Source: Candidatus Omnitrophota bacterium
GTDB lineage: Bacteria; Omnitrophota; Gorgyraeia; Duberdicusellales; 4484-171
Assembly (NCBI GenBank): GCA_003154195.1
Contig: PMCS01000030.1
Location: 123,446 to 187,445 of the forward strand
Direction of reading: 5' to 3'
DNA: 64,000 nucleotides
Program-made: the position numbers and the translations under genes
Shown here: positions 1 to 64,000 of the stretch, piece by piece
How positions within the stretch are numbered: position 1 is the stretch's first letter
Layout: every line of letters starts with the position of its first letter
Notes under the pieces: model-generated
The model's database searches: none
Told to the model about the DNA's origin: nothing
Seen by the model: the letters and a program-made list of their open reading frames with translations, nothing else

Positions 1-369
1 ACGAAATCGGCTTTAATCTGCCGGGGGTTAAAAGAAATGGCCAGGTTTGCCAAGGCTTATAAAGTAAAAGAAGAAACCCTTTACGGTATAAGCGGCCTCG
101 GCGATTTATGTACGACTTGTTTTTCGCCGTTGTCGCGCAACCGTTCGGTAGGCGAGGTAATCGGTAAAGGCAAAGCTTTAGGAGAGGTGTTAAACGGCAT
201 GAAAATGGTGGCTGAGGGGATTACTACGGTAAAATCAGTATATAAATTGAGCAAAAAATTTAAAATAGATATGCCGATAACCAAAGAAGTCTATCGTGTT
301 CTTTATGAAAACAAACCCGCTGCCAGGGCAGTAAAAGACTTGATGTCCCGGCCGTTAAAAACGGAGTAA
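1..369 (+). CDS. gpsA: NAD(P)H-dependent glycerol-3-phosphate dehydrogenase, C-terminal part (5'-truncated at the window edge)
   Basis: The frame-1 ORF is open from nt 1. The translation TKSALICRGLKEM...VAEGITT...VYRVLYE matches the GpsA C-terminal domain. TAA stop at 367-369. Confidence 0.8.
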   Translation, partial: TKSALICRGLKEMARFAKAYKVKEETLYGISGLGDLCTTCFSPLSRNRSVGEVIGKGKALGEVLNGMKMVAEGITTVKSVYKLSKKFKIDMPITKEVYRVLYENKPAARAVKDLMSRPLKTE

Positions 370-372
370 AAT

Positions 373-510
373 ATGAGAGGGTGTTGCGTAAATCGGCGGC
401 GTATTGCTGAAAATATCGAGGCCGGCGATTGGACGACAGTTTTGTTAGGTATTGCCGTATTTATCGTTGTTGCCGCGATAGCGGTTTTAGCGGTTGTGAT
501 GATATTTTAA
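373..510 (+). CDS. hypothetical small membrane protein (45 aa, single predicted TM helix)
   Basis: ATG at 373 to TAA at 508-510; the hydrophobic stretch LLGIAVFIVVAAIAVLAVVMIF predicts one TM helix. It is below the size cutoff of the ORF track. Confidence 0.25.
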   Translation: MRGCCVNRRRIAENIEAGDWTTVLLGIAVFIVVAAIAVLAVVMIF

Positions 511-675
511 ACGCTTGTTCAAAACTTCCTTTACACCCCTATAAAACTGGGTATAATTAAATTTTCAGGGATTTTTTCAGGCAGTTTATCGCATGGCCGG
601 GAAAGTCTCGTAGGGGAGTTTGGTTAGATAACTATTTTATAAAGGAAATAAAAACCTGAATAATTGCTTTTTAAA

Positions 676-753
676 CGGGGAGTAGCGCAGTTGGCTTAGC
701 GCACTTGCTTGGGGTGCAAGAGGCCGCGGGTTCAAGTCCCGCCTCCCCGACCA
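676..753 (+). tRNA. tRNA-Pro (anticodon GGG), CCA encoded
   Basis: Cloverleaf: acceptor stem CGGGGAG/CTCCCCG, D-arm GCGC...GCGC, anticodon stem CTTGC/GCAAG with loop TTGGGGT, T-arm GCGGG-TTCAAGT-CCCGC, discriminator A plus CCA. Confidence 0.9.
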
Positions 754-870
754 TATTGGTAACTCGTAAGGCAGGCGAGGGAAGTAGGCTCATCGTAACG
801 CGGTAGGCCTAATACATTCTTGGAAGCAATAGCGCTTCGCGCACTGTGTCCTGCGGACACAGATTGTTTG

Positions 871-889
871 CAAGTCCCGCCTCCCCGAC
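871..889 (+). repeat. Direct repeat of the tRNA-Pro 3' end (CAAGTCCCGCCTCCCCGAC), att-site-like
   Basis: The 19 bp at 871-889 are identical to 734-752 (tRNA-Pro T-arm/acceptor 3' half). A hairpin GCACTGTGTCCTGCGGACACAG precedes it. Confidence 0.6.
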
Positions 890-1101
890 GTTTTATTTTT
901 ACTTCGTAAAAATAAAACGCGGTTGTAATTTTTCGCGAAGCGAAAAATTACGGGGATAAATTCAAGAATAATAAAAAACAGAAATTTTAAAAATGTTTTT
1001 ATGGGTAGTTATTTTTTATATAAATATTATTTTTTACGGAGTAAAAAATAATATTTAGGAGGATGTTTATTTTTTAAGAAGTAAAAAATAAACATAAAAT
1101 T

Positions 1102-1458
1102 ATGAAATATAACGGCCCGGAAAAAAGAAAATTTATCAGGATAACCGCAAGCTGTACGGTGAGTTATAAACCTGAAGAAGTTGACAGCCACCACGATATA
1201 ACCTTTACGAGAGACATCAGCCAGGGCGGAGCAATTATTACTACGGATAAGAGTTTCACTCCAGGAACTGCGCTTGCTATTGTAATAAGGCTGCCTTCTT
1301 TACCGGAGAAGATCGAGGCTACGGTAAAGGTGGTAAATTGCCGGGAAGTTGTAAAAAATTCCATATATGAAACAAGAGTAAAATTTATCGATTTAAGCCC
1401 GCAGTATGTTCAAAGATTAGGCGAATTCGTTGAGGCTAAAAGCGGAGGAAAAAAATGA
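1102..1458 (+). CDS. PilZ-domain c-di-GMP-binding protein
   Basis: RxxxR motif (RKFIR) plus DxSxGG motif (DISQGGA) are typical of PilZ. 118 aa. Confidence 0.75.
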   Translation: MKYNGPEKRKFIRITASCTVSYKPEEVDSHHDITFTRDISQGGAIITTDKSFTPGTALAIVIRLPSLPEKIEATVKVVNCREVVKNSIYETRVKFIDLSPQYVQRLGEFVEAKSGGKK

Positions 1459-1805
1459 AGACATATGTCGGCAGCGAAAAAAGAAAGCACCCCAGGCTTA
1501 GCGCAAATTTTATAATCAGCTACAGGATAACACAGGTTCCTGAAAATTATGATTTAAGCCAAACGAAAAACGTGAGCCAGGGCGGCATATTGCTGACTAC
1601 TAATAAAAAGTTTGAAAAAGGCTTATGTCTTGCTTTAACCATAAGATTTCCTTTTATTTCCCAAAGGATATCCGTGCACGGAGAAGTTGTGGAATCTAAA
1701 GAAGTGGTAAGAGACCTGATTTATGAAACAAGAGTAAAGTTTCTTGATTTAGATACGGAATTATTTGAAAAAGTAGGCGAGTTTGTTAAAAAATACCTGA
1801 AATAA
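1455..1805 (+). CDS. PilZ-domain protein, tandem paralog
   Basis: RKHPR and NVSQGG motifs. It overlaps the upstream paralog by 4 nt (ATGA) and is alignable to it along its full length. Confidence 0.75.
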   Translation: MKTYVGSEKRKHPRLSANFIISYRITQVPENYDLSQTKNVSQGGILLTTNKKFEKGLCLALTIRFPFISQRISVHGEVVESKEVVRDLIYETRVKFLDLDTELFEKVGEFVKKYLK

Positions 1806-1856
1806 ACTTATGCTCAAAGTGAAATTTGGGACGATTAGTCCCCAGCGGAGCTGGTT

Positions 1857-3125
1857 ATGATCAAGCGAATCGGTATAATCGGTTTAGGCAATGTCGGACA
1901 GGCAACAGTACGTTCAATTATCAAATATTCTTCCTTGATTGCGCGGCGCGCTTCGGTAAAAATAGAAATCAAAGGTTTGTGCGACGTGCGAAAAGCAAAA
2001 GGAAAGTTCGCCGCGAAGTTTTCCCTGCCCTTCACCACCGACGCGGAGCAGCTCATTAACGACCCGGATATAGATATAATTGTAGAGCTGATCGGCGGCA
2101 ATGAGCCGGCTAAGACTTTTATTACCAAAGCGTTAAAGGCCGGTAAAAGCGTAGTAACCGCGAATAAATCTTTGCTCGCCTGCTCCGGCCGCGAAATTTT
2201 TAGCCTTGCCAAAAAATACAATAAAGCTATTGGCTTCGAAGCTTCGGTATGCGGCGCGATACCGCTGATCAAGAGTATTTCGGAAGGTTTAGTAAGCTGC
2301 CAGGTGAATAAAATATACGGCATTCTTAATGGAACGACCAACTATATCCTTTATCAAATGGCCAAAGAAAGAATAGATTTCTCCAACGCTTTACGCGAAG
2401 CTCAAGGCAAAGGGTTTGCCGAAAGGAATCCTGTTCTTGATATCGAAGGAAAAGATACTTTACATAAACTTTGTATTTTAACTTACCTTTGTTTTGGCGT
2501 ATGGCCTGATCCGGCCAAAGTTTATACCGAAGGGATTTCCAATATATCGCTGCTGGATATTCTTTACGCGGAAGAACTCGACTACCATATAAAATTATTG
2601 GCGGTGGCGGAAAAAGAAAGAGGTAAATTGAACTTAAGGGTGCATCCTACTTTTTTATCCGAAGACCATCCCTTATCGGAAACCTCTTCGGCGTTTAACG
2701 CGGTTTTTCTTGATACCGAACCGGCAGGCGACCTTCTTTTTTACGGCCAGGGCGCGGGCGGGGCCGCGACATCGTCGGCGGTGATTTCCGATATCGTGAG
2801 CATATCTTTAGACGGTAAATCAAATTTACGAAAAGAAATACGGGTGAAATTCCGCAATATCGACGATACGGCGTCGCGTTATTATATACGGTTTATGGCG
2901 CAGGATAAGCCGGGGGTACTGGCCCGTATTTCCCGGATACTGGCGTCATTTAATATCAGCATTGCTTCGGTCAGCCAGAAGGAAAGAGGAAGAAAGAAAA
3001 CCGTGCCAATTATCATGATCACCCATGACGTTAAAGAGCGCGATATGAAAAAAGCGCTTGCCAAAATTGATGCTCTTCCTGAAATCAAATACCCTTCGCA
3101 GAAGATAAGGATAGAAGATTTGTAA
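1857..3125 (+). CDS. hom: homoserine dehydrogenase
   Basis: N-terminal Rossmann IGIIGLGNVGQ, catalytic domain and C-terminal ACT domain. The RBS GGAGCTGG precedes ATG 1857. Confidence 0.9.
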   Translation: MIKRIGIIGLGNVGQATVRSIIKYSSLIARRASVKIEIKGLCDVRKAKGKFAAKFSLPFTTDAEQLINDPDIDIIVELIGGNEPAKTFITKALKAGKSVVTANKSLLACSGREIFSLAKKYNKAIGFEASVCGAIPLIKSISEGLVSCQVNKIYGILNGTTNYILYQMAKERIDFSNALREAQGKGFAERNPVLDIEGKDTLHKLCILTYLCFGVWPDPAKVYTEGISNISLLDILYAEELDYHIKLLAVAEKERGKLNLRVHPTFLSEDHPLSETSSAFNAVFLDTEPAGDLLFYGQGAGGAATSSAVISDIVSISLDGKSNLRKEIRVKFRNIDDTASRYYIRFMAQDKPGVLARISRILASFNISIASVSQKERGRKKTVPIIMITHDVKERDMKKALAKIDALPEIKYPSQKIRIEDL

Positions 3126-3201
3126 ACGCAGATGATCGCAGATTAAATGATACTGATGATCGCTGATATGAAAATATAACGCAGTGGAAGAAATAAAACT
3201 T

Positions 3202-4284
3202 ATGGAAAATAATCACCGAGGAATAATTTTAAATTATAAGAAATATCTGCCGGTTAGCGATAAGACTCCGATCGTTACTTTGCGGGAGGGTAATACTCCG
3301 CTTATTTCTGCCCCGGTGCTTTCCGCTTTTTGCGGCAAAAACGTTAAGGTGTATCTTAAATACGAAGGCCTCAATCCTACCGGTTCGTTTAAAGACAGGG
3401 GGATGACCATGGCGATATCCAAGGCCAAAGAAGAGGGTGCTGGCGCCGTGATCTGCGCTTCTACGGGGAACACTTCCGCTTCCGCCGCGGCGTATAGTGC
3501 CAGGGCCGGCATAAAGTGTATCGTGGTGATACCGCAGGGCGCGATTGCCCTGGGAAAGCTTGCTCAGGCGATGATCCATGGGGCTAAAGTTGTCGCCGTC
3601 CAGGGTAATTTTGACGATGCCCTGAGAATTGTCTGTGAACTTTCGGAAAAATATAAAATATGCTTGGTGAATTCCATAAATCCCTACCGTATCGAAGGCC
3701 AGAAAACTGCGGCTTTTGAGATTTGCGATGATCTGGGCGCGCCGCCGCATTACCATATCTTGCCGGTGGGTAACGCCGGGAATATCACGGCTTATTGGAA
3801 AGGCTATAAAGAATACTACGCGCATGGGAAAACAGCCTATTTACCGCACATGTTCGGTTTTCAGGCCAAAGGCTCATGCCCGATTGTCAAGGGTAAGCCG
3901 GTTAAGAATCCCCACACCATTGCTACAGCGATAAAAATCGGCAATCCCGCCAGCTGGCAGAAAGCCGTGGAAGCGAGAGATGAATCTGGGGGGATTATTT
4001 CCGCGGTCAGCGATAGCGAGATTCTGGCGGCTTATAAAGTTTTAGCGGCTCGGGAAGGAGTTTTCGCGGAGCCGGCTTCCGCGGCATCCGTGGCGGGGCT
4101 GCTTAAACTGGCTAAAGAAGGGTTCTTTAAAACCCATAAGACTAAAGAGATGAAAGAGACGGTTGTTGTCTGCACCCTTACCGGCCATGGCCTTAAAGAC
4201 CCCGAGATAGTAATAAAAAATATAAAATACCCGCCGATTGTCCCCGCAAAAATAGAAGCGGTTATGAAAGCTGCGAGGATGTAA
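3202..4284 (+). CDS. thrC: threonine synthase
   Basis: PLP-fold motifs [10 protein letters not shown] and ASTGNTSAS. The ORF track starts at GTG 3184; ATG 3202 is the preferred start. Confidence 0.9.
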
Positions 4285-4358
4285 ACAAGCACAGATGATC
4301 ACTGATTGAATGAAGCAGATGATCGCTGAAAAAGCTTGAAACCGTTATCGCAAAAAAT

Positions 4359-5951
4359 ATGAAAGACTTTTACGATAAGTTAGTCAACATTCTTGATGAA
4401 GCTGTCCAGAAAGAATACGACGTAAAATTGGAAGCGCCGCTCTGGGAGCTTCCGTCCAAGCAGGAATTCGGCGACCTTTCCACGATGGCGGCGATGAAGC
4501 TTGCTTCGTCGACGAAACAGGATCCTTTAGCGATTGCCGAAAGACTGAAGGGCATTTTAGACAAAGAACTCTCAGGGATTGTCGAGAAAATCGAGATTCT
4601 GAAACCAGCTTTTATCAATATATTTTTCTCCCGCAAAATCATCTTCGATTCGTTGAGCGGTGTGTTGAACGAAAAGGACAAGTTTTTCCGCCGCGATTTT
4701 AAACGCAAAGTTTTAATTGAATTTTGCAGCGCCAACCCTACCGGCCCGATTTCTATCGCCCATGGCAGGCAGGCGGTAGTAGGGGACGCTATCGCTAATA
4801 TCCTGAAATTCTGCGGTAATGGTGTTGAGAAGGAGTATTATGTAAACGATGAAGGCAACCAGATTGATTTGTTGGTAGAATCGGTTGCCCAGCGGATAAA
4901 AGAAATCAAAGGCGAACCGTTTGCTATTCCTGAAGGCGGCTATGTCGGCGAATATATCAAAAATACGGCGCAAGCTTATCTAAATGAAGGCGCGCTGGAT
5001 TTAAGGGAATTTACCCTGGCCCATATGCTGAATTGGATTAAGAAGGATTTAGCGTCCGCCGGCATAGACTATGACAATTGGCAGAGTCAGAAAAAAATCA
5101 TGCAGGAATGCAAAGTCGCCGCCGCGGTAGAATTATTAAGGTCTAAGGGGCTGCTTTATGATAAAGAAGAGGCATTGTGGTTCAGTTCGACTAAATTTGG
5201 CGACGATAAAGACCGCGTAATAAGAAAAGAGAACGGCGATCTTACTTATTTTGCTTACGATATCGCTTATCATAGAGACAAAATCGTGCGAGGTTTTGAC
5301 TTATTGATAAACCTCTGGGGGCCCGACCACCACGGATATATCAACCGGGTAAAATCGGCGATTGAGGCGCTTGGCTATAGTCGGGATATCCTTCATGTGA
5401 TTATCATGCAGTTGGTAACGCTTAAGAGTAAAGAGAAGATGTCCAAGCGTAAAGGCACGGCGATTCTATTTTCCGAACTTCGGGAAGATGTCGGCAAGGA
5501 CGCGGCGCGCTATTTTTATTTAACCAGGCGTAATTCTTCGATTTTAGAGTTTGACATCGATTTAGCTAAAGAAGCCAGCGTCAACAACCCGCTTTTTTAC
5601 GCCCAATACGCCTGCGCCCGCATTGAGAGCATTTTCCAGAAAGCTCAAGGGCAAAACTTTACCGGCGCGGATATAAGCAAGCTTGATGAAGCCGCGGAAA
5701 TCAATTTAGTCCGCGCGATTTTGCAATTTTCCTTTGCCGTCGAGAAAGCGTATTATACTTATGAACCGGTTTTTATCGTCGAATATCTCAAAGTTTTAGC
5801 GGCATCCTTCCATAAATTCTACGAAACTACCCGCGTCATCGTCGACGACCAGGAATTGACCCGCGCCCGGCTGAATCTCATTGCCGCCACTAAAACGGTT
5901 TTGCATTGCGCTTTGAATTTGCTAGGGATAACCCCGGTGCAGAAAATGTAA
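4359..5951 (+). CDS. argS: arginine--tRNA ligase
   Basis: Class I motifs: PTGPISIAHGR (HIGH-like) and KMSKRKG. 530 aa. Confidence 0.9.
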   Translation: MKDFYDKLVNILDEAVQKEYDVKLEAPLWELPSKQEFGDLSTMAAMKLASSTKQDPLAIAERLKGILDKELSGIVEKIEILKPAFINIFFSRKIIFDSLSGVLNEKDKFFRRDFKRKVLIEFCSANPTGPISIAHGRQAVVGDAIANILKFCGNGVEKEYYVNDEGNQIDLLVESVAQRIKEIKGEPFAIPEGGYVGEYIKNTAQAYLNEGALDLREFTLAHMLNWIKKDLASAGIDYDNWQSQKKIMQECKVAAAVELLRSKGLLYDKEEALWFSSTKFGDDKDRVIRKENGDLTYFAYDIAYHRDKIVRGFDLLINLWGPDHHGYINRVKSAIEALGYSRDILHVIIMQLVTLKSKEKMSKRKGTAILFSELREDVGKDAARYFYLTRRNSSILEFDIDLAKEASVNNPLFYAQYACARIESIFQKAQGQNFTGADISKLDEAAEINLVRAILQFSFAVEKAYYTYEPVFIVEYLKVLAASFHKFYETTRVIVDDQELTRARLNLIAATKTVLHCALNLLGITPVQKM

Positions 5952-6096
5952 GATGGTTAATCATTCTTTGCCGGACAACTAGCCGGTTATTTGGATTCTG
6001 CCGGTTGGCAACCGGTTGTTTGTTCAAAAATGTTTTCAATAATATTTTACTAAACGCAAAAAAACAAAATTTTCTCTTAAATTCTTCCTAAATTGT

Positions 6097-6105
6097 GGTA
6101 CAATT
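6097..6105 (+). promoter_or_regulatory. extended -10 promoter element (TGGTACAAT) upstream of gcvT
   Basis: A TGnTAnAAT-type sequence lies about 25 nt upstream of ATG 6130. Confidence 0.3.
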
Positions 6106-6129
6106 ATCTTCCCTTTGCAAAAAATAAAT

Positions 6130-7230
6130 ATGGAACTAAAAAAGACGCCACTTTACCCAAAACATCTGGAAAATAAAGGCCGTATGGTTGATTTCGGCGG
6201 TTGGGCGATGCCGGTAGAATACGAGAGTATTTTAAAGGAAGCCAGGGCTACGCGTTTGACCTGCGGTTTGTTTGACGCTTCTCATATGGGGGAGATCAGG
6301 ATAAGAGGTAAACGAGCGCTCGAGTTTTTACAGAAAGTTATTTCCAACGATATTACTCTTACGCAGCCCGGGCAATTGCAGTATAACCTTTTTTTAAACG
6401 ATAACGGCACGGTTATCGACGATTTGATGGTGTATAACTTTGGCCGGGAGTATCTTTGTGTGGTGAATGCTTCCAATACGGATAAAGATTTTGAATGGCT
6501 GAAAGAGAATAAGCTTGAAGGCGTAGAGATTGTGAACGAAAGTGGTATTACCTCCCTCCTTTCCCTTCAGGGGCCGAACGCTTATGCTTTAATGAAAGAG
6601 GTTATCGGCAGGGATTTTAATTCAAAGTATATGCGTTTCGCCCAGGAGAATATAAACGGCAAGCTGATTCTGCTTTCCCGCAGCGGTTATACCGGCGAAG
6701 ACGGTTTTGAGATTTATTCTTCCAATGACGACGCGCTTTTTTTGTGGGATTTAATTTTAGAAAAAGGTAAAAAATCAGGGTTGGTTTTATGCGGCTTGGG
6801 TTCGCGGGATATCCTGCGTGTCGAAGCCGGTTATTCCCTGTACGGCCACGAAATCAGCGACGGCATCAATCCGCTGGAGGCGGGTTTAGCCTGGGCGGTA
6901 AAATTCAATAAAGATTTTATCGGTAAAGACAGGCTTTTAGAAATTAAAGAAAAAGGCTTATCGCGTAAGCGCGTCGGATTCATCATGCAGGAAAGAGCGA
7001 TGCCGCGTCAGGGTTATACCGTGTATGCCGGTAACGCGCCGGTAGGCGAACCAGTAGGTTCGGTTACCAGCGGCGCTTATTCTCCCAATCTGGATAAATT
7101 TATCGGCATGGCTTTAGTCGATGTGAATTGTGCTGCGAATGGTGGTGAAATCGTGATAAAAGTGAGAGATAATTTTTATAAAGCTAAAATCGAAAAATTT
7201 CCTTTTATCGTGCCCAAGACATTACATTAA
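6130..7230 (+). CDS. gcvT: glycine cleavage system aminomethyltransferase T
   Basis: N-terminus TPLYPKHLENKGRMVDFGGWAMPVEY plus a GCV_T domain. The ORF track TTG at 6115 was replaced by ATG 6130. Confidence 0.9.
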   Translation: MELKKTPLYPKHLENKGRMVDFGGWAMPVEYESILKEARATRLTCGLFDASHMGEIRIRGKRALEFLQKVISNDITLTQPGQLQYNLFLNDNGTVIDDLMVYNFGREYLCVVNASNTDKDFEWLKENKLEGVEIVNESGITSLLSLQGPNAYALMKEVIGRDFNSKYMRFAQENINGKLILLSRSGYTGEDGFEIYSSNDDALFLWDLILEKGKKSGLVLCGLGSRDILRVEAGYSLYGHEISDGINPLEAGLAWAVKFNKDFIGKDRLLEIKEKGLSRKRVGFIMQERAMPRQGYTVYAGNAPVGEPVGSVTSGAYSPNLDKFIGMALVDVNCAANGGEIVIKVRDNFYKAKIEKFPFIVPKTLH

Positions 7231-7443
7231 GAACATAAAAATTCCCCTTAAGAATCAAAGAAAGCCATAGGATGATTGTAGAAATTTTTAGCCACTAAGA
7301 CACAAAGGCACTAAGATTATACATCGAGCTAAAGACAAAGAACATTATGATTAATTTCATTATAAATTGTAAATTTATCATTTCGGTACCTGTTATTTTT
7401 TCTTAGTGTTTTGGTGCCTTTGTGGCGGAAAAAAGGGGGTAAG

Positions 7444-7818
7444 ATGTTAAAATTCAGTAAATCTCATGAATGGGCGAAGATAGACGGCAGTACGGCAATG
7501 ATGGGGATTACCGATTACGCCCAACATTCGCTGGGTGATATTGTTTTTGTGGAATTACCTAAAGCGGGGACAAAGGTAACCCAGTCCGGCCGTTTAGGGA
7601 CAATCGAATCGACCAAGGCAGCCAGTGAATTATATTCGCCAATATCCGGGGAAGTTATTGAGGTTAACAAAGAGCTCGCCGGCAAGCCTCAGCTGGTAAA
7701 TGAAGACCCTCTCGGCAGGGGTTGGATGATTAAAATTAAAATAGCTAATCAGAAAGAAAGCGAAGGTTTAATGGACGAAGCGCAGTATAGAGAGTTTGTA
7801 GAAAAAGAAAAACATTAA
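7444..7818 (+). CDS. gcvH: glycine cleavage system H protein
   Basis: Lipoyl-lysine context ESTKAASELYSPISGEV. The RBS AAGGGGGT precedes ATG 7444; the ORF track TTG at 7411 was rejected. Confidence 0.9.
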   Translation: MLKFSKSHEWAKIDGSTAMMGITDYAQHSLGDIVFVELPKAGTKVTQSGRLGTIESTKAASELYSPISGEVIEVNKELAGKPQLVNEDPLGRGWMIKIKIANQKESEGLMDEAQYREFVEKEKH

Positions 7819-7948
7819 ATAACCTAAAAACTGAAAAACTGAAGAAGTAAGAAAAAGATATAAAACTAGTTTCAGTTTCATGGTTTTTATATTTTCTAGT
7901 TTTTAGTTCTTCAGTTTTTAGGTTTTTACGTTTTTTGGTGCATTAATT

Positions 7949-9292
7949 ATGCCTTACATCCTAAACACCGAAGCCGACATCAAGGAAATGCTTAAAGCGA
8001 TAGGGTTAAATTCGCTCGATGAGCTTTTCCGCCGGTTGCCCGGGCAAATCAGATTAAAAGAACCGCTGAAGATCGCCGCCGGCCTCAGCGAGTATCAAGT
8101 TAAAAGCGCTGTTGCTGCTTTGGCGGCAAAAAACACCCCGGTCGATGGTTTTAATTCTTTTTTAGGCGCGGGTTGTTATGACCACTATATACCTGCGGCA
8201 TTACCGTCGATAATTTCGCGTTCAGAATTTGTTACCGCTTATACTCCCTATCAGGCGGAAGCCTCTCAGGGGTCTTTGCAGGCGATTTATGAGTATCAAA
8301 GCTATATCTGTCTTTTGACGGGCATGGATGTTGCCAATGCTTCGATGTTTGACGGCGCTTCCAGTATGGCGGAAGCGGCGTTGATGGCTTTGCGCATAAC
8401 CGGCAGGGATAAAATAGTTGTTTCCGGATCAATCCATCCCGAATTCCGGCAAACCTTAAAAACATATTTATCCGGTTTTGATTTCACGATAAAAAACGTC
8501 GGCTTTGATGAGCATGGTTTTGTCGATACCGGAAGCTTAAACGAGGCTATTGATGGCCGGTCGGCGTGTTTTATCGCGCAGAGCCCTAATTTTTTCGGGT
8601 TAATCGAAGACGCGGCAAAAATCGGCAGGATGATTAAGGAGAAGGGAGCCATTTTCATTATGGTTGCCAATCCTTTGTCTCTGGCGATTTTAAATGACCC
8701 GGCTTCCCTGGGCGTGGATATTTTTTGCGGCGACGGCCAGCCTTTAGGCGGAGCGCTGAATTTCGGCGGCCCTGCTTTCGGCATTCTGGCGACGCGAAAC
8801 GAATATTTGCGCCAGTTGCCGGGAAGGATCGTCGGTAAGACTACCGACCGGCAGGGGAAAGAAGCGTATTGCCTTACGATGCAGGCCAGAGAACAGCATA
8901 TCCGGAGAGAAAAAGCGACCAGTAATATTTGTTCCAACCAATCGCTTAACGCCATCGGCGCGGCGGTTTATCTTTCCCTTATGGGTAAAGAAGGGTTGAC
9001 CGGCGCGGCGCTGAGATCTTTAGAAATGGCGCGGTATCTTCATGAGTGTTTAAAGAATGTAGGAAAAGTTAAAATTAAATTTTCATCGCGATTTTTTAAC
9101 GAGTTTGTCTGGGAAATCGAAGGCGCAAAAAAAATTGTAAAGAAACTTTATAAAAAAAGAATAATCGCCGGTTTTCTTTTAGGCGAATTCTATCCCAAAT
9201 TAAAAAATTGTATTTTGAGTTGTTGCACTGAGAAAAAAAGTAAAGGCGATATTGATAATTTTATTGAAACATTGAAAAATGTAATTTGTTGA
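7949..9292 (+). CDS. gcvPA: glycine dehydrogenase (decarboxylating) subunit 1
   Basis: GDC-P N-terminal subunit signature. It follows gcvH in the operon. Confidence 0.9.
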   Translation: MPYILNTEADIKEMLKAIGLNSLDELFRRLPGQIRLKEPLKIAAGLSEYQVKSAVAALAAKNTPVDGFNSFLGAGCYDHYIPAALPSIISRSEFVTAYTPYQAEASQGSLQAIYEYQSYICLLTGMDVANASMFDGASSMAEAALMALRITGRDKIVVSGSIHPEFRQTLKTYLSGFDFTIKNVGFDEHGFVDTGSLNEAIDGRSACFIAQSPNFFGLIEDAAKIGRMIKEKGAIFIMVANPLSLAILNDPASLGVDIFCGDGQPLGGALNFGGPAFGILATRNEYLRQLPGRIVGKTTDRQGKEAYCLTMQAREQHIRREKATSNICSNQSLNAIGAAVYLSLMGKEGLTGAALRSLEMARYLHECLKNVGKVKIKFSSRFFNEFVWEIEGAKKIVKKLYKKRIIAGFLLGEFYPKLKNCILSCCTEKKSKGDIDNFIETLKNVIC

Positions 9293-9403
9293 GCCGGTTG
9301 GGATTGTTGAGCCTGTTAGTGCCGTTAGAAGATTTTAACGCTACAACCGGCTCAACCGACTTAACTGGCTCAACGAAAACACGATTTTAGTTCAGGTTAT
9401 TTT

Positions 9404-10846
9404 ATGAACAATAAGTTAATTTTTGAGAAAAGCAGCCCGGGGCGAAAAACCGGCTATTTTCCCGACAGCGGTATTTCTTTAGCGCAGGCGCAAGAGTTGC
9501 TCGGTAAAGATTATGTCCGCCGGGATTTACCGTTACCTTCCCTGGGAGAGCTTGAAGTAGTCAGGCATTATACTAATCTAAGCCGGATGAATTTTTCCGT
9601 GGACAGCAATTTTTATCCTTTAGGTTCCTGCACGATGAAGTATAACCCGAAAATCAATGAAGCGCTTTCTTCTCTGGAGGGGTTTACCAATATCCACCCC
9701 TATCAGAACGAGGATGGTGTCCAGGGGGCTTTAGAGATTATTTATAATCTGGAAGAAATGTTGCGCGAAATTACCGGGATGCGGCGTTTTTCTTTTCAGG
9801 CTTCCAGCGGCGCCCAGGGTGAATTTACCGGGATGTTAATGATAAAAAAGTACCATGAAACGTCGGGAAACAAAAAAACTAAAGTCATCGTTCCTGATTC
9901 GAGCCATGGTACCAACCCCGCTACCGCTTCAATGTGCGGCTACGAAACGGTTGTGGTAAAAAGCACCCGAGACGGCCTTATCGATTTAGATGAGCTGAAA
10001 AAGGTTGTGGACGGCCATACCGCGGGGATTATGCTCACCAATCCCAATACTATCGGTTTGTTTGAGGAAAATATTTTAGAAGTCGGCCGGCTTATTCATG
10101 AGCAAGGCGGCCTCCTATATTATGACGGCGCTAATTTTAACGCTCTTTTGGGCGTTACGAAAACGTCTCTGATGGGTTTTGACGTAGTCCATTTGAATCT
10201 TCATAAAACATTTTCTACGCCTCATGGTTGCGGTGGGCCGGGCGCGGGAGCCGTCGGCGTAACCGAAAAACTCGTTGATTTTTTGCCGGCGCCCGTCGTG
10301 GAAAAAAAAGACGGTACTTTTTATCTTAACCATAAGATAAAAAATTCAATCGGCAGGGTGCGCGGTTTTTATGGAAACTTCACGGTTTTGGTCAGAGCTT
10401 ACGCTTATCTTCTGCGCCTGGGCCGGGAAGGAATCTTGCGCGTTTCGCAAAACGCGGTTTTAAACGCAAGTTACATCAGGGAAAAATTGAAAGATTATTA
10501 CGAACTTGCTTCGACGCTGCCGTGTATGCATGAAGTAGTTTTTTCTTGCGAAAAACAAGCTCAAAAAGGCGCGCGTGTCATGGACATCGCCAAGCGCCTT
10601 ATCGATTACGGTATCCATCCGCCGACAATATACTTTCCTTTAATCGTGAAGGAAGCGTTGATGGTTGAGCCGACCGAAACGGAAAGCAAGGCCACAATCG
10701 ATTATTTTATCGAAGCAATGCTTGAAATAAACAAAGAAATAGATGCTAATCCCGATAGCGTTCGTAACGCACCGCATTCCACCTGCATTAAGCGGCCCGA
10801 TGAAGTTAAAGCGGCCCGCCAGCCTGATTTACGTTATCGTTACTGA
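9404..10846 (+). CDS. gcvPB: glycine dehydrogenase (decarboxylating) subunit 2
   Basis: PLP-lysine region NLHKTFSTPHGCGGPG. 480 aa. Confidence 0.9.
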   Translation: MNNKLIFEKSSPGRKTGYFPDSGISLAQAQELLGKDYVRRDLPLPSLGELEVVRHYTNLSRMNFSVDSNFYPLGSCTMKYNPKINEALSSLEGFTNIHPYQNEDGVQGALEIIYNLEEMLREITGMRRFSFQASSGAQGEFTGMLMIKKYHETSGNKKTKVIVPDSSHGTNPATASMCGYETVVVKSTRDGLIDLDELKKVVDGHTAGIMLTNPNTIGLFEENILEVGRLIHEQGGLLYYDGANFNALLGVTKTSLMGFDVVHLNLHKTFSTPHGCGGPGAGAVGVTEKLVDFLPAPVVEKKDGTFYLNHKIKNSIGRVRGFYGNFTVLVRAYAYLLRLGREGILRVSQNAVLNASYIREKLKDYYELASTLPCMHEVVFSCEKQAQKGARVMDIAKRLIDYGIHPPTIYFPLIVKEALMVEPTETESKATIDYFIEAMLEINKEIDANPDSVRNAPHSTCIKRPDEVKAARQPDLRYRY

Positions 10847-10904
10847 GCATTTTATCTGCGATCATCTGTATCCTCTAATCAGCAATAATCTGTGTTTATA
10901 AAAT

Positions 10905-11723
10905 ATGAACAACCAATGGCGGTTAATTTTAGACGATGACAACAACGGCTATTATAATATGGCGGTCGATGAGGCGCTATTTCTTCGCTATCCCACGCAA
11001 AAAATACCTACCTTGAGAATCTACGGATGGCATCCGGCGTGTGTTTCTTTGGGCTACAACCAGGTTTTCAAAACTGTTCTTAAGAAAAATCATCCCTTTG
11101 ATGTTGTGAGGCGTATTACCGGCGGAGCGTCGATCCTGCATTGTAAAGAGATAACCTATAGCTTGGCGTGCTCCGCAGCCGATTTGGATTTGCCGGTAAA
11201 AGTTAAAGATTCTTACGGTACAATTTGTTCATTTTTGTTGGAATTTTACGCAGCGTTAGGTTTGAAAGCCGGTTTTGCTAAAGATATTTTTAATGATGCC
11301 CTGGTGGGACGATATGGAAATTTTTGTTTTTCTCACCGTGAGCATTACGATTTGGTCGTTGACAATAAAAAAATCGGCGGCAATGCTCAAAGGCGTAACC
11401 GCGATGTGATTTTTCAGCACGGGAGTATTCCTTTAATGATTGATTATGATGCTGTTGAGTCGGTGATTAATGATACTGTAACATTGCGTGAGAAGGCGGC
11501 CTCCTTAGAGGATATGCTGGGGCAGCAAGATATTTTTTTATTGCGGGAGAAGTTGGCGGAAAGCTTCGCAAAAACATTTAAGGTTAAACTCGTCGAGTCG
11601 GTATTAAATTTTTCCGAAGAATTACTTGCCAAAAATCTAATAAAAAATAAGTATCAAACCGACGAGTGGAACTTGTATAAGAATACCACTGAAAAATACG
11701 GTTATCCGCTCTTATCCGCGTAA
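10905..11723 (+). CDS. lipoate-protein ligase / octanoyltransferase family protein (BPL/LPL catalytic domain)
   Basis: The LplA/LipM-like N-terminus MAVDEALF...LRIYGWHPACVSLGYNQ. It lies between the gcv genes and lipA. Confidence 0.75.
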   Translation: MNNQWRLILDDDNNGYYNMAVDEALFLRYPTQKIPTLRIYGWHPACVSLGYNQVFKTVLKKNHPFDVVRRITGGASILHCKEITYSLACSAADLDLPVKVKDSYGTICSFLLEFYAALGLKAGFAKDIFNDALVGRYGNFCFSHREHYDLVVDNKKIGGNAQRRNRDVIFQHGSIPLMIDYDAVESVINDTVTLREKAASLEDMLGQQDIFLLREKLAESFAKTFKVKLVESVLNFSEELLAKNLIKNKYQTDEWNLYKNTTEKYGYPLLSA

Positions 11724-11759
11724 GCGGATGGCGGATATTTTTTTGCGAAGCAACCCCTT

Positions 11760-11990
11760 CGCTTCGCTCAGGGGTAATTCGACTATCCCCTGCGGGGATA
11801 GTTCAACTACAGACATTTGCTTCACCTTCGGCTTGCAAATGTCTAAGTTTCACTACAGCCTCGCTGAACATGAGTACATGTTCACTCGGCTAAGTCTCAA
11901 ACCCCTTCGCTAATGCTTCAGGGGTAATTCGACTACAGCCTCGCTGAACATGAGTACATGTTCACTCGGCTAAGCCTCATTAAAATATGC
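11760..11990. repeat. Two tandem copies of the dispersed repeat family C (GGGGTAATTCGACTAC ... CGGCTAAG(T/C)CTCA)
   Basis: A near-identical roughly 75-bp unit occurs at 11861-11921 and 11924-11988. It is related to the copies at 63690-64000, 17640-17770 and 41705-41790. Confidence 0.5.
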
Positions 11991-12829
11991 ATAAACCTTA
12001 CTGGTTGGATAAAAAAATAAACTTAAGCGACATCCGGCGCACCAAGGAGCTTTTGCGCGGTTTCAAGCTCAGCACGGTTTGCGAAGAGGCGATGTGCCCT
12101 AATCTGGGCGAGTGTTTTCGTAAGGGGGTCGCCACATTTATGATTCTGGGTAATGTTTGCACGCGGCATTGTTCTTTCTGCGCGACTAAAAAAGGTAAAG
12201 GCAAACCGTGGGATATTGACGAGCCGATAAGAATAAAACAGGCGGCTGAAAAATTAAGATTAAGTTACGCGGTAGTTACTTCACCGACTCGCGATGATTT
12301 AGCCGATTATGGCGTGCAAGCTTTCTGCCGGACAGTCGAAGAAATCAAAAAAATAAAACCGGCGACTGCGGTGGAAATTTTAATTCCTGATTTTTGCGCC
12401 CAGGAAAGCGCTTTGAAAAAAATTTCCCGGTGCGGCGCCGATGTGGTGGCGCATAATCTGGAAACCGTACCCTCTTTATATATTAAGGTAAGGCAGGGCG
12501 CCGATTATGGCCGTTCCCTTGAGGTATTGCGCGCGGTTAAAAAAAACAACGCTGAAATAAAAACTAAGTCGGGAATTATGCTTGGGTTAGGGGAGAGGGA
12601 AAAAGAGGTGATGGAGGTGTTCAAGGACCTGGCGGGAGTAAACTGTGACCTTTTGACTTTAGGCCAGTATCTGTCTCCTTCGCGCAGGCATTATCCGGTT
12701 AGGGAATATATAAATCCCGCAAAGTTTATGGAATTTCAAGCGAAAGCTCTATCGTTCGGGTTCAAGAGCGTGCAGAGCTCGCCGTACTCACGTTCCTCGT
12801 ATTTAGCCGGGGAAATGTGCCGGCCATAA
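11987..12829 (+). CDS. lipA: lipoyl synthase
   Basis: Radical SAM motif CTRHCSFC plus the N-terminal cysteine cluster CEEAMCPNLGEC. Confidence 0.9.
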   Translation: MHKPYWLDKKINLSDIRRTKELLRGFKLSTVCEEAMCPNLGECFRKGVATFMILGNVCTRHCSFCATKKGKGKPWDIDEPIRIKQAAEKLRLSYAVVTSPTRDDLADYGVQAFCRTVEEIKKIKPATAVEILIPDFCAQESALKKISRCGADVVAHNLETVPSLYIKVRQGADYGRSLEVLRAVKKNNAEIKTKSGIMLGLGEREKEVMEVFKDLAGVNCDLLTLGQYLSPSRRHYPVREYINPAKFMEFQAKALSFGFKSVQSSPYSRSSYLAGEMCRP

Positions 12830-12946
12830 AATAAACTATTGCGCTAACGTATCTTTAGGCTAGAATAAATTCCCAGGGCAGAACCGAAAAAATGCATCGC
12901 GCCCGTTTAACGTGCGGGCAAATATTATTACGGTTAAGGAGGCTAA

Positions 12947-13222
12947 ATGGCTATAAAAACTATTGAAATAATTTGTACTCCTTGTTTTAAATGTGAAAAC
13001 ATAAAGAGGATGATCGGCGAAGCGGTCAAGGCCATCGAATTACAAAATAAAATAAAAATCGTTTATGATTTTAAACATACCATCCATCTTAGGGATGTGA
13101 ACCGGTATAGCGTTAATGCTTCGCAGGCGCCCGTTGTGATTATTAACGGTAAAGTTGAGCTTACCGGACAACCCTTGCCGGCAGTCCTGAAAAATAAGCT
13201 GGAAGCAATAAATAGATATTAA
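12947..13222 (+). CDS. thioredoxin-fold small redox-active disulfide protein (TIGR00412-like)
   Basis: 91 aa with a CTPC motif near the N-terminus and a VIINGKVE motif. Confidence 0.55.
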   Translation: MAIKTIEIICTPCFKCENIKRMIGEAVKAIELQNKIKIVYDFKHTIHLRDVNRYSVNASQAPVVIINGKVELTGQPLPAVLKNKLEAINRY

Positions 13223-13258
13223 AACAAAGAATTCTCTTCGTTAAAAGTATAGCGTTTA

Positions 13259-13292
13259 CCCCGTTAGAGAACGAAGTCCTCTAACGGGGTTT
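13259..13292 (+). terminator. hairpin (CCCCGTTAGAG ... CTCTAACGGGG) downstream of the thioredoxin-like gene
   Basis: An 11-bp perfect stem with only a short T-tract after it, so any terminator role would be weak. Confidence 0.35.
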
Positions 13293-13435
13293 ACTCCCCA
13301 GAAAATAATTAATTAGTGCTCTCAAAAACCCGAAAAACGCAGAACTTCTTGGAACTACTCACCTTTTCGCTCCCGCAGTCAAATTAACACACCCAATATA
13401 TAGTGGTATCAAAAAAAATATACCATATATAGAAT

Positions 13436-13465
13436 ATTATAACAAATTATAACAGATTATAATTG
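13436..13465 (+). promoter_or_regulatory. three 10-bp phased direct repeats (ATTATAACAA / ATTATAACAG / ATTATAATTG) upstream of the HTH-pilMNOPQ operon
   Basis: Exact 10-bp periodicity in an AT-rich promoter region. An adjacent imperfect inverted repeat (TATATAGTGGTAT / ATACCATATATA) lies at about 13397-13431. Confidence 0.35.
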
Positions 13466-13508
13466 ATTAGTTGAAAGAAATGTATTTAAATATAAACGTA
13501 ACCAATTT

Positions 13509-13706
13509 ATGAAAAAGATGAGAAAACAGAGAATAACACGATTGCTGAGCGTAGATGAGCTTGCCGATTATTTGGGTTTGCAAAAGCAGACTATTTATAA
13601 TTGGTTAAATCAAAAAAAGATTGCCGGGATAAAAATCGGCAAGGTCTGGCGTTTTGAGCGGAAATATATTGATGAATGGCTTACTAAATTGCAGCAGGGG
13701 CAATAA
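13509..13706 (+). CDS. small helix-turn-helix DNA-binding protein (excisionase/MerR-like HTH family)
   Basis: 65 aa. LSVDELADYLGLQKQTIYNWLNQKKIAGIKIGKVWRF is typical of Xis-family HTH_17. Its stop abuts the pilM start. Confidence 0.5.
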   Translation: MKKMRKQRITRLLSVDELADYLGLQKQTIYNWLNQKKIAGIKIGKVWRFERKYIDEWLTKLQQGQ

Positions 13707-15188
13707 ATGGCTAAAAAGAAAATAGGTTTATACATGGGGGTTAATTCTTTAGGCGGCGTTGTTGTGGAAAACCGAAAGCTCATTTCTTCGGTAAAATATG
13801 ATTTATCTTCTCTGGAAGAAGAGACCAAGGTGGAAAATTTAAACGAAGAAGTGAAGTGGGAGGCATTGATCAATAAAACTTTACGCGAGATGAAAGCTGA
13901 GGGGAAAGAGGTCTGCGTTTCCCTGGCCGATAAAGATTTTATTTTCCGGTCATTCGAAATGCCCTTGATGAGTAAACGTGAAATCGAATCGTCGCTCAAT
14001 TATGAAATCGAAAAATATATACCGTTTAAAGTAGAAGAGCTGCTGTGTGATTTCAGCTACGCGGCGTTTCCCCGCGAAAAAAAGATAACTATTTCTTTCG
14101 TGGGCATACGCGAGAGTACGCTCAACCGCAGCAGCGAAATATTCACCCGTTTGGGTTTAGAACCGGTTGTGGTTGAGCCTTCCGCTCTTTCCCTTGTCCG
14201 TATTCTGAAATCGATGAAAGGGTATGCCAACTTAAAGAATTTTGCCCTTTTGGATTTTACCGAGAACGAGGCGTACCTGACTTTTTTTTACTATGACCTC
14301 CCGGTGTTCAACCGTTATTTTGCCATACCCAAGAACGAAAGCGGCATCGACCTTGAGAAATTCATTGAACCGATACGCTTATCTTTCCAATATTTCCAGC
14401 GGGAATTTAAATCTTACGAATTAGATAAATTCATCATTATCGCCGACGCGAATAACGAAAAATTAACGGCGATGCTAAAAGAAGAATTGCAGACCAATAT
14501 CGAGTTGATTACCGCCGTTAATTTTACCGGTAAAGATCCCAGCTATGTGGAAAACCTTAAAGCGCTGGGCATTGCCGACCGGGATAGTTTTAGCTACAAG
14601 TTTAAACCGGTTTTTTTGAAAAGGACGAAAGAACAATTGACCACGGGAAAGGTTATCAAGGATGTTCCTTTACAGCCCGGGTTAATCATTCCGCTGATGG
14701 TTGTGGCTGCGATAATCTATTTTACGGCGGTATTGTTCTGGTCCAATGATATATCCGCCCGGCAACGGCAGATGAAACAGGAAGAAGACGCTTTGGTTAT
14801 ACCCGAATTTTTTAAAAATTTAAACTGGCAAGAAAGAGACGGCGCCTTAAAGAAAAAAGTCGAAGCAAACAACGCCTTGAAGTCTGTGGCAAGGATTTTG
14901 AAGAAAAGCTTTCCTTTTCTGGAGACGATCCCGGCTGTCCTTCCCGAAGGTTTATGGCTGGAAAGTTTTAGTCTAGGCGGCGAGTCAGGAAAATATAAAG
15001 GGACAATCGCCGGTTACGTTTTCCTGGGCGACGGCGACAAGGAAAGGCTCGCCATAAATGATTTTATTTCCAACCTGAAATCACGTAAAGAGATAAAAAG
15101 TATTTTTTCGGATATCAGTTTAGGGGCATCGCAAAAAACGGAATCGAACGGTTTTAATGTTACTTCTTTCAGCATGACACTGGAGTAG
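13707..15188 (+). CDS. type IV pilus assembly protein PilM fused to a PilN-like TM/periplasmic segment
   Basis: Actin-like PilM-type N-terminal ~300 aa, a single TM helix (LIIPLMVVAAIIYFTAVLFW) near aa 320, then a periplasmic segment. It sits directly upstream of the pilOPQ genes. Confidence 0.6.
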   Translation: MAKKKIGLYMGVNSLGGVVVENRKLISSVKYDLSSLEEETKVENLNEEVKWEALINKTLREMKAEGKEVCVSLADKDFIFRSFEMPLMSKREIESSLNYEIEKYIPFKVEELLCDFSYAAFPREKKITISFVGIRESTLNRSSEIFTRLGLEPVVVEPSALSLVRILKSMKGYANLKNFALLDFTENEAYLTFFYYDLPVFNRYFAIPKNESGIDLEKFIEPIRLSFQYFQREFKSYELDKFIIIADANNEKLTAMLKEELQTNIELITAVNFTGKDPSYVENLKALGIADRDSFSYKFKPVFLKRTKEQLTTGKVIKDVPLQPGLIIPLMVVAAIIYFTAVLFWSNDISARQRQMKQEEDALVIPEFFKNLNWQERDGALKKKVEANNALKSVARILKKSFPFLETIPAVLPEGLWLESFSLGGESGKYKGTIAGYVFLGDGDKERLAINDFISNLKSRKEIKSIFSDISLGASQKTESNGFNVTSFSMTLE

Positions 15189-15192
15189 AACA

Positions 15193-15672
15193 ATGGTGCA
15201 ACGATTTAAAAATATCTTGATCATCATCGCGGTTATCGCGGTTACTTTTATTATGATTAAGAATAAGTACGCTGATTATGACGCGCAAAAAAATAATATT
15301 GAATCCGACCGCACGGGTTTAGAAAAGAAAAAATTATTGGCAAAAGTCGGAGATAGCGTAGCGCGGGAATATGATGAAACCATTAAAAATTTCTCCTTTA
15401 AGGACGAGGAGGAGTTTAAAAAATTTGTGGGAGATGAAGCCGGCGAGCATAATGTCGTGGTTGATTCTTTCCGTCCCGCTAAAACCGATAAAGGGGTTTA
15501 TCTGGAGATAAAAATAGAGATTGTTTCGCCGTCGCCATACAAGAATGTGGCGGATTTTGTGAAAGCGCTGGAAGGGCAAAACATAGAGATTTTGAAGCTG
15601 GAAATAAAAAATATTTCCGAAAACGCAAGGCAGGCATTAATTGCGGTACGAGGAATAATTCCCAAGGTGTGA
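15193..15672 (+). CDS. PilO-like pilus assembly protein
   Basis: N-terminal TM helix and a charged coiled region, positioned between pilM/N and pilP. Confidence 0.45.
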   Translation: MVQRFKNILIIIAVIAVTFIMIKNKYADYDAQKNNIESDRTGLEKKKLLAKVGDSVAREYDETIKNFSFKDEEEFKKFVGDEAGEHNVVVDSFRPAKTDKGVYLEIKIEIVSPSPYKNVADFVKALEGQNIEILKLEIKNISENARQALIAVRGIIPKV

Positions 15673-15676
15673 CGCT

Positions 15677-16024
15677 ATGCGGAAAATAATTTTTCTCGCG
15701 GGAGGGATAGTTTACGTGATTTGTTTCAGCTTTCTGGGTTATGCCCAGGAGGCTCGCCGCGACCCTTTCGCGTCGTTACTTCCCAGAAAAACCCCGGTTG
15801 CGGATAATTCGCCACCTTCGGTTGAACGGGTAATAACGCCGCCGACGGTGAATATCCAGGGTTTGCTTTGCGGTACGAATATGCCGATGGCAATCATCGA
15901 TGGCGAGGTTTATAAAGAAGGCGATATCCTGGATAAAAGCGGAGCTAAATTATATAAAATAGAGAAAAATAAAATTTGTATCATTTATCAGGGGAAACCG
16001 TTCGACGTGATTATGGAGCAATGA
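15677..16024 (+). CDS. PilP-like pilus assembly lipoprotein
   Basis: Signal peptide plus the conserved RDPF motif. It is immediately upstream of the secretin. Confidence 0.45.
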   Translation: MRKIIFLAGGIVYVICFSFLGYAQEARRDPFASLLPRKTPVADNSPPSVERVITPPTVNIQGLLCGTNMPMAIIDGEVYKEGDILDKSGAKLYKIEKNKICIIYQGKPFDVIMEQ

Positions 16025-16055
16025 CCGGGGCGCGTAGTTTCAAATTTAAAATAAT

Positions 16056-17645
16056 ATGGTTATTCCTGAGCATACCTTGGGCGGATTGAGGGAGAAAAGA
16101 TTGAGAAAATATATTATTACGGCGATTTGTTTATGCATCGCTTTTTTACCGGAGGCGGGATTGCCGCAAGGGGATGTCGATAATATTTATGGCGATTATG
16201 CCATCGGCAAATCTCCCCAAAAAGTTTCCCTGGATCTTAGGGCCGCGAATCTTAATGATGTGTTAAAGATGCTTTCTCGGCAAACCGGCCTTAATTTTGT
16301 TTCCACGGAAACAGTTAAGGAGAGAGTCTTGACTCTGTATATGGATAATGTTCCCTTAAAAGAGGCGATGGATATAATTTTTAAGGCGAATAATTTAGGC
16401 TATGATTTTTATCCGGAAGCGAAGGTATTCGTGGTCAAGGAGCTGGGCAATCCTGCTATTGAAGTAAAAACCAAAGTTTACTATTTAAAATATATAACCG
16501 TCAATTCTTCGAACGTAAAAAGCGTTATTTCCGCCGGCGGCGAAACGGCAAAGACTCCCGGGGGCGGCGGGGGGCCAGGCGGCGGAGCTTCTTCCAGGGG
16601 CGGGGGCGCAGCGGCCGGCGGTTCGGGCGGCAGCCTTACGGATTCATTGAAGAACATGATGAGCGAATTTGGCAAGATATCGGAAGACCCGTTGACCAAC
16701 TCTTTGATTATTACCGATATCCCTACGCGCTTTCCTTTAATCGAGGAGTTGCTTTCCAAGCTGGATGTGCCTATCCCGCAGGTGATGATTGAAGTGGAGA
16801 TGCTTGATGTTTCCAGGGGGCTTATCGATCAATTAGGATTTAATTTTACCAACGGGTTTATCGCTACTTTTACGCCGGGGGGGTTCAGCACGCCATTCCC
16901 GTTGAAGGCTAAAGATAACTTCAACCTGGTTAATAAATTTTCTCCTATTTCTAATCTTGGCACGCCTGGTGGTCTTTTGAGCAACCTTGACTTCAGCAGT
17001 ATGCAAATGGTTATGCAATTTTTGAATAAAGACACTTCAACACGATTCTTAGCCCGGCCCAGGATATTGACTCTGGTTAATGAAAGCGCGGAAGTGGATT
17101 TAACGATGGATGAAGTAGTGAGCGCGGTGGGTACAAGTTCTCAAGGGACCGGACCAGCGGTAACTACTACTACGATTGAGCGAAAAGAAACCGGCACCAA
17201 GCTGACGGTTACTCCCCAGGTTAATCTGGAGACCGGGGAGGTTATCATGTCGCTGAACGTGAGCAACAAAGAATCGAAGATTTCAACCCTTACAGCAGCG
17301 ACTAAAGACATTGAAACGCGCGGCACAAAATCCATGGTACGCTTAAAAGACGGCGATACTCTTTTAATCGGCGGCCTCATCCGGAAAACCGACGAAGATG
17401 CTGTTACGAAAATTCCTTTTATTTCCGAGATACCGGTTTTGGGCAGGTTATTCCGGTATAAAAACACCAATCATACCGAACGTGAACTTTGCGTTTTCTT
17501 AACTCCGCATATAATAATCCCCTCAGCCGGTTCTTCTCCGGAGATTAAAAAGGAAGTTTTCCCTAAAGAAAGTTTTCAAAGGGAACAGGCCAACTACGCT
17601 AAGCAGGATGCCGTAAGGTCTTCGCTGGATAAATTCTCCCGTTAA
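16056..17645 (+). CDS. pilQ: type IV pilus secretin PilQ
   Basis: C-terminal secretin domain (LLIGGLIRKTDEDAVTKIPFISEIPVLGRLF), secretin-N domains and a Gly-rich linker. Confidence 0.85.
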   Translation: MVIPEHTLGGLREKRLRKYIITAICLCIAFLPEAGLPQGDVDNIYGDYAIGKSPQKVSLDLRAANLNDVLKMLSRQTGLNFVSTETVKERVLTLYMDNVPLKEAMDIIFKANNLGYDFYPEAKVFVVKELGNPAIEVKTKVYYLKYITVNSSNVKSVISAGGETAKTPGGGGGPGGGASSRGGGAAAGGSGGSLTDSLKNMMSEFGKISEDPLTNSLIITDIPTRFPLIEELLSKLDVPIPQVMIEVEMLDVSRGLIDQLGFNFTNGFIATFTPGGFSTPFPLKAKDNFNLVNKFSPISNLGTPGGLLSNLDFSSMQMVMQFLNKDTSTRFLARPRILTLVNESAEVDLTMDEVVSAVGTSSQGTGPAVTTTTIERKETGTKLTVTPQVNLETGEVIMSLNVSNKESKISTLTAATKDIETRGTKSMVRLKDGDTLLIGGLIRKTDEDAVTKIPFISEIPVLGRLFRYKNTNHTERELCVFLTPHIIIPSAGSSPEIKKEVFPKESFQREQANYAKQDAVRSSLDKFSR

Positions 17646-17849
17646 TTCGGCTACTGTCTCAATCTACGCCCCCGCCATCCCATAGATGGCGAGGTCTCGT
17701 CAATTCGTTTAACGAATTGACGGACTTCGGGCTTGATTTCGGTGAAGTCTCATTAAATATTTCCTTGCCCCCCGTAGTATTTCTATTATAATAAAATATA
17801 ACCTGGAATATAATTATAAAGCATAGAGTTCTCTTTTCAGGATATCGGG

Positions 17850-17990
17850 GAATCAGGATGTCAGGATTTGGGGATTGGGAAATCGGGGGATTAGGGAAAT
17901 GCCGAAGAAGCGATAGCTGTCAGCCAAATATCCCAATGCCCTAATTTCCAAATCCCAATTGCCTAATATCCTAATTCCTTTATTATTACA
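17850..17990. repeat. long imperfect palindrome built from GGGATT(A)GGG / CCCTAATCC-type short repeats (family B-like)
   Basis: Left arm GGATTTGGGGATTGGGAAATCGGGGGATTAGGG; right arm CCCAATGCCCTAATTTCCAAATCCCAATTGCCTAATATCC. Confidence 0.45.
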
Positions 17991-18041
17991 CTTGGTTAGC
18001 GCCGAAGGCACGCTAAGCTCAGTTAAAGGGGTTATAAACCA

Positions 18042-19751
18042 ATGGCCAGATATAGAAAAATAGGGGATATCCTGTTAGCGGAAGGGATTATCACCGAAAC
18101 ACAAATTAAAGAAGCGATTGCCGCCCAGCAAAAAGAAGGCGGGAAGTTGGGAGAAATCCTGGTTAAGCTGGGATATGTCACGGAAGAGCAAATCGTTATC
18201 GCCTTAAGCAAACAATTATCCATTTCTTATGTTTCCCTTGTCTCGGGAAAATTAAAGCCGGCCGCCGATCAGGAGCTGGAAGAGCTCGTTCCCCACGACT
18301 TTGCCGTGAGAAACCTGGTGCTGCCGCTTTTTCGCAATATCAATTCTTTAACGGTAGTGATGTTCAATCCCCTTGATTTAATCCTCATCGATAATTTAAA
18401 GAAACTGACCGGATGCGAGATAAATCTTATCATATCCACCAAAGCGGATATTTTAAAAGCAATCGAAGCGTTTTACGGCAAAGACAGCCTTTTGAAGGAT
18501 ATGATTGATGCGGCCGCCGGCGATAATATTGTCACCGCGGAGATCCGCAATGTGGCGCAGAGCGATTTAAGCATCGATAAACTTATCGAACAGGCGGAAG
18601 AGGCGCCGGTAATCAAGCTTGTTGATTTGATCATTAAGCAGGCGATTGACGAAAGCGCTTCGGATATCCACATCGAGCCCCAGTTTGATAAATTCAGCCT
18701 GCGCTATAGAATAGACGGTATGCTTTATGAGATGCCTTCCCCGGCCATGTCGTTGTATTCGCCGATCGTATCGAGGATTAAAATACTCTCCAAAATGGAT
18801 ATCGCGGAAAAACGCCTTCCTCAGGACGGAAGCTTTATGGTGAAGATGGGCGAACGGATCATCGATTTGCGGGTATCAAGTTTGCCTACGATTTACGGCG
18901 AGAAGGTCGTCATGAGGATTCTTGATAAAACGCGTATCCCCCTTGATCTGGCAAAACTGGGATTTTTGCCCCAGGAATTGGAGATGATCAGAAAAGGCAT
19001 ATCCTCGTCTTACGGTTTGGTTTTTCTTACCGGGCCTACGGGCAGCGGAAAATCAACGACGCTTTACGCGGCGCTTAATGAGCTGCGCTCGTCGACGACC
19101 AATATCCTTACCGCGGAGGACCCTGTCGAATACCGGGTCGAAGGGATCAACCAGGTGCAGGTTAAACCGGATATCGGCTTGACTTTTGCCACAGCCTTAC
19201 GCTGTTTTATGCGTCAGGACCCCGATATAATCCTGGTAGGAGAAGTGCGCGATTTGGAAACCGCGGAAATCTGCATAAAAGCGGCTTTGACCGGGCATCT
19301 GGTTTTATCTACCCTGCATACCAATGACGCGGCTTCTACTGTCACCCGGTTGGTGGATATCGGGTTGCCCAGTTATCTGGTTACGGCAAGTTTACGTTTG
19401 ATTGTTGCCCAACGATTAATACGTAAACTCTGCCCTCAATGCAAAGAGCCCTATGAGGTTAAGGAAGAAGAAATTCCCAAGGGGGTAAAGCTTAATTCCC
19501 CCGTGATTTATAAAGCGAAAGGCTGTGAAAAATGTAATTTTATCGGTTATAAAGGAAGGATGGTTATCCCCGAGATCATTCTGATGAGCGATGAATTGCG
19601 GGAAGCCATTCATAACAAGTGCAGTCCCGCTCAGTTTATGGAGATAGCCCGGCACAAAGGAACAATGACCCTTTTGGAGAGCGGTATCAAAAGAATCGAA
19701 GAGGGCGCTACTTCTTTAGAAGAAGTTCTTTCTTCGACTACGATATTTTAA
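18042..19751 (+). CDS. pilB: type IV pilus assembly ATPase PilB (GspE family)
   Basis: N-terminal GSPII_E_N domain, Walker A GPTGSGKST and the tetracysteine motif CPQC...CEKC. Confidence 0.9.
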   Translation: MARYRKIGDILLAEGIITETQIKEAIAAQQKEGGKLGEILVKLGYVTEEQIVIALSKQLSISYVSLVSGKLKPAADQELEELVPHDFAVRNLVLPLFRNINSLTVVMFNPLDLILIDNLKKLTGCEINLIISTKADILKAIEAFYGKDSLLKDMIDAAAGDNIVTAEIRNVAQSDLSIDKLIEQAEEAPVIKLVDLIIKQAIDESASDIHIEPQFDKFSLRYRIDGMLYEMPSPAMSLYSPIVSRIKILSKMDIAEKRLPQDGSFMVKMGERIIDLRVSSLPTIYGEKVVMRILDKTRIPLDLAKLGFLPQELEMIRKGISSSYGLVFLTGPTGSGKSTTLYAALNELRSSTTNILTAEDPVEYRVEGINQVQVKPDIGLTFATALRCFMRQDPDIILVGEVRDLETAEICIKAALTGHLVLSTLHTNDAASTVTRLVDIGLPSYLVTASLRLIVAQRLIRKLCPQCKEPYEVKEEEIPKGVKLNSPVIYKAKGCEKCNFIGYKGRMVIPEIILMSDELREAIHNKCSPAQFMEIARHKGTMTLLESGIKRIEEGATSLEEVLSSTTIF

Positions 19752-19799
19752 TAAAAATAACATAAAAACCAAAAAACTGAAAAACCAAAAAACTTAACA

Positions 19800-20174
19800 A
19801 TGAGCGATATTTTTAGATTCAGAGAATTTCCGGTATATAAAGACGCAAGAAAATTGAGAAAAGATTTAAAGCTGCTAAGTAAAGAAAAATTCCCCGGAAC
19901 CGAACAATATTGTTTAACATCTCAGTTGTGGAGAGCATTGGATTCGATTATTCTCAATATAGCCGAGGGTTCAGACAGATGTTCAGATACGGATTTCAGT
20001 AGATTTTTAAACAATTCCTTAACCTCCGTTAATGAAGTAGCCGCCCGTTTGGATTGTGCTTTAGATGATGGCTATATTACTGTAAAAGAGCAAGACATAT
20101 TTATTCCCTTGGCTGAAAATATTGCGAAACAGCTAAAGGCTTTTAGTTCAAAAGTACGAAATGATAATGGTTAG
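19800..20174 (+). CDS. four-helix-bundle protein (23S rRNA intervening-sequence protein family)
   Basis: 124 aa. The YKDARKL...FPGTEQYCLTSQLWRALDSIILNIAEGSDR...FLNNSLTSVNEVAARLDCALDDGYI pattern matches PF05635-type proteins. It is flanked by inverted A/T-rich repeats at 19752-19799 and 20175-20215. Confidence 0.7.
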   Translation: MSDIFRFREFPVYKDARKLRKDLKLLSKEKFPGTEQYCLTSQLWRALDSIILNIAEGSDRCSDTDFSRFLNNSLTSVNEVAARLDCALDDGYITVKEQDIFIPLAENIAKQLKAFSSKVRNDNG

Positions 20175-20215
20175 TTTCTCGGTTTTTAAGTTTTTTCGTT
20201 TTTAGGTTACCTACC

Positions 20216-21436
20216 ATGCCCCAATACCTCTACGTTGCTAAAACAAAAGACGCGCGTCAGATAAAAGAGAAAGAAGAAGCCGGCTCCCGGGAAGAGCTGG
20301 TGGCGCGGCTGCGCAGCCGCGGGCTGTTTATTATCTCGCTGGCGGAGGTGCAGGTTCAGAAAGGTCCCACGCTTTTTTTTATGAAGAAAAGCAAGCGCGG
20401 ATCGGTCAATCTTTACGACCTGACGCTTTTTTCGAGGAACCTGGCTACTACCTTGTCGAGCGGCGTAACATTATTGCGCAGCCTGGAGATACTCGCCGTT
20501 CAAACCGAGAGCGCTAAATTGGAAAAAATACTGAAAGCCTGCTCCGGATACATAAAAGGCGGGCTTTCTTTAAGTGATGCCATCGCCAAGTACCCCAATG
20601 TTTTTTCGCCGCTCTGGCGGGGTATTGTGGAAGTGGGGGAGGCCAGCGGAAATTTACCGTCGGTTCTGGAGAGATTGGCGGATTATTTAGAGATGCGCAT
20701 GGATTTTGAGCGTAAAGTGCAGAGCGCGATGGTATACCCGGCGATAATTCTTGTCGTTGCGGGCGGCGCGATGGTTGTTTTTTTTAAGTTTATCCTTCCT
20801 AAATTTACGGAAATATTCAAGCAATTTAATATGAAATTACCCCTGTCGACGCAGATTATGTTCACGATCAGCCAAATTTTTGAAAAATATTTTATTTTAC
20901 TTTTGGGAGGAACTGTAGGTTTAGTGATTGCCGGTATTTATGCGATGAAACAGCCCGAAGTAAGAAAGGTGTGGGATAGAGTCAGCCTTAAATTACCGAT
21001 ACTGGGCCCTCTTCTCACTCTCACTGCTTTGGAGAGGTTTACTTCTACGATTAATATTCTTTTAGACAGCGGGCTTCCCCTGGTATTCAGCCTCGAAGTT
21101 TCGGCGAGAGGTATCGGCAATTCTCTTTTGGAACATAGCATCCTGGCGGTTAAAGATAAGGTTAAGGAGGGTTCTCCTTTATCCGACGAATTAAGGAAGC
21201 TTAATATTTTTCCCGCTCTCGTATCGGAGATGTCCAAAATCGGCGAAGAAACCGGCAGTATGCCTGAGGTGTATAAAAAAATATCAGTATATTATCAAAA
21301 AGAATTATCGGCGCGCGTCGAGCGTCTTGTCGCGGCGTTCGAGCCGTTAATGATTGTTTTTATGGGACTGCTTATCGGAGCAATGGTTATTTCTTTATTT
21401 CTGCCCCTGTTTAAGCTTAGCTCGCCTGGCGGGTAA
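20216..21436 (+). CDS. pilC: type IV pilus inner-membrane platform protein PilC (T2SS-F family)
   Basis: Two T2SSF repeats and three TM segments. 406 aa. Confidence 0.9.
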   Translation: MPQYLYVAKTKDARQIKEKEEAGSREELVARLRSRGLFIISLAEVQVQKGPTLFFMKKSKRGSVNLYDLTLFSRNLATTLSSGVTLLRSLEILAVQTESAKLEKILKACSGYIKGGLSLSDAIAKYPNVFSPLWRGIVEVGEASGNLPSVLERLADYLEMRMDFERKVQSAMVYPAIILVVAGGAMVVFFKFILPKFTEIFKQFNMKLPLSTQIMFTISQIFEKYFILLLGGTVGLVIAGIYAMKQPEVRKVWDRVSLKLPILGPLLTLTALERFTSTINILLDSGLPLVFSLEVSARGIGNSLLEHSILAVKDKVKEGSPLSDELRKLNIFPALVSEMSKIGEETGSMPEVYKKISVYYQKELSARVERLVAAFEPLMIVFMGLLIGAMVISLFLPLFKLSSPGG

Positions 21437-21603
21437 TACTAAACCACCGACGAATTCGGTGGCAATCCACTCAAAAGTAACGTATCGGCGAATTGGGGAA
21501 TTTGCCATTCTCTAAACGCGGCAACCGCTGATCTGGCTAAGCATTCCAGCGGTAAGGCGGAGGCGGCGCTTCATATCTACTGGCGCGCTACCTAAAAAAA
21601 ACA

Positions 21604-21632
21604 TTTGACTTTTGCCAATGGAATATTATGAT
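21604..21632 (+). promoter_or_regulatory. putative sigma70 promoter (TTGACT-N17-TATGAT) for the pilin gene
   Basis: A -35/-10-like pair about 75 nt upstream of ATG 21709. Confidence 0.3.
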
Positions 21633-21708
21633 TAATAGTATAGAAATCAACAAAAAGTATTTCATTTATACATACCGGAAAGTTAATAAAGAAAAAAGGA
21701 GGATACTT

Positions 21709-22143
21709 ATGAGAAGAAAAAGCTTTACGCTTTTAGAATTGGTAATCGTTCTTATTATTCTCGGCGTTTTAGCTACATTAGGCATTTCGCAATACATGAG
21801 AAGTATTGAGCAATCTCGCGGCGCCGAAGCGCGGTCAATATTGGGCCAGATTCGCACTTCTGTTTTAGGCTATTATATGTCAATAAGTACTCTGACCGGT
21901 ATCGATAATACTGCTGTCGGCATAGGAACAACTAACGATCTTATTCCTTCTTCTTGCCGAGCCAGTCATTATTTTAACTACGCTTTGAGCCTTATAACTT
22001 CTACCACTCTTAGAATTGATGGAACTCGTTGCAGCGCCGGCGGCAAGACGCCCACGGCTAGTGTTGGTATAGGGGGTATTCAGTTGACGGTTGACGCTAA
22101 CGCCGGTACCGATACCTGGTCGATGTCCCCGGCTTATAGGTGA
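21709..22143 (+). CDS. type IV pilin (prepilin-type N-terminal domain), major pilin candidate
   Basis: RBS AAGGAGG, then MRRKSFTLLELVIVLIILGVLA (class III signal peptide with E at +5; Ser at -1). The ORF track start at 21628 lies upstream of the RBS. Confidence 0.7.
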   Translation: MRRKSFTLLELVIVLIILGVLATLGISQYMRSIEQSRGAEARSILGQIRTSVLGYYMSISTLTGIDNTAVGIGTTNDLIPSSCRASHYFNYALSLITSTTLRIDGTRCSAGGKTPTASVGIGGIQLTVDANAGTDTWSMSPAYR

Positions 22144-22291
22144 TACCCGGCGTAATATTTTTGAAATTAATAAGAGGTTTTTATTCCCAGCTTAATCGCT
22201 TTGGTATAACAGGGGTTACTAAGGGTATAGTTTTTTTCAAGGTAATAAGCGATAGGCAGGTATAAATAAGCAGGGGCAAAATTTTGTTTTA

Positions 22292-22336
22292 GGGCGATAG
22301 CTTTTTGAAGAAAAGCTATCGCCCTTTTTGTTTTTT
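22292..22336 (+). terminator. rho-independent-type terminator hairpin, probably bidirectional
   Basis: GGGCGATAGCTTTTT / AAAAGCTATCGCCC stem followed by TTTTTGTTTTTT, between the convergent pilin and minus-strand genes. Confidence 0.55.
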
Positions 22337-22441
22337 CCATAGCCAGGTATATTTTGCCTAAATTAAAATGGGCTTGTAAGTCAAAAGGATTTGTTTTTAT
22401 CCGGGCCCGGTAATAAGAGATTGTTTTTTTGCTTAGCCGGT

Positions 22442-24442
22442 TTATTTTTTCGTTTTTCCGTTTGCTTCGTAAAGTCCGGTAAGAAGCGGGTAAGCCGATA
22501 AAAAATCCGGGTCAAGCTTTATCGCTTTTTCCAGATTTTTTATCGCATCTTCCGGCAAGCCGGTTTTTCTGTATAAAACTGCCAGATTGTAATAAATTCC
22601 CGGCGTTTCATTATTCATCGCGATAGTCTGATTATATTCTTCTATAGCTTTTTTGTAATTGCCCAGCGCGGAATACGCTAGCCCGAGGTTATAGTGCGCC
22701 GGGGCGCTGGGCGTTGTCTGGAGAGATTTTTTCAGATACCGGACAGCTTTCGGGATATCTTGATGATTAAAATAATACATCCCCAGCGCGTTATATACCC
22801 ACTCGTGTTCGTTTTTTAGTTTCGGTTCTATCGCCAGGGTTTTTTTATATAATTTTACCGCTTTTCTAAAATCGCCCGCCATATAATATTCGTCAGCTAA
22901 ATTTTTCCACATCCGCGCGCTTTTCGGCGAGTATCGTAACGTCCGTTTGTAAAAAGCGAGAGGTTCCCGCCAATAATTATTTTGTTGTATCGTGCGGATA
23001 GAATAGAAAATCACCAGCGATAGCGTCAGAAGTATCAACGGCAGTCTTAAATTATTTTTTTTGTATAGAAAGGATAATTTTTCGGCGATAACAAGGAAAA
23101 AACCGATCGAGGGGAGATAGAGCCAGTGTTCAGCCATGTAAGCGTTTATTGGGTAGATATTCGCATAGGGAAGAAGGGTAAGAAAAAACCAGAGAATAGA
23201 AAATGTTACGAGATAATTTTCCTTTCTTTTTTTGAACGCATAAACAAGCAGACCTGAAAAAATAGTTGCGCCGGCAATTATTTTTGCGATATTCAAAGCG
23301 CCGGGGGCTTTGCCGTATTCTACGTGGAGGTTGAACGGCAATATCAATAATTTGAGGTAATCGAGAAGCGCGCAGAAAAAATTAATTGTCCTTACGGTAA
23401 AAGGAGGGGTTTCAACGCCGGCGAGCGGTAATTTTAACAGCGCGTGCCGGGCGATAAGATAAAGGGAGCTTAAAATAAAAAGAAAAAATATTTCTTTTCT
23501 TTTTATTCTCCTTCGCCGAATACCCTGCGGCTTGCCGCAGGGATGAAGGCTCTGCTGCTTGGCTTCGGAGAAATGAAGCTGGATACCCCGCGGCTTGCCG
23601 CGGGGAGAACATTGGTGCTTCATTTTACCGCAGAAAACCGCCGTTGTAAGGCGGCGGATGAATGCGGTAAAATAATCCCGCCGTATTTTGGCGGGATTAT
23701 ACCGGTAAGCCCCCGGCTCTACGAGCCGAAGGGTTCGGAGAGCCACCGGCGTAAGCCGGTGGTAGTTCACTGCCGCGATAAAGGATGGCGCGGTTGTTTT
23801 ACCCGATGGAGAAAGTTTAAGTTGATTGTTTTTTTGATCAAGATAAGCATAGAGAACCAGCAAGGCGGGCACAACGATTACCGACGATTCTTTTGACAAT
23901 AGCGCCGCCAGGTATGAAGCGGTTAACGCGGCGCGCCATCGTAATTCAGGTTCGCGGCAATACTTTATGTAAGACAATAGCGCGAGAAGAATAAATATTG
24001 CCGATAACAAATCGGCCCTGCCGGATATGAAAGAAACTGCTTCCGTGTGAAGAGGGCAGGCGATAAATAATACGCCGGTAATAAACGCGGTCAGATAATC
24101 GCCGGCAATAACAGAAATCAGCCAATATAATAATAGCGCTACGCTTATGTGCAGGAGGATATTGGTTAAACGGTATCCCGCGGGGTTTAATTTCCACAAC
24201 GCGTAGTCGCCGGCGTAGGTTACGATTTCCAGCGGCCGGTAAAAAGCGTTATCCCGGTCTAACCCCCCGGTGATATTAGTTTTGAATACTTCGCCTAAGC
24301 CGTTCCAGCTTCTTATGTGATTGTTGCGGACGACTAAAACCTTGTCGTCCCAGATAAATTTACCGCCCAGCGAGCCGGAATAAATAATAAATCCCAGGGA
24401 GGCGATTAAAAAAAGATGCGCAAAAATATATTTTTTAGCCAT
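22442..24442 (-). CDS. polytopic GT-C-type (TMTC/PMT-like) membrane protein with C-terminal TPR repeats
   Basis: N-terminus GGKFIWDDKVLV... with many TM helices, and at least five C-terminal TPR-like repeats. It contains an atypical GC-rich, hairpin-dense segment (23523-23763). Confidence 0.55.
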   Translation of the reverse strand: MAKKYIFAHLFLIASLGFIIYSGSLGGKFIWDDKVLVVRNNHIRSWNGLGEVFKTNITGGLDRDNAFYRPLEIVTYAGDYALWKLNPAGYRLTNILLHISVALLLYWLISVIAGDYLTAFITGVLFIACPLHTEAVSFISGRADLLSAIFILLALLSYIKYCREPELRWRAALTASYLAALLSKESSVIVVPALLVLYAYLDQKNNQLKLSPSGKTTAPSFIAAVNYHRLTPVALRTLRLVEPGAYRYNPAKIRRDYFTAFIRRLTTAVFCGKMKHQCSPRGKPRGIQLHFSEAKQQSLHPCGKPQGIRRRRIKRKEIFFLFILSSLYLIARHALLKLPLAGVETPPFTVRTINFFCALLDYLKLLILPFNLHVEYGKAPGALNIAKIIAGATIFSGLLVYAFKKRKENYLVTFSILWFFLTLLPYANIYPINAYMAEHWLYLPSIGFFLVIAEKLSFLYKKNNLRLPLILLTLSLVIFYSIRTIQQNNYWREPLAFYKRTLRYSPKSARMWKNLADEYYMAGDFRKAVKLYKKTLAIEPKLKNEHEWVYNALGMYYFNHQDIPKAVRYLKKSLQTTPSAPAHYNLGLAYSALGNYKKAIEEYNQTIAMNNETPGIYYNLAVLYRKTGLPEDAIKNLEKAIKLDPDFLSAYPLLTGLYEANGKTKK
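23523..23763. repeat. cluster of five GC-rich perfect palindromes inside the TPR/GT-C CDS
   Basis: CCCTGCGGCTTGCCGCAGGG, CCCCGCGGCTTGCCGCGGGG, CCGCCGTTGTAAGGCGGCGG, ATCCCGCCGTATTTTGGCGGGAT and CCACCGGCGTAAGCCGGTGG, spaced about 40-60 bp apart. Confidence 0.5.
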
Positions 24443-25124
24443 TTATTTTCCAGCAGATTATTTCTTTGAATGTTCCCCAGATTGTTTTTAAATTAGCTAC
24501 TTTAGATTTACCGCCGGCGCGGGGGAGGTTGACGATGGAGATTTTTTTAAAGCGAAATCCTTGTTGGTAGGCTTTGATCACTAATTCAAAATTGAAGACG
24601 AATCGAGAATTTACGCATATTTTATCAAGAATTTTACGATGGAACAAATAAATCCCTTCGAGTGTGGGAAATTTACCGAAAAGGAGCCGCAATAACAGCC
24701 TTACCCCGGCGGACATGATTTTTCGGAATAATGAAGTATTGCGTTGATGATAAACCGTCGTGACGAAGTCAACGCTGTCGTCAAGCGCTTTCGCGCATTG
24801 GCCAAGCGCGGCAGGTTCGATTTGGCCGTCGGCAGGAAAAAATGATATCCAGCGATAACGCGCCTGCCGGAAACCGTCCGCCAGGCATTTGCCGATACCT
24901 TGTTTGAGCGTATGGGTAATAATAGTTACGTGGGTGTTTTTTTTAGACAGGCGGTCGGCAATTTTTGGCGTTTCATCGGTTGAGCCGTCGTTGATAATAA
25001 TAATTTCGTAGGCGCTGCCGGATATTGTTTGTAATACGGCGTTGACACTTTCCGCAACTTCGCCGAGGGTTTTTTCTTCGTTATAGGCGGGGATAATAAC
25101 CGAAAGATCAATCATAATATTCAA
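24435..25124 (-). CDS. family 2 glycosyltransferase (polyprenyl-phosphate sugar synthase / Dpm1-like)
   Basis: VIIPAYNEE ... INDGSTDET (GT-A DxD region). It overlaps the downstream gene by 8 nt. Confidence 0.8.
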   Translation of the reverse strand: MNIMIDLSVIIPAYNEEKTLGEVAESVNAVLQTISGSAYEIIIINDGSTDETPKIADRLSKKNTHVTIITHTLKQGIGKCLADGFRQARYRWISFFPADGQIEPAALGQCAKALDDSVDFVTTVYHQRNTSLFRKIMSAGVRLLLRLLFGKFPTLEGIYLFHRKILDKICVNSRFVFNFELVIKAYQQGFRFKKISIVNLPRAGGKSKVANLKTIWGTFKEIICWKING

Positions 25125-27058
25125 TTACGAATGGGAAGAACAATTTCGCCGATGGCAACGCTTCCGTCGGGGTTAATCGATTTTTGGCTTATTTTTTGAT
25201 CGAAAGTAAAAAATGTGCCTCTGTCCATCGAAGCTAATGTTAAGAGCAGAGCATATTTTCCTTTCGGTAAGTAACCCGGTATGGTCATAATATAGTAATC
25301 GTTGATAGTTTCGTCTTTTTGCCAGCGCTGGGTAGGATATATTCCATAACAAAGTTGGCGGATAGTTTCGTAGCGGGTTTTGCCGTTCTGGTCGACTAAT
25401 CGGATAAGCATCCCCAGGGTATTGTCATTTGGGTTTAAACAGCGCCAGGTAAAAGAAAATTTAATTGCCGTTGTCCCGCCTGCCTTTACCGGCGAATAAT
25501 TATAATCCTGGAGGCTGATTTTACCGGCAAGCGCGGCTGACGGTGTTTTATCAAATCCGCGTATCTTCGCCGGGATAATTTCGTATAATTTTTTATTGCC
25601 GGGGTGATTTTTTTTAAAAAGGGCGATGCTGTCAATAAAATCTATTACTTGCCAATTATTTCCTTCAAGAAAACGACGCATGTTTAAATCGGAATCAGGT
25701 TTGCGAAAGTATATCGTTGTATAGATATCATTAAAATCAATAAGCGCGTATTCGATATTGTCGGGGATAGCGTAAGGAACCCCGGGCCTCAGTTCGCCCT
25801 GGTAGATATAGTGGAAGGCATATAAGTAGCGCCGGTTCGACAGGTGGCTTAAAAATTCAAAAGTGCTCACAACCGCCGCGTTTTTGGGAATCATGGCAAT
25901 CAAGCGTTGTTTTTGTTTGGCGGTATTTTCTCTCAATAGGAGCACTAATTCTTTATTCATAGAATGGATCGGGCCGTAGATTATGTTGCTGATAATCGGC
26001 AGGATAATAATGTAGGAAAAGATGCGGCGCGGCAGATTGCCGCCGGAAAATTTTAACAAGCCGTATATCGCGGAAATATAAATGAAGGGGGTCATCGCGA
26101 TAGTGTAATGATTGACGATACTATGTTCAGCTATTCGTGTCGAAAGAAGGTGCTGCAGGATATTGAGCGCGCAAATCATTAATTCTTTGAGGGCAAAAAG
26201 AGAAAAGAAACCAGCGGGCATTAATATTTGCAGGATGAAATAACCGTTATCTTCTTGCAATAATGGTTGGAATAATATGGATGGCCGTGTAAGGATATTT
26301 TTAAATATTTCCGGAAAATCTTTTCCTAAATAGGCGTAAAACTGTTCATAGTTTACACCGGTGCGAAAATGCGGCAGAAAAACAAAAATCCCCAGATATA
26401 ACCAGACGAGGCTTATCGTTATGGGCAGTATTGACCAGCGCCACGGTTTTTTATCCAGCGCCGCGTATATTCCTATCATCAGCGTAACCAGGGTCATATC
26501 CAGGCGGCAAGCAATCGTGAGCAGGATACAGGTTATGTACCACCAGAAGCGGTCAGTCTTTAAACAATAAAATGCCCATAACAGCGTCAACCCGGCTAAG
26601 ACTAAATCAAAGTATTCAAAAAGCGCAAGAAACCATAGCGCGGGATATAAAAGATAAGAAACGGCAAACGCGGCGCCTAACCTTGGGGAGTGAGCGTGGC
26701 GGCCGATTAGGAATATCGGCATCGCTCCGGCGGCGAGGATGATTACTTTTATTATCAACATTGCCTGCGGAGAACAAAAAAACAAAGCATAAAGAAGGCT
26801 AAAGGGATAAGCAATAATTTCAATAGCATTACCCCATATCGTGGTATTGTCGATAATCGAAGCGCGGGGGCTGCCATGCAGGATATTCCAATATTTTTGC
26901 AAATGGATGGCAAAATCAAAATCAATATGAGAAAATGAGTTGTATTTCCATAAGCAGATGGCGCTGAAAATCACTGTATAGATCAGCATTCCCAGCAATA
27001 CAATAAAAAAGTATTTTTGTTTTAAAATGTAATTAAACGCTATTTTAAGATTTTTCAT
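25121..27058 (-). CDS. large polytopic membrane protein (DUF2079-like, putative GT-C-type glycosyl transferase)
   Basis: About 12 predicted TM helices plus a C-terminal beta-rich soluble domain. The ORF extends to 27208, but Met 27058 (MKNLKIAF...) is preferred because it leaves a divergent intergenic region. Confidence 0.45.
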   Translation of the reverse strand: MKNLKIAFNYILKQKYFFIVLLGMLIYTVIFSAICLWKYNSFSHIDFDFAIHLQKYWNILHGSPRASIIDNTTIWGNAIEIIAYPFSLLYALFFCSPQAMLIIKVIILAAGAMPIFLIGRHAHSPRLGAAFAVSYLLYPALWFLALFEYFDLVLAGLTLLWAFYCLKTDRFWWYITCILLTIACRLDMTLVTLMIGIYAALDKKPWRWSILPITISLVWLYLGIFVFLPHFRTGVNYEQFYAYLGKDFPEIFKNILTRPSILFQPLLQEDNGYFILQILMPAGFFSLFALKELMICALNILQHLLSTRIAEHSIVNHYTIAMTPFIYISAIYGLLKFSGGNLPRRIFSYIIILPIISNIIYGPIHSMNKELVLLLRENTAKQKQRLIAMIPKNAAVVSTFEFLSHLSNRRYLYAFHYIYQGELRPGVPYAIPDNIEYALIDFNDIYTTIYFRKPDSDLNMRRFLEGNNWQVIDFIDSIALFKKNHPGNKKLYEIIPAKIRGFDKTPSAALAGKISLQDYNYSPVKAGGTTAIKFSFTWRCLNPNDNTLGMLIRLVDQNGKTRYETIRQLCYGIYPTQRWQKDETINDYYIMTIPGYLPKGKYALLLTLASMDRGTFFTFDQKISQKSINPDGSVAIGEIVLPIRN

Positions 27059-27251
27059 ATCATCAACAATACACTGTTTAAAAGGATTAGTCAAGAATTT
27101 TCCGGTAAGAAAATTACGCCGGATAGAGACGGCCAGGTATTCGGCGAAAAGCTTTTTTGTTTTTGTCGTTAGCCTGCCGCTAAACACCTCGCCGGTAATT
27201 TTGCACAAAACAGTTGCAGTTTAAGGTTGGCCGGTGTATTATTATTTCTTG

Positions 27252-28823
27252 ATGAAGAATAACGAGAAAGTAAATATAGGAATGATCGGGTTGGGTTATT
27301 GGGGAAAGAATATTTTACGTAATCTTGTCGAGTTGGGGGCAGTATACGGAGCCTGTGACTCCAACGCCGGTGTTATCGCCGAACGGAAAAAAGATTTTCC
27401 CAATTTGACCTATTTTTCCGATTATAAACAATTGCTGGCCGATGATCGGATGAAGGCGGTTGTTATTGCCGCTCCCGCGGCAGCTCATTATCAATTAGCC
27501 AAGGACGCGCTTTGCCGGGATAAGGATGTTTTTGTGGAGAAGCCTTTAGCGCTTACTTATGAACACGGACGGGAGCTGGCAGATCTGGCGGAACGCAAAG
27601 GAAAGATTTTGATGGTCGGCCATATCCTGAATTACCATCCTGCCTTATTGAAAATGAAAGATTTAATCGCCGGGGGCGATTTAGGGAAGATCCAGTATGT
27701 ATATTCAAATCGTTTGAATATAGGGAAGCTTAGAGTTGAAGAAAATATTCTTTGGAGTTTCGCTCCCCATGATATTTCGGCGATGCTGATGCTTTTAGAA
27801 GAAGAACCGGTAAGGGTGACTTGCTTTGCCGCTGATTATCTTAACGAAAATGTTTACGACGTTACTTTAAGTTCTTTCGAATTTAAAAATAAAGTTAAAG
27901 CTCATATTTTTGTCAGCTGGCTGCACCCCTTTAAAGAACAAAAACTTGTTGTTGTCGGTTCTAAGGCAATGGCGGTTTTTGACGACCTGGCTAAAGAAAA
28001 ACTTATCGTTTACCCTCATACGATCGAGTGGCGGAACGGCAAAATCCCCGTTTCTAACAAAGCGGAAGGTATAAGCGTTGACGTAGAGGAAAAAGAGCCC
28101 TTAAAAGAGGAGCTCAAACATTTTATAGAGTGTGTTGCCAGTCGCAATACCCCCCGGACCGACGCTAAAGAGGCTTTGCGTGTTTTAAAAGTTCTTGAAG
28201 CCGCGGAGGAGTCAATTAGATCATGCTCCGGAGCGCGAACGGCGATGGAAAATAAAAAACATTTTATCCATTCCAGCGCGGTTATCGATGAAAACGTTGA
28301 TATCGGCGAGGGGACGAAAATCTGGCATTTTTCTCATATTCTGAAAAATGTTACTATCGGTAAAAATTGCGTTGTCGGCCAGAATGTGATGATCGGGCCC
28401 GATGCCGTAGTCGGCAGCAATTGCAAAATACAGAACAATGTTTCGCTTTACAAAGGCGTAACGCTTCAGGATGACGTTTTTTGCGGCCCGAGTTGCGTGT
28501 TTACCAACGTTATCAATCCTCGTTCGTTTATCGAACGTAAAGATGAATTTAAAGATACGCTGGTTAAAAAAGGCGCTACCATCGGCGCCAACGCGACGAT
28601 TATCTGCGGTGTTGATATCGGCAGCTACAGCTTGGTCGGCGCGGGGGCGGTGGTTACCAGGGATGTAAGCGATTATGCGCTTGTCGCGGGAGTCCCGGCT
28701 AAGCAAATCGGCTGGGTATGCGTTTGTGGAACGACGTTAAGTTTACGCAAAAATAACGCAAAATGTATCAGGTGCCAAAGGCGTTATAAATTTAATGCCG
28801 GCAGGTTAAGCGAAAAAAAATAA
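27252..28823 (+). CDS. fusion protein: Gfo/Idh/MocA sugar dehydrogenase (WbpB-like) plus left-handed beta-helix N-acetyltransferase (WbpD-like), with a C-terminal Cys4 ribbon
   Basis: N-terminal [13 protein letters not shown] Rossmann domain; C-terminal hexapeptide repeats ([25 protein letters not shown]...) ending in [20 protein letters not shown]. Confidence 0.7.
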
Positions 28824-28841
28824 GCCGGGATATCGGATGCG

Positions 28842-29801
28842 ATGGACAAAATATTTCATAGAGACAGTATTTTTAAAAATACCCGAAAAGCCTGGCAAAA
28901 GTATAAAGATAACCCCAGGGTTTTTAATTTCCCCGAAAGAATTACCGTCGAAATAACCAACCGGTGCAATCTGAAGTGTTTTATGTGCCCCCGTAATTTT
29001 GTCGATATGAAGTTGGGCGATATGCAACCGGCGTTATTTAAAAAAATAATTAATGAGGCGGCGAATTTTTTACCGGTAGCGCTTGTGCCGTTTTTCCGGG
29101 GAGAATCGCTGCTCCACCACGATTTTTTGGAGATGCTTTCCTATGCTAAGGGAAAAGGCATCGCGCCGATCCAGCTTGCGACTAACGCTTATTTTTTAAA
29201 TTCTACCATTGCGAGAAGAATCATCGATCTTGAGATTGATTTTATTTCCTTCAGCGTCGACGCCAACAGTCCGCGGATTTATGAAAAGATCAGGAAGAAC
29301 TCGGATTTTAAAAGAGTATTCTCCAATATATTGGATTTTATCTCGCATAAGAAAAATAAAGGCGCAAAGTTGCCTTTTCTCCAGGTCTCCGCGGTAAAAA
29401 CCGATAAGAACAAGCTTTTTATCTCTGATTTTATAAATTTTTGGCGCGATAAAGTCGATAGGGTGCGAATATACCGGCAGCATTCCCTGAACGGAGAGTT
29501 GGGCCGCGTTAAGGCCGTTTCCGGCAGGAGGAAACCTTGTTTAAAGCTGCTTACCGATATGGTGGTTTATTGGAATGGCGACGTAGCGCTTTGCAACCAT
29601 GATTGGCAGAGAAATGTTTTTATTGGAAATGTCAACAACCGTTCGTTGGAGGATATCTTCGGCGGCGCGGTTTATAACTGTATACGGGGAAAACATCTTA
29701 ATAATACCCTGAAAGGTTTTATGCCGTGTGAATCTTGTTCGCATTGGAAAGTCCACTATCAAAAAAGAACACTCATGGGTGAAGCCTATGAAAAAATTTA
29801 A
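28842..29801 (+). CDS. radical SAM domain protein with a SPASM-like C-terminal Cys cluster
   Basis: CNLKCFMC is a CxxxCxxC motif; the C-terminal region CLKLL...CNHDW...CESCSHW carries additional cysteines. Confidence 0.7.
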   Translation: MDKIFHRDSIFKNTRKAWQKYKDNPRVFNFPERITVEITNRCNLKCFMCPRNFVDMKLGDMQPALFKKIINEAANFLPVALVPFFRGESLLHHDFLEMLSYAKGKGIAPIQLATNAYFLNSTIARRIIDLEIDFISFSVDANSPRIYEKIRKNSDFKRVFSNILDFISHKKNKGAKLPFLQVSAVKTDKNKLFISDFINFWRDKVDRVRIYRQHSLNGELGRVKAVSGRRKPCLKLLTDMVVYWNGDVALCNHDWQRNVFIGNVNNRSLEDIFGGAVYNCIRGKHLNNTLKGFMPCESCSHWKVHYQKRTLMGEAYEKI

Positions 29802-30909
29802 TTTTCCCATTATCAAGCCTTACGCGTGGGGTAAAGAATTGTCTAATGTCGCGAAGGTTTTGGCCAGCGGTTGGTTGACGCAAGGCCCTTATGCCGATAG
29901 ATTAGAAAAGAAGATAAACGCGTATATCGGTTCGCGGTTCTCTTTTCTGGTTAATTCTGCGACCTCAGGCTTGATCGCGGGCCTGGAGGCTTTAGGTTTA
30001 CAAAGCGGCGATGAGGTAATCGTGCCGTCTTTTACTTTTCCCGCCACCGCTAATTCTGTGGTTATCGCCGGAGGAAGACCGGTTTTTTGCGATATCGATT
30101 TGGCGACGTTTAATATTGACGCGGACAAGATTGAAGCTTTGATTACCGGAAAGACGAAAGGGATTATCGCGGTGCATGCCTTCGGGCTTGCGGCGGATAT
30201 GGCCGCGGTTAGAAAAATTGCCGGTAAACACCGTTTATTTATTATTGAGGATGCCGCTTGTTCTTTCGGCGCGGAATACCAGGGAAGGAAAACCGGTTTA
30301 TTTTCCGATGTCGGCGTATTTTCTTTTCACCCCCGTAAAATAATAACCTGCGGCGAAGGAGGGTGTGTTGTTACGAACAATAGAGAGACAGCGAAAAAAA
30401 TTGCTTGCTTGCGCAATCATGGCGAGTACGATAAGAAATTTATAAACCGCGGATATAATTTTCGTTTGTCGGATATCCAGGCGGCGGTTTTGGACGCTCA
30501 GATGGAGAGAGTCGACGCAATCATCGAACGGCGCATTAAACTTTCCCGAAATTACCAAGCTTTGCTTAAGCCTTGGGAGAAAAGAGGAATTTTGAAAGCG
30601 CCCTTATGCCCGCGGGGATACCGGCATATTTATCAATCTTATGTCGTTTTGCTGGCGGATTATGTTGACCGGGATAAAGTAAAGATGTTTTTAAAGGGGA
30701 AAAGCATAGAGACACAGTTCGGCACCTATTGCGTTCCCGCGCTTGATTACTATCTTAAAAATTTTCCTGCGCCGAAGGAGGCATACGCTGACGCGTATTA
30801 CGCGTTTGCCCATTCCCTTGCGCTTCCTTTATATCATACATTGAGCGCCGGCGACCAGGAATATATTATCGGCAGGCTAAACCAGGCGATTAACATGGTT
30901 GCGCGATAA
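29788..30909 (+). CDS. DegT/DnrJ/EryC1/StrS-family PLP-dependent sugar aminotransferase (WbpE-like)
   Basis: Fold-type I aminotransferase motifs for nucleotide-sugar amination. Start taken at MKKFNFPIIKPYAWG. Confidence 0.85.
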   Translation: MKKFNFPIIKPYAWGKELSNVAKVLASGWLTQGPYADRLEKKINAYIGSRFSFLVNSATSGLIAGLEALGLQSGDEVIVPSFTFPATANSVVIAGGRPVFCDIDLATFNIDADKIEALITGKTKGIIAVHAFGLAADMAAVRKIAGKHRLFIIEDAACSFGAEYQGRKTGLFSDVGVFSFHPRKIITCGEGGCVVTNNRETAKKIACLRNHGEYDKKFINRGYNFRLSDIQAAVLDAQMERVDAIIERRIKLSRNYQALLKPWEKRGILKAPLCPRGYRHIYQSYVVLLADYVDRDKVKMFLKGKSIETQFGTYCVPALDYYLKNFPAPKEAYADAYYAFAHSLALPLYHTLSAGDQEYIIGRLNQAINMVAR

Positions 30910-30970
30910 CGCAACGATTATAATACAGAAAAATGCGTAAGTTGTATTTTTTCACTTGGCGGGAGGCGGT

Positions 30971-32863
30971 ATGTGCGCGATAACGGGGATTATAAACCTC
31001 ACGAAAAACCCGGTCGATAGGAAGATACTGTGGGATATGACCGACGCGTTAGCCCATCGCGGCCCGGATGGCCGAGGTATCTATATCGATCATTATCTTG
31101 GTCTGGGCCATCGGCGTTTGGCGATAATTGATTTATCTGATGCGGCATCGCAGCCGATGCGTAGCGCGGATAAAAATTTTGTCGTAAGCTATAACGGCGA
31201 AATATATAATTTTTGCGCGTTACGCAGCCAGCTAAAGCATCGTTACGATTTTCGTTCGCGTTCCGATACGGAAGTAGTGGTTAACGCTTTCGCGGCGTGG
31301 GGCGTTAATGCCCTGAAAAAGTTCAACGGGATGTTCGCGCTGGCGTTGTGGGACAAGCGCAGCAGGACTCTTACCCTGGCGCGGGACAGGTATGGAATAA
31401 AACCGTTGTATTACTGGCGCAACGAAAAAGTTTTTATTTTTGCTTCGGAAATAAAGGCCTTTCTAAAGCATCCGGAATTTAAAGCCGTCGTGGATCGCGA
31501 AGCGCTTCTCGAATATTTTACTTTCCAAAATAATTTTACCGATAAAACATTGTTTAATGGGGTCAAGCTCTTGCCCGCCGGTTCTTTTTTACAGGTTTCC
31601 CTTAAAGAAGGAGCAGCGATCAATGCGCATTGTTATTGGGATTTTTGTTTTAAAGAAGAAAAATCATTGAAAAATAACAATGAGTACTATGAAGAGCTTG
31701 ACCGGTTATTTAAACGGGCGGTAAAACGCCAGCTTGTCGGCGACGTGGAGGTAGGGTCGTTTTTGAGCGGGGGGATCGACTCCGGTTCGATCGTCGCCGC
31801 GGCGAGCCATTATCAACCGGGCTTAAAGACTTTTTGCGTGGGGTTTGACCTTTCTTCGGCATCGGGATTAGAGTTGTCGTTTGACGAAAGGAAAAAAGCC
31901 GAGAGGCTTTCTTATCTTTATCAAACCGAGCATTACGAGATGGTTTTGAAATCCGGGGACATGAAACGCTGTCTTCCCCGATTGATATGGTCACTGGAGG
32001 ACCTTCGCCTGGGGCAGAGTTACCCCAATTTTTACGCCGCTAAAATTGCTTCACGTTTTGTTAAGGTCTGCCTCTCCGGTATCGGCGGAGACGAGTTGTT
32101 CGCGGGTTATCCGTGGCGATATTATCGTACCATACACAGCAAGAACTTTACCCATTATATCGAAGAGTATTATCGATATTGGCAGAGGCTTGTGCCTAAT
32201 AAGATTATCAGGAATTTATTTTCTCCGGTATGGGATAGCGTGAAGCATGTTTGGACCCAGGATATATTCAAGAATGTTTTTCCTCCCCGGATGTCTTTGC
32301 CTCGCACGGCGGAAGACTATATAAACCATTCTTTATATTTTGAAGGGAAGACATTTTTAAACGGCCTTTTTATCGTCGAAGATAAGCTGAGTATGGCCAA
32401 TAGTATGGAAGTGCGCGTTCCCTTTTTTGATAACGATCTTGTCGATTTTGCCATGAAGATTCCCGTGAAACTAAAATTAAAAAACATAAAAAAGGTTTTA
32501 AGCATTGATGAAGATGAGCTTGCGAAAAGGGAAAAATATTTTGCAAGGATGCGCGATGGGAAAATTATATTGCGAAAAGTCTTCGGCAAATACGTTGACG
32601 ACAGTATAATCAAACAGTATAAGCAGGGGTTCAGCGGCCCGGATGCGAGCTGGTTCAGGGGGGAGAGTATCGAATATGTTAAGACGCTATTGTTAAGCCG
32701 GAAGGCGAATATCTATGATTATTTTGATTACCGGACGGTTCAGTCGTTGATTGCGGAACATCTCGGCGGTAAATTTAACCGGCGTCTTTTTATCTGGTCT
32801 CTTTTGTGCTTCGAATGGTGGCTTAAGATTTTTATATCGGGCAAAGCGCAGGAAAAACTTTAA
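30971..32863 (+). CDS. asparagine synthase (glutamine-hydrolysing) family amidotransferase (WbpS-like)
   Basis: The N-terminal nucleophile Cys follows Met (MCAITGI) and a PP-loop SGGIDSG is present. 631 aa. Confidence 0.85.
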   Translation: MCAITGIINLTKNPVDRKILWDMTDALAHRGPDGRGIYIDHYLGLGHRRLAIIDLSDAASQPMRSADKNFVVSYNGEIYNFCALRSQLKHRYDFRSRSDTEVVVNAFAAWGVNALKKFNGMFALALWDKRSRTLTLARDRYGIKPLYYWRNEKVFIFASEIKAFLKHPEFKAVVDREALLEYFTFQNNFTDKTLFNGVKLLPAGSFLQVSLKEGAAINAHCYWDFCFKEEKSLKNNNEYYEELDRLFKRAVKRQLVGDVEVGSFLSGGIDSGSIVAAASHYQPGLKTFCVGFDLSSASGLELSFDERKKAERLSYLYQTEHYEMVLKSGDMKRCLPRLIWSLEDLRLGQSYPNFYAAKIASRFVKVCLSGIGGDELFAGYPWRYYRTIHSKNFTHYIEEYYRYWQRLVPNKIIRNLFSPVWDSVKHVWTQDIFKNVFPPRMSLPRTAEDYINHSLYFEGKTFLNGLFIVEDKLSMANSMEVRVPFFDNDLVDFAMKIPVKLKLKNIKKVLSIDEDELAKREKYFARMRDGKIILRKVFGKYVDDSIIKQYKQGFSGPDASWFRGESIEYVKTLLLSRKANIYDYFDYRTVQSLIAEHLGGKFNRRLFIWSLLCFEWWLKIFISGKAQEKL

Positions 32864-32878
32864 CCGGAGAGGTTTCTT

Positions 32879-33454
32879 ATGCGAAGACAAAATAAAATTT
32901 CGCACAAACAGATTATTGCCGCGCATCATTTATTGCGCGATGATATCTTAAGAAAATGGAAAAGGGTTTTGCCGCTTAACGAGGCGTTTGGCGATAGATG
33001 GGAAAAGGCTCGTTATCTGGGTTTTGGAAAAAATACGAGTATCTATGATTCCAGTTTTATTTTCGGCGATGTTAAAGTGGGCGAGAATACCTGGATCGGC
33101 CCGTTTACGCTTTTGGACGGGAGCGCCGGGCTATCGATAGGAAGTTTTTGTTCGGTATCGGCGGGGGTGCAGATATATACCCATGACAGTGTCGCGTGGG
33201 CTATCTCCGGCGGGAAAGCTAAATATGCGTATGCCCCGGTGGCGATCGGCGATTGTTCTTATATCGGGCCAAACGCCGTGATATCTAAAGGCGTGGTTAT
33301 CGGCAATCATTGTATTGTGGGTGCCGGCAGCTTTGTGAATAAGAATATACCATCGTTTTCTGCCGCTTTTGGTATCCCTGTCAAGGTGGTCGGCAGGGTG
33401 AAGATCGATAGGAACGGCGCGGTAACGATAGTCTATAAGAAAAATAAATCATAG
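32879..33454 (+). CDS. hexapeptide-repeat acetyltransferase (WbbJ/LacA-like)
   Basis: Left-handed beta-helix repeats VGENTWIGPFTLLDGSAGLSIGSFCSVSAGVQI. Confidence 0.7.
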   Translation: MRRQNKISHKQIIAAHHLLRDDILRKWKRVLPLNEAFGDRWEKARYLGFGKNTSIYDSSFIFGDVKVGENTWIGPFTLLDGSAGLSIGSFCSVSAGVQIYTHDSVAWAISGGKAKYAYAPVAIGDCSYIGPNAVISKGVVIGNHCIVGAGSFVNKNIPSFSAAFGIPVKVVGRVKIDRNGAVTIVYKKNKS

Positions 33455-33462
33455 GAGATATC

Positions 33463-33873
33463 ATGAGCCATCTTGATACCCGGAAAAGTTTTACGCTTAT
33501 TGAGCTTAGTATTGTTCTTGTTATTTTGGGCGTGTTGGCTACTCTTTCGCTTAATTATGCAGGGATTATGCACGAAAAGACGCTTGGCCGGGAAGCGGCG
33601 TCGCAGTTGAAACTTATCCAGTCCGCGTTAGAAGCTTTGCGCGTCGAAACCAATGCCGACAGCTATACGCCTTGCGGGCCTACCGCGGATTGCAACGCTA
33701 AGCTTCGTATTATACTGCCCGGTAACGGTAATTGGATTTATTCGGTTATGGCAGCAGGAAACGGCGCCGGCGCTACTTATACGGCTACGGCAACCCGGCA
33801 GGGAATAGCATTATGCACCTATACCATCAATCAAGCGCAGACAGATCCGGTGAATAATGGTTGCCAGCCGTAG
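33463..33873 (+). CDS. type IV pilin-like protein (prepilin-type N-terminal domain)
   Basis: RBS AGGAGA, then MSHLDTRKSFTLIELSIVLVILGVLATL. 136 aa with a Cys pair near the C-terminus. Confidence 0.6.
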   Translation: MSHLDTRKSFTLIELSIVLVILGVLATLSLNYAGIMHEKTLGREAASQLKLIQSALEALRVETNADSYTPCGPTADCNAKLRIILPGNGNWIYSVMAAGNGAGATYTATATRQGIALCTYTINQAQTDPVNNGCQP

Positions 33874-33914
33874 CGTCGGGCGATTGGCAGAAAGATTGTG
33901 CTTTGGCCGAATTT

Positions 33915-35348
33915 ATGAATAAAACCAGTCGTTATGATTTAATCAGCCTGAGCGTGATTGCGCTCGTCAGTATTTTTTCGCTCTGCCGGTTTAATTATCT
34001 CCCCCAATTTATTGACGGTTATTATCATTTATCCGTGGCTAACGCTTTTTTGAAATCCGGCGGCTGGGTAGGCTGGTCCTGGTGGGATTTTGCGCCGTTA
34101 GGCCGGCCGCATCTATATCCGCCTTTATATCATTTTATCTTAGCGGGCTTAATCAAATCCGGGATCAGCGGTATCAACGCCGTGCGGCTTACCGAAGTTT
34201 CAATTGTTCCTTTATTTTTTATAAACGTATGGTATGTTTTTCGGCGGCTCACCGGCGTTAAATTCGCTTTTTTTACTACCTTTATCTTAAGCGGATTTTT
34301 CCCTTTTTATTCCTCGGTTTCCGCCAATGTCCCGGCCAGCCTTGCCTTAATTTTTGGGGTTTTTACCTGGTTTTTTACGGCGCGACGACAAACCCGCCGC
34401 GCCGTGTTGATGCTAACTCTGTGTTTTTATACTCATGCGGCAATACCCTGGCTATTTTTTATTTCTCTTGTTTTTGCCGCGGTCTTCGATCAAGATTATC
34501 GAAAAATTATTTTAAAAATAATTATCCTCAGCCTTATTTTTTATTCGCCCCTCCTTGATCATCAAATTAAATACCTGAGTTATCTTAACATAAAGGTATG
34601 GGCTGAAGCGTCTTATACTTATGTTAATATTTTTGTCATGCTTTTCGGATTATTCTCGTTATTCAAAAATTTACGAAATAACACCCTGGCTTACCGATTT
34701 TTTTTAGGATATGTTTTAGCCGGGGCGGTTATCTTTGCGAAATATCCCTATCGTTTTTTCAGCGCGCAAGGTTTTATCGGTCCGGCGCTTATCAGCGCGT
34801 GGCTGCTTGAGCAGGCGGTGAAGCCGTTGAAAGGTTTAGGTTTACATTTATTTGTCGTTGCCGTAAGCGTTTATTTGTTTTTATTCAGTTCTATACTCAG
34901 TATTAATAGGGGAGACCCTAAGGTTGAGCTGATGGCGTCAACTTGCTATAAATTTATCAACGGCAGTATGCTTGATGTCGGTCAATATCAATCATCATTT
35001 TATCCCGGGTATTATAATGATGTTATCGCAGTGATTAAGAAGAATACTTCCCCCGATGACATAATTTCTTCCAACGTTATGGTTATTTCTCAGATTTTTT
35101 CAAGTCTTTGCAATCGGCCTTGCGCCAATTCCATGCTTATGGAGACGCGTCCGAAAAATATTTCCCATGGTTATGAGAATTCGAAAATTATCGTATGGCT
35201 TAAAGATGTGGCTGGAAGCAAAGGTGATTTTAAACATACGGGATGGGAAAAAATATTAGAAAATGACATTTTATATGTTTTTTTGAATCATAATTGCCGC
35301 GTGAAGGCGGTTATCCTGCCGGCTAAGATAAGATTTATCCGCGTATAG
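33915..35348 (+). CDS. polytopic membrane protein immediately downstream of the pilin; candidate pilin glycosyl/oligosaccharyl-transferase-like enzyme
   Basis: At least ten predicted TM helices plus a C-terminal soluble domain. The ORF track TTG at 33861 was replaced by ATG 33915. The functional call is an inference from synteny. Confidence 0.4.
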   Translation: MNKTSRYDLISLSVIALVSIFSLCRFNYLPQFIDGYYHLSVANAFLKSGGWVGWSWWDFAPLGRPHLYPPLYHFILAGLIKSGISGINAVRLTEVSIVPLFFINVWYVFRRLTGVKFAFFTTFILSGFFPFYSSVSANVPASLALIFGVFTWFFTARRQTRRAVLMLTLCFYTHAAIPWLFFISLVFAAVFDQDYRKIILKIIILSLIFYSPLLDHQIKYLSYLNIKVWAEASYTYVNIFVMLFGLFSLFKNLRNNTLAYRFFLGYVLAGAVIFAKYPYRFFSAQGFIGPALISAWLLEQAVKPLKGLGLHLFVVAVSVYLFLFSSILSINRGDPKVELMASTCYKFINGSMLDVGQYQSSFYPGYYNDVIAVIKKNTSPDDIISSNVMVISQIFSSLCNRPCANSMLMETRPKNISHGYENSKIIVWLKDVAGSKGDFKHTGWEKILENDILYVFLNHNCRVKAVILPAKIRFIRV

Positions 35349-35416
35349 GAAGAATTTGTCGCTATGTTTGTCGCCGGGGCGGTAGTATGGTATAATTTAG
35401 ATAGGGGATAGGGGAT

Positions 35417-35863
35417 ATGTTAACCAAAAAAAGCCCATTTTTTAGAGCATTCTTCCGGTTGAGGAAGGCTACCGGTTTCATCGAACTTATTGTGGCGGCG
35501 CTTATTTTATCCGCTGTGGTGGCCGGGCTTCTGTCTTCTTTTATCTCGGTGCGCAGTTACATCACCCATTCCAACAAACGGCTGGTATCGGCTAATCTGG
35601 GAAGAAGTATTTTGAGCCGGCTTGGCGGATGTGTCAGCGAGGCTTCATGGAACGTTAGCGGCACCGCGCTCTACGCGCCGCCGGGCCAAGCGTGGCAACC
35701 CCATACTGCCGGCGATGTGGCGGTGGGTTTAGGGCCGATTGATAATATAAATTACGATCCTGCTCCTGCCGGTTCTACCGGTTATCGGGTGCGGCGGGTC
35801 GAGACGCCGGCGGGCGACGAACGTTATCGCGAAGTCGAGGTAAATATTACCTATCCCGACTAA
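35417..35863 (+). CDS. minor pilin / pseudopilin (prepilin-type N-terminal cleavage/methylation domain)
   Basis: The G|FIELIVAALILSAVVAG motif. Confidence 0.6.
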   Translation: MLTKKSPFFRAFFRLRKATGFIELIVAALILSAVVAGLLSSFISVRSYITHSNKRLVSANLGRSILSRLGGCVSEASWNVSGTALYAPPGQAWQPHTAGDVAVGLGPIDNINYDPAPAGSTGYRVRRVETPAGDERYREVEVNITYPD

Positions 35864-35935
35864 TCAAAATAATGCTTACGCATTATTTTGATTAGTCGTA
35901 AACGAAAACGTAAAAACAAAACCTGAAAAAATTCT

Positions 35936-36622
35936 ATGGATTATCGGATTCTCGGTTTTCTTTCAAAATATTCCCAAAAAACAAAACGGCTGTATTTTTT
36001 TCCTACCTGCCGGCAGTCCGGTCGGAACCGAAAAAATGCGTCATGCTTGCCTGACGGTAGTCAGGAATTTTTCCGGTTTATAAAATCCGTTACGTTAATC
36101 GAATTGATAATTACGATGACTCTTTTCAGCGTGATCATTATTGCCGCCGGCTCTTTTGAGATCACCGCTAACCGGCTTTTTCTTTCTTCGGAAAGAAAAG
36201 CGGCGGTGCTTAATGAGATGACTTATGTTTTAGAGCATATCAATAAAAGTTCCCTCCGGGTGCATAGTATGGGCGGCGGTAGCGGCGTTCAAGTTACGCC
36301 CAATACGAGGATAGCGTTTAGGTTGGATAATAATCCGCCGACGCCGCTTGTCTTTACCGACGATATATGGGTAGCCTATCAATTTGATACTGCGACGAGT
36401 AATATAAGTTATTGTCCCAACTGGAATACAGCAGGGGCAGGGTCATGCACCGGAGCTTGGGAAGTATTAACTTCAAGATTAAATAGTGTGACTATTGCCA
36501 CTACTCCTTACGTCAGTTTGCAGCTTACGGGCGTGTACAATCCGGCGATAGCGAACGATTCCAGCATTAATCCTAACGTAACTGTTCAGACTACTATTTA
36601 TTGTCCCGGTTACTCCTCATAG
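35936..36622 (+). CDS. pilin-like protein with an unusually long leader; the true start is uncertain
   Basis: A KSVTLIELIITMTLFSVIIIAAGS prepilin-like hydrophobic segment follows a 46-aa N-terminal extension. A TTG or other internal start is possible. Confidence 0.4.
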   Translation: MDYRILGFLSKYSQKTKRLYFFPTCRQSGRNRKNASCLPDGSQEFFRFIKSVTLIELIITMTLFSVIIIAAGSFEITANRLFLSSERKAAVLNEMTYVLEHINKSSLRVHSMGGGSGVQVTPNTRIAFRLDNNPPTPLVFTDDIWVAYQFDTATSNISYCPNWNTAGAGSCTGAWEVLTSRLNSVTIATTPYVSLQLTGVYNPAIANDSSINPNVTVQTTIYCPGYSS

Positions 36623-36653
36623 CTTTTATTTTTTGCTGCGCAAAAAATAAAAG
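36623..36653. repeat. AT-rich palindrome, family A (CTTTTATTTTTTGCTGCGCAAAAAATAAAAG)
   Basis: Perfect inverted repeat. The same core occurs at 39659-39683, 46241-46265, 40053-40080, 52713-52740 and 47497-47525. Confidence 0.6.
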
Positions 36654-36868
36654 ATACCCTCTAACCGGCAAAGCGCTTTAGGCCAATCAGCCAGCCGCCG
36701 AATTGCCTCATAATTAGTATTGCCGCATCAAACACCAGAAGGTTTCAGCGCTTTACCAATACGGGATTATTATTGTTTTATTCTCTTTTAAGCGATAAGC
36801 CCTCCTGGGTAACGCTTATTTATTAGGCAATACTGCGGCGATGTGTTATCTTGCGGTGCCCGAAAAAT

Positions 36869-36877
36869 ATGATATAA
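36869..36877 (+). promoter_or_regulatory. extended -10 element TGATATAAT upstream of the OMP gene
   Basis: Sequence match about 25 nt upstream of ATG 36901. Confidence 0.3.
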
Positions 36878-36900
36878 TCCATATTTATATGGGCGGATCA

Positions 36901-37581
36901 ATGAAAAAAATATTTCTATTTATTTTGTTTATTTCCGGCGTAATTTTTTCTTCGAAAGCGGCGCCGTGTTACGGCACGAGAATGCCCAGCCGGAAGCAAT
37001 TTTTTGCCGGAGCCCAGAGCTATACTATTTTTCAAAGAAAGCTGGAGGGGGATTTCGGCAATCTCCGCAGCCAGCAGGGTTTTTTTACGCTTTCCGGCGG
37101 CCTGAGCGATTGGCTCAGCATCGATTTAAAAATCGGCACGGGAAATATCCTGCAGCACCCGGTCGGCCGGAACGAAATAGATTATCCTACGAGCTTTGCC
37201 GGCGGTTACGGGTATCGCCTGAAATTACTGGATAAAGAAACAACAAAAGCGGTTTTTGGTTTCCAGCATATCAGCGTGCATCCCTATTCTAGGGAAATCG
37301 GCGATGTGCGCAACGAAGCCATTCTTGACGATTGGCAATATTCCCTGCTTGTTTCTCAGCAGGTAAAAACGATTACGCCTTATATCGGCGCGTATTGGTC
37401 GCGTGTTGACTATATCCATCACTGGGATAACGAACATAAACGCAAGATGTCCAGCTTAGCGCATGCGGTCGGCCTGGTCTGCGGCGTTGATTTTGACGTC
37501 ACAAAAAAATCGTGGCTAAATTTAGAGGGGCAGTTTTTTGCCGGCTCCGCCTTTTCCGCAAGTTATAATTATTCATTTTAA
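36901..37581 (+). CDS. outer-membrane beta-barrel protein (hypothetical)
   Basis: Signal peptide MKKIFLFILFISGVIFSSKA, alternating beta-strand pattern and a C-terminal aromatic residue (...YNYSF). Confidence 0.5.
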   Translation: MKKIFLFILFISGVIFSSKAAPCYGTRMPSRKQFFAGAQSYTIFQRKLEGDFGNLRSQQGFFTLSGGLSDWLSIDLKIGTGNILQHPVGRNEIDYPTSFAGGYGYRLKLLDKETTKAVFGFQHISVHPYSREIGDVRNEAILDDWQYSLLVSQQVKTITPYIGAYWSRVDYIHHWDNEHKRKMSSLAHAVGLVCGVDFDVTKKSWLNLEGQFFAGSAFSASYNYSF

Positions 37582-38167
37582 CTAAAAAACTCGTTTTCCA
37601 AACGAATTTTTTAGTTAAGAAGGAAAAAATGCCGCCGTTTTTTGAAAGTTTCCTAAAGCCAAAATATAAGGAATAAAATAAATTCCTTGCAGCCGGCTCG
37701 CCTCACGGCGAAGCCGTGGGCTATCCCTGGGGCAAGCCCGCAGCCCCGTTTCCCTGATATATTGATTAAGGTTCGGGGCGTCCCGTACCTTAGTATACTA
37801 TCTAGGGTAACGGGACAGGGTATTTCGCTGGCTGCATGGCGCTTTGCGCCACCGGAATTTCTTTTATTTGTTTTGTCCGCCACAAATAATAAATTATTCA
37901 GGCGGATCCGCCTTCGGCGGAAAAACCTATGCTGCGGTTTTTCCGCTTGCAAAGCGAGACTTCGCCAAAAGATGGAAACTTTTGGCGAGCAAACTTTCCC
38001 TTTCGTTTCCGAAACGGGAAATTGGATTTTCCAATTTCCCGCGGCAAAAGACGCCATTCATCCCCGCTGCAAGCAGCGGGAAATTCTGGCGGATTTTGTT
38101 AAAAAGAGATTTGGGCGGCATTTTTTCCCGGAGCCGGGAAAATGCGCCAAACGCATTTTACCGGCTA

Positions 38168-39625
38168 ATGATAAAGAAAACCTCAGATTTTCAAACTTAC
38201 CTCGAAGATACATCCAATTTGAAAGGGCATGCTGAATGCCTTTATCTTCCCGAATCTAAAGAAGAAGTCCGGTTCTTAATCGGCGAGTGCAATCGGTCAA
38301 AGTCCCCCCTGACGGTTTCCGCGGGGAGGACCGGGACTACCGCCGGTTGCGTCCCCTTGTCCGGAGCCTTACTTTCTTTGCAAAATCTCAATAAAATTAT
38401 CAATATTGATGCCGGGGTAAAAGAAGCGCGCGTGGAAGCGGGAGTTTTGCTGGAGGATTTGTTGAAAGAGGCAGTTAAATTTAATCTTACCTTACGGGCG
38501 TCGCCTACCGAGCCTCTGGCTTATGCCGGTGGGGCGGTTTCAACCGCCGCTTCCGGCGTGCGGGGCTTTGGCTATGGTTCAATACGAAACTATGTCCGCG
38601 CGATCGAGATTGTCCTGGCGGGAGGCGATGTTCTTAAGATACAACGGGGAAAAATTTTTTCCCTGGGGAGGGCTTTCGATTTCACCTGCGGCGGTAAAAG
38701 ATTTAAATTCAATCTCCCTTCCTACGACATGCCGCCGGTTAAGTCTCAGGCCGGTTTTTTTGTTAAAGATAATATGGACTTGATCGATTTATTCATCGGC
38801 AGTGAAGGCGTGCTGGGGATTATTACCGAATGCTGTCTTTCGCTGCAAACAATCGCGCCGTACATTATCGACGGGTTGGTTTTTTTTGACTGTGAAGAGA
38901 AAGCGTTGGGGTTCAGCGGGAGCGTAAAAAGCCTTAAGCGGGATAACTTGATAAATCCGGCGTCGCTGGAGTTTTTTGATCATAATTCTTTAGAGTTGTT
39001 AGGGCCGGTTTATTCTTTTATCCCCGCTTCGGCCGCGGCGGCAATTTATTTCGAGCAGGAAGCCGAAGATAAATCGTCGTCGGAGCAATTAATGGATACC
39101 TGGGCGAAGCTTATCGAAAACGGCGGCGCGTCCCTGGATACTTGTATCATCGCCGATAATCCCAATGCCCGCCGGAGCATTTTTGAATTCCGGCATAAAG
39201 TGCCGCAGCTCATCAACGAATTTTTAAGAGCGTACGGCCAACAGAAGATTGCTTCCGATATTGCCGTGCCGCCGGAACATTTTGCGGCGATGTATGAATC
39301 CTATAAATCAACCGCCCGGGAAACGGCTCTGCGATACGTCAATTTCGGCCACATCGGCGAAGGGCACCTGCACTTTAATTTCCTGCCGCGCAGTGACCAA
39401 GAAAGCGTCCGGGCCGGGGAAGGCATCGCCCGCCTTTGCCGTCAAGCGGTTGCCTGGGGCGGGACAGTCTGCGCCGAGCATGGGGTAGGCAAGGTTAAAA
39501 AACCTTACCTTAAGATTATGTACGGCGATAAGCATATTAAAGAAATGGCGGCGTTGAAAAAATATTTCGACCCTAATTGCATACTCAATTTGGATAATAT
39601 ATTTGATAAGGAGTTTTTATTGTAG
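38168..39625 (+). CDS. FAD-linked oxidase (GlcD / D-lactate dehydrogenase-like, PCMH-type FAD binding)
   Basis: FAD_binding_4 motifs (RTGTTAGCVP, GSEGVLGIITE) and a C-terminal FAD-oxidase_C domain. The ORF track extension to 37844 runs through a hairpin-dense leader and was rejected. Confidence 0.75.
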   Translation: MIKKTSDFQTYLEDTSNLKGHAECLYLPESKEEVRFLIGECNRSKSPLTVSAGRTGTTAGCVPLSGALLSLQNLNKIINIDAGVKEARVEAGVLLEDLLKEAVKFNLTLRASPTEPLAYAGGAVSTAASGVRGFGYGSIRNYVRAIEIVLAGGDVLKIQRGKIFSLGRAFDFTCGGKRFKFNLPSYDMPPVKSQAGFFVKDNMDLIDLFIGSEGVLGIITECCLSLQTIAPYIIDGLVFFDCEEKALGFSGSVKSLKRDNLINPASLEFFDHNSLELLGPVYSFIPASAAAAIYFEQEAEDKSSSEQLMDTWAKLIENGGASLDTCIIADNPNARRSIFEFRHKVPQLINEFLRAYGQQKIASDIAVPPEHFAAMYESYKSTARETALRYVNFGHIGEGHLHFNFLPRSDQESVRAGEGIARLCRQAVAWGGTVCAEHGVGKVKKPYLKIMYGDKHIKEMAALKKYFDPNCILNLDNIFDKEFLL

Positions 39626-39636
39626 AAGCGGTTTTC

Positions 39637-39683
39637 CCATCCGCGAAGCGGATGGCGGTTATTTTTTGCGCAGCAAAAAATAA
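39637..39683. repeat. composite family A element: GC hairpin CCATCCGCGAAGCGGATGG plus AT palindrome TTATTTTTTGCGCAGCAAAAAATAA
   Basis: The same two modules occur in inverted order at 46241-46289. Confidence 0.6.
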
Positions 39684-39684
39684 T

Positions 39685-40077
39685 ATGAAACGAGAATTAG
39701 ACGTAGTCGCGGCGTTGATTAAAAAAGGCAGAAAGATACTCCTTTGCCGGCGGCATCTTCATGATCACTACGGCGGTTTGTGGGAATTTCCCGGCGGGGC
39801 GGTGGAAAAGGGAGAAACTTTTGAGGCGGCAATCGAGCGGGAGATAAAAGAGGAAACCGATTTAAACATTAAGGCTGTCCGATTGGTGGGTAAATTTTAC
39901 GATGAGGATGAAACGTTGATCATCCATATTTATTTGTATCGTTGCGATATCATTTCGGGGCAGATTGCCGCTCGCGATTGCGCCGATTTTGGATTTTTCC
40001 CCTTGCCGGATATCGCCCGGTTGGATTTAGCTCCAGCCGATAAGAAAATTTATTATTTTTTACTGCGTAAAAAATAA
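39685..40077 (+). CDS. NUDIX hydrolase (MutT-like)
   Basis: Nudix box GGAVEKGETFEAAIEREIKEETDL. Confidence 0.8.
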   Translation: MKRELDVVAALIKKGRKILLCRRHLHDHYGGLWEFPGGAVEKGETFEAAIEREIKEETDLNIKAVRLVGKFYDEDETLIIHIYLYRCDIISGQIAARDCADFGFFPLPDIARLDLAPADKKIYYFLLRKK

Positions 40078-40307
40078 TTTTTGTTCGCCGGTAGGCGAGG
40101 CCGCATTTTTTCCGGAGGAAAAAATGGAAAATATTGCAAATTTTAACGTTAAGGGGTATAATTTGATTCTATCCGCCTTCGCCGAGGCTTCGGCGGATGT
40201 CACTAAATAGGCAAGCCCATGTGGCGGGTAGCCTTGTGAGGCTTCGACGTATGTTGTAGCGGCGGATAATGCATTTAGTTACCATGGGCTTGCTCAAGGG
40301 GTGTTCC

Positions 40308-40868
40308 ATGAAAAAACAGACAATCAGGCAAGAATTGTTAGGGATTATCAGGAAAGACGCTTTTTTTAAGAAAAAAGTGGTTCTTTCCAGCGGTAAGGTC
40401 AGTAATTATTATGTCGATGTGCGCCGGATTAGTTTATCCAGCCGGGGTATTTATCTTACCTCGCGATTGATTTGGGATATTGTTAAAAAAGAAAAGGCTA
40501 CTGCTTTTGGCGGGCCCACTTTAGGCGCCGACCCGATTGTGGCGGGGGTGTGCCTGCTTGCCGCTCAGGAAGGGAAAACGTTAAAAGGGTTTATTATACG
40601 CAAGGAGCCCAAGAAACACGGCCGGCAAAATTTAATCGAAGGTAAAGAATTATCCAAAAAAGATAAAATTATTATCGTTGACGATACCGCTACCAGCGGT
40701 TCTTCGCTTATTAAATCTATCGAGGCGCTGAAACAATCCGGCCTTAAGCCATTTAAGGCGATCGCGGTTGTCGATCGGGAAGAAGGCGCGCGCGATAATC
40801 TTGCTAAATTAAACTGCCCCTTGATTTCCCTGTTTAAAGCCGGCGAAATCGTCGATTTTTCCGGCTGA
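40308..40868 (+). CDS. pyrE: orotate phosphoribosyltransferase-like (type I PRTase)
   Basis: PRPP-binding motif IIIVDDTATSGSS, an N-terminal VLSSGKVSNYY motif and the RBS AAGGGG. The ORF track start at 40269 is embedded in a predicted leader helix. Confidence 0.65.
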   Translation: MKKQTIRQELLGIIRKDAFFKKKVVLSSGKVSNYYVDVRRISLSSRGIYLTSRLIWDIVKKEKATAFGGPTLGADPIVAGVCLLAAQEGKTLKGFIIRKEPKKHGRQNLIEGKELSKKDKIIIVDDTATSGSSLIKSIEALKQSGLKPFKAIAVVDREEGARDNLAKLNCPLISLFKAGEIVDFSG

Positions 40869-40924
40869 ACTGCCGGCGGAATCGCCGGCGAGCCGGAAAA
40901 ATTTCCGACGGAGACTGCAAAACA

Positions 40925-41719
40925 ATGGTTTTTGAAAAAATCGCCAAAAAAGTTTTTATCCGGTATCTGTTATTTGCCATCTGCTTTCTGTCTTTATGCG
41001 GGTGCGCTACCGAGTATAATACCGGGACTCATAAGGAAGATTGGATTTTTTATTCGACGGAGAGCGAGGTTTCGATGGGGCTGGCAATCTCCCGGGCAAT
41101 CGCTAAAGACAAGGAAATGAAAATATCCAATGACCCCATCGATATAAAACGCGTCAATAGAATCGGCGATAAGATAGCTGAAGTTTGCGACCGGAGCGAA
41201 TTGACTTATTATTTTTATGTGCTCTTGGACGAGAAAGAGGTAAATGCTTTTAGCCTTCCCGGCGGGTATGTGTATATCTTTAAAAAGCTTCTCGATGATT
41301 TAAACGATGATGAGCTGGCGTTTGTCCTGGCGCATGAGGTGGGCCATATTGTATCGCGCCACGCCATAAAGGCATTACAGGCGGCGATAGCGGCTAATGT
41401 TTTGACCCTTGCCGGAGCGTTTGCGCCCGGAGGCAGCGGGGAATTTGCGCAGGGTCTTTCTTTTGCTTTAGCGCAGATCATGGTGGGTTATTCGCGGGAA
41501 GACGAATTCAACGCCGACGAACAGGCGGTAAAGTACACTAAAATATGCGGTTATGACTCTAAGGCCGGGATAAACGTCATGGAAAAACTTTATAAAGAAG
41601 AAAAGAAAACCATAAACCCGATTTCATTTTTTCGGACTCACCCTTATACCGCGCAGCGAATCCGCCATATCAGAGAAACCCTGCATCTCCCGCTTTCTGC
41701 CGCCGACTACCTCAATTAA
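40925..41719 (+). CDS. M48-family zinc metallopeptidase lipoprotein
   Basis: HEVGH (HExxH) motif plus a distal E; lipobox LSLCGC. Confidence 0.8.
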   Translation: MVFEKIAKKVFIRYLLFAICFLSLCGCATEYNTGTHKEDWIFYSTESEVSMGLAISRAIAKDKEMKISNDPIDIKRVNRIGDKIAEVCDRSELTYYFYVLLDEKEVNAFSLPGGYVYIFKKLLDDLNDDELAFVLAHEVGHIVSRHAIKALQAAIAANVLTLAGAFAPGGSGEFAQGLSFALAQIMVGYSREDEFNADEQAVKYTKICGYDSKAGINVMEKLYKEEKKTINPISFFRTHPYTAQRIRHIRETLHLPLSAADYLN

Positions 41720-41790
41720 TGAGGCTTCGCCGAAATCAAGCCCGAAGGGCGCAGATTGAGGCGGTAGCCGAATTACCCAGCACTAATTTT
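41705..41790. repeat. repeat family C copy (inverted orientation)
   Basis: TTAATGAGGCTTCGCCGAAATCAAGCCCGAAGG is the reverse complement of CTTCGGGCTTGATTTCGGTGAAGTCTCATTAA at 17712-17745. Confidence 0.5.
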
Positions 41791-41922
41791 GCTGTGGCAA
41801 AATTAGTGCTGGGTATAGCGTAAACAGCTACTTCGTCGGTGACGTTTCGCTTTCCCAGCAGGAAAAATTAATCTGCCAATAGGCAGGACGGAGCCGGAAA
41901 AATGCGTTTCTTATTTTTCCGG

Positions 41923-42912
41923 CTAAAGGGCGTTTTTTACCGCCAGCAGGGTGATGAGGCTGGTAGAATTAAAAATCGAATGAAAAATAATCGGCAGAGT
42001 AATATTTTGCGTTTTTTCGTAAAGATAACAGAGGCAGAGGCTTATTACCAAAAGAGGCAGGAAATATTGCGGTGTTCCATGAGGGAGAACAAAAAATATT
42101 GAAGTCAAAACAGCGGCAGCCACGGAAGAATATTTTTTTCTTACCAGCCGGTAGATAAAGCCGCGAAAAAATAACTCTTCGGCAACCGGCCCCAGAATTA
42201 TTATTTGTCCACAAAGCAATAAGGAAAAAAATATATTTTTCGAAGCAAGGACTAATTCCACCGCCGGGTTAAGCGAATATTTTAAGCCCAGCGCTTCGGC
42301 GATAAAGTTGTTGGCAACCGCGGCGGCTAACAATATGGGGATCATTGCCGTGTAGGTTTTCAGCGTCGCGGCGAGATGGCTCTTTTTTAAGGGAGAAAAA
42401 AGAAACGACGGTTTTAAAAACGCAACGGTCGCGGCAATGGCCGCTATTTCGATAATCAGGTTAACGATTATGGGAAAATTTGTTTTTTGGGATGAAAGAT
42501 AATTTTTAAACGGTTTTAATGCCGGAATAACTTTCGCCAGGCCGGCAAAAGATATTCCCGACGCGTAGAGCAGAAAAATAAGAAGCAGAATAATAAAGAT
42601 TAATTTCGCCGAGAGCTCTTCGTTTAAGGGGAATATTTTTTTCGCTTCGTCGATATCGAGGATAGGCTTTTTATTCATTTTTCTTACTACGAGGTCGGCT
42701 AAATTTAGCATTCCCGCAGTCAGGAGCACCAGATAGAGGATGCCGACTCCGGCCAGGGGCAGGGATTTTTCCGGCGCGGCGGTAATTTTTTCTTTGGTGA
42801 TTTGGGAGAAAATTTCCTTATCGTTATCTTTCCGGGGAGGATGGGAGATGTTATTCAGGAATATGGCCATAAAAAAAACGATGGATAAAATGATATAGAT
42901 GTTTTTTCGCAT
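41923..42912 (-). CDS. CPBP-family intramembrane metalloprotease (CAAX protease / Abi-like)
   Basis: Motifs EELFFRGF and FHSIFN, with about eight TM helices. Confidence 0.8.
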   Translation of the reverse strand: MRKNIYIILSIVFFMAIFLNNISHPPRKDNDKEIFSQITKEKITAAPEKSLPLAGVGILYLVLLTAGMLNLADLVVRKMNKKPILDIDEAKKIFPLNEELSAKLIFIILLLIFLLYASGISFAGLAKVIPALKPFKNYLSSQKTNFPIIVNLIIEIAAIAATVAFLKPSFLFSPLKKSHLAATLKTYTAMIPILLAAAVANNFIAEALGLKYSLNPAVELVLASKNIFFSLLLCGQIIILGPVAEELFFRGFIYRLVRKKYSSVAAAVLTSIFFVLPHGTPQYFLPLLVISLCLCYLYEKTQNITLPIIFHSIFNSTSLITLLAVKNAL

Positions 42913-43028
42913 TAAAGCATTGTAGCAAATTTAGAGTTTGCCGCAATGAAATAAAATATTTCATAGTTTGCCGGTTGTTTGGTATAATTGCTAAGGAAAT
43001 AAAAACCGGTATAAATACATTTTCAATT

Positions 43029-43118
43029 GGAGAGGTGGTCGAGTTGGTTTAAGGCGCCGGTCTCGAAAACCGGAGTCCGACTTATGTTGGACCGTGAGTT
43101 CAAATCTCACCCTCTCCG
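43029..43118 (+). tRNA. tRNA-Ser (anticodon CGA)
   Basis: Acceptor stem GGAGAGG/CCTCTCC, anticodon loop CTCGAAA, long variable arm and T-arm GTGAG-TTCAAAT-CTCAC. No CCA is encoded. Confidence 0.85.
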
Positions 43119-43282
43119 TTTTTTGCTTTGCAAAAAACGGAAAAGTCTCGCCCGCCAAAATTGTAAAACAATTTTGGCGAGACGGACTCTCCGCAAAAGT
43201 TTGCTACCGTTCGCTCAGACAAATTATGGCGAGATATTGTTCTTCAAAGCCGGGCGTAGAAAATTGAAGAAAATGCTTTTCT

Positions 43283-44416
43283 ATGTTTGAGCGGAAGGGA
43301 ATTAAAATTATTGATGCGCGAATGAAAAACATAGTTAAAGGCAATTCAACAAAAGTTATTTTAATAGCGCTTGGCGTGCTTTTCGTTGCTTCCATTCTGG
43401 TCGGTATCCCAATGCAAATGGTTATGGCCATTCATAAAGCGGCGGCCATAATATGGGAGGAGAAGAATTTATCTCATGGAATCGATGGCTATGTTTTAGA
43501 AGCACATGGAAATAGTCTGGTCGCTTTTGATCTTAACAATAAAAGCGCCCATATTGTAAAAGCTGTGCCGAAAGAATCATTTTCTGATGGATGGCGCATT
43601 TTTGATGTAACGGGGCCAAGCAGAGATGGGAAAATAATTTACCTCTTAACGAATCCATGGAATAAACAAACTAATTCATGGGATGATCACGCTGTATGCG
43701 CATGCGTGCTTTGAATGTGTGGTCTCCAAGGTTTGGATGATATTGTTTTGGCTGACAAATTTAATGTTGGATACGACACGACGCAACATTTATCAATTTC
43801 GCCCGATGGAAAATTGTTAGCGACGTTGTTCCATCGAGAAAAACAGAAAGATTCAAGCAGCGGAAGGGGTTCTGAAGCTGGTGTTTTGGAAATATTCCGC
43901 GTCCCCTCAATGGAAAAGGTTAAAGAAATTTCCTCTGTAGCTGATGGGAATATCTCTTGGTTTCCTGACAGCTCTTCAATTCTTTTTACCATGCCGGAAG
44001 GTAAGCGCAGTGTTATTAGAAAATTAGAAATAGGATCAGGAAAAATATTAAGTTTCAATCAAGGCATGTATCAACGAATATCTCCCGATGGTTCCAAGAT
44101 GGCTTATCTCGATTTAGAAAATAATCATTGGGATTTAAAAATAAGGAATTTAGACAATAAGGGGTCTATCCGAAGCCCTTTAACAAAAAAAGATGAAATA
44201 ATCGGTATTATTGGCATGGTTGACGCGAATCGAATTTTGTATGTTGGTGTTACAACCGGTATGCTTCCATCCAAGATCCAAAATGGATCCATATCATTAA
44301 AAATTGCGGATGCAGCGAAGGGAATGTTCGAGACTCTTCATGTATTTGAGGATGAAAATTGTGGCGGCTATTCATATGCGATAAATGAAGAAGTTAGTTA
44401 TGGAAATATTGATTAG
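43283..44416 (+). pseudogene. TolB-like beta-propeller (PD40 repeat) protein interrupted by an in-frame TGA at 43712-43714
   Basis: ORFs 43283..43714 and 43715..44416 share a reading frame. PD40-like motifs (ISPDGKLLA, ISPDGSKMAY) occur in both halves. It is a paralog of the 47625..48569 product. Confidence 0.5.
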
Positions 44417-44837
44417 AATATTTTAGCTATTTTGAATAGAACACATTTAGCTATAGGGTTTGGCTTTTGTCCATGGCTACTCGCCATTTTTGCCGATGGC
44501 AAGAATGATAAAACTCCGCGTTAGACTTTTGCCTTGTAAGAAACCCTGACCCAAATAAGGTATCCAGATTTTTTCCTTCCCGTTTGGCGCGAAGCTTTGA
44601 ATCAGTTAAGCCAGATTCCCGAATTATTAATGTGCGAGTTAGTTTTTCCCTCAAACCGCTAATGGCAACGCTAATTTTGAAAATTACGACTACCTTACTT
44701 TTGATATTACGGCGATGAACGACGTTAGCCCCAAGCAGGTGGAGGAGATGCTTATTGGGGAACGCCCTCGTTGAGCCGCCTTCACATTAGACTATCTTCG
44801 CAAACATTCTTATCTTATTGTCTTCGTGTATTGTATT

Positions 44838-44880
44838 TTTTTATCCTATTTTTTGTTGCAATTGCAATAAAAAATAGGAT
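44838..44880. promoter_or_regulatory. 40-bp palindrome containing TTGCAATTGCAA (candidate operator)
   Basis: ATCCTATTTTTTGTTGCAATTGCAATAAAAAATAGGAT sits directly upstream of the PaaX-like gene. A related palindrome is at 45838-45880. Confidence 0.45.
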
Positions 44881-44889
44881 AATAATTTT

Positions 44890-45732
44890 ATGAAAAAAAC
44901 CATTAATAAAATTGGTTATGCGCTTGTTGATACCGCAGGGGTTGCCAAGAATGTTCTACGGGACGGGTGGGAAGGTGTTTGTTATTTATTGTGGCTGGTT
45001 AATCCGCCTACGATGAGCAAGGCAATGTTCGGCCCGCAGATGCGGGAGTTGTATTCTTATAAGTCGCTTTATCAAAGAATGGACGGTTTATACGAGAAAG
45101 GTTATATCGGGCGCATCGGCCGGCACAAAAAATTTTCGTTTTTTTTCAAAAAAGGATTCCGTTATAATTTTCTCGATGATTATTTGGCGTTAAAAATAGA
45201 AAAATTCTACAAACCTTGGGACAGGAAATGGCGGCTTCTTATTTATGATATTCCTCAGAAAAACAGCCCCAAGCGGGAACAGTTCCGGAGGCATATTAAA
45301 AACCTGGGGTTCGGTATGTCCCAGAAAAGCTGTTGGGTTAATGCTTATGATTTTACCTACCCGATTGATGAGTTTTGCCGCCAGAATAAGATGAGTGATT
45401 GCATTTGTTCGTATGAAGGGGCATTTTTGACCGGGGAGAATATAGATACGATGGTGGAGCGGGTTTGGAAAATAAGCGATTTTTTCTCTGTTTACGAAAC
45501 GATAATATCGATGGCCGATGGTTATCTGCGCGCGATTAAAACACAACAAATATCATTTAAAGATTACTATGTGAAATATTGCGAGCTATTTGCGCAATAC
45601 AAAAATGCCTTATTACGCGATCCTTTCCTGCCCAAAGAATTTACGCCGCTGTGGCAAAAAAGAGATCTTGCCGAAAATAGATTAAGTATTTTACTCCGCG
45701 CGCTTTTTAAAGAATGCGGCATGAGTCTATAA
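44890..45732 (+). CDS. PaaX-family-like transcriptional regulator
   Basis: The RKWRLLIYDIPQKNSPKREQFRRHIKNLGFGMSQKSCWVN region resembles the PaaX middle (Cas2-like) domain. The N-terminal region is wHTH-like. Confidence 0.5.
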   Translation: MKKTINKIGYALVDTAGVAKNVLRDGWEGVCYLLWLVNPPTMSKAMFGPQMRELYSYKSLYQRMDGLYEKGYIGRIGRHKKFSFFFKKGFRYNFLDDYLALKIEKFYKPWDRKWRLLIYDIPQKNSPKREQFRRHIKNLGFGMSQKSCWVNAYDFTYPIDEFCRQNKMSDCICSYEGAFLTGENIDTMVERVWKISDFFSVYETIISMADGYLRAIKTQQISFKDYYVKYCELFAQYKNALLRDPFLPKEFTPLWQKRDLAENRLSILLRALFKECGMSL

Positions 45733-45837
45733 AAATTACACTACCCCCGCGCTAAAACTACTTTTTTTATCCCCAGTATCGCAAGGACTTAAATTACTTT
45801 ACTGACGTCTTTATGAAAAAGGGAAAACATTATCCTT

Positions 45838-45880
45838 AAATCTTGTTGCAATTGCAACAAGAAAATAGGATGAAAAGAGG
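45838..45880. promoter_or_regulatory. palindrome CTTGTTGCAATTGCAACAAG...AAAATAGGAT, related to 44838-44880
   Basis: It shares the GTTGCAATTGCAA core and the AAAATAGGAT tail with the upstream palindrome. Confidence 0.45.
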
Positions 45881-45912
45881 TTGATGAATTTGTGAGGAAG
45901 GCGATAAAACAA

Positions 45913-45942
45913 AAAAGAGCCGAAGAAATCCGGCTCTTTTTT
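45913..45942 (+). terminator. terminator-like hairpin AAAAGAGCCGAAGAAATCCGGCTCTTTTTT
   Basis: GC stem followed by a T-tract. Confidence 0.45.
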
Positions 45943-46158
45943 GTTGATGATGCGCGGGGTGTCCGCCGTATCGCATGCGGCATGTGAACTCGGGGAGATC
46001 TCGCCAAGCGAAGCTTGGCGGAGGACTTGCCACTTGTCTCTCCGGTAAGGCCGGAGAGGGTGTCCTAAGGATGCTGCAAGTGCCAATAATGTGCTAGCCA
46101 TTTGCTGAACGATAAACCTTCCGTTACATTTCAAACCGATTGAATTAAAAGAAAACCA

Positions 46159-46240
46159 TGCGCGGGGTGGGAGTTGAACCCACATGGGGGTTACCCATAC
46201 GCTTCTGAGGCGTACGCGTCTGCCATTTCGCCACCCGCGC
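46159..46240 (-). tRNA. tRNA-Leu (anticodon CAG)
   Basis: The reverse complement GCGCGGGTGGCGAAATGGCAGACGCGTACGCCTCAGAAGCGTATGGGTAACCCCCATGTGGGTTCAACTCCCACCCCGCGCA aligns well with bacterial tRNA-Leu, including the long variable arm. Confidence 0.85.
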
Positions 46241-46289
46241 TAATTTTTTGCTGCGCAAAAAATTAGAGCTCCATCCGCTTCGCGGATGG
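46241..46289. repeat. composite family A element (AT palindrome TAATTTTTTGCTGCGCAAAAAATTA plus hairpin CCATCCGCTTCGCGGATGG)
   Basis: Inverse arrangement of the element at 39637-39683. Confidence 0.6.
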
Positions 46290-46519
46290 AAAAATAAAAA
46301 CTTTTGATATTTTAAGGATAGGTTGCAAACCTGTTCTTACCGGAATTTATATTTTCCTAAATCCGCCGGAGGCGGATTTGGGGATAAAATAACCCCGCGG
46401 TGTTTCGCGGGGTTATTTTATCAATGCTATTATATTTTATTACCTTTGTCAACTAAATATGCTATAATCCCTAATCGGTAAACGCCGCAAAAGCGCTCTT
46501 CCGGTCAGGGGATTATCGT

Positions 46520-47470
46520 ATGAATGCCGCCATAACCTTAGCTATTATAAAACTTACGTTGCTTGCCGTATTCGGTTTTTTTCTCTACCGGAAGGCGGTA
46601 ATCGATGAAAAAAGCCTTACTTTTTTAACTACCTTTCTTATCTCTTTTGCCATACCATTTTTAATTTTTTCCCGTATTGTCGCTAACCGGAAACTCCACA
46701 GCGGGTTTTCGCCGCTTTTGTTCCTGCCGATAAGCCTGGGGATATTTGTTTTGGGGCTGGTTTTAGGTTTTTTATTTTCGCTTAAACGCAATCATGATTT
46801 TAAAAAAGAATTCATCGGCCTCGTCAGCTTTCAAAACGCGTTATATCTGCCGATGAGCCTGGCGTTCGCGCTTTTTCCCGCGGCGGTCAGGGAAGAATTT
46901 CTGCTCTACGCGTTTTTGTATTTAATCGGTTTTGACGTATTGATGTGGTCGGCGGGCAGTTTCCTGATTTTTAAAAAGGAAGGCGACCGATATGATGTTA
47001 AAACTCTTTTTACGCCGCCGATAATCAGTATTGCCGTTTCTTTATTTTTAGTTTATACGGGAAGCGCTAAGTTTATTCCTTCTTTTCTTATGGATACGGT
47101 TAAGATGCTCGGCGATACCAGTTTCGTCTTTTCGATGCTGGTACTGGGTTGTTTCCTGGCTAAAATCAGCCGCGAGGGGATGTGGCGCAAATTTTTAATT
47201 ACCGCCGAAGCCTCTATCCTGAAGCTTATCGTTATGCCTCTTGTTGTTTTAATCTTTTTAGCCTATTTTAAGATATTTTCTCTTTTGGGGATGTTTATCC
47301 TGATGCAGGCGGCGATGCCTTCGGCTTCTTCCCTGCCGATCGTCGCCGGTTTACGCGGCACGGATTCAAGTTTTGTTTCGCAGGGAGTATTGTCTACGCA
47401 TGTTTTGAGCATCATTACGATTCCTTTGTGGCTGAGTTTGTATTTAAAAATATCCGGGTTTTCGTGGTAA
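46520..47470 (+). CDS. AEC-family transporter (auxin efflux carrier / Mem_trans)
   Basis: About ten TM helices with the AEC-typical two-repeat architecture. An extended -10 TGCTATAAT lies at 46460-46468. Confidence 0.75.
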   Translation: MNAAITLAIIKLTLLAVFGFFLYRKAVIDEKSLTFLTTFLISFAIPFLIFSRIVANRKLHSGFSPLLFLPISLGIFVLGLVLGFLFSLKRNHDFKKEFIGLVSFQNALYLPMSLAFALFPAAVREEFLLYAFLYLIGFDVLMWSAGSFLIFKKEGDRYDVKTLFTPPIISIAVSLFLVYTGSAKFIPSFLMDTVKMLGDTSFVFSMLVLGCFLAKISREGMWRKFLITAEASILKLIVMPLVVLIFLAYFKIFSLLGMFILMQAAMPSASSLPIVAGLRGTDSSFVSQGVLSTHVLSIITIPLWLSLYLKISGFSW

Positions 47471-47624
47471 TGCTAAACCACCGACTTCGTCGATGGTAAT
47501 TCACTATTTTTTTTGCACGGCAAAAAAATAATTACCGTCCGCTTCGCGGAAGAAGAAAAAAATAAATATAAAAATACAAAATGTATTTATGTTGTGATGC
47601 GACAATCATGAGGGGGATTCGATT

Positions 47625-48569
47625 ATGGAAGGAAAAGTTGTTTTTGCTTCCGGTAAGGCGGGCGATTACGATATCTGGTCGCTGGATCTGGCGACCAGAG
47701 AATTAGGCCAGCTTACCGACGGCGCGTATTGGAATGACTGTCCTAAATGGTCGCCTGACGGCAGGAAAATAATTTTTATTTCCAACCGCATCGGCAGCGC
47801 GCAAATCTGGATGATGGACGAAAATGGATTGAACCAGGCTCAAGTCACTGAGACAGACCGTTGGCATGGCGCTCCCGCATGGTCTCCTGATGGAAAGCGG
47901 ATCGTATTCTGCGCCAACTACGACGGTAATATCAACATTTACGTCTTGGATCTGGCCGGCGGCAATCTTCAGCGGATTACTAATGATAAAAGTAAAGATT
48001 CTCATCCGCGTTTTTCGCCCGACGGCAAGAAGATTATTTTTGTTTCGCAGCGTTCCGGCAACGATGATATCTGGGCGTATCACCTTGAAACAGGACAGTT
48101 GCGGCAGTTAACGACATGCAAACAGAAGCATTTTTACCCGGTTTATTCGCCGGACGGCCAAACCATAGTTTTTGTGCGCGGTGTGATGATGCCCGGCGGG
48201 GAAGAAAATTTAGAGATTTATCTGATGGATGAGTCCGGCGGAAATATCAGAAAGTTGACCGATAATTTAAGGTCCGAGCATTACGTTAACTGGTCTCCCG
48301 ACGGAAAATTTTTGATACACGTTTCAAGAAGATTGTCGGTGGCGGAAAGGCTTGCCGGGATGCCGTCGTTCGCGGAGAGATTGATGGTTACCGATATCGA
48401 AACAAAAAAGAGCCGTTATGTCGAATTTGACCGGGAAAAATTAAACGACGAAATCGACGTAAAAACTCCCGGCGTGGGAATTTTTGCTATCCTGCCCAAT
48501 TTTATTACCAAGCGGCTTTATCCCCAGCAGTATTTCGGCACGGAGCGTTATCCGGACTGGAAGTTATAA
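47625..48569 (+). CDS. TolB-like periplasmic beta-propeller protein (PD40 repeats)
   Basis: Repeated WSPDGK/FSPDGK/YSPDGQ/WSPDGK motifs. Confidence 0.7.
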   Translation: MEGKVVFASGKAGDYDIWSLDLATRELGQLTDGAYWNDCPKWSPDGRKIIFISNRIGSAQIWMMDENGLNQAQVTETDRWHGAPAWSPDGKRIVFCANYDGNINIYVLDLAGGNLQRITNDKSKDSHPRFSPDGKKIIFVSQRSGNDDIWAYHLETGQLRQLTTCKQKHFYPVYSPDGQTIVFVRGVMMPGGEENLEIYLMDESGGNIRKLTDNLRSEHYVNWSPDGKFLIHVSRRLSVAERLAGMPSFAERLMVTDIETKKSRYVEFDREKLNDEIDVKTPGVGIFAILPNFITKRLYPQQYFGTERYPDWKL

Positions 48570-48685
48570 AAAAATCTATAAAAAAATGGAAAAGTGTGAA
48601 AAAAATAGTATAATAATAATTTAGTAAATGTTGTCGGAAGATGCCCCATGTGAGACAAAACTAAAATTACAAAGAGGAGCCGAAG

Positions 48686-49144
48686 ATGAAGATATCGGAA
48701 TATTTGAAAAAAGAATTTTGCGTGATGGATTTGCAAGCGGTAAAAAAAGAGGATGCTATTAACGAAATCGTTTCTTGTTTGTCGGCTTGCGGCAAGGTGA
48801 AAGATAAAGAGAAATTTATCGGCGATATCCTGGAAAGAGAGAGCCTGGGCTCTACCGGCATCGGGAAAAATATCGCCATTCCTCATTCCCGGACCGGCGC
48901 CGTGGAAGGTTTTGTCATCGGTTTCGGCCGTTCGCGCGATGGTATTGATTTTAAGTCGCTCGACGGCGAAAAAGTCAATTTAGTTTTTTTGATGGGGACG
49001 AGCCTGCAGGAATTAAATTTATACTTACGGCTGTTGGCGGAACTGTCCCGGTTGTTGATGGAAAATACTTTTCGCCGCGAGCTTTTAGCGGCTAAAAGCG
49101 CCGAGGAGATTATCGATACGTTTAAAAAATTTGAAAAAACCTGA
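48686..49144 (+). CDS. ptsN: PTS EIIA type-2 domain protein (nitrogen-regulatory PtsN-like)
   Basis: Active-site His context GKNIAIPHSRT. 152 aa. RBS AAAGAGGAG. Confidence 0.7.
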   Translation: MKISEYLKKEFCVMDLQAVKKEDAINEIVSCLSACGKVKDKEKFIGDILERESLGSTGIGKNIAIPHSRTGAVEGFVIGFGRSRDGIDFKSLDGEKVNLVFLMGTSLQELNLYLRLLAELSRLLMENTFRRELLAAKSAEEIIDTFKKFEKT

Positions 49145-49146
49145 TT

Positions 49147-50367
49147 ATGAAACAATACCGCGAAGAAATACTTTCCATGGTGATGGCCGGCGGCCGGGGC
49201 GAACGTCTTTTCCCTTTGACGATGGAGCGCACCAAGCCTTCGGTTCCTTTCGGCGGGAAATACCGTATCATTGATTTCGCGCTGAGTAATTTTATAAATT
49301 CCGGGGTTTACTCGATTTATGTGCTCGTTCAATATAAATCCCAGTCGTTGATTGAACACATCAGGACCACCTGGACCAAGGGCAGTACTTTGCCGAATCA
49401 TTTCGTTACCGTGGTGCCGCCGCAGATGCGCAAAGAAAAAGAGTGGTACCGCGGCACCGCCGATTCGATTCATCAAAATATAAACCTGGTGTATGATTTT
49501 AAGCCGAGGCTGGTCGCCATCTTCGGCGGCGACCATATTTACCGGATGAATATTAAAGAAATGATTGATTATCACCTGAAGAAAAAAGCGCAGGCGACAG
49601 TTGCGGTTATTCCGATAGATTCTAAGGACGCCGGCCAGTTCGGCGTGGCTGATACGGCAAGCGACGGCCGGATTTCCAGATTTATCGAAAAACCGAAAAT
49701 GCCGAAAGGTAAAACTGTTTTGGCTTCGATGGGTAATTATATTTTTAATGCCGAATTCCTTATTGATGTTTTGGCGGAAGATGCTCGAAAAAATACCGAT
49801 CATGATTTCGGCAAGAATATTCTTCCTTTTTTAATTGAAGGTAAAAAAGCTAAAATATACGCTTATGATTTTTCTTCCAACAGGATTCCCTCGCTTAAAA
49901 AATACGAAGCCGATTATTACTGGCGGGATGTCGGTACGATTAAAAGTTATTGGGAAGCTAATATGGATTTACTGGGCAAGAATCCCAAACTTGATTTAGA
50001 CAATCAGGATTGGCCGATTTACGCTTCCAACCTCGATTGTCCGCCGGCGCATATTTCAGATTCTCAGGTGGAAAATTCTCTTATTTGTGAAGGGGCAAGG
50101 GTGGACGGCGCGATTGTGAATAATTCTATCGTGGGCCGGTCGGTAAAGATTGAGCCGGGTTGTGTAGTCCAGGATTCGATAATCCTTGATTTCAGCCGGG
50201 TAGGCGCCGGGTCGCAAGTCAAAAAAGCAATCGTGGACCGGTTTAATATTATTGACAAAAATTCTAAAGTTTACCGCGACAAAAATCTGGATTCTTCTAA
50301 ATATTTTCTTGATTCCTCGGGCATCGTGGTGGTAAAACGGGGGGCAAGAAAAGTATTTTACTTCTAA
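49147..50367 (+). CDS. glgC: glucose-1-phosphate adenylyltransferase
   Basis: Nucleotidyltransferase motif MAGGRGERLFPLT...KPSVPFGGKYRIIDF plus a C-terminal LbH domain. Confidence 0.9.
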   Translation: MKQYREEILSMVMAGGRGERLFPLTMERTKPSVPFGGKYRIIDFALSNFINSGVYSIYVLVQYKSQSLIEHIRTTWTKGSTLPNHFVTVVPPQMRKEKEWYRGTADSIHQNINLVYDFKPRLVAIFGGDHIYRMNIKEMIDYHLKKKAQATVAVIPIDSKDAGQFGVADTASDGRISRFIEKPKMPKGKTVLASMGNYIFNAEFLIDVLAEDARKNTDHDFGKNILPFLIEGKKAKIYAYDFSSNRIPSLKKYEADYYWRDVGTIKSYWEANMDLLGKNPKLDLDNQDWPIYASNLDCPPAHISDSQVENSLICEGARVDGAIVNNSIVGRSVKIEPGCVVQDSIILDFSRVGAGSQVKKAIVDRFNIIDKNSKVYRDKNLDSSKYFLDSSGIVVVKRGARKVFYF

Positions 50368-50410
50368 GTTATTTTTTTACCACGAAGACACAAAGTCGAG
50401 AAAATCAAAA

Positions 50411-50537
50411 ACCGGTTAAGGTAATGGTAAGGATGCCAGTATAGGTTAGGGTAAAGGTAAAGGCTTTAAAATTAGTATCAGCCTTTACCTTTGCCTTAGC
50501 CCAAACCGGCTTCCTTACCCTAACCCTAACCTTAGTG
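50411..50537. repeat. about 125-bp imperfect palindrome built from GGTAAGG / GGTTAGGGT short repeats (family B)
   Basis: Arms GGTTAAGGTAATGGTAAGG...GGTTAGGGTAAAGGTAAAGGC and GCCTTTACCTTTGCCTTAGCCC...CCTTACCCTAACCCTAACC. Confidence 0.55.
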
Positions 50538-50604
50538 TTCGTGCTTGTTGTGGCTAAAATATTTATAGTTTTGTTATTATATTTGGTTTGTGAGAGGTAA
50601 TATT

Positions 50605-52710
50605 ATGGCGCGTAAATATCCGTTGGAAAAAATCAGGAATATCGGAATCGTGGCGCATATCGACGCCGGTAAAACTACTACTACCGAGCGGGTGCTTTTC
50701 TATACGGGAAAATCTCATAAGTTGGGAGAGGTCCATAACGGCAGCGCGGTTATGGATTGGATGAAGCAGGAACAGGAAAGAGGAATCACTATTACCAGCG
50801 CTGCTACTACTTGTTTCTGGCAAGATTGCAGTATTACTATCATTGATACTCCCGGGCATGTCGATTTTACTGCGGAGGTGGAAAGGAGTTTACGCGTTCT
50901 TGACGGAGCGGTCGTTCTTTTTTGTGCCGTAGGCGGCGTAGAGCCGCAGAGTGAAACAGTGTGGCGCCAGTCGCAGAAATATAATGTCCCCAAGGTTGTT
51001 TTTATTAATAAAATGGATCGAGTGGGGGCTGATTTTTTTATGGTTTTAAAAGAAATACAGCATAATCTGGGCGCTAACGCCATACCTTTGCAGGTTCCTA
51101 TTGGGGCAGAAGAGAATTTTCGCGGCGTGATTGACTTGATCGAGATGAAGGCTTATATCTATGAAGAAGATTCATTGGGCAAGGAGTTTCGTATAGAAGA
51201 TATTCCTGCGGATTTAATAGCGATCGCTAAAGAATACAACCATAAGACTGTGGAAAAAGCCGTGGAGCTTGATGACAAATTGATGGAAAAGTATCTTGAG
51301 TCACAGGAATCGATTACCCCCGAAGAATTAAAAGCGGCAATCCGTAAAGGAACGGTTGCCAACAAGGTTGTTCCGGTGATCTGCGGCGCGTCTTTTAAAA
51401 ATAAAGGCGTACAGAAACTCCTTGACGCGATTATCGATTATCTTCCTTCGCCGGCGGATTTACCGCCGGTTACCGGCCACGATCCCCGGGATACCGATAA
51501 GCAGCTCGTCAGAAGTTGCGACGATAAGGAACCGTTCAGCGCGTTGGCGTTCAAAGTCCAGGCTGATTCTCACATGGGAAAACTTGTTTATTTGCGTGTT
51601 TATTCCGGCAGTCTTCCCGCCGGTACCTATATTACTAATGCCACAAAAGATAAAAAAGAAAGAATCAGCAGGATCTTCCAGATGCATGCCAACCAGCGCC
51701 AGTCTCAAGCTGAAGTTAATGCCGGCGATATTGTAGCGGTGGTAGGTTTGGAAGATACGATAACCGGCGATACTCTTTGTGATGAAAATAATCCGGTTAT
51801 ATTAGAGGCGATAGAATTTCCTACCCCGGTTATTTCCATAAGCGTCGCGCCTAAGACGCGCGCCGACCAGGATAAGCTGGGTAAGGGATTAATGCGGCTG
51901 GCAGAAGAAGACCCCACGTTCAATGTCGAGTCGGACCAGGAAACCAATGAAACTATTCTTTCCGGCATGGGCGAGCTACACCTGGAGATAATTGTCGACC
52001 GCTTAAAGCATGAATTCGGCGTTGAGGCTATCGTGGGTAAGCCTAAGGTTGCCTATAAGGAAACGATTACTCATAGCGTTGAAGAGGAATATAAGCACAT
52101 TAAGCAGTCCGGCGGCCGCGGCCAATACGGGCATGTTATTTTAAAGCTTGAGCCGGCCGATCCCGAGACCGGTTTCGAATTTATCAATGCCGTGGTAGGA
52201 GGAAGGATCCCCCGCGAATACATTCCGGCCGTAGAAAAAGGCGTAATCGAAGCGATGAAAGAAGGCGCTTATGCCGGCTATCCGGTTGTGGACGTGAAAG
52301 TCACGCTGCTCGATGGTTCATTCCACGAAGTTGATTCCAGCGAGATAGCCTTTAAGATTGCCGCCATCACTTGCTTCAAGAAAGCTTTCTTAAGGTGTTC
52401 TCCAATTTTACTTGAGCCGGAAATGTCTATGGAAATAATTTCTCCCCGAGATTTTGCCGCCAATATCGTCGGCAATCTTTGTTCCCGCCGGGGAAAAGTT
52501 TTAGGCATGGAGGAAAAGGTCGGCCAGCAAGTTATCGCTGCCAACGCTCCGCTTTCGGAGCTATTCGGTTATACTACCACTTTGCGTTCGCTTTCCAGCG
52601 GCCGCGCCAACTATTCGATGCACTTCGAAAAATACGTCCCCGTGCCGTTTGCCATCGCCGAAGCCGTAAGGGAAGAACGGGCAAAAGAAAAAGCGGCGCG
52701 TAACAAATAG
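50605..52710 (+). CDS. fusA: translation elongation factor G
   Basis: G domain [17 protein letters not shown] and NKMD motifs. 701 aa. Confidence 0.95.
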
Positions 52711-52869
52711 GTTATTTTTTACGCAGTAAAAAATAACCTTGGACCGCTGGCGCGGATCGGGAAAGTTCCGGTTCAGGCATTTTTCCCGGTTTGGCAAACT
52801 CTTTCAAAATACCTCAACTCCCCGAGTCAAATCAATCCGGGAAAATCGATAACCCTTTATTCTCCTTCG

Positions 52870-53000
52870 CTGAAGTTCGCCTTCGCCAAGACTTCGGCGA
52901 GATTCCTCCGAAGCTCGAAGAGCGAAGGAGAACTTCGGCGAAATCTCTCCGAAGCTAAAAAAAAGCGAAGGAGGACTTCGGAGAAATGAAGCTATATGTC
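52870..53000. repeat. three roughly 40-bp tandem direct repeats (CTTCGGCGAGATTCCTCCGAAGCT... variants)
   Basis: Each unit carries a GAAG...CTTC hairpin. A family A-like palindrome GGTTATTTTTTACGCAGTAAAAAATAACC lies at 52711-52740. Confidence 0.5.
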
Positions 53001-53053
53001 GCGGGGAGGAAATTTGGGCTTCATTATTTTCTCCTTGGTGGTAAAATCTTATT

Positions 53054-53878
53054 GTGATTATTACCGATAAAAATAAAAATATTCTTTATCGCAAATGGGT
53101 GGCCGGCAACACGAAGGAGGTATTTCTCCTGGTGCACGGCCTGGGTGGCCATAGCGAGCGCTGGGAAGAATTTGCGAAGTTCTTTTTGTCTTACGGCATA
53201 AGTTCTTACGCGATAGAATTGAGGGGTTTCGGCGAAACACCGGAACTTAAAGGGCATATCCCGTCATTTGAACAATATTACGGCGATATCCTTGCTCTCT
53301 GCCAAGTAATAAGGAATGAAAACCCGGATAAGAAGATTTTTCTGGCCGGGGAAAGCCTGGGTGGTTTACTTGCTTTTAAAATATCCTGCCGGTATTGGGA
53401 TTTTTTTAGCGGGTTGGCCTGTATCGCTCCGGTTTTTTCCGACAGATTAAAGGCTTCGCTGTTGGAGTATTTGCGGGTATTCTTTGCTCTTTTTTTTAAT
53501 CCCCGCAGACAATTCATCGTTCCTTTAGACGCGGCGATGCTTACGCGTGATCCCGTTTATCAGGAAAAGCTAGATACCGACAGCCGGGAGCATCGTTTTG
53601 TCACCAGCCGGATGATTTTTAATATCTTTGCCTTGCAGGCGCAAACACGATTTTCTAAAAACACCATCAAGCTGCCGGTATTGTTTTTGCTGGCCGGGGA
53701 TGACCGGGTAGTCAAGAATAGCGCCGGCCGGAAAGTTTTTGAGCGTTTGCAGTCGGAGGATAAAACCATAATCGAATATCCCGGCGCGCGCCACGCGCTT
53801 TCCATCGATTCGGACCGGGATAAAATGTTTAAGGATATTCTGGAGTGGGTGAGGCAAAGGCTGAAGGATGAGGGATGA
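53054..53878 (+). CDS. alpha/beta hydrolase (lysophospholipase / monoacylglycerol lipase-like)
   Basis: GESLGG nucleophile elbow and an HGLGGHSERW motif. GTG start. Confidence 0.7.
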   Translation: MIITDKNKNILYRKWVAGNTKEVFLLVHGLGGHSERWEEFAKFFLSYGISSYAIELRGFGETPELKGHIPSFEQYYGDILALCQVIRNENPDKKIFLAGESLGGLLAFKISCRYWDFFSGLACIAPVFSDRLKASLLEYLRVFFALFFNPRRQFIVPLDAAMLTRDPVYQEKLDTDSREHRFVTSRMIFNIFALQAQTRFSKNTIKLPVLFLLAGDDRVVKNSAGRKVFERLQSEDKTIIEYPGARHALSIDSDRDKMFKDILEWVRQRLKDEG

Positions 53879-53899
53879 GAGAAGAAGGACGAAAGAATA

Positions 53900-54045
53900 G
53901 TGTTGGAGTGTCAGAGAAAAACCGAAGGACGTGGGACGTCCGCGGTAGTAACCGCTGGGACGAAGGACGAGCGTCAAAGTGTCAGGGCGTCAGAGCGGTT
54001 TTTAACTATGACGCTGTGACGCTATGACACTTTGACACTATAATA
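53900..54045. repeat. palindromic short-repeat element (GTCAAAGTGTCAGGGCGTCAGAGCG / CGCTGTGACGCTATGACACTTTGAC)
   Basis: Inverted arms built from GTCA/GACG-type short repeats. Confidence 0.45.
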
Positions 54046-54057
54046 ATTGCGGTGATT

Positions 54058-55539
54058 ATGGAGTATATCTTAGCCATTGACCAGGGGACGACCGGCAGCC
54101 GTGCTGTTGTCTACGATAAATACGGGAAAAAAATCGCCGCTTCTTATCATGAATTTAAACAGTATTTTCCCCGGCCCGGCTGGGTTGAGCATAATCCGCG
54201 GGAAATCTGGCAAAGCGTAAACAATTCTATCCAGGAAGTCCTTAAAGACATTCCCGCCGCTTCGATCGCCGCAATCGGTATTACCAACCAGCGTGAAACA
54301 ACAATCGTCTGGGACAAGGATACCGGTAAGCCCGTCTACAATGCCATTGTCTGGCAGTGCCGGCGTACTGCCGCGGCTTGTGACGCGTTGAAAAATAAAA
54401 GAGGCGAAGGGGAATTTTTCCGTTCGCGCACCGGCCTGCCGATTGACGCTTATTTCAGCGCGACCAAGCTGGCCTGGATCCTGAAAAATGTCCCCGGCGC
54501 TTTGCCTAAAGCAAAAAAAGGAAAACTTCTATTCGGCACAACCGACAGCTGGGTTTTATGGCAATTGACCGGCGCCATGGTTCACGCCACTGATTATACC
54601 AATGCCGGCCGCACCATGCTGTTTAATATCAACAAATTAGAGTGGGATAAGGATATTCTTGGTAAATTCAATATCCCTTCGCTAATACTGCCGCGGGCTT
54701 TGCCGTCTTCGGGCATCTTCGGCGTAAGCGCTAAAATTGGAAGACTGGGGCAGGGCATCCCCATATCTGGTATTGCCGGTGACCAGCAGGCGGCATTATT
54801 CGGCCAGGCCTGTTTCGCGCCGGGTACGCTGAAGAATACCTATGGCACCGGGGCATTTATGCTGCTCAATACCGGCAAAAACCGGCCGGTCTCAAAATAC
54901 GGCTTGATCACTACTCTTGCCTGTGGCCCGCAAGCGGAGCCGGTTTATGCCTTGGAGGGATCAATCTTTATCGCCGGCGCGGCAATCCAGTGGCTGCGCG
55001 ACGGGCTTAAGATTTTAGACAAAGCTTCCCAGTCGCAGGATTTAGCGTTAGCGTTAAAAGACAATGAAGGCGTATATTTTGTCCCGGCGTTGACCGGCCT
55101 GGGCGCGCCTTATTGGGACCAGAATGCCCGGGGCCTGATAAATGGTATCACGCGGGGAACCACTCGCCAGCACCTGGCGCGGGCGGCGCTGGAAGCGATG
55201 TGCTACCAGACTATGGACGTGATGACGGCGATGAAAAAAGACAGCGGCTTGAGCATAAAAGATTTGAAGATTGACGGCGGCGCGTCCGCCAACGATTTTT
55301 TATGCCAGTTCCAGGCGGATATCTCCGGGGTAAATGTCCTGCGTCCGCGGGTCATCGAGACTACTTCCCTGGGCGCGGCGTACCTGGCGGGTTTGGCCGT
55401 AGGGTATTGGAAAAATACCGGCGAGATTAAAAAATGCTGGCGGCTCGACCGCGTTTTTAAGCCGAAGATGCAAAGAGCGCAAGCGCGTAAGTTCTACGAA
55501 GGGTGGCAGGGGGCGGTAGCCAAGACGTTAACTATTTGA
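54058..55539 (+). CDS. glpK: glycerol kinase
   Basis: FGGY family. N-terminus YILAIDQGTTGSRAVVYD. Confidence 0.9.
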   Translation: MEYILAIDQGTTGSRAVVYDKYGKKIAASYHEFKQYFPRPGWVEHNPREIWQSVNNSIQEVLKDIPAASIAAIGITNQRETTIVWDKDTGKPVYNAIVWQCRRTAAACDALKNKRGEGEFFRSRTGLPIDAYFSATKLAWILKNVPGALPKAKKGKLLFGTTDSWVLWQLTGAMVHATDYTNAGRTMLFNINKLEWDKDILGKFNIPSLILPRALPSSGIFGVSAKIGRLGQGIPISGIAGDQQAALFGQACFAPGTLKNTYGTGAFMLLNTGKNRPVSKYGLITTLACGPQAEPVYALEGSIFIAGAAIQWLRDGLKILDKASQSQDLALALKDNEGVYFVPALTGLGAPYWDQNARGLINGITRGTTRQHLARAALEAMCYQTMDVMTAMKKDSGLSIKDLKIDGGASANDFLCQFQADISGVNVLRPRVIETTSLGAAYLAGLAVGYWKNTGEIKKCWRLDRVFKPKMQRAQARKFYEGWQGAVAKTLTI

Positions 55540-55548
55540 TCAGTCGGT

Positions 55549-55932
55549 TTGGGCAGAAATGTTGTATTTTTGTCGCGCTCCCGCAATTTTGACATCAATT
55601 GTGTCGACCCGATACAAAATAATAAAATATCCAATAATCATGAAATAAATCATAGCGGGCGGACACACCGGTCCGCCCTTACAATATCCGGTATAATCCA
55701 ATGGTTTAAAACAATGACAACGAATAAATATATTCAAAATATCGAAAATAATAATTGGTCGTCATTTGTCAAATGTCTATGGCAACGTAATTTCCACGAC
55801 CATGTTATACGTAACGACAAATCGTTGGGTAAAATCCGGGAATATATAATCAATAATCCTGCAACCTGGAATAATGATATTGAAAATCCCGATAGAACAG
55901 GCAGTATGGAATCAAAATTGATTGAGGTTTAA
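55549..55932 (+). pseudogene. remnant (C-terminal part) of a REP-associated tyrosine transposase (RayT / IS200-like HUH family)
   Basis: IQWFKTMTTNKYIQN...WQRNFHDHVIRNDKSLGKIREYIINNPATW matches the characteristic RayT C-terminal segment. No N-terminal HUH motif is present, so the gene is truncated. Confidence 0.45.
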
Positions 55933-55992
55933 CCAACTTATCCAGCGGATTTTTGCGTCAGACAAAATATGTAAAATAAAAATTAAAAATTT

Positions 55993-57420
55993 ATGCTTTA
56001 CGACGTTATCATCATCGGCGGCGGAGTGGCGGGGACGGCAATCGCGCGGGAGTTATCGCGGTTCCGGATATCAACCGCTCTTTTAGAAAAGGAAGAAGAG
56101 CTCGCTTTTGGCGTTTCTAAATCCAATAGCGGTATCATCCACCCGGGGACGCAGAATCCACCCGGTTCTTTAAAGGGGCAGCTTTGCGTATGGGGGAACC
56201 GGCTGACCAGGGAAATTGCCGGAGAACTGGGCGTTGATTTTAAGGAAGTGGGAGAATTAATCGTCGCGTTTAACCAGGGAGAGCTCGCGCAGCTGCAGCA
56301 GATTAAAAAAGACGCGCAAGCCCTGGGCGTGCCGCGCTTGAAAATCGTCAACCGCGCCTGGCTCGATAAAAACGAACCCAATCTTTCGCGGGAAGCGATC
56401 GCCGCGCTTTACGCGCCTACCGCGGGGATCATCAGCCCCTATCGGCTGGTTTACGCTTTAGCCGCCGACGCTTTAGCTAACGGCGTGGAAATTTTTACGC
56501 GGGCAAAAGTGCAGAATATCCGGCGTAAGGGCGACTGTTTCGAGGTTCATACCACGCGCGGCATTTTCGACGGCCAATATATCGTTAATGCCGCCGGGCT
56601 TTTTGCCGACGAAGTGGCGGCAATGGCCGGCGCCGGTAATTTTACGATCACCCCGCGTAAAGGCGAAGAATTTTTGTTGGATAAAAAATGCCGCGATTTA
56701 ACCAACCACCTTATTTTTCCTTTGCCATCAAAGGCTTCCAAGGGTATTCTGGTTATAAAGACAAGCGACGGCAATCCGATGATCGGCCCGACTGCCTGCG
56801 AGGCGGCCGGCAAAGATGATTTATCGACTACCGATGAGGGGTTGGCGAATGTTCTGGCGGCGGCAAAAAAACTGGTTCCCTCAATCGACGGAAAGGATAT
56901 CATCGCTTACTTCGCGGGATTGCGTCCTATCGCGGGGGATGATTTTATCATTCGCGCCGAAGAAGGCGAGCGGAAATTTATTAATGTCGCCGGTATCCAG
57001 TCGCCGGGGTTGACCGCGGCGCCGGCAATTGCGATTGTTGTGATCGAGACCTTAAACAAAAACGGCTTGGCCTTTAAACGAAAATCTCTTTTTAAGCAAA
57101 ACTGTGTGGAACCCGGCCATTTGTTTTCCGTACCGTTGGCGAAGACAAAAGAATTCATCGAGAAAGACCCGGCTTACGGCGATATCGTTTGCCGCTGCGA
57201 ACTTGTTTCGGCCAAAGAGATAAAAGATGCCGTATCTGCCGGCGCGGCAACGCTGGACGGTATAAAATTCCGCACCCGCGCCCAGGCCGGACGCTGCCAT
57301 GGGAGTTTTTGCACGACCAGGATCATGAAAATTTTGGCTGAGAGTACAAATAAAAAATTAACAGAAATTACCAAACGTGGCAAAGGGTCGGAGATCGTGA
57401 AGGGGGATAGAGGTGGATAG
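55993..57420 (+). CDS. FAD-dependent oxidoreductase, GlpA-like (anaerobic glycerol-3-phosphate dehydrogenase subunit A-like), with a C-terminal BFD-like [2Fe-2S] domain
   Basis: DVIIIGGGVAGTAIA motif; C-terminal CRCELVSAKEIKDAV...CHGSFC. Confidence 0.75.
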   Translation: MLYDVIIIGGGVAGTAIARELSRFRISTALLEKEEELAFGVSKSNSGIIHPGTQNPPGSLKGQLCVWGNRLTREIAGELGVDFKEVGELIVAFNQGELAQLQQIKKDAQALGVPRLKIVNRAWLDKNEPNLSREAIAALYAPTAGIISPYRLVYALAADALANGVEIFTRAKVQNIRRKGDCFEVHTTRGIFDGQYIVNAAGLFADEVAAMAGAGNFTITPRKGEEFLLDKKCRDLTNHLIFPLPSKASKGILVIKTSDGNPMIGPTACEAAGKDDLSTTDEGLANVLAAAKKLVPSIDGKDIIAYFAGLRPIAGDDFIIRAEEGERKFINVAGIQSPGLTAAPAIAIVVIETLNKNGLAFKRKSLFKQNCVEPGHLFSVPLAKTKEFIEKDPAYGDIVCRCELVSAKEIKDAVSAGAATLDGIKFRTRAQAGRCHGSFCTTRIMKILAESTNKKLTEITKRGKGSEIVKGDRGG

Positions 57421-57435
57421 TAAAAAGTAATAATC

Positions 57436-57568
57436 GGCTAAGGCTAAGGTTATGAAGCCGGTATAGGTAAAGGTGAGGGTTAGGGCTTAAAACAATTTTT
57501 TAGCCTTAACCTTGACCCTAACCCTAACCTATACGGGCATCATTACCCTTACCCTAACCATTTTGTAT
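57436..57568. repeat. about 130-bp imperfect palindrome of GGCTAAGG / GGTTAGGG / CCCTAACC short repeats (family B)
   Basis: Arms GGCTAAGGCTAAGGTTATG...GGTGAGGGTTAGGGC and GCCTTAACCTTGACCCTAACCCTAACC...CCCTTACCCTAACC. Confidence 0.55.
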
Positions 57569-57610
57569 ACTATGCCGGCGTCGTAACCATAGCCTTTACC
57601 GGAGTATATT

Positions 57611-58618
57611 ATGTTAACTCGTGATTTGGTGATTATCGGTGGTGGCCCGGCAGGAATGGCGGCGGCAATTTCCGCGCAGGAAGCCGGCGTAAAAAATATC
57701 CTGTTGCTGGAGCGTGACCAATTCCTGGGGGGGATATTGAACCAGTGTATCCATACCGGTTTCGGGCTGGATTATTTTAAGGAAATCTTGACCGGGCCGG
57801 AATATGCCGGCCGTTTCATCGAACGCGTGGAAAAAAATAAGGAGATAGAAGTAAGTTTAAAATCTTTTGCGGTCAGCTTGACAAGAGACAAGGAAATTAC
57901 TTATTTAAAACCCGGAAAATTGGAGCAGCTGAAAGCTAAAGCGATTATCATGGCTACGGGTTGCCGTGAGAAAACCCGCGAGATGATTCATATCCCGGGA
58001 ACCCGGCCGGCGGGGATTTTCAGCGCGGGATTGGCGCAAAAACTTATCAATATCGAAGGGTTATTGCCCGGCAAAGAAGCGGTGATCGTGGGCAGCGGCG
58101 ATATCGGTTTAATCATGGCGCGCCGTTTTATTTTAGAGGGAGCAAAAGTAAACGCGGTCGTGGAAATACAGGACAAAAGCCGGGGGCTATTGCGCAATAT
58201 CGTACAGTGCCTGGAAGATTTCGATATACCTATATATTATAACCATAAAATCTCTCAAGTCTACGGTAAGGACAGGGTCGAGGCGGTTGATGTAGTTAAG
58301 GTTGACGCCGGCAATAATGAAATAGCCGGTTCAAAGTCAAAGTTGGCATGTGACACTCTGCTTGTTTCGGTAGGATTGATTCCCGAAAACGAATTAATCG
58401 AAATGGCCGGGGTTGCTCTCGATAAAAAAACCAATTCGCCGATAGCGGACGGCGTAAACAAAACGTCGCTCCCGGGCATTTTCGCCTGCGGGAATTGTTT
58501 TAAAGTTTACGATCTGGTAGATAACGTCACTAAAGATGCGGAGCTGGCGGGACGAATGGCGGCGGAATATCTTAATCAGGAAAATACCGCTTCCGACATT
58601 TTACCGATATGGGAATAA
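57611..58618 (+). CDS. NAD(P)/FAD-dependent pyridine-nucleotide-disulfide-type oxidoreductase (second component of the GlpA-like module)
   Basis: Two Rossmann motifs: VIIGGGPAGMAAA and VIVGSGDIGLIMA. Confidence 0.7.
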   Translation: MLTRDLVIIGGGPAGMAAAISAQEAGVKNILLLERDQFLGGILNQCIHTGFGLDYFKEILTGPEYAGRFIERVEKNKEIEVSLKSFAVSLTRDKEITYLKPGKLEQLKAKAIIMATGCREKTREMIHIPGTRPAGIFSAGLAQKLINIEGLLPGKEAVIVGSGDIGLIMARRFILEGAKVNAVVEIQDKSRGLLRNIVQCLEDFDIPIYYNHKISQVYGKDRVEAVDVVKVDAGNNEIAGSKSKLACDTLLVSVGLIPENELIEMAGVALDKKTNSPIADGVNKTSLPGIFACGNCFKVYDLVDNVTKDAELAGRMAAEYLNQENTASDILPIWE

Positions 58619-58638
58619 ATTTTAAAAAGATAATTTTT

Positions 58639-59004
58639 ATGAATAATATAACTAAAAAATTGACCTGTATCGAATGTCCTAAGGGCTGCGCTTTGACGAT
58701 CGATATCCAGAAAGGCAAGGTTGTCGGGGTTTCCGGCAATACCTGTCCCAAGGGTGATGATTATGCCCGGGTTGAGGTGGAAAACCCGATGCGTATTCTT
58801 ACGGCAACCGTGTTGGCGCAAGGGTTAGCGCTTAAGGTGATACCGGTTAAAACCAGCGGCCCGATCGCGAAAGCCAAGATAAAAGACGCGTTGAGCCGGA
58901 TTAAAAAACTTAAGATAACCATGCCGGTTAAAACCGGTGATTGTCTCGTGGAAAATTTTTTGGGGGCGGGGGTAAACTTGGTGGTAACGCGCCATTGTGC
59001 TTAA
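58639..59004 (+). CDS. DUF1667-domain protein (third component of the GlpA-like module)
   Basis: CIECPKGC ... CPKGDDY cysteine motifs. Start at ATG 58639; the ORF track start overlaps the upstream stop. Confidence 0.6.
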   Translation: MNNITKKLTCIECPKGCALTIDIQKGKVVGVSGNTCPKGDDYARVEVENPMRILTATVLAQGLALKVIPVKTSGPIAKAKIKDALSRIKKLKITMPVKTGDCLVENFLGAGVNLVVTRHCA

Positions 59005-59075
59005 ATCCGGTTTTTGTTTGAATTTTCTGTTGGCTTTCCGGAGAAACAGAGCTATAATTATTTAGATAGGAGAGG

Positions 59076-62000
59076 ATGATGAATAAAAAAATAATAACCG
59101 GCCGGATGTTATTTTGCGCATTAGCGCTGTGCCTGGTTGCTGTTTTTCAGGTTTTCGCGGAAAATATTATCTTGAAATCCGGGCGCGTAATCAACAAGCC
59201 CGTTATCGAGAAAGGTTACGATTTTATAAAAATCGATTTTGACGAAACGGTTTTAAAATTCTATTATTACGAGATTGCCAGCATTGATGGTAAGAGCGTT
59301 GAGATATTTACCGCGCCCGCCGAACAAACCGCCCAAGAAATTCCTGCCGCGGCTAACGCCGGAGAAGGAACCGCTAACCCCGAACCCGTAAAGAAAGAAA
59401 CGGCAGATAAAGATAAGCAAACGGTTGAGTCGCCGGCAGAAGGGCAAAGCGCAAAAAGCGCAGGGGAAAGCGTAAAACCGGAAATTTCCGAAAAAGATAA
59501 AGAAGCCGCCGATGCCGGGCAGCAAGCCCCGGCGTTATTTCCTGCGCCGGTGAGCGAAAAAGTTACGGCGCAAATTACAGTTTCTCCTGATTCTCACGGC
59601 GGCAGCCTCGCGGAAGAAATAGAAGTTCTTAAAAGAGAAATCAAGGATAAAGAAGATGAGCTGGCGCGGTTGAAGGCGGATTCGGCGGAAAAAGATAAGC
59701 TCACCGCTTTGTTGAAAGAACAGAATGAAGCGTTCGCGGCAAAAGAAAAAGACATTTTTTCCGGTACCGTTCGTTTCAACGATGAAATAAGCCGTTTATC
59801 CCAGGAGCTCGAGGCGGTTAAGAAATCGTTAAGGGATAAGGAGGACGATTTGGCGCAGGAAAAAAGCCTTTCGTCCGATAAGGATAAGCTTATCGCCGGT
59901 TTAAAAGAGCAGGTCTCCGCTTTTTCTTCCACGGAGCAGGAGCTGAATACTACTCTCAACCGGGCCAATTCCGGCATGATCGGCCTTGCCGAGGAATTGC
60001 AGGGATTTAAGAAAAGCCTTAAGGAAAAAGAAGCGGCGCTTGAGGAAATGAAACAACAGGCAGGGGGAAAGGACAGGGCTCTCGCTCATTTGCAGGAAAA
60101 AGCCAATTCGGCGGCAGATAAAGAAAAAAATTTCGATTCTTCCCTGGACGAAGCCGGCAGGAAAATTGCCGAACTTACAAAAAATAATGAAACCCTGACA
60201 GCCGATTTAAACGCGAAAAGCGCAAACCTTAATGAAGAGGCGGCAAAGATTTCCCGGAAGGATAAGATTATCGAAGACCTCAGCGCCAGGCAGGCCATCC
60301 TTTCGGAAAAAGAAAAAGAAAGTACCGATATTATAAATAAACTTAACGTTCAGCTCTCCGGTTTGTCCCGGGATATCGCTTCGTTTAAAAACGGCCTTGA
60401 GGCGAAAGATAATCATTTGCGCGAAAACGAAGGAAAATTTATCGCTAAGGACGAGCTTATCGCGAACCTCGCGGAAAAAAATAAAACTTTATCCGAGAAG
60501 GAAAAGCAATTGGCTGAGAACCTCGCGCGGGTAAACGCTGACTTAGGAAATATTTCCCGGGAAAGGGAAGCGTTAAGAAAAAGCGCCGGGGAAAAAGAGG
60601 CGGCGTTATCCCGTCTTGATAAAGATTTCTCCGATTTGTCGGCAAGAGAAAAAAATCTTAACGCGCAATCGGCAAAATCAAACGCCGTCGCTGAGAGCCT
60701 GGCAAATAATATCGATTCGTTGAAGAAGGAGCTCGGCGTAAAAGATAATGTTATCAACGAAATAAACGCTAAGTCAAAGGATAAAGACGCCGTCATCGTT
60801 TCCCTGCAGGAAACCAACGCGCAGTTTGCCGAAAAAGAAAAGGGATTGTCTTCTTCTCTGGCCCAGGCGGGGCTTAGCCTTTCCAATTTTTCCCAGGAAG
60901 TCGGCGCCCTTAAAAAAGTGATTCAAGCTAAAGATGACGCCATCCGGCAGGAAAAAGACCAATCCGCCGCAAAAGATAAACTTATCGCTTCGTTGAGCGC
61001 GCAGAATGAAAATATTCTCCGGAAGGAGGCGTTGATTGAGTCGAATTTCGATAAAGCGGGAGAAAGCATTTCTGCGCTTACGAAAGAAATGGAAACTCTT
61101 AAGAAAGACTTAAGCGCCGCGGAATTCCGCTACAAAGATGAAGTGGCACGTTCCCTGGAAAAAGATAATTCGCTCGAAGCCTTGAAAGCGCAGAGCGCCG
61201 CTGTAATCAAAAAGAACGACGAATATGAAACGACCGCCCGGGCGCTTAATTCAAAGCTGGAGAGTTTATCCAGGGAGATGGAAGATGTAAAAAATGAATT
61301 GGCGTTAGAGAAATCCCGTTCGCGGGATAAAGATAAACTGATTGTTGCCTTTAAAGATGAAAATGTGCGCGTTCTTTTAAGCGAGAAGGAATTATCCGCT
61401 AAATTTGACCGGGCCAATTCGCGCGCCGGCATTTTAGAAAAAACTTGCGGTGAAAAAGACGCTCAAGCAATCCAAAAAGATAATTTAATCGCGGGCTTGC
61501 AGAGTCAGAATAATGTTCTGGCGAAAAAGGCGGAGAGTGTGGCGGTAACGCTCGCGCAATCAAATCTAAGCGTTTCTCATTTCGCTAAGGAACTGGAAAA
61601 TTTTAAGAAAGAATTCAGTTTCCAGGGAGAAGCGATAAAAGCCAAAGACAGCCAGATCTCCCAGAAGGATGCAGCCCTCTCGGAGCTCAGCACTAAGCTC
61701 GCGTCTCTGACCCAGGAAAAGAATAACCAGCTTAACGAAAAGGAAGGTATCATCTCGTCTATTCCGGCAAAAGATAAGCTTATCGAATCTTTAAGGGGGC
61801 AGAATGTTGAATTGTCCAGGAAGAGAGAAGAGCTTAACGCCGAAACAGCCAGGCTTAATTCAGAAACTTCGCGTTTTACCAAAGAGATAGGCGCGCTTAA
61901 AGAAACCCTTGCGTCTAAAGACGCCGTTTTATTCCGGTCGGATGCTCAGGCTGCGGAGAAGGATAAGACTATCGCTTCGCTGAAAGAAGAAGCGGCTGCC

Positions 62001-63680
62001 GCTATTCAGAAAGGCGGCGCGATCACCGGGCTTAAGGGCCAGATCTCCCAGAAGGATGCAGCCCTCTCGGAGCTCAGCACTAAGCTCGCGTCTCTGACCC
62101 AGGAAAAGAAAGCCTTAGACGATACAGCGGCTAAATTAAACTCGGAGATCAGCCGTCTGTCCGGGGACAGAGAAGCTTTGCGAAAAGATAACGAGACTAA
62201 AGATAAATTGCTCAAGGAAAAGAATAACCAGCTTAACGAAAAGGAAGGTATCATCTCGTCTATTCCGGCAAAAGATAAGCTTATCGAATCAAAAGATACA
62301 GCTATCGCCGGTTTACAACAGCGTTTTAATGTTCTTGCGGCGGATAAAGACAGCCTTTTAGGAAAACTTAATGAGGCGGCGAAAAAAATCGATAGTTTAG
62401 AACGATCCACTACTTCTTTGCAAAAAGATACCGCCGGGCGCGAGAGTTTAAATAAGAAACTTCAGGCGCAGATTTCCGTCAACGATGAAGCAATCGCCGC
62501 TTTAAGAAAACAGGCCGATGCCGGCGCGGAAAAAGATAAGTTATTGGCCGTCGGGAAAGAAGAAAGGCAGAAATTTTTACAGAAAGAAAATAATTTGAAA
62601 GAGGAATTAGCTAAAGCCGGTTCCGAGATCAATCGCCTGAATGGAGCGTTGAATACCGGCCGGGGTGATCTTTTAACGCAGAGCGGGCAAATCCAGAAAC
62701 TTGAGGAGCAAGCCGAGGGAAAAGATAAGCTTTTGGCCGCCGCGAATCAACGCAATGACGTTTTATCCCGTAAAGAAAAAGATTCTGCCGCGGCGGTTTT
62801 CCGTTACGAAAATCTTGCTAAAGAGCTTGAGTCGGTAAGAAAAGATTTTGCGGGTAAAGAAACGGCTTATAAAGAAAAGCAGGCAAGATCTTTAGAAAAA
62901 GACAGCTTGATCGCGGAACTTAAGGCGCAAAATGCCAATCTTGCGAAAAAGGAAAACGATATTAACCGGAGTTTCACGAGCGCTAACCTGGAGATCAACC
63001 GTTTGTCGGCCGACCTTGCTGCGGCGCGTAACGAGATTAAATCCAAAGAGGGAATATTACAACGGTTGAGCAATCAGTCGCAGGGCCGGCAGGCGGTTGC
63101 CGCGACGATAAAAGGGCAGCAGCTGGCCGGGGGTTCTTCTCCGTCTAAAAATACCGCCGGTAAGGCCGGCGATAAGAACGAGGCGTTATTCTTATATGAA
63201 GAGATAGGAAGGCTTAACCGTAAGCTGGAAACAGACAGCAATATTTTAAAGGCAAAATACGGCCAGTCTCTGAGAAAAGACAAAGTGATTGACGATTTAA
63301 AAAATGAGATTACCAAAATGATTGATGAGTATAATGATGAGAGTGTGGCAAAAGAAAAAAATGTGGCCCAATTAAATAATCGAATAGCAGCTTTATCGAA
63401 AAGCAAACAAGATTTAGCCGGCGAGCTTGACGCGGTTACCGACGAAATCGGCCGTCTTACTGCCGCTTTCGTCGAGGAAAGCAAAACCGAAGATTCATCG
63501 AAGTTTTCCGGAGAAGCGCCAGCCGGCGCCGGCCGGTTGCGGAACATCTCCCGGTTAATTGAAGAAAAAGATAAGCAGATTGGGGAAAAAGAGAAACAAA
63601 TAGAATATTTAAAGAAAGTTATTGCCGACGTGATGGCAAAAATGAAGGTTGCTTCCGGCGGGGATTCGGCCGGCAGGTAA
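59076..63680 (+). CDS. giant (1534 aa) secreted coiled-coil repeat protein
   Basis: Signal peptide and a small N-terminal domain, then a Glu/Lys/Ala-rich region with more than 20 degenerate repeats carrying (E)KDKLIAxLKxQN motifs. Exact internal DNA duplications (61653-61789 versus 62040-62110 plus 62218-62288). Confidence 0.7.
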   Translation: MMNKKIITGRMLFCALALCLVAVFQVFAENIILKSGRVINKPVIEKGYDFIKIDFDETVLKFYYYEIASIDGKSVEIFTAPAEQTAQEIPAAANAGEGTANPEPVKKETADKDKQTVESPAEGQSAKSAGESVKPEISEKDKEAADAGQQAPALFPAPVSEKVTAQITVSPDSHGGSLAEEIEVLKREIKDKEDELARLKADSAEKDKLTALLKEQNEAFAAKEKDIFSGTVRFNDEISRLSQELEAVKKSLRDKEDDLAQEKSLSSDKDKLIAGLKEQVSAFSSTEQELNTTLNRANSGMIGLAEELQGFKKSLKEKEAALEEMKQQAGGKDRALAHLQEKANSAADKEKNFDSSLDEAGRKIAELTKNNETLTADLNAKSANLNEEAAKISRKDKIIEDLSARQAILSEKEKESTDIINKLNVQLSGLSRDIASFKNGLEAKDNHLRENEGKFIAKDELIANLAEKNKTLSEKEKQLAENLARVNADLGNISREREALRKSAGEKEAALSRLDKDFSDLSAREKNLNAQSAKSNAVAESLANNIDSLKKELGVKDNVINEINAKSKDKDAVIVSLQETNAQFAEKEKGLSSSLAQAGLSLSNFSQEVGALKKVIQAKDDAIRQEKDQSAAKDKLIASLSAQNENILRKEALIESNFDKAGESISALTKEMETLKKDLSAAEFRYKDEVARSLEKDNSLEALKAQSAAVIKKNDEYETTARALNSKLESLSREMEDVKNELALEKSRSRDKDKLIVAFKDENVRVLLSEKELSAKFDRANSRAGILEKTCGEKDAQAIQKDNLIAGLQSQNNVLAKKAESVAVTLAQSNLSVSHFAKELENFKKEFSFQGEAIKAKDSQISQKDAALSELSTKLASLTQEKNNQLNEKEGIISSIPAKDKLIESLRGQNVELSRKREELNAETARLNSETSRFTKEIGALKETLASKDAVLFRSDAQAAEKDKTIASLKEEAAAAIQKGGAITGLKGQISQKDAALSELSTKLASLTQEKKALDDTAAKLNSEISRLSGDREALRKDNETKDKLLKEKNNQLNEKEGIISSIPAKDKLIESKDTAIAGLQQRFNVLAADKDSLLGKLNEAAKKIDSLERSTTSLQKDTAGRESLNKKLQAQISVNDEAIAALRKQADAGAEKDKLLAVGKEERQKFLQKENNLKEELAKAGSEINRLNGALNTGRGDLLTQSGQIQKLEEQAEGKDKLLAAANQRNDVLSRKEKDSAAAVFRYENLAKELESVRKDFAGKETAYKEKQARSLEKDSLIAELKAQNANLAKKENDINRSFTSANLEINRLSADLAAARNEIKSKEGILQRLSNQSQGRQAVAATIKGQQLAGGSSPSKNTAGKAGDKNEALFLYEEIGRLNRKLETDSNILKAKYGQSLRKDKVIDDLKNEITKMIDEYNDESVAKEKNVAQLNNRIAALSKSKQDLAGELDAVTDEIGRLTAAFVEESKTEDSSKFSGEAPAGAGRLRNISRLIEEKDKQIGEKEKQIEYLKKVIADVMAKMKVASGGDSAGR

Positions 63681-63689
63681 TTTAACTAC

Positions 63690-64000
63690 CATTTTCGGGG
63701 ATAGTCCAACTACAAGTATTTTTTTGCGTCTTCGGTACAAATATCTAAATTTCACTAACCCCTTCGCTTCGCTCCGGGGTAATTCAACTACCGTTTCAAT
63801 CTGCGTTCTTCAGGCTTGATAATTCAACTAAGCCCGGAGTACCGGGCAAGTTTCATTACGGCGAAGTTTCAAACTCATTACCCTTCGGCTCCCTTCGGTC
63901 GCTCAGGGTAATTCGACTACAGCCTCTCGCTTCGCTCTTCCAGAGCTTGCGCTCGGCTAAGTCTCATTATAATAAATTGCTGCCCACTTCCGCAAGTTGA
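63690..64000. repeat. repeat family C array (at least three units ending GGGTAATTC(G/A)ACTAC ... CGGCTAAGTCTCATTA)
   Basis: Shares CCCCTTCGCTTCGCTC(A/C)GGGGTAATTCGACTAC and GGGGATAGT(T/C)CAACTACA motifs with 11728-11990. Confidence 0.5.

Follow-up and report, generated by a model that had tools for sequence, protein, structure and literature searches.

In-frame capture of palindromic repeats is best documented in Rickettsia and has often been deemed a peculiarity of reduced intracellular genomes. Repetitive extragenic palindromes (REP) and the mosaics built from them (BIME) are associated with RAYT genes, are often found just past stop codons, and carry single REPs in alternating orientation. 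For BOX elements, we know of no in-frame genic insertions of the kind described below. Rickettsia palindromic elements (RPEs) lie in frame in dozens of genes (Ogata et al. 2000, as summarized in PMC10969869). Here, we analyzed a 64,000-nt stretch of Omnitrophota DNA (the window), in which a first-pass annotation had reported five perfect palindromes of 20 to 23 bp inside a membrane-protein gene and had interpreted them as REP/MITE-like hairpin DNA inserted in frame into a coding loop or, alternatively, as a recombination hotspot. No evidence was found for a hotspot. The insertion is supported by a gap in the homologous proteins and by intergenic copies of the same DNA, and we consider it likely that the cluster is foreign composite DNA, consisting of two non-coding dispersed hairpin modules (A and B) lodged in frame in a gene of the PMT/GT-C plus TPR type. 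The features of the host gene are as follows.

22442 to 24442, minus strand: host gene, encoding a membrane protein of 666 aa whose N-terminal domain is PMT/GT-C-like and whose C-terminal part carries TPR repeats.
23504 to 23824 (boundaries within a few nucleotides), minus strand: composite insertion of about 321 nt, approximately codons 207 to 313, coinciding with a gap in homologues.
23799 to 23824, minus strand: part of the insert nearest the 5' end of the gene, unmatched to other copies; it lies in the homologue gap, beyond the module B match obtained with nhmmer.
23543 to 23896, plus strand: antisense open reading frame (ORF) of 117 aa, not a gene; no Pfam family and no true homologue.

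The host protein scored 24.8 bits against the Pfam family PMT (PF02366; cut-off, 22.7 bits) and matched many TPR families as well. A homologue search recovered 1175 Omnitrophota-type homologues, the nearest of which was 45% identical. An ortholog alignment had been suggested earlier as a way of recognizing a lineage-specific loop, and the outcome went against refutation: in all 13 aligned homologues (42 to 45% identity), about 107 residues between the invariant positions Y198 and Y328 were missing, leaving a spacing of 22 residues in the homologues versus 129 in the window protein. The sequences on either side of the gap were well conserved, with YAY...LDQKNN on one side and, on the other, KRKEIFFLFILSSLY, which corresponds to KVKEFLSILSIALIY in the homologues. 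Query coverage was just 43 to 54% for every non-self match among the 120 listed. At this level of identity the nearest homologue offers no empty site, so the insert boundaries are known only within a few nucleotides. In a search for close relatives with EF-G, the nearest sequence, the organism itself aside, was 73% identical. Foldseek comparison of the host protein with the PDB was dominated by the TPR domain and was uninformative on the membrane domain.

The earlier placement of the segment at 23523 to 23763 was correct as to location but not as to size: rather than 240 bp, the insert covers about 321 bp (~23504 to 23824) and comprises two modules that also occur separately. Its GC content is 56%, versus 42.5% in the remainder of the gene, in agreement with the description of a GC-rich segment in an otherwise AT-rich coding sequence. 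The length of the insert is divisible by three and the phase in use is the sole stop-free frame of the gene strand; therefore, the gene remains a single 666-aa ORF that reads through the insert, as had been proposed. Two of the six frames are open across the insert, namely, the host ORF and the antisense ORF, which was likewise found open as described. The latter matched no Pfam family, and its single match among 1.84 billion representatives (P0123, a repetitive 1929-aa protein) was a chance one; it is a by-product of self-complementary sequence. The segment from 23799 to 23824 may extend module B or may consist of lineage-specific loop codons.

In an AlphaFold model of the host protein (pTM, 0.75), pLDDT fell below 50 exactly over residues 204 to 311, with confident flanking helices. 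The insert-encoded loop lies between two conserved transmembrane helices (residues 187 to 207 and 315 to 336). The basic 107-residue loop (net charge, +19) is probably disordered, and we infer that it faces the cytoplasm. It is conceivable, though in our judgment unlikely, that DNA of the same origin inactivated the gene, such that we are observing a young pseudogene whose open frame reflects luck rather than tolerance. With one of three gene-strand frames free of stops and a length that is a multiple of three, the chance of an intact ORF is about 1 in 3; loss could be cheap given the many paralogues in Omnitrophota genomes (several matches on one contig), and a loop of this size and charge, encoded by strongly folding mRNA, could impair membrane insertion or translation. 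However, the invariant and nearly invariant residues of the family outside the insert, including the DD motif, YRP, and HTEAV..GR, were all intact in the alignment with 13 homologues. In addition, the 2001-nt gene contained neither frameshifts nor stops, its overlap with the upstream GT2 gene was retained, and the allele is fixed and identical in eight assemblies.

The exact 666-aa protein was present on 10 contigs from NCBI, JGI, and ENA assemblies. Across all eight of the contigs fetched, which were independently assembled, the 2001-nt gene with its insert was base-for-base identical; therefore, the feature is not an assembly artefact, and the same identity leaves no variation on which a test of selection could draw. 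Misassembly classically arises at repeats, and one ENA scaffold carries an N gap in this gene, but an assembly chimera or collapsed repeat is scarcely credible given that the identical gene was recovered from different samples with different assemblers and that the reading frame is maintained at both junctions. The N gap in the ENA scaffold accounted for a truncated gene call (P0001, 485 aa) that had been considered as a split gene, and an apparent 90-nt indel in L073 proved to be an NN gap.

Enumeration between 23523 and 23763 yielded six perfect-stem inverted repeats (stems, 55 to 100% GC; 15 to 29 nt each). The inverted-repeat cluster reported in the first-pass annotation is therefore upheld, including two near-identical hairpins 43 nt apart, but its members number six rather than five and are stem-loops rather than palindromes, since their loops are not self-complementary. 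Four stems of at least 8 bp were found in 241 nt, a number attained by none of 2000 dinucleotide-preserving shuffles (shuffle mean, 0.03), and folding was much stronger than in shuffles on both strands (z = -7.3 and -8.0). The modules and hairpins are arranged as follows.

23503 to 23626, minus strand: module A, dispersed repeat, about 123 nt long, reading on the gene strand 5'-AATGAAGCAC ... GGCGAAGGAGAATAA-3'.
23523 to 23542, unstranded: hairpin 1 (CCCTGCGG CTTG CCGCAGGG), 8-bp stem, in module A.
23571 to 23625, unstranded: domain I of module A, with an outer stem AAATGAAGC/GCTTCATTT around hairpin 2 (consensus fold).
23586 to 23605, unstranded: hairpin 2 (CCCCGCGG CTTG CCGCGGGG), 8-bp stem, within domain I.
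23627 to 23798, minus strand: module B, dispersed repeat, about 170 nt long, with hairpins 3 to 6.
23622 to 23673, unstranded: hairpin 3, outer stem TTTTACCGCA/TGCGGTAAAA; inner stem at 23638 to 23657, 6 bp with a loop of 8.
23672 to 23700, unstranded: hairpin 4 (ATAATCCCGCC GTATTTT GGCGGGATTAT), 11-bp perfect stem, loop of 7.
23710 to 23732, unstranded: hairpin 5, an optional sub-module; perfect 6-bp stem with a loop of 3 at 23714 to 23728.
23743 to 23762, unstranded: hairpin 6 (CCACCGGC GTAA GCCGGTGG), 8-bp stem.

Comparison of the window modules with their other copies, at just three to four sequences per module, revealed two doubly compensated pairs in module A and three in module B. In three other copies, a C-G pair of hairpin 1 is replaced in compensatory fashion by T-A, and the G.U wobbles of this hairpin pair on the gene strand only. 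In the consensus fold, all eight pairs of the domain I outer stem were retained in four of four copies. The three doubly compensated pairs of module B fall in the inner stem of hairpin 3, where CCGCCG/CGGCGG is replaced by CCACCAC/GGTGGTGG in L033. Hairpin 5, which was present in the window and in L043 but absent in L033 to L042, forms six Watson-Crick pairs whichever strand is read and, on the gene strand, 10 pairs, two of them G.U.

The search for other copies of the hairpins, as had been advised, was productive: copies were found between genes, both in the same window and on related metagenome contigs. Three complete module A copies, 85 to 91% identical and with sharp boundaries and unrelated flanks, lie in intergenic regions of metagenome loci L030 (2266 to 2395), L031 (9645 to 9772), and L032 (1562 to 1689, between tpiA and secG). 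A split copy in L033 (13040 to 13324) carries a 42-nt hairpin nested in domain I. Two further sites were detected in the window.

52856 to 53030, minus strand: degenerate module A copy, intergenic, between fusA and a hydrolase gene.
38055 to 38085, plus strand: hairpin-1-like unit TCATCC-CCGCTG-CAAG-CAGCGG-GAAATTC in another intergenic hairpin cluster; a weak match (E = 0.058).

The degenerate copy consists of domain I, tandem CTTCGG/CCGAAG "C" repeats, and a terminal GAAGGAGAATAA, without hairpin 1; it has domain I and the terminus in common with the split L033 copy, and the inserted sub-modules differ between the two. The layout of module A is thus domain I, followed by (C repeat)n or a nested hairpin, followed by hairpin 1 and the terminus, with domain I and the terminus common to the copies and the C repeats, hairpin 1, and the nested 42-nt hairpin varying in presence. 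Module A has no terminal inverted repeats: its ends, AATGAAGCAC... and ...GGAGAATAA, are not mutually inverted, and self-complementarity is confined to internal domains. Nor was a target-site duplication detected around six module A copies, whose flanks share only an A-rich 5' flank. A mini-ORF with an ATG start and a TAA end was considered and rejected, as its TAA is not in the frame of the ATG and early stops interrupt the copies in L030 and L032; the L031 copy has one possible N-terminal fusion to a signal peptide.

Module B occurred alone, without module A, at two other intergenic sites, in L043 (1052 to 1215, 92% identity) and in L033 (9992 to 10134, upstream of a DUF3309 gene; 84 to 97% identity over 10000 to 10119, lacking hairpin 5). 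These copies were located via the only two matches in a peptide search with the insert (P0121 and P0122), both of which are spurious ORF extensions over intergenic copies. In all, eight of approximately nine copies of the modules lie outside genes. The unbiased sequence, about 68 kb comprising the window and a ~4-kb extension, contained one full module A, one degenerate module A, and one module B; the ~4 kb beyond the window contributed no further copies. That the loop is an ancestral or lineage-specific expansion of coding sequence, with incidental hairpins, is effectively refuted by these intergenic copies and is highly improbable. Such an expansion would account for the open frame and for the basic character expected of a cytoplasmic loop, and no close orthologue is available that could show an empty site. 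However, the same DNA exists as two separate modules in non-coding positions beside unrelated genes, the frame in question is interrupted by stops when the L030 and L032 module A copies are translated, coding constraint is not expected to give six perfect stems, and the loop is absent from every aligned homologue.

Tetranucleotide usage of L030 to L033 correlated with that of the window at r = 0.95 to 0.96, compared to 0.976 between window halves and 0.03 to 0.6 for unrelated loci, and P0122-type and GT-C contigs were found together in three JGI samples. Based on this composition and sample co-occurrence, we infer that L030 to L033 come from the same genome as the window. In viral contigs, the module A terminus yielded one partial, divergent copy (L044, on a 58% GC contig), and searches with the module B head and module A domain I patterns yielded no match. 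The pattern TTTACCGCA...TGCGGTAAAA hit 28 viral loci, but these share a conserved 68-nt part of a phage gene that has no relation to module B, and the 28 matches of CTTCGGAGAAATGAAGCT in genome contigs were all in unrelated taxa and are attributable to chance. No transposase or RAYT gene was found among the ~50 window ORFs scanned or annotated.

Several of these copies bear on another reading, which we regard as rather improbable: that the modules are functional, portable, strand-specific RNA cassettes rather than selfish DNA, acting on the gene strand as intercistronic or 5'-UTR elements. Each cassette would comprise a 5' stop codon (AATGAAGC), a 3' Shine-Dalgarno sequence (AAGGAGA), and an internal UCUCC:GGAGA helix through which that sequence could be masked, and the genic copy would act on the GT-C mRNA, e.g., by pausing, processing, or stabilizing it. 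That Omnitrophota disperse such modules between cistrons and thereby tune translation or mRNA stability is equally doubtful. G.U wobbles in hairpins 1, 2, and 5 maintain pairing on the gene strand only, and UCUCC is paired with the Shine-Dalgarno sequence in four of four copies in the consensus fold. The TGA of the upstream gene lies within AAATGAAGC in L030 and L032, in L031 the module follows a TAG at a distance of 1 nt, and the GGAG of the L032 module lies 8 nt ahead of the secG ATG. Sense orientation was observed in four of the five copies with co-directional context, but this proportion is not significant, and the copy at 52856 to 53030 is antisense to both neighbors. One change in hairpin 4 of the L043 module B copy favors the opposite strand, and since GGAGA and UCUCC are also found as the arms of CTTCGGAGA/TCTCCGAAG repeats, the Shine-Dalgarno resemblance may be incidental. 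Against Rfam 15, only three tRNAs in the window exceeded threshold; the best sub-threshold hits within 23200 to 24100 (E = 0.12 to 0.4) belonged to unrelated families, and neither module matched an RNA family. Three intrinsic-terminator-like sites were detected, versus 3.8 expected, with one weak site in the insert, so that T tracts of this kind do not exceed chance. The sample is only three to four sequences per module. If this reading were true, the GT-C copy, and possibly the signal-peptide-fused L031 copy, would be cassettes turning into protein sequence.

Returning to the preferred explanation, a composite insertion of dispersed repeats, modules A (~123 nt) and B (~170 nt), together with about 26 nt more, would represent modular repeat families of this Omnitrophota lineage that are normally intergenic. 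The composite would have landed in the glycosyltransferase-like gene at a short loop, rich in Lys, that connects two transmembrane helices, the modules either arriving together or one inserting beside the other. They may have been spread by a trans-acting enzyme encoded outside the window. The hairpins are plausibly kept by selection on nucleic-acid structure, with a slight leaning of the evidence toward RNA of the gene strand, and the enlarged protein may be tolerated because the loop faces the cytoplasm. Selfish or regulatory DNA adding a new protein loop is a rarely documented route, and the present locus provides a clean case in a free-living, uncultivated phylum, with traceable intergenic source modules and an allele fixed in wild populations. 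This suggests that repeat DNA gives rise to new protein loops more generally. Two modular families of hairpin repeats, not described before, are also defined here for Omnitrophota; they may have regulatory functions in operons and can mislead gene callers, as exemplified by the spurious N-terminal extensions P0121 and P0122 and by the antisense ORF of 117 aa.

Compared to known systems, the modules resemble MITEs in being shorter than 500 bp, non-coding, and multi-copy, with strong secondary structure and frames not conserved among copies; unlike MITEs, module A lacks terminal inverted repeats and, in six copies, flanking target-site duplications. Like the REP/BIME elements of Enterobacteria and Pseudomonas, they are short, GC-rich, imperfect palindromes arranged in mosaics, mostly extragenic among the ~9 copies and often situated directly past a stop codon, with compensatory stem changes. 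They differ in that alignments of A and B reveal no shared GTAG-type head, each hairpin having its own stem and flanks, that no RAYT was found among the ~50 window ORFs scanned or annotated, that the unit is a fixed multi-hairpin array of 120 to 170 nt, and that copy number appears lower over the ~68 kb.

Intragenic ERIC and other enterobacterial small mobile sequences (Delihas 2007, cited in PMC10969869) are likewise imperfect palindromic repeats of ~127 bp that are transcribed, lie mostly between genes, and are found now and then within ORFs as in-frame fusions; the sequence family and host differ from those described here. With pneumococcal BOX elements and their RUP/SPRITE clusters (Croucher et al. 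2011, via PMC10969869), the modules share fixed end modules with a variable middle, insertion beside or into one another, location in transcribed intergenic regions, and stable RNA folds. Unlike BOX, they occur in a different host and have no sequence similarity to it, and a mobilizing enzyme is established for neither.

A close parallel is with the RPEs, which are described (PMC10969869) as ~100- to 150-bp elements with palindromic potential that lie in frame in unrelated protein-coding genes, the host ORF surviving with an added peptide segment and the element itself having no coding capacity. The present host is, by its protein homologues, an omnitrophotan, no sequence relationship is known, and we do not claim membership in RPE-1 to RPE-10. 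Whereas RPEs occupy dozens of genes, one genic copy was observed here among ~9 module copies, and the peptide search placed the encoded segment in no other protein. Unlike an RPE, moreover, the insert is a two-module composite, and the frame that it uses is closed in the other copies. The phenomenon is of the RPE kind, in a new phylum and arising from a new BOX/BIME-like modular repeat family.

Six inverted repeats with perfect stems lie at window positions 23523-23763, within the GT-C gene, a 666-aa minus-strand ORF (22442..24442) that encodes a PMT/GT-C-like membrane domain and TPR repeats. The first-pass annotation had described five perfect palindromes in this interval; the cluster is indeed present, but it comprises six elements, and these are stem-loops instead of true palindromes:

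23523-23542, hairpin 1: 8-bp perfect stem, loop CTTG
23586-23605, hairpin 2: 8-bp perfect stem, loop CTTG
23638-23657, hairpin 3, inner stem: 6-bp perfect stem, loop of 8
23672-23700, hairpin 4: 11-bp perfect stem, loop of 7
23714-23728, hairpin 5: 6-bp perfect stem, loop of 3
23743-23762, hairpin 6: 8-bp perfect stem, loop GTAA

None of 2000 dinucleotide-preserving shuffles contained four stems of ≥8 bp in 241 nt, and the folding z-scores of the segment were -7.3 and -8.0 for the two strands. Two of six frames are stop-free across it, the 666-aa ORF and an antisense ORF (23543..23896, plus strand), as the first-pass annotation had stated for both the preserved reading frame and the open antisense frame. 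A 13-bp perfect AT-rich inverted repeat (23474-23507) directly adjoins the insert; it falls within conserved host codons (KRKEIFFLF), can be attributed to the complementarity of Lys (AAA/AAG) and Phe (TTT/TTC) codons, and probably lies outside the element.

The N-terminal membrane part of the host protein matched Pfam PMT at 24.8 bits (cut-off, 22.7), and its C terminus matched many TPR families. Its homologues (n = 1175), the named ones being Omnitrophota "tetratricopeptide repeat proteins," covered 43 to 54% of the query for each one listed, the organism's own protein excepted. In an alignment with 13 homologues, the interval from invariant Y198 to Y328 spans 22 residues in the homologues (for example, YHY-SF-KKKLKVKEFLSILSIALIY) versus 129 in the window protein, with well-aligned flanks on one side (YAYLDQKNN) and the other (KRKEIFFLFILSSLY). 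The window gene thus has about 107 additional codons (~23504-23824, 321 nt), whose lack in homologues accounts for the partial coverage. The feature is larger than the hairpin cluster first noted. GC content is 56% in the insert versus 42.5% in the remainder of the gene, and the encoded peptide carries a net charge of +19. Hydrophobic helices 178-198 and 318-336 flank it, and a cytoplasmic location is suggested by the helix count and by the Lys-rich loop present in homologues. The AlphaFold model (pTM 0.75) is confident outside the insert, with pLDDT of <50 for residues 204-311. The host gene is the last of a three-gene minus-strand unit (DUF2079, GT2 glycosyltransferase, GT-C/TPR; within 12442-27208) whose stops and starts overlap and which adjoins a type IV pilus/T2SS-like cluster (PilM, secretin, T2SSE, T2SSF, pilins).

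The exact 666-aa protein was present on 10 contigs from NCBI (GCA_003154645.1), JGI, and ENA, and the 2001-nt gene was base-for-base identical in all eight contigs fetched, which excludes an assembly artefact and indicates an allele fixed in a near-clonal population. Two apparent variants were rejected: a truncated 485-aa protein (P0001) reflects an N gap in one scaffold (L029 2896-2953), and an apparent 90-nt deletion (L073 13014-13015) is a run of N in a public scaffold.

The annotation had proposed a search for further copies of the hairpin DNA, and such copies were found at intergenic sites both in the window and in metagenome contigs. Self-comparison of the window detected a related intergenic stretch at 52856-53030; both it and the insert contain TTATTCTCCTTCGC and CTTCGGAGAAATGAAGCT. 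A two-part pattern derived from the motif common to both matched three metagenome contigs (L030, L031, and L032), each with a discrete, sharply bounded element that has 85 to 91% identity to window 23503-23626 and is set in unrelated flanking sequence. This repeat, module A, reads AATGAAGCAC ... GGCGAAGGAGAATAA on the gene strand; it occupies the whole tpiA-secG spacer in L032 and lies between two co-directional genes in L030 and L031. A fourth contig has a module A copy (L033 13040-13324) in which a 42-nt perfect hairpin is nested in domain I, the outer stem together with the hairpin 2 that it encloses, and CTTCGGAGA/TCTCCGAAG "C" repeats are arrayed in tandem in the middle. The window copy at 52856-53030 lacks hairpin 1 but shows domain I, C repeats, and the terminus. 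A divergent, incomplete relative that shares these termini was detected in a 58% GC contig (L044).

When the inserted peptide was searched against protein sequences, two hits were obtained (P0121 and P0122), both of them gene-caller extensions over intergenic DNA. P0121 overlies L043 1052-1215, a stretch with 92% identity to window 23623-23788; P0122, present on 10 contigs, is upstream of a DUF3309 gene. Both loci hold module B (window 23627-23798) without module A, and the P0122 loci also lack hairpin 5. Because the modules occur separately, the genic insert reads as B then A on the gene strand, with the junction GCGGTAAA|ATGAAGC and ~26 nt at its 5' end unassigned. L030 to L033 have GC content and tetranucleotide usage like those of the window (r, 0.95 to 0.96), and P0122 contigs were found together with GT-C contigs in three JGI samples; the other copies thus probably belong to this genome or to one very close to it.

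The stop codon of the upstream gene falls within the first bases of module A (AAA TGA AGC) at L030 2388-2395 and L032 1562-1569 and 1 nt ahead of it at L031 9646-9648; in L032, its GGAG is 8 nt upstream of the secG start codon. In L031 (9641-10576), the frame of module A that is read in the GT-C gene continues into a downstream periplasmic-binding-protein-like ORF; the junction reads ...IQLHFSEAK.QSLHPCGKPQGIRRRRI, then signal-peptide-like IISFICFIFLLIFAG, and no canonical start codon separates the module's SD from the hydrophobic segment. L031 may be a second case of translated module A.

Pairing is maintained where copies differ. In hairpin 1, C-G is replaced by T-A through substitutions in both arms; hairpin 2 shows a single doubly compensated pair; and the hairpin 3 inner stem, CCGCCG/CGGCGG in the window, reads CCACCAC/GGTGGTGG in L033, a difference that involves three compensated pairs. 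Several one-sided substitutions produce G.U wobbles on the gene strand but C.A mismatches on the other, and hairpin 5 has 10 pairs on the gene strand only; one change in hairpin 4 of L043 favours the opposite strand. In the module A consensus fold, UCUCC pairs with GGAGA of the 3' end in 4/4 copies. As each module is represented by only three or four sequences, this pairing and the gene-strand bias are suggestive only. The modules could be strand-specific intercistronic RNA cassettes, a less likely but more interesting alternative. The GGAGA/UCUCC motif recurs as the arms of the C repeats, so its Shine-Dalgarno likeness is possibly incidental; no Rfam family matched, and terminator signal was not above chance.

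The most likely history is that dispersed repeat DNA was inserted into a permissive loop of the GT-C gene. The composite is divisible by three in length and, on each strand, has a single stop-free frame out of three, which would give about one-in-three odds of an intact ORF in this orientation. Intact family residues elsewhere and the fixed allele lead us to favour tolerance over pseudogenisation, the identical gene copies offering no variation for a selection test. No transposase was found among the ORFs of the window. Comparison of module A copies and flanks detected neither terminal inverted repeats nor target duplication, with no empty site for comparison; an EF-G search found no relative above 73% identity except the organism itself, hence no close relative offering such a site.

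Other repeats occur in the window. A second dense cluster of six to seven perfect hairpins (stems, 7 to 12 bp) lies at 37900-38160, upstream of an FAD-linked oxidase gene; the first ~108 codons of the listed ORF 37844..39625 translate it, and Pfam domains begin past ~38168. One of its units (38055-38085) is similar to module A hairpin 1, sharing the CAAG loop but differing in the stem, which is compensated. Directly after gene or tRNA ends (for example, after the stop of fusA and after each of the two flanking tRNAs) are perfect AT-rich hairpins with the pattern ...TTTTTT[GA]C-NNN-G[CT]AAAAAA..., which have the appearance of bidirectional intrinsic terminators or of another repeat family:

889-919, 925-951, 1021-1057, 1063-1095, 36623-36653, 39659-39683: AT-rich hairpins
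40052-40078, 40104-40126, 43115-43141, 46240-46266, 47505-47530, 52709-52739: AT-rich hairpins

A separate family is represented by an intergenic element of 139 nt that forms a long imperfect palindrome with abundant GGGGATTGGGAAAT/ATTTCCAAATCCC and is common to window 17839-17976 and L031 5402-5539 (78% identity). Intergenic tandem units of ~80 nt (11724-11986) each contain a perfect hairpin, TGAACATG AGTA CATGTTCA (11865-11884 and 11945-11964), and window 63906-63970 is 80% identical to L031 2963-3025 over 65 nt.

The design seen here, in which end modules bracket a variable middle and elements are inserted next to or within one another, resembles the mosaics formed by BIMEs in E. coli. Regarding the REP/MITE-like character first proposed, the modules showed no GTAG head of the REP type, neither the TIR nor the TSD of MITEs was detected for module A, and no RAYT was found among the ORFs of the window; we therefore do not claim membership in either class. 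Pneumococcal BOX/RUP/SPRITE clusters have a similar end-module and variable-middle architecture (PMC10969869). Rickettsia palindromic elements reach the same outcome, palindromic DNA in frame within a gene (PMC10969869), whereas the Omnitrophota case is a two-module composite with only one clear genic copy.

Follow-up and report, generated by a model that had tools for sequence, protein, structure and literature searches.

A predicted GT-C_A-fold membrane glycosyltransferase encoded next to a pilin gene in Omnitrophota and its possible role in pilin O-glycosylation

Which kind of protein is encoded directly behind a pilin gene in an Omnitrophota genome, and could it modify the pilin? The question was raised by a stretch of 64,000 nucleotides from a Candidatus Omnitrophota bacterium (the window), where a prepilin-type gene is followed by the gene of a polytopic membrane protein, hereafter X. 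An earlier note on this DNA had compared the arrangement with tfpO/pglL and had suggested a new pilin-modifying transferase. The glycosylation of pilins changes adhesion, recognition by the immune system and susceptibility to phages, and to our knowledge pilin-linked glycosyltransferase genes encode only two enzyme types, TfpO/PglL-like and TfpW. Omnitrophota are ultra-small and probably predatory or parasitic, with a lifestyle that depends on T4P. These uncultured nanobacteria carry T4aP almost without exception, and the pili are thought to mediate host or prey attachment (PMC10066038).

The pilin gene (33463..33873, forward strand) encodes a prepilin-type protein of 136 aa, which starts with MSHLDTRKSFTLIELSIVLVILGVLATL and displays the processing motif KS|FTLIEL and, within its globular part, four Cys. 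The product matched Pfam N_methyl (PF07963) with 26.6 bits (cut-off 21.2) and NCBIfam TIGR02532 with 22.7 bits (cut-off 16.3), and in one public source it bears the name of a prepilin-type cleavage/methylation protein. The ATG of the gene is preceded, at a distance of 7 nt, by a strong AGGAG ribosome-binding site. The gene of X (33915..35348) follows on the same strand after 41 bp, and no terminator of the kind described for Pseudomonas cassettes was found between the two genes in the scan. The ORFs and the N_methyl/TIGR02532 matches confirmed the order that had been read from the letters, namely a prepilin-type gene ending at 33873 and a membrane protein from 33915. The overlap of the membrane-protein ORF with the pilin stop was equally real and corresponds to an alternative start of X, a TTG at 33861. 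The ATG at 33915 is more probably used, since the N-terminus that it yields, MNKTSRYDL, aligns with MRRYNHFDL, the first residues of the homolog in locus L016.

Two further pilin-like ORFs lie 3' of X on the forward strand; neither they nor the T4P and glycosylation surroundings had been mentioned in the earlier note. The first (35417..35863, 148 aa, KATGFIELIVAALILSAVVAG) was recognized by the pilin-motif detector and has no Pfam match. The second (35936..36622, 228 aa as the longest ORF, KSVTLIELIITMTLFSV) was recognized by the same detector, with an N_methyl match at E = 0.0046, below the cut-off. Both probably encode minor pilins.

X (477 aa) is no chance ORF: 107 homologs were found at E ≤ 1e-3, and 143 loci were confirmed in GTDB species genomes. 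The AF2 model reached a pLDDT of 94 and a pTM of 0.93. Together with the positive-inside rule it gave 11 TM helices, two juxtamembrane (JM) helices and a C-terminal soluble domain of ~150 aa, which is in good agreement with the previous estimate of about ten TM helices followed by a soluble domain. In the model this domain forms an alpha/beta unit. DSSP assigned TM1 to residues 6-23, JM1 to 34-48, JM2 to 71-81 and TM2 to 86-112, and TM3 was found to be kinked (115-127/129-137). The K/R clusters all fall in predicted cytoplasmic loops and the conserved residues all in periplasmic ones. By the positive-inside rule, the N-terminus is predicted to lie inside, with loop 1 and the C-terminal domain in the periplasm. 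D34, which opens JM1, is present in 77 of the 77 aligned sequences and is embedded in the family motif F-[ILV]-D-x-Y-Y-H. Y36-Y37-H38, G50, P61, Y68-P69-P70, H73, Y172 and H174 are conserved as well, as are R280, N387, R401, E410 and N458.

When the model was searched against the PDB with Foldseek, the best 28 matches were GT-C enzymes only (E 1.7e-6 to 8e-4), and nothing outside GT-C was significant. The structures matched included AglB, STT3, PglB, ArnT, ALG9, ALG12, DPY19 and AftA, and the TM-score relative to the query was 0.45-0.59 for all but one of the 28. Enzymes of the GT-C_A type are marked by a pair of JM helices separating TM1 from TM2, by a kink in TM3 and by a catalytic Asp located at the JM1 tip (PMC12041299). 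The model of X displayed two JM helices, a kinked TM3 and a conserved Asp at the JM1 tip. The fold of a GT-C_A glycosyltransferase is well supported by this model, and Asp34 is the predicted catalytic residue.

Profile searches were less informative. Pfam and NCBIfam scans of X returned nothing usable (only DUF6541, E = 0.024), and the X-family profile gave chance matches only (E > 0.1) against all PDB sequences. In the profile comparison with GT-C families proposed in the earlier note, X itself had no match to the PMT_2 or ArnT models of Pfam and NCBIfam at E ≤ 1, and 19 of 78 relatives matched PMT_2 (PF13231) at E ≤ 0.01. One of these matches exceeded the cut-off, that of P0076 with 30.8 bits (cut-off 26.1) over profile positions 3-153 of 160. 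The clan of ArnT (GT83) and PMT_2/PMT (GT39) appears to be the nearest sequence family. X belongs to an unnamed family confined to Omnitrophota and has no Pfam, NCBIfam or PDB-sequence match of its own; the family is nearly phylum-wide. The previous statement that no homolog was obvious held in so far as none is named, but more than 100 unannotated homologs exist. The closest relative shares only 49% identity with X, and none close was found from the source lineage. A metagenome scan for closer kin gave two loci only (44-45% identity), and a look-up of the 495-aa cluster representative found nothing.

The X locus lies inside a T4P cluster, which is split by an 11-kb glycan-biosynthesis island. 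According to profile matches, the T4P machinery (13707..21436, forward strand) consists of a PilM/PilN fusion (13707-15188) followed by two small ORFs, a secretin (16056-17645), a PilB/GspE ATPase (18042-19751), a 23S-IVS-family protein (19800-20174) and PilC/GspF (20216-21436). A pilin paralog (21628..22143, forward strand, RRKSFTLLELVIVLIILGVLATL) is encoded directly 3' of pilC, and it is 52% identical to the pilin at 33463 over the N-terminal 50 residues. Convergent with the paralog gene is a reverse-strand gene (22442..24442) whose 666-aa product has, by profile matches, TPR repeats C-terminal to a GT-C (PMT/PMT_2) membrane domain, the same architecture as that of TfpW. This protein could be the pilin transferase instead of X.

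Also on the reverse strand, a GT2 protein of 229 aa (24435..25124; Glycos_transf_2 5e-29; ArnC model 1e-17, residues 6-219) resembles the polyprenyl-phosphate sugar synthases ArnC, PpgS, AglJ and PgfS. It is a candidate for the synthesis of the lipid-linked donor; since it is encoded on the opposite strand, between the two other membrane proteins, it may serve these and not X. The third large membrane protein of the island is a polytopic DUF2079 protein (25121..27208, reverse strand, 695 aa, DUF2079 5e-39). The possibility that X is a local paralog of the PMT/TPR or DUF2079 proteins was rejected, because the X-family profile aligned to them by hhalign with a probability below 1%. A forward-strand run of sugar-modification genes (27234..33454) ends 8 bp 5' of the pilin gene at 33463. 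It encodes a GFO/IDH/MocA 3-dehydrogenase fused to a hexapeptide N-acetyltransferase (27234-28823), a radical SAM/SPASM protein (28842-29801), a DegT-type aminotransferase (29728-30909), an AsnB-type amidotransferase (30956-32863) and a hexapeptide acetyltransferase (32879-33454). These genes point to an amino or acetamido sugar.

A pilin-modifying role of X is plausible because of the glycosyltransferase fold and the conserved periplasmic catalytic loop, and in these two respects the suggestion of a new transferase gained ground. We see a nearly even chance that X is a polyprenyl-phosphate-sugar-dependent periplasmic GT-C_A glycosyltransferase that, in analogy to TfpW, attaches O-linked sugars to pilins. 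The fold, the position of the motif, the conservation, the gene order and the recurrence of pilus linkage are shown; we infer the topology, the use of a lipid-linked donor and, most of all, the identity of the acceptor as pilin. In the proposed mechanism, X would cross the inner membrane 11 times, with its N-terminus inside. The first periplasmic loop would bear the two JM helices, with Asp34 at the tip of the first acting in catalysis, and Y36-Y37-H38, GRPHLYPP, Y172, H174 and R280, together with the C-terminal residues N387, R401, E410 and N458, would form a donor/acceptor pocket. The genes would form a pilin operon (pilin - X - two minor-pilin-like genes) within the T4P cluster, and the island would supply amino-sugar modification enzymes and the ArnC-like polyprenyl-phosphate sugar synthase, along with two large membrane proteins besides X. 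Acting in the periplasm ahead of pilus assembly, X would take the sugar from a lipid-linked donor that has been flipped and attach it to Ser/Thr of the pilin(s), which are anchored in the membrane.

TfpW is the GT-C pilin arabinosyltransferase of Pseudomonas aeruginosa group IV strains (Pa5196/PA7). Its gene lies directly 3' of pilA, and some species have the genes for making the sugar donor in the same cluster. X shares with TfpW the GT-C fold, about 11 TM helices and a periplasmic loop 1 with a catalytic acidic residue (predicted in X), as well as the position of its gene directly 3' of a pilin gene in the window, L016 and L066. Since the structural matches to X are exclusively GT-C, the proper known analogue of the gene pair is pilA-tfpW and not pilA-tfpO. 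On the other hand, a comparison by described features, not by sequence, also revealed differences. X is shorter (477 aa vs 646 aa) and lacks the C-terminal TPR domain of TfpW, no TPR match being detected in X or its 78 relatives. The DDX motif of TfpW is absent from X, which has I-D-x-Y-Y-H, and a DD occurs within the first 80 residues of 9 out of 78 members; the loop-4 proline motif YX6PFX7P is likewise absent from X and was found in one of the 78. The sugar would differ too, an amino or acetamido sugar being suggested near X as opposed to the D-arabinofuranose of TfpW, and most members of the X family, unlike TfpW, are not linked to pilin genes.

For X as for TfpW, ArnT is a close structural template. 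It resembles X in size and in its small C-terminal periplasmic domain, whereas it has 13 TM helices instead of 11 and acts on lipid A, unlike the role proposed for X. In the three-component periplasmic glycosylation systems (GtrA/GtrB/Gtr* and GT136 systems), a GT2 polyprenyl-phosphate sugar synthase is combined with a GT-C transferase outside the cytoplasm (PMC11127046). The window shares this logic in the ArnC-like GT2 (24435-25124) and the GT-C protein X. In contrast, these systems modify O-antigens and not proteins, and no flippase was identified near X.

The genomic neighbourhoods of the family weaken the argument from gene order. Among 80 family loci, the order asd-truA-X was found in 41 and a TAL...X...SMC block in another 12, so that conserved housekeeping blocks account for 53; the remaining loci include positions after SecA-Lnt, FolD, hexokinase and RpoD. 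Only three of the 80 are T4P-linked, and in two of these X lies directly 3' of a pilin gene. The asd-truA-X order is apparently the ancestral position. By these positions, the family behaves like a housekeeping envelope gene, whose substrate need not be pilin. It is a serious possibility, if somewhat short of an even one, that X is a housekeeping envelope glycosyltransferase acting on lipid A/LPS core, on another glycolipid or glycan, or on a broad set of periplasmic proteins. In that case X would adjoin the pilin gene merely because a glycosylation island had come to lie in the pilus cluster; pilin would not be the specific substrate of X and would be modified by the TPR-bearing GT-C protein (22442-24442) or by nothing. 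Such a role agrees with the housekeeping positions and the nearly phylum-wide occurrence of the family, with the appearance of ArnT, a lipid A transferase, among the best size-matched structures (target TM-score 0.50-0.51), with the presence of a TfpW-architecture protein in the window, and with L067, L073 and L085, where X adjoins other glycosyltransferase genes without pilus genes.

This role is harder to reconcile with the pilus-linked copies, which adjoin pilin or pilC genes each time and usually lie beside other glycosylation genes. In L016 the order is pilB-pilB-pilC-pilA-pilA-X, followed by a TPR membrane protein, YfhO and a GT2; in L066 it is pilB-pilB-pilC-pilin-X, followed by minor pilins and pilM-pilN; in L069 X stands between a sugar-activation fusion and pilC. 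The pilus-linked copies (window, L016, L066/L069) arose at least three times independently. In a neighbour-joining tree built on distances, not by maximum likelihood, truA-linked genes came between the X genes of the window and L016 in all of 100 bootstraps. The nearest relative of the L016 copy is a truA-linked gene (57%), and its identity to X of the window is 46%. These adjacencies are far above the background pilin-gene density, as only three pilin-like ORFs were present in 779 kb of other flanks. With the window itself left out, the probability that at least two out of 10-20 relocations end up next to a pilin gene was estimated as roughly 0.001-0.004. Moreover, X of the window lies between pilin and minor-pilin-like genes, outside the island. 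Because T4aP are almost universal in Omnitrophota (PMC10066038), a phylum-wide X could still serve pili. The pilus link stays viable since the pilus-linked cases are phylogenetically independent and sugar-biosynthesis genes surround the locus.

The other readings fared poorly. It seems very unlikely that X is no enzyme at all, be it a transporter or a pilin accessory protein of the TfpY/TfpZ kind with a structural or chaperone-like role. Accessory genes 3' of pilA are not always glycosyltransferases (PMC11841053), and X has no curated family assignment; however, TfpY-like proteins have three TM helices and ~240 aa (PMC11841053), compared with the 11 helices and 477 aa of X, and the conserved polar residues of X cluster at the GT-C catalytic position. 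Transporter folds were returned by Foldseek only at E > 0.2 and a TM-score of about 0.1. Neither an unrelated transporter family nor the lack of a periplasmic catalytic loop, either of which the earlier note would have taken as fatal, was found, a conserved loop bearing D34 being predicted.

It is highly improbable that X acts on Asn sequons as an N-oligosaccharyltransferase (GT66) like PglB, AglB and STT3. AglB, STT3 and PglB were indeed the top Foldseek matches (E 1.7e-6 to 1e-4), but ArnT, ALG9/12, DPY19 and AftA scored almost equally, so what is matched is the GT-C core that they have in common. The WWDxG motif was found in none of 78 members, the C-terminal domain has only ~150 aa, the adjoining pilin (33463) contains no N-x-S/T sequon, and no PDB chain, oligosaccharyltransferases included, was matched by sequence.

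TfpO (PilO) of P. aeruginosa group I shares with X the order of a pilin gene followed by a polytopic membrane protein, and both TfpO and PglL of Neisseria are periplasmic transferases acting on membrane-anchored pilin, as proposed for X. Their fold and superfamily are unrelated, being Wzy_C as opposed to GT-C, and they transfer undecaprenyl-PP-linked O-antigen-type units, while for X a polyprenyl-P monosaccharide or a PP-oligosaccharide would both be possible donors. The tfpO/pglL-like identity first suggested, with X as an O-oligosaccharyltransferase (Wzy_C) moving a preassembled undecaprenyl-pyrophosphate-linked glycan onto pilin, has hardly any chance of being right and is effectively refuted at the fold level: gene order and the upstream glycan-biosynthesis genes are all that favour it, whereas the recommended profile search gave no Wzy_C/O-antigen ligase (PF04932) match in X at E ≤ 1 or in 78 relatives at E ≤ 0.01, the structure comparison returned GT-C enzymes including ArnT and no O-antigen ligase-type fold among the significant matches, and the loop-1 Asp with two JM helices is a GT-C_A feature.

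Extending the preferred reading of X as a pilin O-glycosyltransferase to the whole family is more doubtful. We would regard it as a tentative generalization, less likely than not, that the family, which also lacks a CAZy-style assignment, is what O-glycosylates pilins (or periplasmic proteins in general) in Omnitrophota, a third architecture of pilin glycosyltransferase after TfpO/PglL and TfpW, repeatedly captured into pilin operons with glycan islands. If the family does glycosylate Omnitrophota pili, it would define a new glycosyltransferase family and open a way to study the surface chemistry of a phylum that so far resists cultivation. If X is instead a general envelope transferase, it would still represent an unnamed phylum-wide GT-C family deserving a profile model. 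X is small and compact, and the confidence of its predicted structure is very high, so that heterologous reconstitution should be tractable.

Several minor candidates were discarded. Contigs carrying the identical pilin (33463) add no independent evidence, because all come from the same species. The lipoprotein gene that lies 3' of X in its closest relatives was considered as a pilin candidate and proved not to be one, and an apparently truncated X copy in L095 was due to a run of N in the scaffold. The Rfam scan of the window gave three tRNAs only, all distant from the X locus. The promoter/terminator scan was overall not enriched over shuffles; it placed a promoter-like site at 35368-35396, ahead of the pilin-like ORF at 35417-35863.

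The arrangement described in the earlier note, a pilin gene (33463-33873) followed directly by a gene for a 477-aa membrane protein (here X), was present in the sequence, and two further minor-pilin-like ORFs downstream (35417-35863 and 35936-36622, both +), recognized by a simple motif detector, had gone unmentioned. The ORF of X ends at 35348, and its possible starts are TTG 33861, which overlaps the pilin stop, and ATG 33915. ATG 33915 is the better start, since MNKTSRYDL lines up with MRRYNHFDL, where a homolog of 46% identity is annotated to begin. Scanning the 477-aa protein against Pfam and NCBIfam gave no assignment, and a profile of the family matched no chain among the PDB sequences. 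A total of 107 homologs was found at E ≤ 1e-3, all unnamed and nearly all from Candidatus Omnitrophota, and 143 loci were confirmed among GTDB species representatives; the closest relative shows only 49% identity. X is a real, conserved gene. PMT_2 (Pfam) was matched by 19 of 78 relatives, one of which (P0076) exceeded the gathering score with nearly the whole profile covered. The family is not strictly single-copy, because the MAG CAJVXN01 carries two paralogs (L028, L050): one at asd-truA with 27% identity to X, and the other, with 40%, following a sulfatase-family (LtaS/EptA-like) membrane protein.

The AlphaFold2 model of X, built with a 78-sequence alignment, was very confident (pLDDT 94, pTM 0.93). 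Foldseek against the PDB returned 28 significant matches (E 1.7e-6 to 8e-4), all GT-C glycosyltransferases (AglB, STT3, PglB, ArnT, ALG9, ALG12, DPY19, AftA), with query-relative TM-scores of 0.45-0.59, one excepted. The next match was the GPI transamidase PIG-U at E 0.1, and transporter folds gave a TM of about 0.1. As set out in the structural paper on AftB (PMC12041299), GT-C_A enzymes have TM1-7 in common; a pair of juxtamembrane (JM) helices separates TM1 from TM2, TM3 is kinked, and the tip of JM1 bears an Asp that is essential for catalysis. The model of X reproduced this layout (TM1 6-23, JM1 34-48, JM2 71-81, TM2 86-112), TM3 being broken into 115-127 and 129-137. JM1 opens with Asp34, which was kept in all 77 family sequences with a residue in that column, within the motif P-x-F-[ILV]-D-x-Y-Y-H. 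Other invariant or near-invariant residues were G50, P61, Y68-P69-P70, H73, Y172, H174 and R280, and, in the C-terminal domain, N387, R401, E410 and N458.

By the positive-inside rule, X would have 11 TM helices and a cytoplasmic N-terminus; this assignment leaves the K/R clusters 110-116, 157-162, 196-201, 252-261 and 303-306 all cytoplasmic and all conserved polar residues periplasmic. It is well supported, and very probable, that X is a GT-C glycosyltransferase whose active site faces the periplasm. The GT-C_A layout, the place of Asp34 at the start of JM1 and the predicted periplasmic side of the conserved residues point to a periplasm-facing transferase that would use a polyprenyl-phosphate-linked sugar donor. 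Asp34 would be the catalytic residue, and R280, H174 and Y172 are candidate phosphate binders.

The tfpO/pglL analogy drawn in the earlier note was not borne out, as both fold and family differ: neither X nor any of its 78 relatives matched Wzy_C, and the significant structural matches are all GT-C. The right comparator is TfpW, a 646-aa GT-C modelled on ArnT; it is predicted to have 11 TM helices, carries a DDX motif in periplasmic loop 1 and ends in a TPR domain. Its gene is immediately downstream of pilA, clustered in some species with sugar-biosynthesis genes, and both TfpO and TfpW protect against pilus-specific phages. X shares the fold, gene position and overall logic of TfpW but lacks its TPR domain, its DDX motif (found in 9 of 78 family members) and its YX6PFX7P motif (1 of 78). 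Set apart by these described features, X should not be filed under the TfpW family.

X is located inside a type IV pilus cluster, whose machinery genes encode a PilM/PilN fusion (13707-15188), a secretin (16056-17645), a PilB/GspE ATPase (18042-19751), PilC/GspF (20216-21436) and a pilin (21628-22143). The pilB-like and pilC genes are separated by an inserted gene (19800-20174, +) whose 124-aa product belongs to the 23S rRNA intervening sequence protein family (PF05635, 4e-23). About 11 kb of glycosylation genes come after the pilin. The minus strand encodes a 666-aa GT-C with an N-terminal PMT/PMT_2 membrane domain and C-terminal TPR repeats (22442-24442), convergent with the pilin gene, a DUF2079 membrane protein and a 229-aa GT2, whose best matches are the polyprenyl-phosphate sugar synthases ArnC (1e-17), PpgS, AglJ and PgfS. 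The plus strand has a single 529-aa ORF, starting at 27234, in which a GFO/IDH/MocA sugar 3-dehydrogenase is joined to a hexapeptide N-acetyltransferase; by analogy it would be WbpB-like plus WbpD-like. Next comes a radical SAM/SPASM protein (to 29801), an unusual member of a sugar-biosynthesis run; a DegT aminotransferase, an AsnB-type amidotransferase and a hexapeptide acetyltransferase are also on this strand. The fusion, radical SAM/SPASM, DegT and AsnB-type genes together suggest a di-N-acetylated, possibly amidated, uronic-acid-type sugar.

The last sugar gene is separated by 8 bp from the 33463 pilin gene, which is followed by X and the two minor-pilin-like genes. This pilin (136 aa, +; N-terminus MSHLDTRKSFTLIELSIVLVILGVLATL) matches Pfam N_methyl (26.6 bits; curated cut-off 21.2) and NCBIfam TIGR02532 (22.7 bits; cut-off 16.3), and is named "prepilin-type protein" in one public source. 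An AGGAG box lies 7 nt 5' of its ATG. Across the 64-kb window the motif detector picked out four prepilin-like ORFs and no more, at 21628, 33463, 35417 and 35936, the first two being 52% identical across the N-terminal helix. In both of these major-pilin-like proteins the prepilin peptidase site has Ser, not the canonical Gly, at -1 (RKS|FTLLEL and RKS|FTLIEL), whereas the pilins adjoining X homologs at L016, L066 and L069, three loci in other genomes, have the usual KG|FTLVE. As PilD cleavage in Pseudomonas almost always requires Gly at -1, prepilin processing in this organism may be unusual. The minor-pilin-like genes may have their own promoter, since a promoter-like site (35368-35396, +; TTGTCG-17-TATAAT, extended TG, 10/12 matches) falls within the 68-bp gap after X; such sites were not enriched in the region (28 versus 20.2 ± 4.0 in shuffles).

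Neighbourhoods were counted at 80 X loci of species-representative genomes. The order asd-truA-X was found at 41, with stop and start codons that often overlap, and a transaldolase...X...SMC block at 12. X lay beside other glycosyltransferase genes at 3 loci and RNase G at 1; 17 had other contexts, including SecA-Lnt-X, FolD-X, hexokinase-X and RpoD-X, and 3 had flanks too short to judge. Only 3 (L016, L066 and L069) were pilus-linked. Pilin adjacency is not a trait of the family, and the association argument of the earlier note, taken alone, would be weak. In the closest relatives (L001, L007, L009, L011, L012, L015 and L076) the block is asd - truA - X - 160-aa lipoprotein - metallo-beta-lactamase - xerC, with the truA stop overlapping the X start, and in several it extends into CCA enzyme, rbfA, nrnA, truB and ribF. 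The gene downstream of X was considered there as a pilin and rejected, its product being the lipoprotein, a constant companion of X in this clade with no family assignment.

L016 (46% identity) reads pilB-pilB-pilC-pilA-pilA-X, and downstream of X lie genes for a TPR membrane protein, a YfhO-family protein (1e-29) and a GT2-methyltransferase; with the island removed, the window would show the same order, pilB-pilC-pilin-pilin-X. L066 (26% identity) has pilB-pilB-pilC-pilin-X, then opposite-strand minor pilins and pilM-pilN, and L069 has a sugar nucleotidyltransferase/kinase fusion - X - pilC - sigma-54-type regulator - pilin. Sugar-activation or glycosyltransferase genes are next to X in three of the four pilus-linked loci. 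In a neighbour-joining tree every pilus-linked copy nests among truA-linked copies. The smallest clade uniting the window and L016 includes truA-linked genes in 100 of 100 bootstrap replicates, and the L016 copy is nearer to the truA-linked L012 (57%) than to the window (46%). L066 and L069 were separated in 35 of 100 replicates and may share one event. Tree nesting and bootstrap separation thus indicate at least three independent pilus associations. Pilin-like ORFs were rare in the other flanks (3 in 779 kb); at least two pilin-adjacent cases in 10-20 independent relocations, itself an estimated number, give a rough Poisson P of 0.001-0.004, from which the window was omitted because it had been selected for pilin adjacency.

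A TfpW-like role, with the pilin(s) as substrate, has close to an even chance. Nearly all Omnitrophota have type IVa pili (PMC10066038), so a phylum-wide enzyme is compatible with a pilus role. That X serves a general envelope or other acceptor, its pilin adjacency being incidental, is also plausible at somewhat less than even chance; the two readings overlap should X O-glycosylate a broad range of proteins, pilins among them. The TPR-bearing GT-C at 22442-24442 is a competing candidate because it has the architecture of the pilin arabinosyltransferase TfpW; it may glycosylate the pilin in place of X or in addition to it. A GT66 oligosaccharyltransferase was rejected, with WWDxG in 0 of 78 members and no N-x-S/T sequon in the pilin. 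X belongs to an unnamed GT-C family, sits in a pilin cassette of the kind described for Pseudomonas, and is experimentally tractable.

In all contigs of this species the minor-pilin-like genes are followed by a gene (36841-37581, +) whose 246-aa product begins with a signal-like segment and matched no family beyond Chlam_OMP at E=0.027; this product could serve the pilus locus as an outer-membrane component. The stretch 37600-38240 holds several overlapping ORFs on both strands with no clear gene, and no match in an Rfam scan. It is upstream of a FAD-linked oxidase, whose longest ORF spans 37844-39625 and whose true start is probably later.

Follow-up and report, generated by a model that had tools for sequence, protein, structure and literature searches.

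The recurrence of a short AT-rich palindrome at gene ends and gene starts in this stretch of DNA (the window, 64,000 nucleotides in full) raises the question of what kind of element it is, and a first-pass annotation that listed at least eight copies left the choice between a protein-binding palindrome and a small REP-like mobile element. The palindrome is 25 nt long, with the form TTATTTTTT-[RC NNN GY]-AAAAAATAA, and is present in seven to eight copies per 64 kb where none is expected by chance; a pattern search of the window allowing up to three mismatches gives eight strand-matches, compared with 0.00 in 100 shuffles. These matches lie at 1027-1051, 36626-36650, 39659-39683, 40053-40077, 46241-46265 and 52712-52736, and an arm-only pattern adds two more, at 1067-1091 and, more weakly, at 47507-47531. 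Conserved arms flank a variable centre, each unit of this family (family A) having a T-rich 5' arm with a T-run of five to eight nucleotides, a C-GNA-G triloop and an A-rich 3' arm. In most copies the centre is GCGCAGC, GCGAAGC, ACGCAGT or similar, with a 5'-C/3'-G closing pair.

The earlier observation is borne out, but three entries of its list required correction. The first, taken as a single copy at 1038-1097, is in fact two neighbours on the plus strand: a copy at 1021-1057 with a perfect 17-bp stem, the loop GGA on that strand and a PilZ gene (1102) 45 nt downstream, and a variant at 1063-1095 with a 14-bp stem and the loop AGAAG, ending 6 nt before the ATG at 1102. The second (11724-11760) is just half an element, and the third (47497-47545) is a weak copy (47508-47528; 9-bp stem, loop ACG) between two diverged GC-rich hairpins. 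Other plus-strand copies are at 36623-36653 (14-bp stem, loop TGC on the plus strand), whose first base directly follows the TAG stop of a pilin-like gene (35936-36622); at 39659-39683 (11-bp stem, sense-strand loop GCA), where one base separates the A-rich arm from the ATG of a NUDIX gene (39685); at 40052-40083, where a 12-bp stem (40052-40078, loop TGC) followed by TTTTTG forms the last eight codons and TAA stop of the NUDIX gene; and at 52709-52739 (14-bp stem, loop GCA), whose 5' arm overlaps the TAG stop of EF-G. A minus-strand copy at 46240-46266 (12-bp stem, loop TGC, or GCA on the minus strand) abuts the 5' end of tRNA-Leu. The placement at gene boundaries first described is thus confirmed, with stop codons abutting or overlapping the palindrome at 36623, 40052 and 52709, and with the NUDIX ATG and the tRNA-Leu 5' end (46240) beside two others. 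The core of the 52709-52739 copy is the reverse complement of 40053-40077 with 100% identity, but the design space is so narrow that it accounts for much of such copy-to-copy identity, which therefore need not mean recent copying.

Some copies are joined to a GC-rich hairpin, CCATCCGC-GAA-GCGGATGG, which has two exact copies and three variants in the window. One exact copy (39637-39655, plus strand) lies 12 nt past the stop of an FAD-oxidase gene and is followed by CGGTTATTTTTT, forming a terminator-like site. The other (46271-46289, minus strand) is part of an inverse composite (46240-46290, minus strand) that reads, in minus-strand order, GC hairpin (GAA loop), AGCT, AT palindrome (GCA loop) and the first base of tRNA-Leu. 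Between the composites at 39632-39681 and 46294-46243 the identity is 88%, in keeping with the earlier claim of the same two-module unit in opposite orientation. Past the stop of a permease gene is a degenerate composite (47478-47553), in which the weak AT palindrome lies between a diverged GC hairpin (47478-47496) and a variant with three mismatches (47535-47553). The half element belongs to a plus-strand half composite at 11714-11753, consisting of a diverged GC hairpin (11714-11729, plus strand; ATCCGC-GTAA-GCGGAT) whose GTAA loop contains the stop codon of the upstream lipoate-ligase gene, the spacer GGCGG, ATATTTTTTT, the minihairpin GCGAAGC, and AA, with no A-arm. This (G)GCGG spacer, which links GC hairpin to AT palindrome, is the only recurring flank sequence, and the other flanks differ among the window copies.

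Both AT palindromes and GC hairpins are part of a larger set of perfect intergenic hairpins with three-nucleotide GNA or TNC loops closed by a C-G pair. There are 15 such C-GNA-G/C-TNC-G triloop hairpins in the window compared with 0.1 in shuffles, 46 perfect hairpins of all kinds compared with 7.4, and 22 hairpins with stems of at least 10 bp compared with 0.6. The enrichment at gene boundaries that the first-pass annotation proposed to check is clear, in that the intergenic 13% of the window holds 35 of the 46 perfect hairpins, and all 15 of the GNA/TNC hairpins are within it or at its edge. Looser members include 889-919 (T5/A5 arms, loop TTC) and 925-951 (GTAATTTTTCGC GAA GCGAAAAATTAC), both downstream of tRNA-Pro; 40104-40126 (plus strand; CATTTTTTCC GGA GGAAAAAATG), just 5' of a TTGCAA-17-TATAAT promoter-like site of an orotate phosphoribosyltransferase gene; and 43115-43141 (plus strand; TCCGTTTTTTGC TTT GCAAAAAACGGA), whose 5' arm takes in the last 5 nt of tRNA-Ser. 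There is no CRISPR array in the window, and the copies are scattered singly at gene boundaries with irregular spacing. The stems extend past the core by 6, 4, 3, 0, 1, 1 and 3 nt compared with 0.35 expected, and these copy-specific extensions reach into the tRNA-Ser end, the EF-G stop codon and start codons. When 38 hairpins were selected by a perfect inner stem (9 bp or longer) and only the unforced outer pairs were judged, those outer pairs paired well above controls, and 14 of 18 pairs had changed on both sides.

The facing of the loop follows the adjacent gene. Where a gene 5' end lies no more than 40 nt away, the GNA loop is on the sense strand in 11 cases and the TNC loop in none, whereas the GNA:TNC ratio is 6:9 farther from gene starts and 5:5 at gene 3' ends. 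An ATG with an open reading frame is present at the 3' edge of 10 of 31 hairpins in the GNA orientation and of 0 of 31 in the TNC orientation (Fisher p = 8e-4). Loops on the plus strand are unbiased (eight GNA and seven TNC), and the orientation rule therefore tracks the gene, not replication. The start codons at -1 to +2 nt relative to a palindrome's 3' edge belong to adenylate kinase (adk), UvrB, LysRS (lysS), a sigma-70 factor, a PD-(D/E)XK nuclease and the NUDIX protein, mutT-like genes thus being among them, and these are true starts because the Pfam domains begin at residues 1-11. Most of the genes lack a Shine-Dalgarno sequence, and an A-rich stretch precedes the ATG even without a palindrome. 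Upstream of lysS there is a TTGACA-17-TATAAT sequence ending 14 nt before the hairpin, and upstream of uvrB a -10-like site 13 nt before it, which would place the whole hairpin within the 5'UTR; start-region pairing and 5'UTR-type geometry are seen in 10-12 cases. For tRNA-Leu and the NUDIX gene, no sigma-70 promoter is recognisable in the interval from the preceding terminator-like hairpin to the start of the gene, and no Rfam match was found for the hairpins. The first-pass annotation had missed that start-adjacent copies are orientation-locked and downstream of promoters, and thus apparently inside the 5'UTR, as well as the terminator-like character of the composite.

The host is a deep-branching member of the Omnitrophota, and its closest non-self EF-G, also from Omnitrophota, is 72-73% identical. 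Three other Omnitrophota loci of 22 kb each contain almost none of these hairpins, and the expansion is therefore lineage-specific; within this set of short perfect palindromes, peculiar to the lineage of this uncultured peat bacterium, family A represents the modal form. The copies are not restricted to the window, since the same palindromes and the GC hairpin are present on peat-metagenome contigs with a matching tetranucleotide signature (r = 0.96-0.98) from the same or a sister genome. One short contig (L126) is 100% identical to the window over approximately 1 kb save for a 31-bp gap corresponding to the copy at 40053-40083, the one contig in which this presence/absence was seen. The filled and empty sites have only a 2-nt TT junction ambiguity, and the gap, comprising the palindrome and TTTTTG, is asymmetric. 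Four other strain-variant contigs have SNPs only and no hairpin indels. No match to a RAYT or Y1 transposase (PF01797) was found by tblastn with an Omnitrophota Y1_Tnp query in the window or the other fetched loci, together no more than approximately 10% of the genome, and no consistent flanking direct repeats or parent IS were seen. The small REP-like mobile element, the better half of the earlier guess, is thus partly supported: the elements are dispersed, extragenic, hairpin-forming and lineage-specific, with one presence/absence copy, but neither a transposase nor target-site duplications were found in the DNA covered. As a population the hairpins behave like REP elements, being extragenic, clustered, multi-copy, and gained or lost as discrete units.

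Because the same loop faces every start-codon contact, this looks like a new REP-like family that is working or constrained in mRNA, and our preferred, albeit tentative, reading is that this REP-like repeat forms RNA hairpins in 5'UTRs and between cistrons once transcribed, and that it acts or is constrained there, punctuating the transcripts. In the mRNA of a start-abutting copy the loop would be GNA, with the A-rich arm as the Shine-Dalgarno-less sequence directly before the AUG. The U-rich arm would pair with this A-rich sequence, often together with the A and U of the AUG, such that nearly the entire 5'UTR or intercistronic spacer would be hairpin, which could set translation initiation, 5'-end stability, or both. 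Where the GC hairpin lies in front, it would form with the U-rich arm an intrinsic terminator of the upstream gene, making the composite a compact terminator-plus-leader module, and the stop-codon copies would be 3' hairpins. We favour copying together with local template-switch perfecting of the arms as the probable origin of the copies. Several points weigh against this reading. Stems covering the start codons of essential genes would be expected to repress those genes, an odd outcome for housekeeping functions, and since stop-adjacent copies have no loop orientation preference, a single RNA mechanism may not cover all copies. Furthermore, the C-GNA-G loop points to single-stranded DNA as much as to RNA. 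The negative transposase search of the window and fetched loci, the SNP-only state of four strain-variant contigs, the restriction of the 31-bp indel to one short contig and the narrow design space of the copies count against it too.

It is possible, although we consider it unlikely, that the hairpins are functionless, a selfish element or mutational by-product spread by a DNA-level process, with the orientation rule reflecting only which insertions are tolerated at gene starts. One candidate route is transposition through single-stranded DNA, RAYT-like or otherwise. Another is template switching during replication, seeded by the very stable d(GCGNAGC) minihairpin, which would perfect and lengthen quasi-palindromes lying between the T-tract of a terminator and the A-rich region at the start of the gene that follows. 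The C-GNA-G minihairpin is exceptionally stable in DNA and depends for this on the same 5'-C/3'-G closing pair (PMC3201870), and perfect stems that grow copy-specifically into functional neighbouring nucleotides fit the template-switch correction model, which was proposed to turn imperfect repeats into perfect ones and accompanies an over-abundance of perfect inverted repeats (PMC5941160). The lineage-specific expansion, the discrete 31-bp polymorphism and the mixed loop orientation away from gene starts are also consistent with such a process, as are similar mosaics, including the same 25-mer, in a green-algal plastid genome, and the half element at 11714-11753 resembles a terminator T-tract and minihairpin before the gain of an A-arm. 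However, the 11:0 orientation and exact abutment to the starts of essential genes would need strong selection at the level of expression, structure-driven mutation alone leaves the conserved unpaired (G)GCGG spacer and the GC-hairpin sequence unexplained, and the transposase search of the window and fetched loci was negative.

A more speculative proposal, to which we give a rather small chance, is that the orientation-locked module is a general gene-start signal in this Omnitrophota lineage, either a loop-initiated promoter and leader or a hairpin presenting or gating a Shine-Dalgarno-less start for the ribosome or a dedicated RNA-binding factor, and that together with the upstream terminator hairpin it is a portable 'stop here, start here' cassette spreading through the genome. 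If so, the cassette would rewire housekeeping genes such as adk, uvrB, lysS, a sigma-factor gene and a tRNA gene.

We are also rather doubtful of a hairpin-associated promoter or leader module, in which a -10-like TATTTT in the T-rich arm would direct transcription to start at the GNA purine, leaving the A-rich arm as a Shine-Dalgarno-less leader of 12-17 nt; in the composite, upstream transcription would end at the GC hairpin and T-run, and this T-run would double as the next promoter. In TTATTTTTTGCGCA the TATTTT is exactly at -12 to -7 from the loop A with a GC-rich discriminator, the orientation rule places loop purines and not pyrimidines on the sense strand, and tRNA-Leu and the NUDIX gene have no other recognisable promoter of the sigma-70 type after the upstream terminator-like hairpin. 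But no copy has a -35 or TGn element at the right distance, the promoters of lysS and uvrB are upstream of the entire hairpin, variation of the T-run from 5 to 8 shifts the putative -10 against the loop, and a perfectly complementary transcribed arm is unnecessary for a promoter.

That the palindromes are ordinary intrinsic (Rho-independent) terminators, some of them bidirectional, is very improbable. Stop codons abut or overlap several copies, TTTTTG follows the 40052 copy, and the GC hairpin plus TTATTTTTT scores as a terminator; both composites come first in the scan's list of terminator-like sites and have more G-C stem pairs than the rest, and their GC-rich hairpin followed by a U-tract makes them, as judged from sequence, canonical terminator-like sites. 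The earlier view that all-A/T stems make poor terminators nonetheless stands for the AT palindrome alone. On either strand its T-run falls inside the 5' arm and its A-run inside the 3' arm, which reverses the order of A-tract, hairpin and U-tract; a U-tract (T5) after the stem is present only at the 40052 copy; and many copies lie between the promoter and the start codon of the gene that they would terminate. The AU-rich perfect stems have energies of -6.5 to -13 kcal/mol, whereas canonical terminators of this genome (e.g. 46383-46422 and 35857-35898) look different, at -25 to -28 kcal/mol, and this hairpin style is missing from the other Omnitrophota loci examined.

Least credible are operators in double-stranded DNA at which a dimeric regulator or a nucleoid protein would recognise TTATTTTTT-N7-AAAAAATAA, the protein-binding half of the earlier guess, since conserved arms, a variable centre and sites near promoters and gene starts are set against arms that change together, copy-specific stem extension, and an asymmetric, GNA-enriched loop strictly oriented at gene starts, none of which is expected of a symmetric operator, as well as arm length and sequence that vary beyond a short T/A run, copies directly after stop codons and within a coding-sequence 3' end, and a density of approximately one per 9 kb.

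REP-like repeats have to our knowledge been studied almost exclusively in Proteobacteria, and their role is still under debate. The family described here comes from a candidate phylum represented only by metagenomes and is unusually clean, its stems being perfect, its loops of a single class and its companion a terminator hairpin, and its start-codon loop rule provides a direct handle on whether such elements act as RNA or DNA, and on whether they are parasitic or have been taken up as signals for gene expression. A practical consequence is added, as the hairpins break metagenome assemblies and alter predicted gene ends, such as the last eight codons and stop of the NUDIX gene, which matters for annotation.

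With the REP, REPIN and BIME elements of RAYT-bearing Proteobacteria these hairpins share their short, multi-copy, extragenic palindromes with clustered mosaics in some spacers, a gene-end or intercistronic location, predicted hairpins in single-stranded DNA or mRNA, lineage-specific families, and a high copy number (7-8 strict and approximately 15 GNA-type hairpins per 64 kb). Population-level presence/absence variants are a further likeness, REP excision or insertion variants having been described (PMC3116915). However, REP stems are imperfect, GC-rich and conserved in sequence, whereas these are perfect and AT-rich with copy-specific outer pairs; there is no counterpart of the unpaired GTAG-type head beside the stems; REPINs are inverted REP doublets, whereas here there are single hairpins or pairs of two kinds (GC and AT); and strict loop orientation with start-codon abutment is not known to have been described for REPs. 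MITEs differ in that a parent IS and a fixed target-site duplication go with their terminal inverted repeats. Template-switched perfect inverted repeats have a similar copy-specific stem extension into functional neighbours, but the present set differs in its modal 25-nt sequence, preferred loop class and companion GC hairpin, in being far denser than in E. coli, and in its gene-start orientation rule. The d(GCGAAGC) and d(GCGCAGC) minihairpins have the same centre as most copies, although they are model oligonucleotides or isolated phage and plasmid origin sites and not a dispersed chromosomal family. In fourU-type RNA thermometers a U-run likewise pairs with a purine- or A-rich start region up to or including the AUG, but these are gene-specific, imperfect and mask a Shine-Dalgarno sequence, whereas here the same perfect hairpin precedes many unrelated housekeeping genes that lack one. 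Finally, short dispersed repeats are known as a class from chlorophycean plastid genomes, and plastid contigs recovered by the pattern scan have this very 25-mer, with GNA loops, as a module in crowded mosaics of intergenic hairpins; that genome is not related to the present one, its flanking modules are different, and the resemblance is most likely convergent.

The AT palindrome of family A, a core of about 25 nt with a T-rich 5' arm, a short loop and an A-rich 3' arm, is a real repeat, as is the GC hairpin with which the first-pass annotation had paired it. A search with TTATTTTTTGCGCAGCAAAAAATAA allowing up to three mismatches finds matches starting at 1027, 36626, 39659, 40053, 46241 and 52712 in the window and none in 100 dinucleotide shuffles, and an arms-only search adds a palindrome at 1067 and a weak one at 47507. 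Perfect hairpins are present at 1021-1057 (17-bp stem, loop GGA), 1063-1095 (14 bp, AGAAG), 36623-36653 (14 bp, TGC), 39659-39683 (11 bp, GCA), 40052-40078 (12 bp, TGC), 46240-46266 (12 bp, TGC), 47508-47528 (9 bp, ACG) and 52709-52739 (14 bp, GCA). The GC hairpin CCATCCGCGAAGCGGATGG has exact copies at 39637 (+) and 46271 (-) and a variant at 47535, and the two-module unit does occur twice in opposite orientation as had been proposed (39637-39683 and 46240-46290), the composites being 88% identical. The copy previously placed at 11724-11760 has the GC hairpin and the T-side, but it is only a half element; it reads ATCCGC-GTAA-GCGGAT, then GGCGG, ATATTTTTTT and GCGAAGC without an A-arm, and the gene upstream has its stop codon in the GTAA loop. 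Some copies are identical, with 36626 the reverse complement of 39659 and 40053 that of 52712, but because the design space is small this is weak evidence for copying. The GCGCAGC or GCGAAGC centre with its 5'-C/3'-G closing pair is that of the hyper-stable d(GNA) DNA minihairpin (PMC3201870), and none of the hairpins matches Rfam at the gathering or E-value threshold.

Family A belongs to a larger set of hairpins. Scanning the window for perfect hairpins with a stem of at least 8 bp and a loop of 3-7 nt yields 46 (7.4 in shuffles), including 22 with stems of at least 10 bp (0.6), 24 triloops (1.7) and 15 C-GNA-G triloops, with the complement C-TNC-G counted among them (0.1). Intergenic DNA makes up 8.3 kb (13%) of the window and is touched by 35 of the 46 perfect hairpins, including all 15 of the GNA type.

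Contigs of the NCBI MAG GCA_003154645.1 and of JGI, ENA and Logan peat assemblies match the window at 100% identity, and one assembly carries the sequence on a 210-kb contig. Contigs of the same species are 99.9-100% identical and the next relatives, with nothing between, are at 72-73% by EF-G, for which the best non-self matches bear the names Omnitrophota or Omnitrophica. At three EF-G loci from other Omnitrophota, 22 kb apiece and one of them in a closed genome of 1.5 Mb, perfect hairpins are nearly absent and T/A GNA palindromes entirely so; this style is therefore lineage-specific rather than phylum-wide. A degenerate 25-mer finds 24 loci in scattered taxa among 185,000 species genomes, a set that does not include the host genome. 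The metagenome matches listed are of two kinds, unrelated multi-copy families and peat contigs sharing the tetranucleotide signature of the window (r = 0.96-0.98, compared with 0.979 between the window's own halves); among these matches, the same-signature contigs carry these palindromes together with the GC hairpin, and the copies are thus not restricted to the window. Contigs of the same strain in other assemblies stop inside the hairpin cluster at 754-1101; their ends, at 921, 956 and 1059, are all no more than 5 nt from the end of a hairpin, and the hairpins therefore break short-read assemblies.

A low-GC multi-copy group with GTAG-containing flanks, found by the 25-mer pattern scan in JGI Ga0316218-Ga0316223, was considered as a RAYT-type lead but is actually green-algal plastid DNA. 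These contigs (L031, L034, L045, L058, L060, L088, L091, L112, L113, L115 and L119) encode PsbC (Pfam PF00421) and a ClpP-like ORF with insertions, and in their intergenic DNA hairpin modules form a dense BIME-like mosaic, the same GNA-looped 25-mer among them. We therefore do not regard the 25-mer as homologous across phyla and treat its sharing across organisms as convergence. In an unrelated low-GC organism a 62-bp tandem repeat of up to four units (contig L074, 1972-2182, and contigs L075 and L078) has the core palindrome GTTATTTTTTACATCGTAAAAAATAAC in each unit.

The copies of family A lie at stops and starts, as the first-pass annotation had noted. At 36623 and 52709 a stop codon adjoins or overlaps the palindrome at its 5' edge. 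The NUDIX gene takes its final eight codons and its TAA stop from the palindrome at 40052, and its ATG is one base past the palindrome at 39659. On the minus strand the palindrome at 46240 directly adjoins the first base of tRNA-Leu, and the hairpin at 43115 takes in the last 5 nt of tRNA-Ser. In contigs of the same signature, start codons of long ORFs lie at the palindrome's 3' edge (-1 to +2 nt), with examples at the genes for adenylate kinase (MKIILFGAPGSGKGTQ; directly 3' of a 451-aa ORF that, from its size and its place upstream of adk alone, is possibly SecY), UvrB (MDKFKLVSHFKPTGDQP), LysRS, a sigma-70 factor and a PD-(D/E)XK nuclease, and the same arrangement is seen in another organism at a gene for an MraY/WecA-type transferase (contig L076). 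Pfam domains begin at residues 1-11 of the palindrome-abutting proteins, and the starts are genuine N-termini. Genes of the host are mostly without a Shine-Dalgarno sequence, and an A-rich stretch also precedes the ATG of palindrome-free genes (for example GCAAAAAATATG at ArgRS), such that the A-arm looks like the native start context. A DNA uptake sequence was rejected because no copies lie inside genes, and CRISPR because there is no array.

The loop is the sole asymmetric part of the AT palindrome, and its orientation at start codons follows a rule that is new and unexpected. Among the T/A-type hairpins of the window and same-signature loci whose loop is GNA or TNC, an ATG with an ORF lies at the 3' edge in 10 of 31 GNA readings and 0 of 31 TNC readings (Fisher p = 8e-4). 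With every hairpin assigned to its closest gene boundary, the count at up to 40 nt from a gene 5' end is 11 GNA-sense and no TNC-sense, whereas the ratio is 6:9 farther from gene starts and 5:5 at gene 3' ends. The tRNA-Leu copy conforms, as does a copy upstream of lysS (contig L042) with the loop region GCGCAGT and a sense-strand G·U, and the same loop-start arrangement is seen in contigs L066 and L076, which come from other organisms. Nearly all genes are on the + strand and the GC skew is positive throughout the window, but loops on this strand are 8 GNA and 7 TNC; the rule thus tracks the adjacent gene and not the replication strand. Nearest-neighbour folding energies do not differ between GNA and TNC loops and so do not explain the rule, and a comparison of G·T with A·C mismatches as an RNA signature (15 vs 13) was uninformative. 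The rule speaks for a role or constraint that is specific to one strand and linked to expression, and it makes the question of RNA versus DNA directly testable.

Our reading, which we hold tentatively, is that family A is a REP-like hairpin repeat specific to this lineage, and that its copies are transcribed and serve, or are constrained, as RNA hairpins at the boundaries of transcripts. That the hairpins are transcribed is indicated indirectly by a consensus promoter at lysS and a -10-like site at uvrB, both 5' of the hairpin. Beside starts the A-arm would be a Shine-Dalgarno-less start region masked by the U-arm, next to stops the palindrome would be a 3' hairpin, and where the GC hairpin is present the two would form a terminator-plus-leader module.

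It is possible but less probable that the hairpins are purely selfish or mutational in origin and that purifying selection acts on them near starts.

Stems extend past the 25-nt core by 6, 4, 3, 0, 1, 1 and 3 bp (0.35 expected), and the extensions are copy-specific, taking in bases of tRNA-Ser, of the EF-G stop and of start codons (CAT...ATG); complementary flanks are not expected of a fixed transposing unit, and the arms have therefore also been perfected or extended in place. Both sides have changed in 14 of 18 pairs in a 38-member alignment, with a covariation score of 0.351 compared to 0.143 in shuffles. One JGI contig (L126) is 100% identical to 39515-40520 save for a 31-bp gap, TTATTTTTTACTGCGTAAAAAATAATTTTTG (40053-40083, with a 2-nt TT junction ambiguity), so that one copy is gone and the NUDIX protein of 130 aa becomes a 164-aa read-through product. 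We lean slightly towards deletion rather than insertion, because the read-through tail crosses a hairpin and the next gene's promoter and because the filled allele has the length of a normal MutT C-terminus, as in E. coli MutT. Other strain-variant contigs have 1-2 SNPs each and keep all palindromes.

A promoter with its transcription start in the loop is unlikely. It is attractive in that TATTTT occupies positions -12 to -7 counted from the loop A, yet there is no -35 element, and the lysS and uvrB loci contradict it: at lysS a consensus TTGACA-17-TATAAT ends 14 nt 5' of the hairpin, and at uvrB (contig L046) a -10-like site lies 13 nt 5' of it, placing the predicted transcript start 6-8 nt before the hairpin, which should constitute nearly the whole 5'UTR. 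A sigma-70 promoter scan 5' of start-adjacent copies is clear in only 2 of 12 and finds no recognisable promoter near most of the others, which look intercistronic, as with adk 3' of the 451-aa ORF.

That the palindromes are plain terminators is more doubtful still. Nearly all have a T-run in the 5' arm and an A-run in the 3' arm, the reverse of the canonical A-tract/hairpin/U-tract terminator, and their predicted stability as RNA is -6.5 to -13 kcal/mol, while canonical long terminators of the same genome reach -25 to -30 kcal/mol.

The GC hairpin with CGGTTATTTTTT after it (39637-39667) forms a terminator-like site, as does its minus-strand twin (46291-46269) with CTCTAATTTT; among such sites in 35-54 kb these two are listed first and have the most G-C stem pairs. 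The order of GC hairpin (sense GAA loop), short spacer (often CGG), AT palindrome (sense GNA) and start is fixed relative to the downstream gene at NUDIX, tRNA-Leu and adk (contig L044). A (G)GCGG-like spacer is also present in other copies and, since it is unpaired, its conservation is evidence of shared descent or sequence-specific use. A canonical bidirectional terminator, GATAAAATAACCCCGCG-GTGTTT-CGCGGGGTTATTTTATC (46383-46422, -28 kcal/mol), lies directly 3' of a minus-strand TTGACA-17-TAGCAT promoter-like site, both upstream of tRNA-Leu.

Double-stranded DNA operators are very improbable beside a strand-specific loop orientation, and of the two earlier suggestions we retain the REP-like element, as a lineage-specific hairpin repeat resembling REPs, and not the protein-binding palindrome. 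Palindromes flank a PaaX-like gene (with a Cas2-like middle domain) at 44841-44882 and 45841-45862, share the centre GTTGCAATTGCAAC and each overlap a TTGCAA-16/17-GATAAT promoter-like site; they are probably the regulator's own operator, and family A was rejected as a PaaX-like operator because its centre differs.

Several other elements were observed. A second intergenic repeat class (11752-11986 and 63678-63990) consists of arrays of different short hairpins, each followed by a linker of about 12 nt (TAATTCGACTAC, AGTTCAACTAC or AAGTTTCACTAC); one array is 5' of the lipoyl-synthase gene and one follows a 1534-aa ORF, single linkers are at 17643-17654 and 41764-41775, and there are 13 linker matches compared to 5.9 expected. 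Three short spacers that separate biosynthetic genes, at 3129-3166 (+), 4292-4329 (+) and 10855-10892 (-), each contain a pair of CAGATGATCGCTGA motifs 24 nt apart, with six matches compared to 0.2 expected. Within a 586-nt spacer (37582-38167), a 238-bp stretch (37871-38103) with hairpins at 37962-37988 and 38015-38041 matches 2656-2891 of an otherwise unrelated contig (L035) at 94.5% identity; an E-value scan of Rfam gave no credible match, only a far sub-threshold one to a snoRNA model (37958-38052), and the stretch could be an uncharacterised conserved or mobile non-coding element. A cluster of GC-rich perfect hairpins at 23478-23762, such as CCCTGCGG-CTTG-CCGCAGGG and CCCCGCGG-CTTG-CCGCGGGG, lies inside a minus-strand ORF (22442-24442, predicted 666 aa) and reflects either a protein with a repeated motif or a miscalled ORF.

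By tblastn there is no RAYT/Y1 transposase in the host DNA searched, which is a small part of the genome. On a contig of an unrelated organism with a GC content of about 0.55 (L064, 144-170 and 243-776; also L068), a core palindrome lies 75 nt 5' of an IS200-like Y1 transposase gene, the sole transposase found adjoining any copy. REPs are the closest known kind of element (PMC3116915), although the copies described here have neither the doublet organisation nor the GTAG-type head of REPs. Arms that are perfected and extended in place fit the template-switch model of how perfect inverted repeats arise (PMC5941160).
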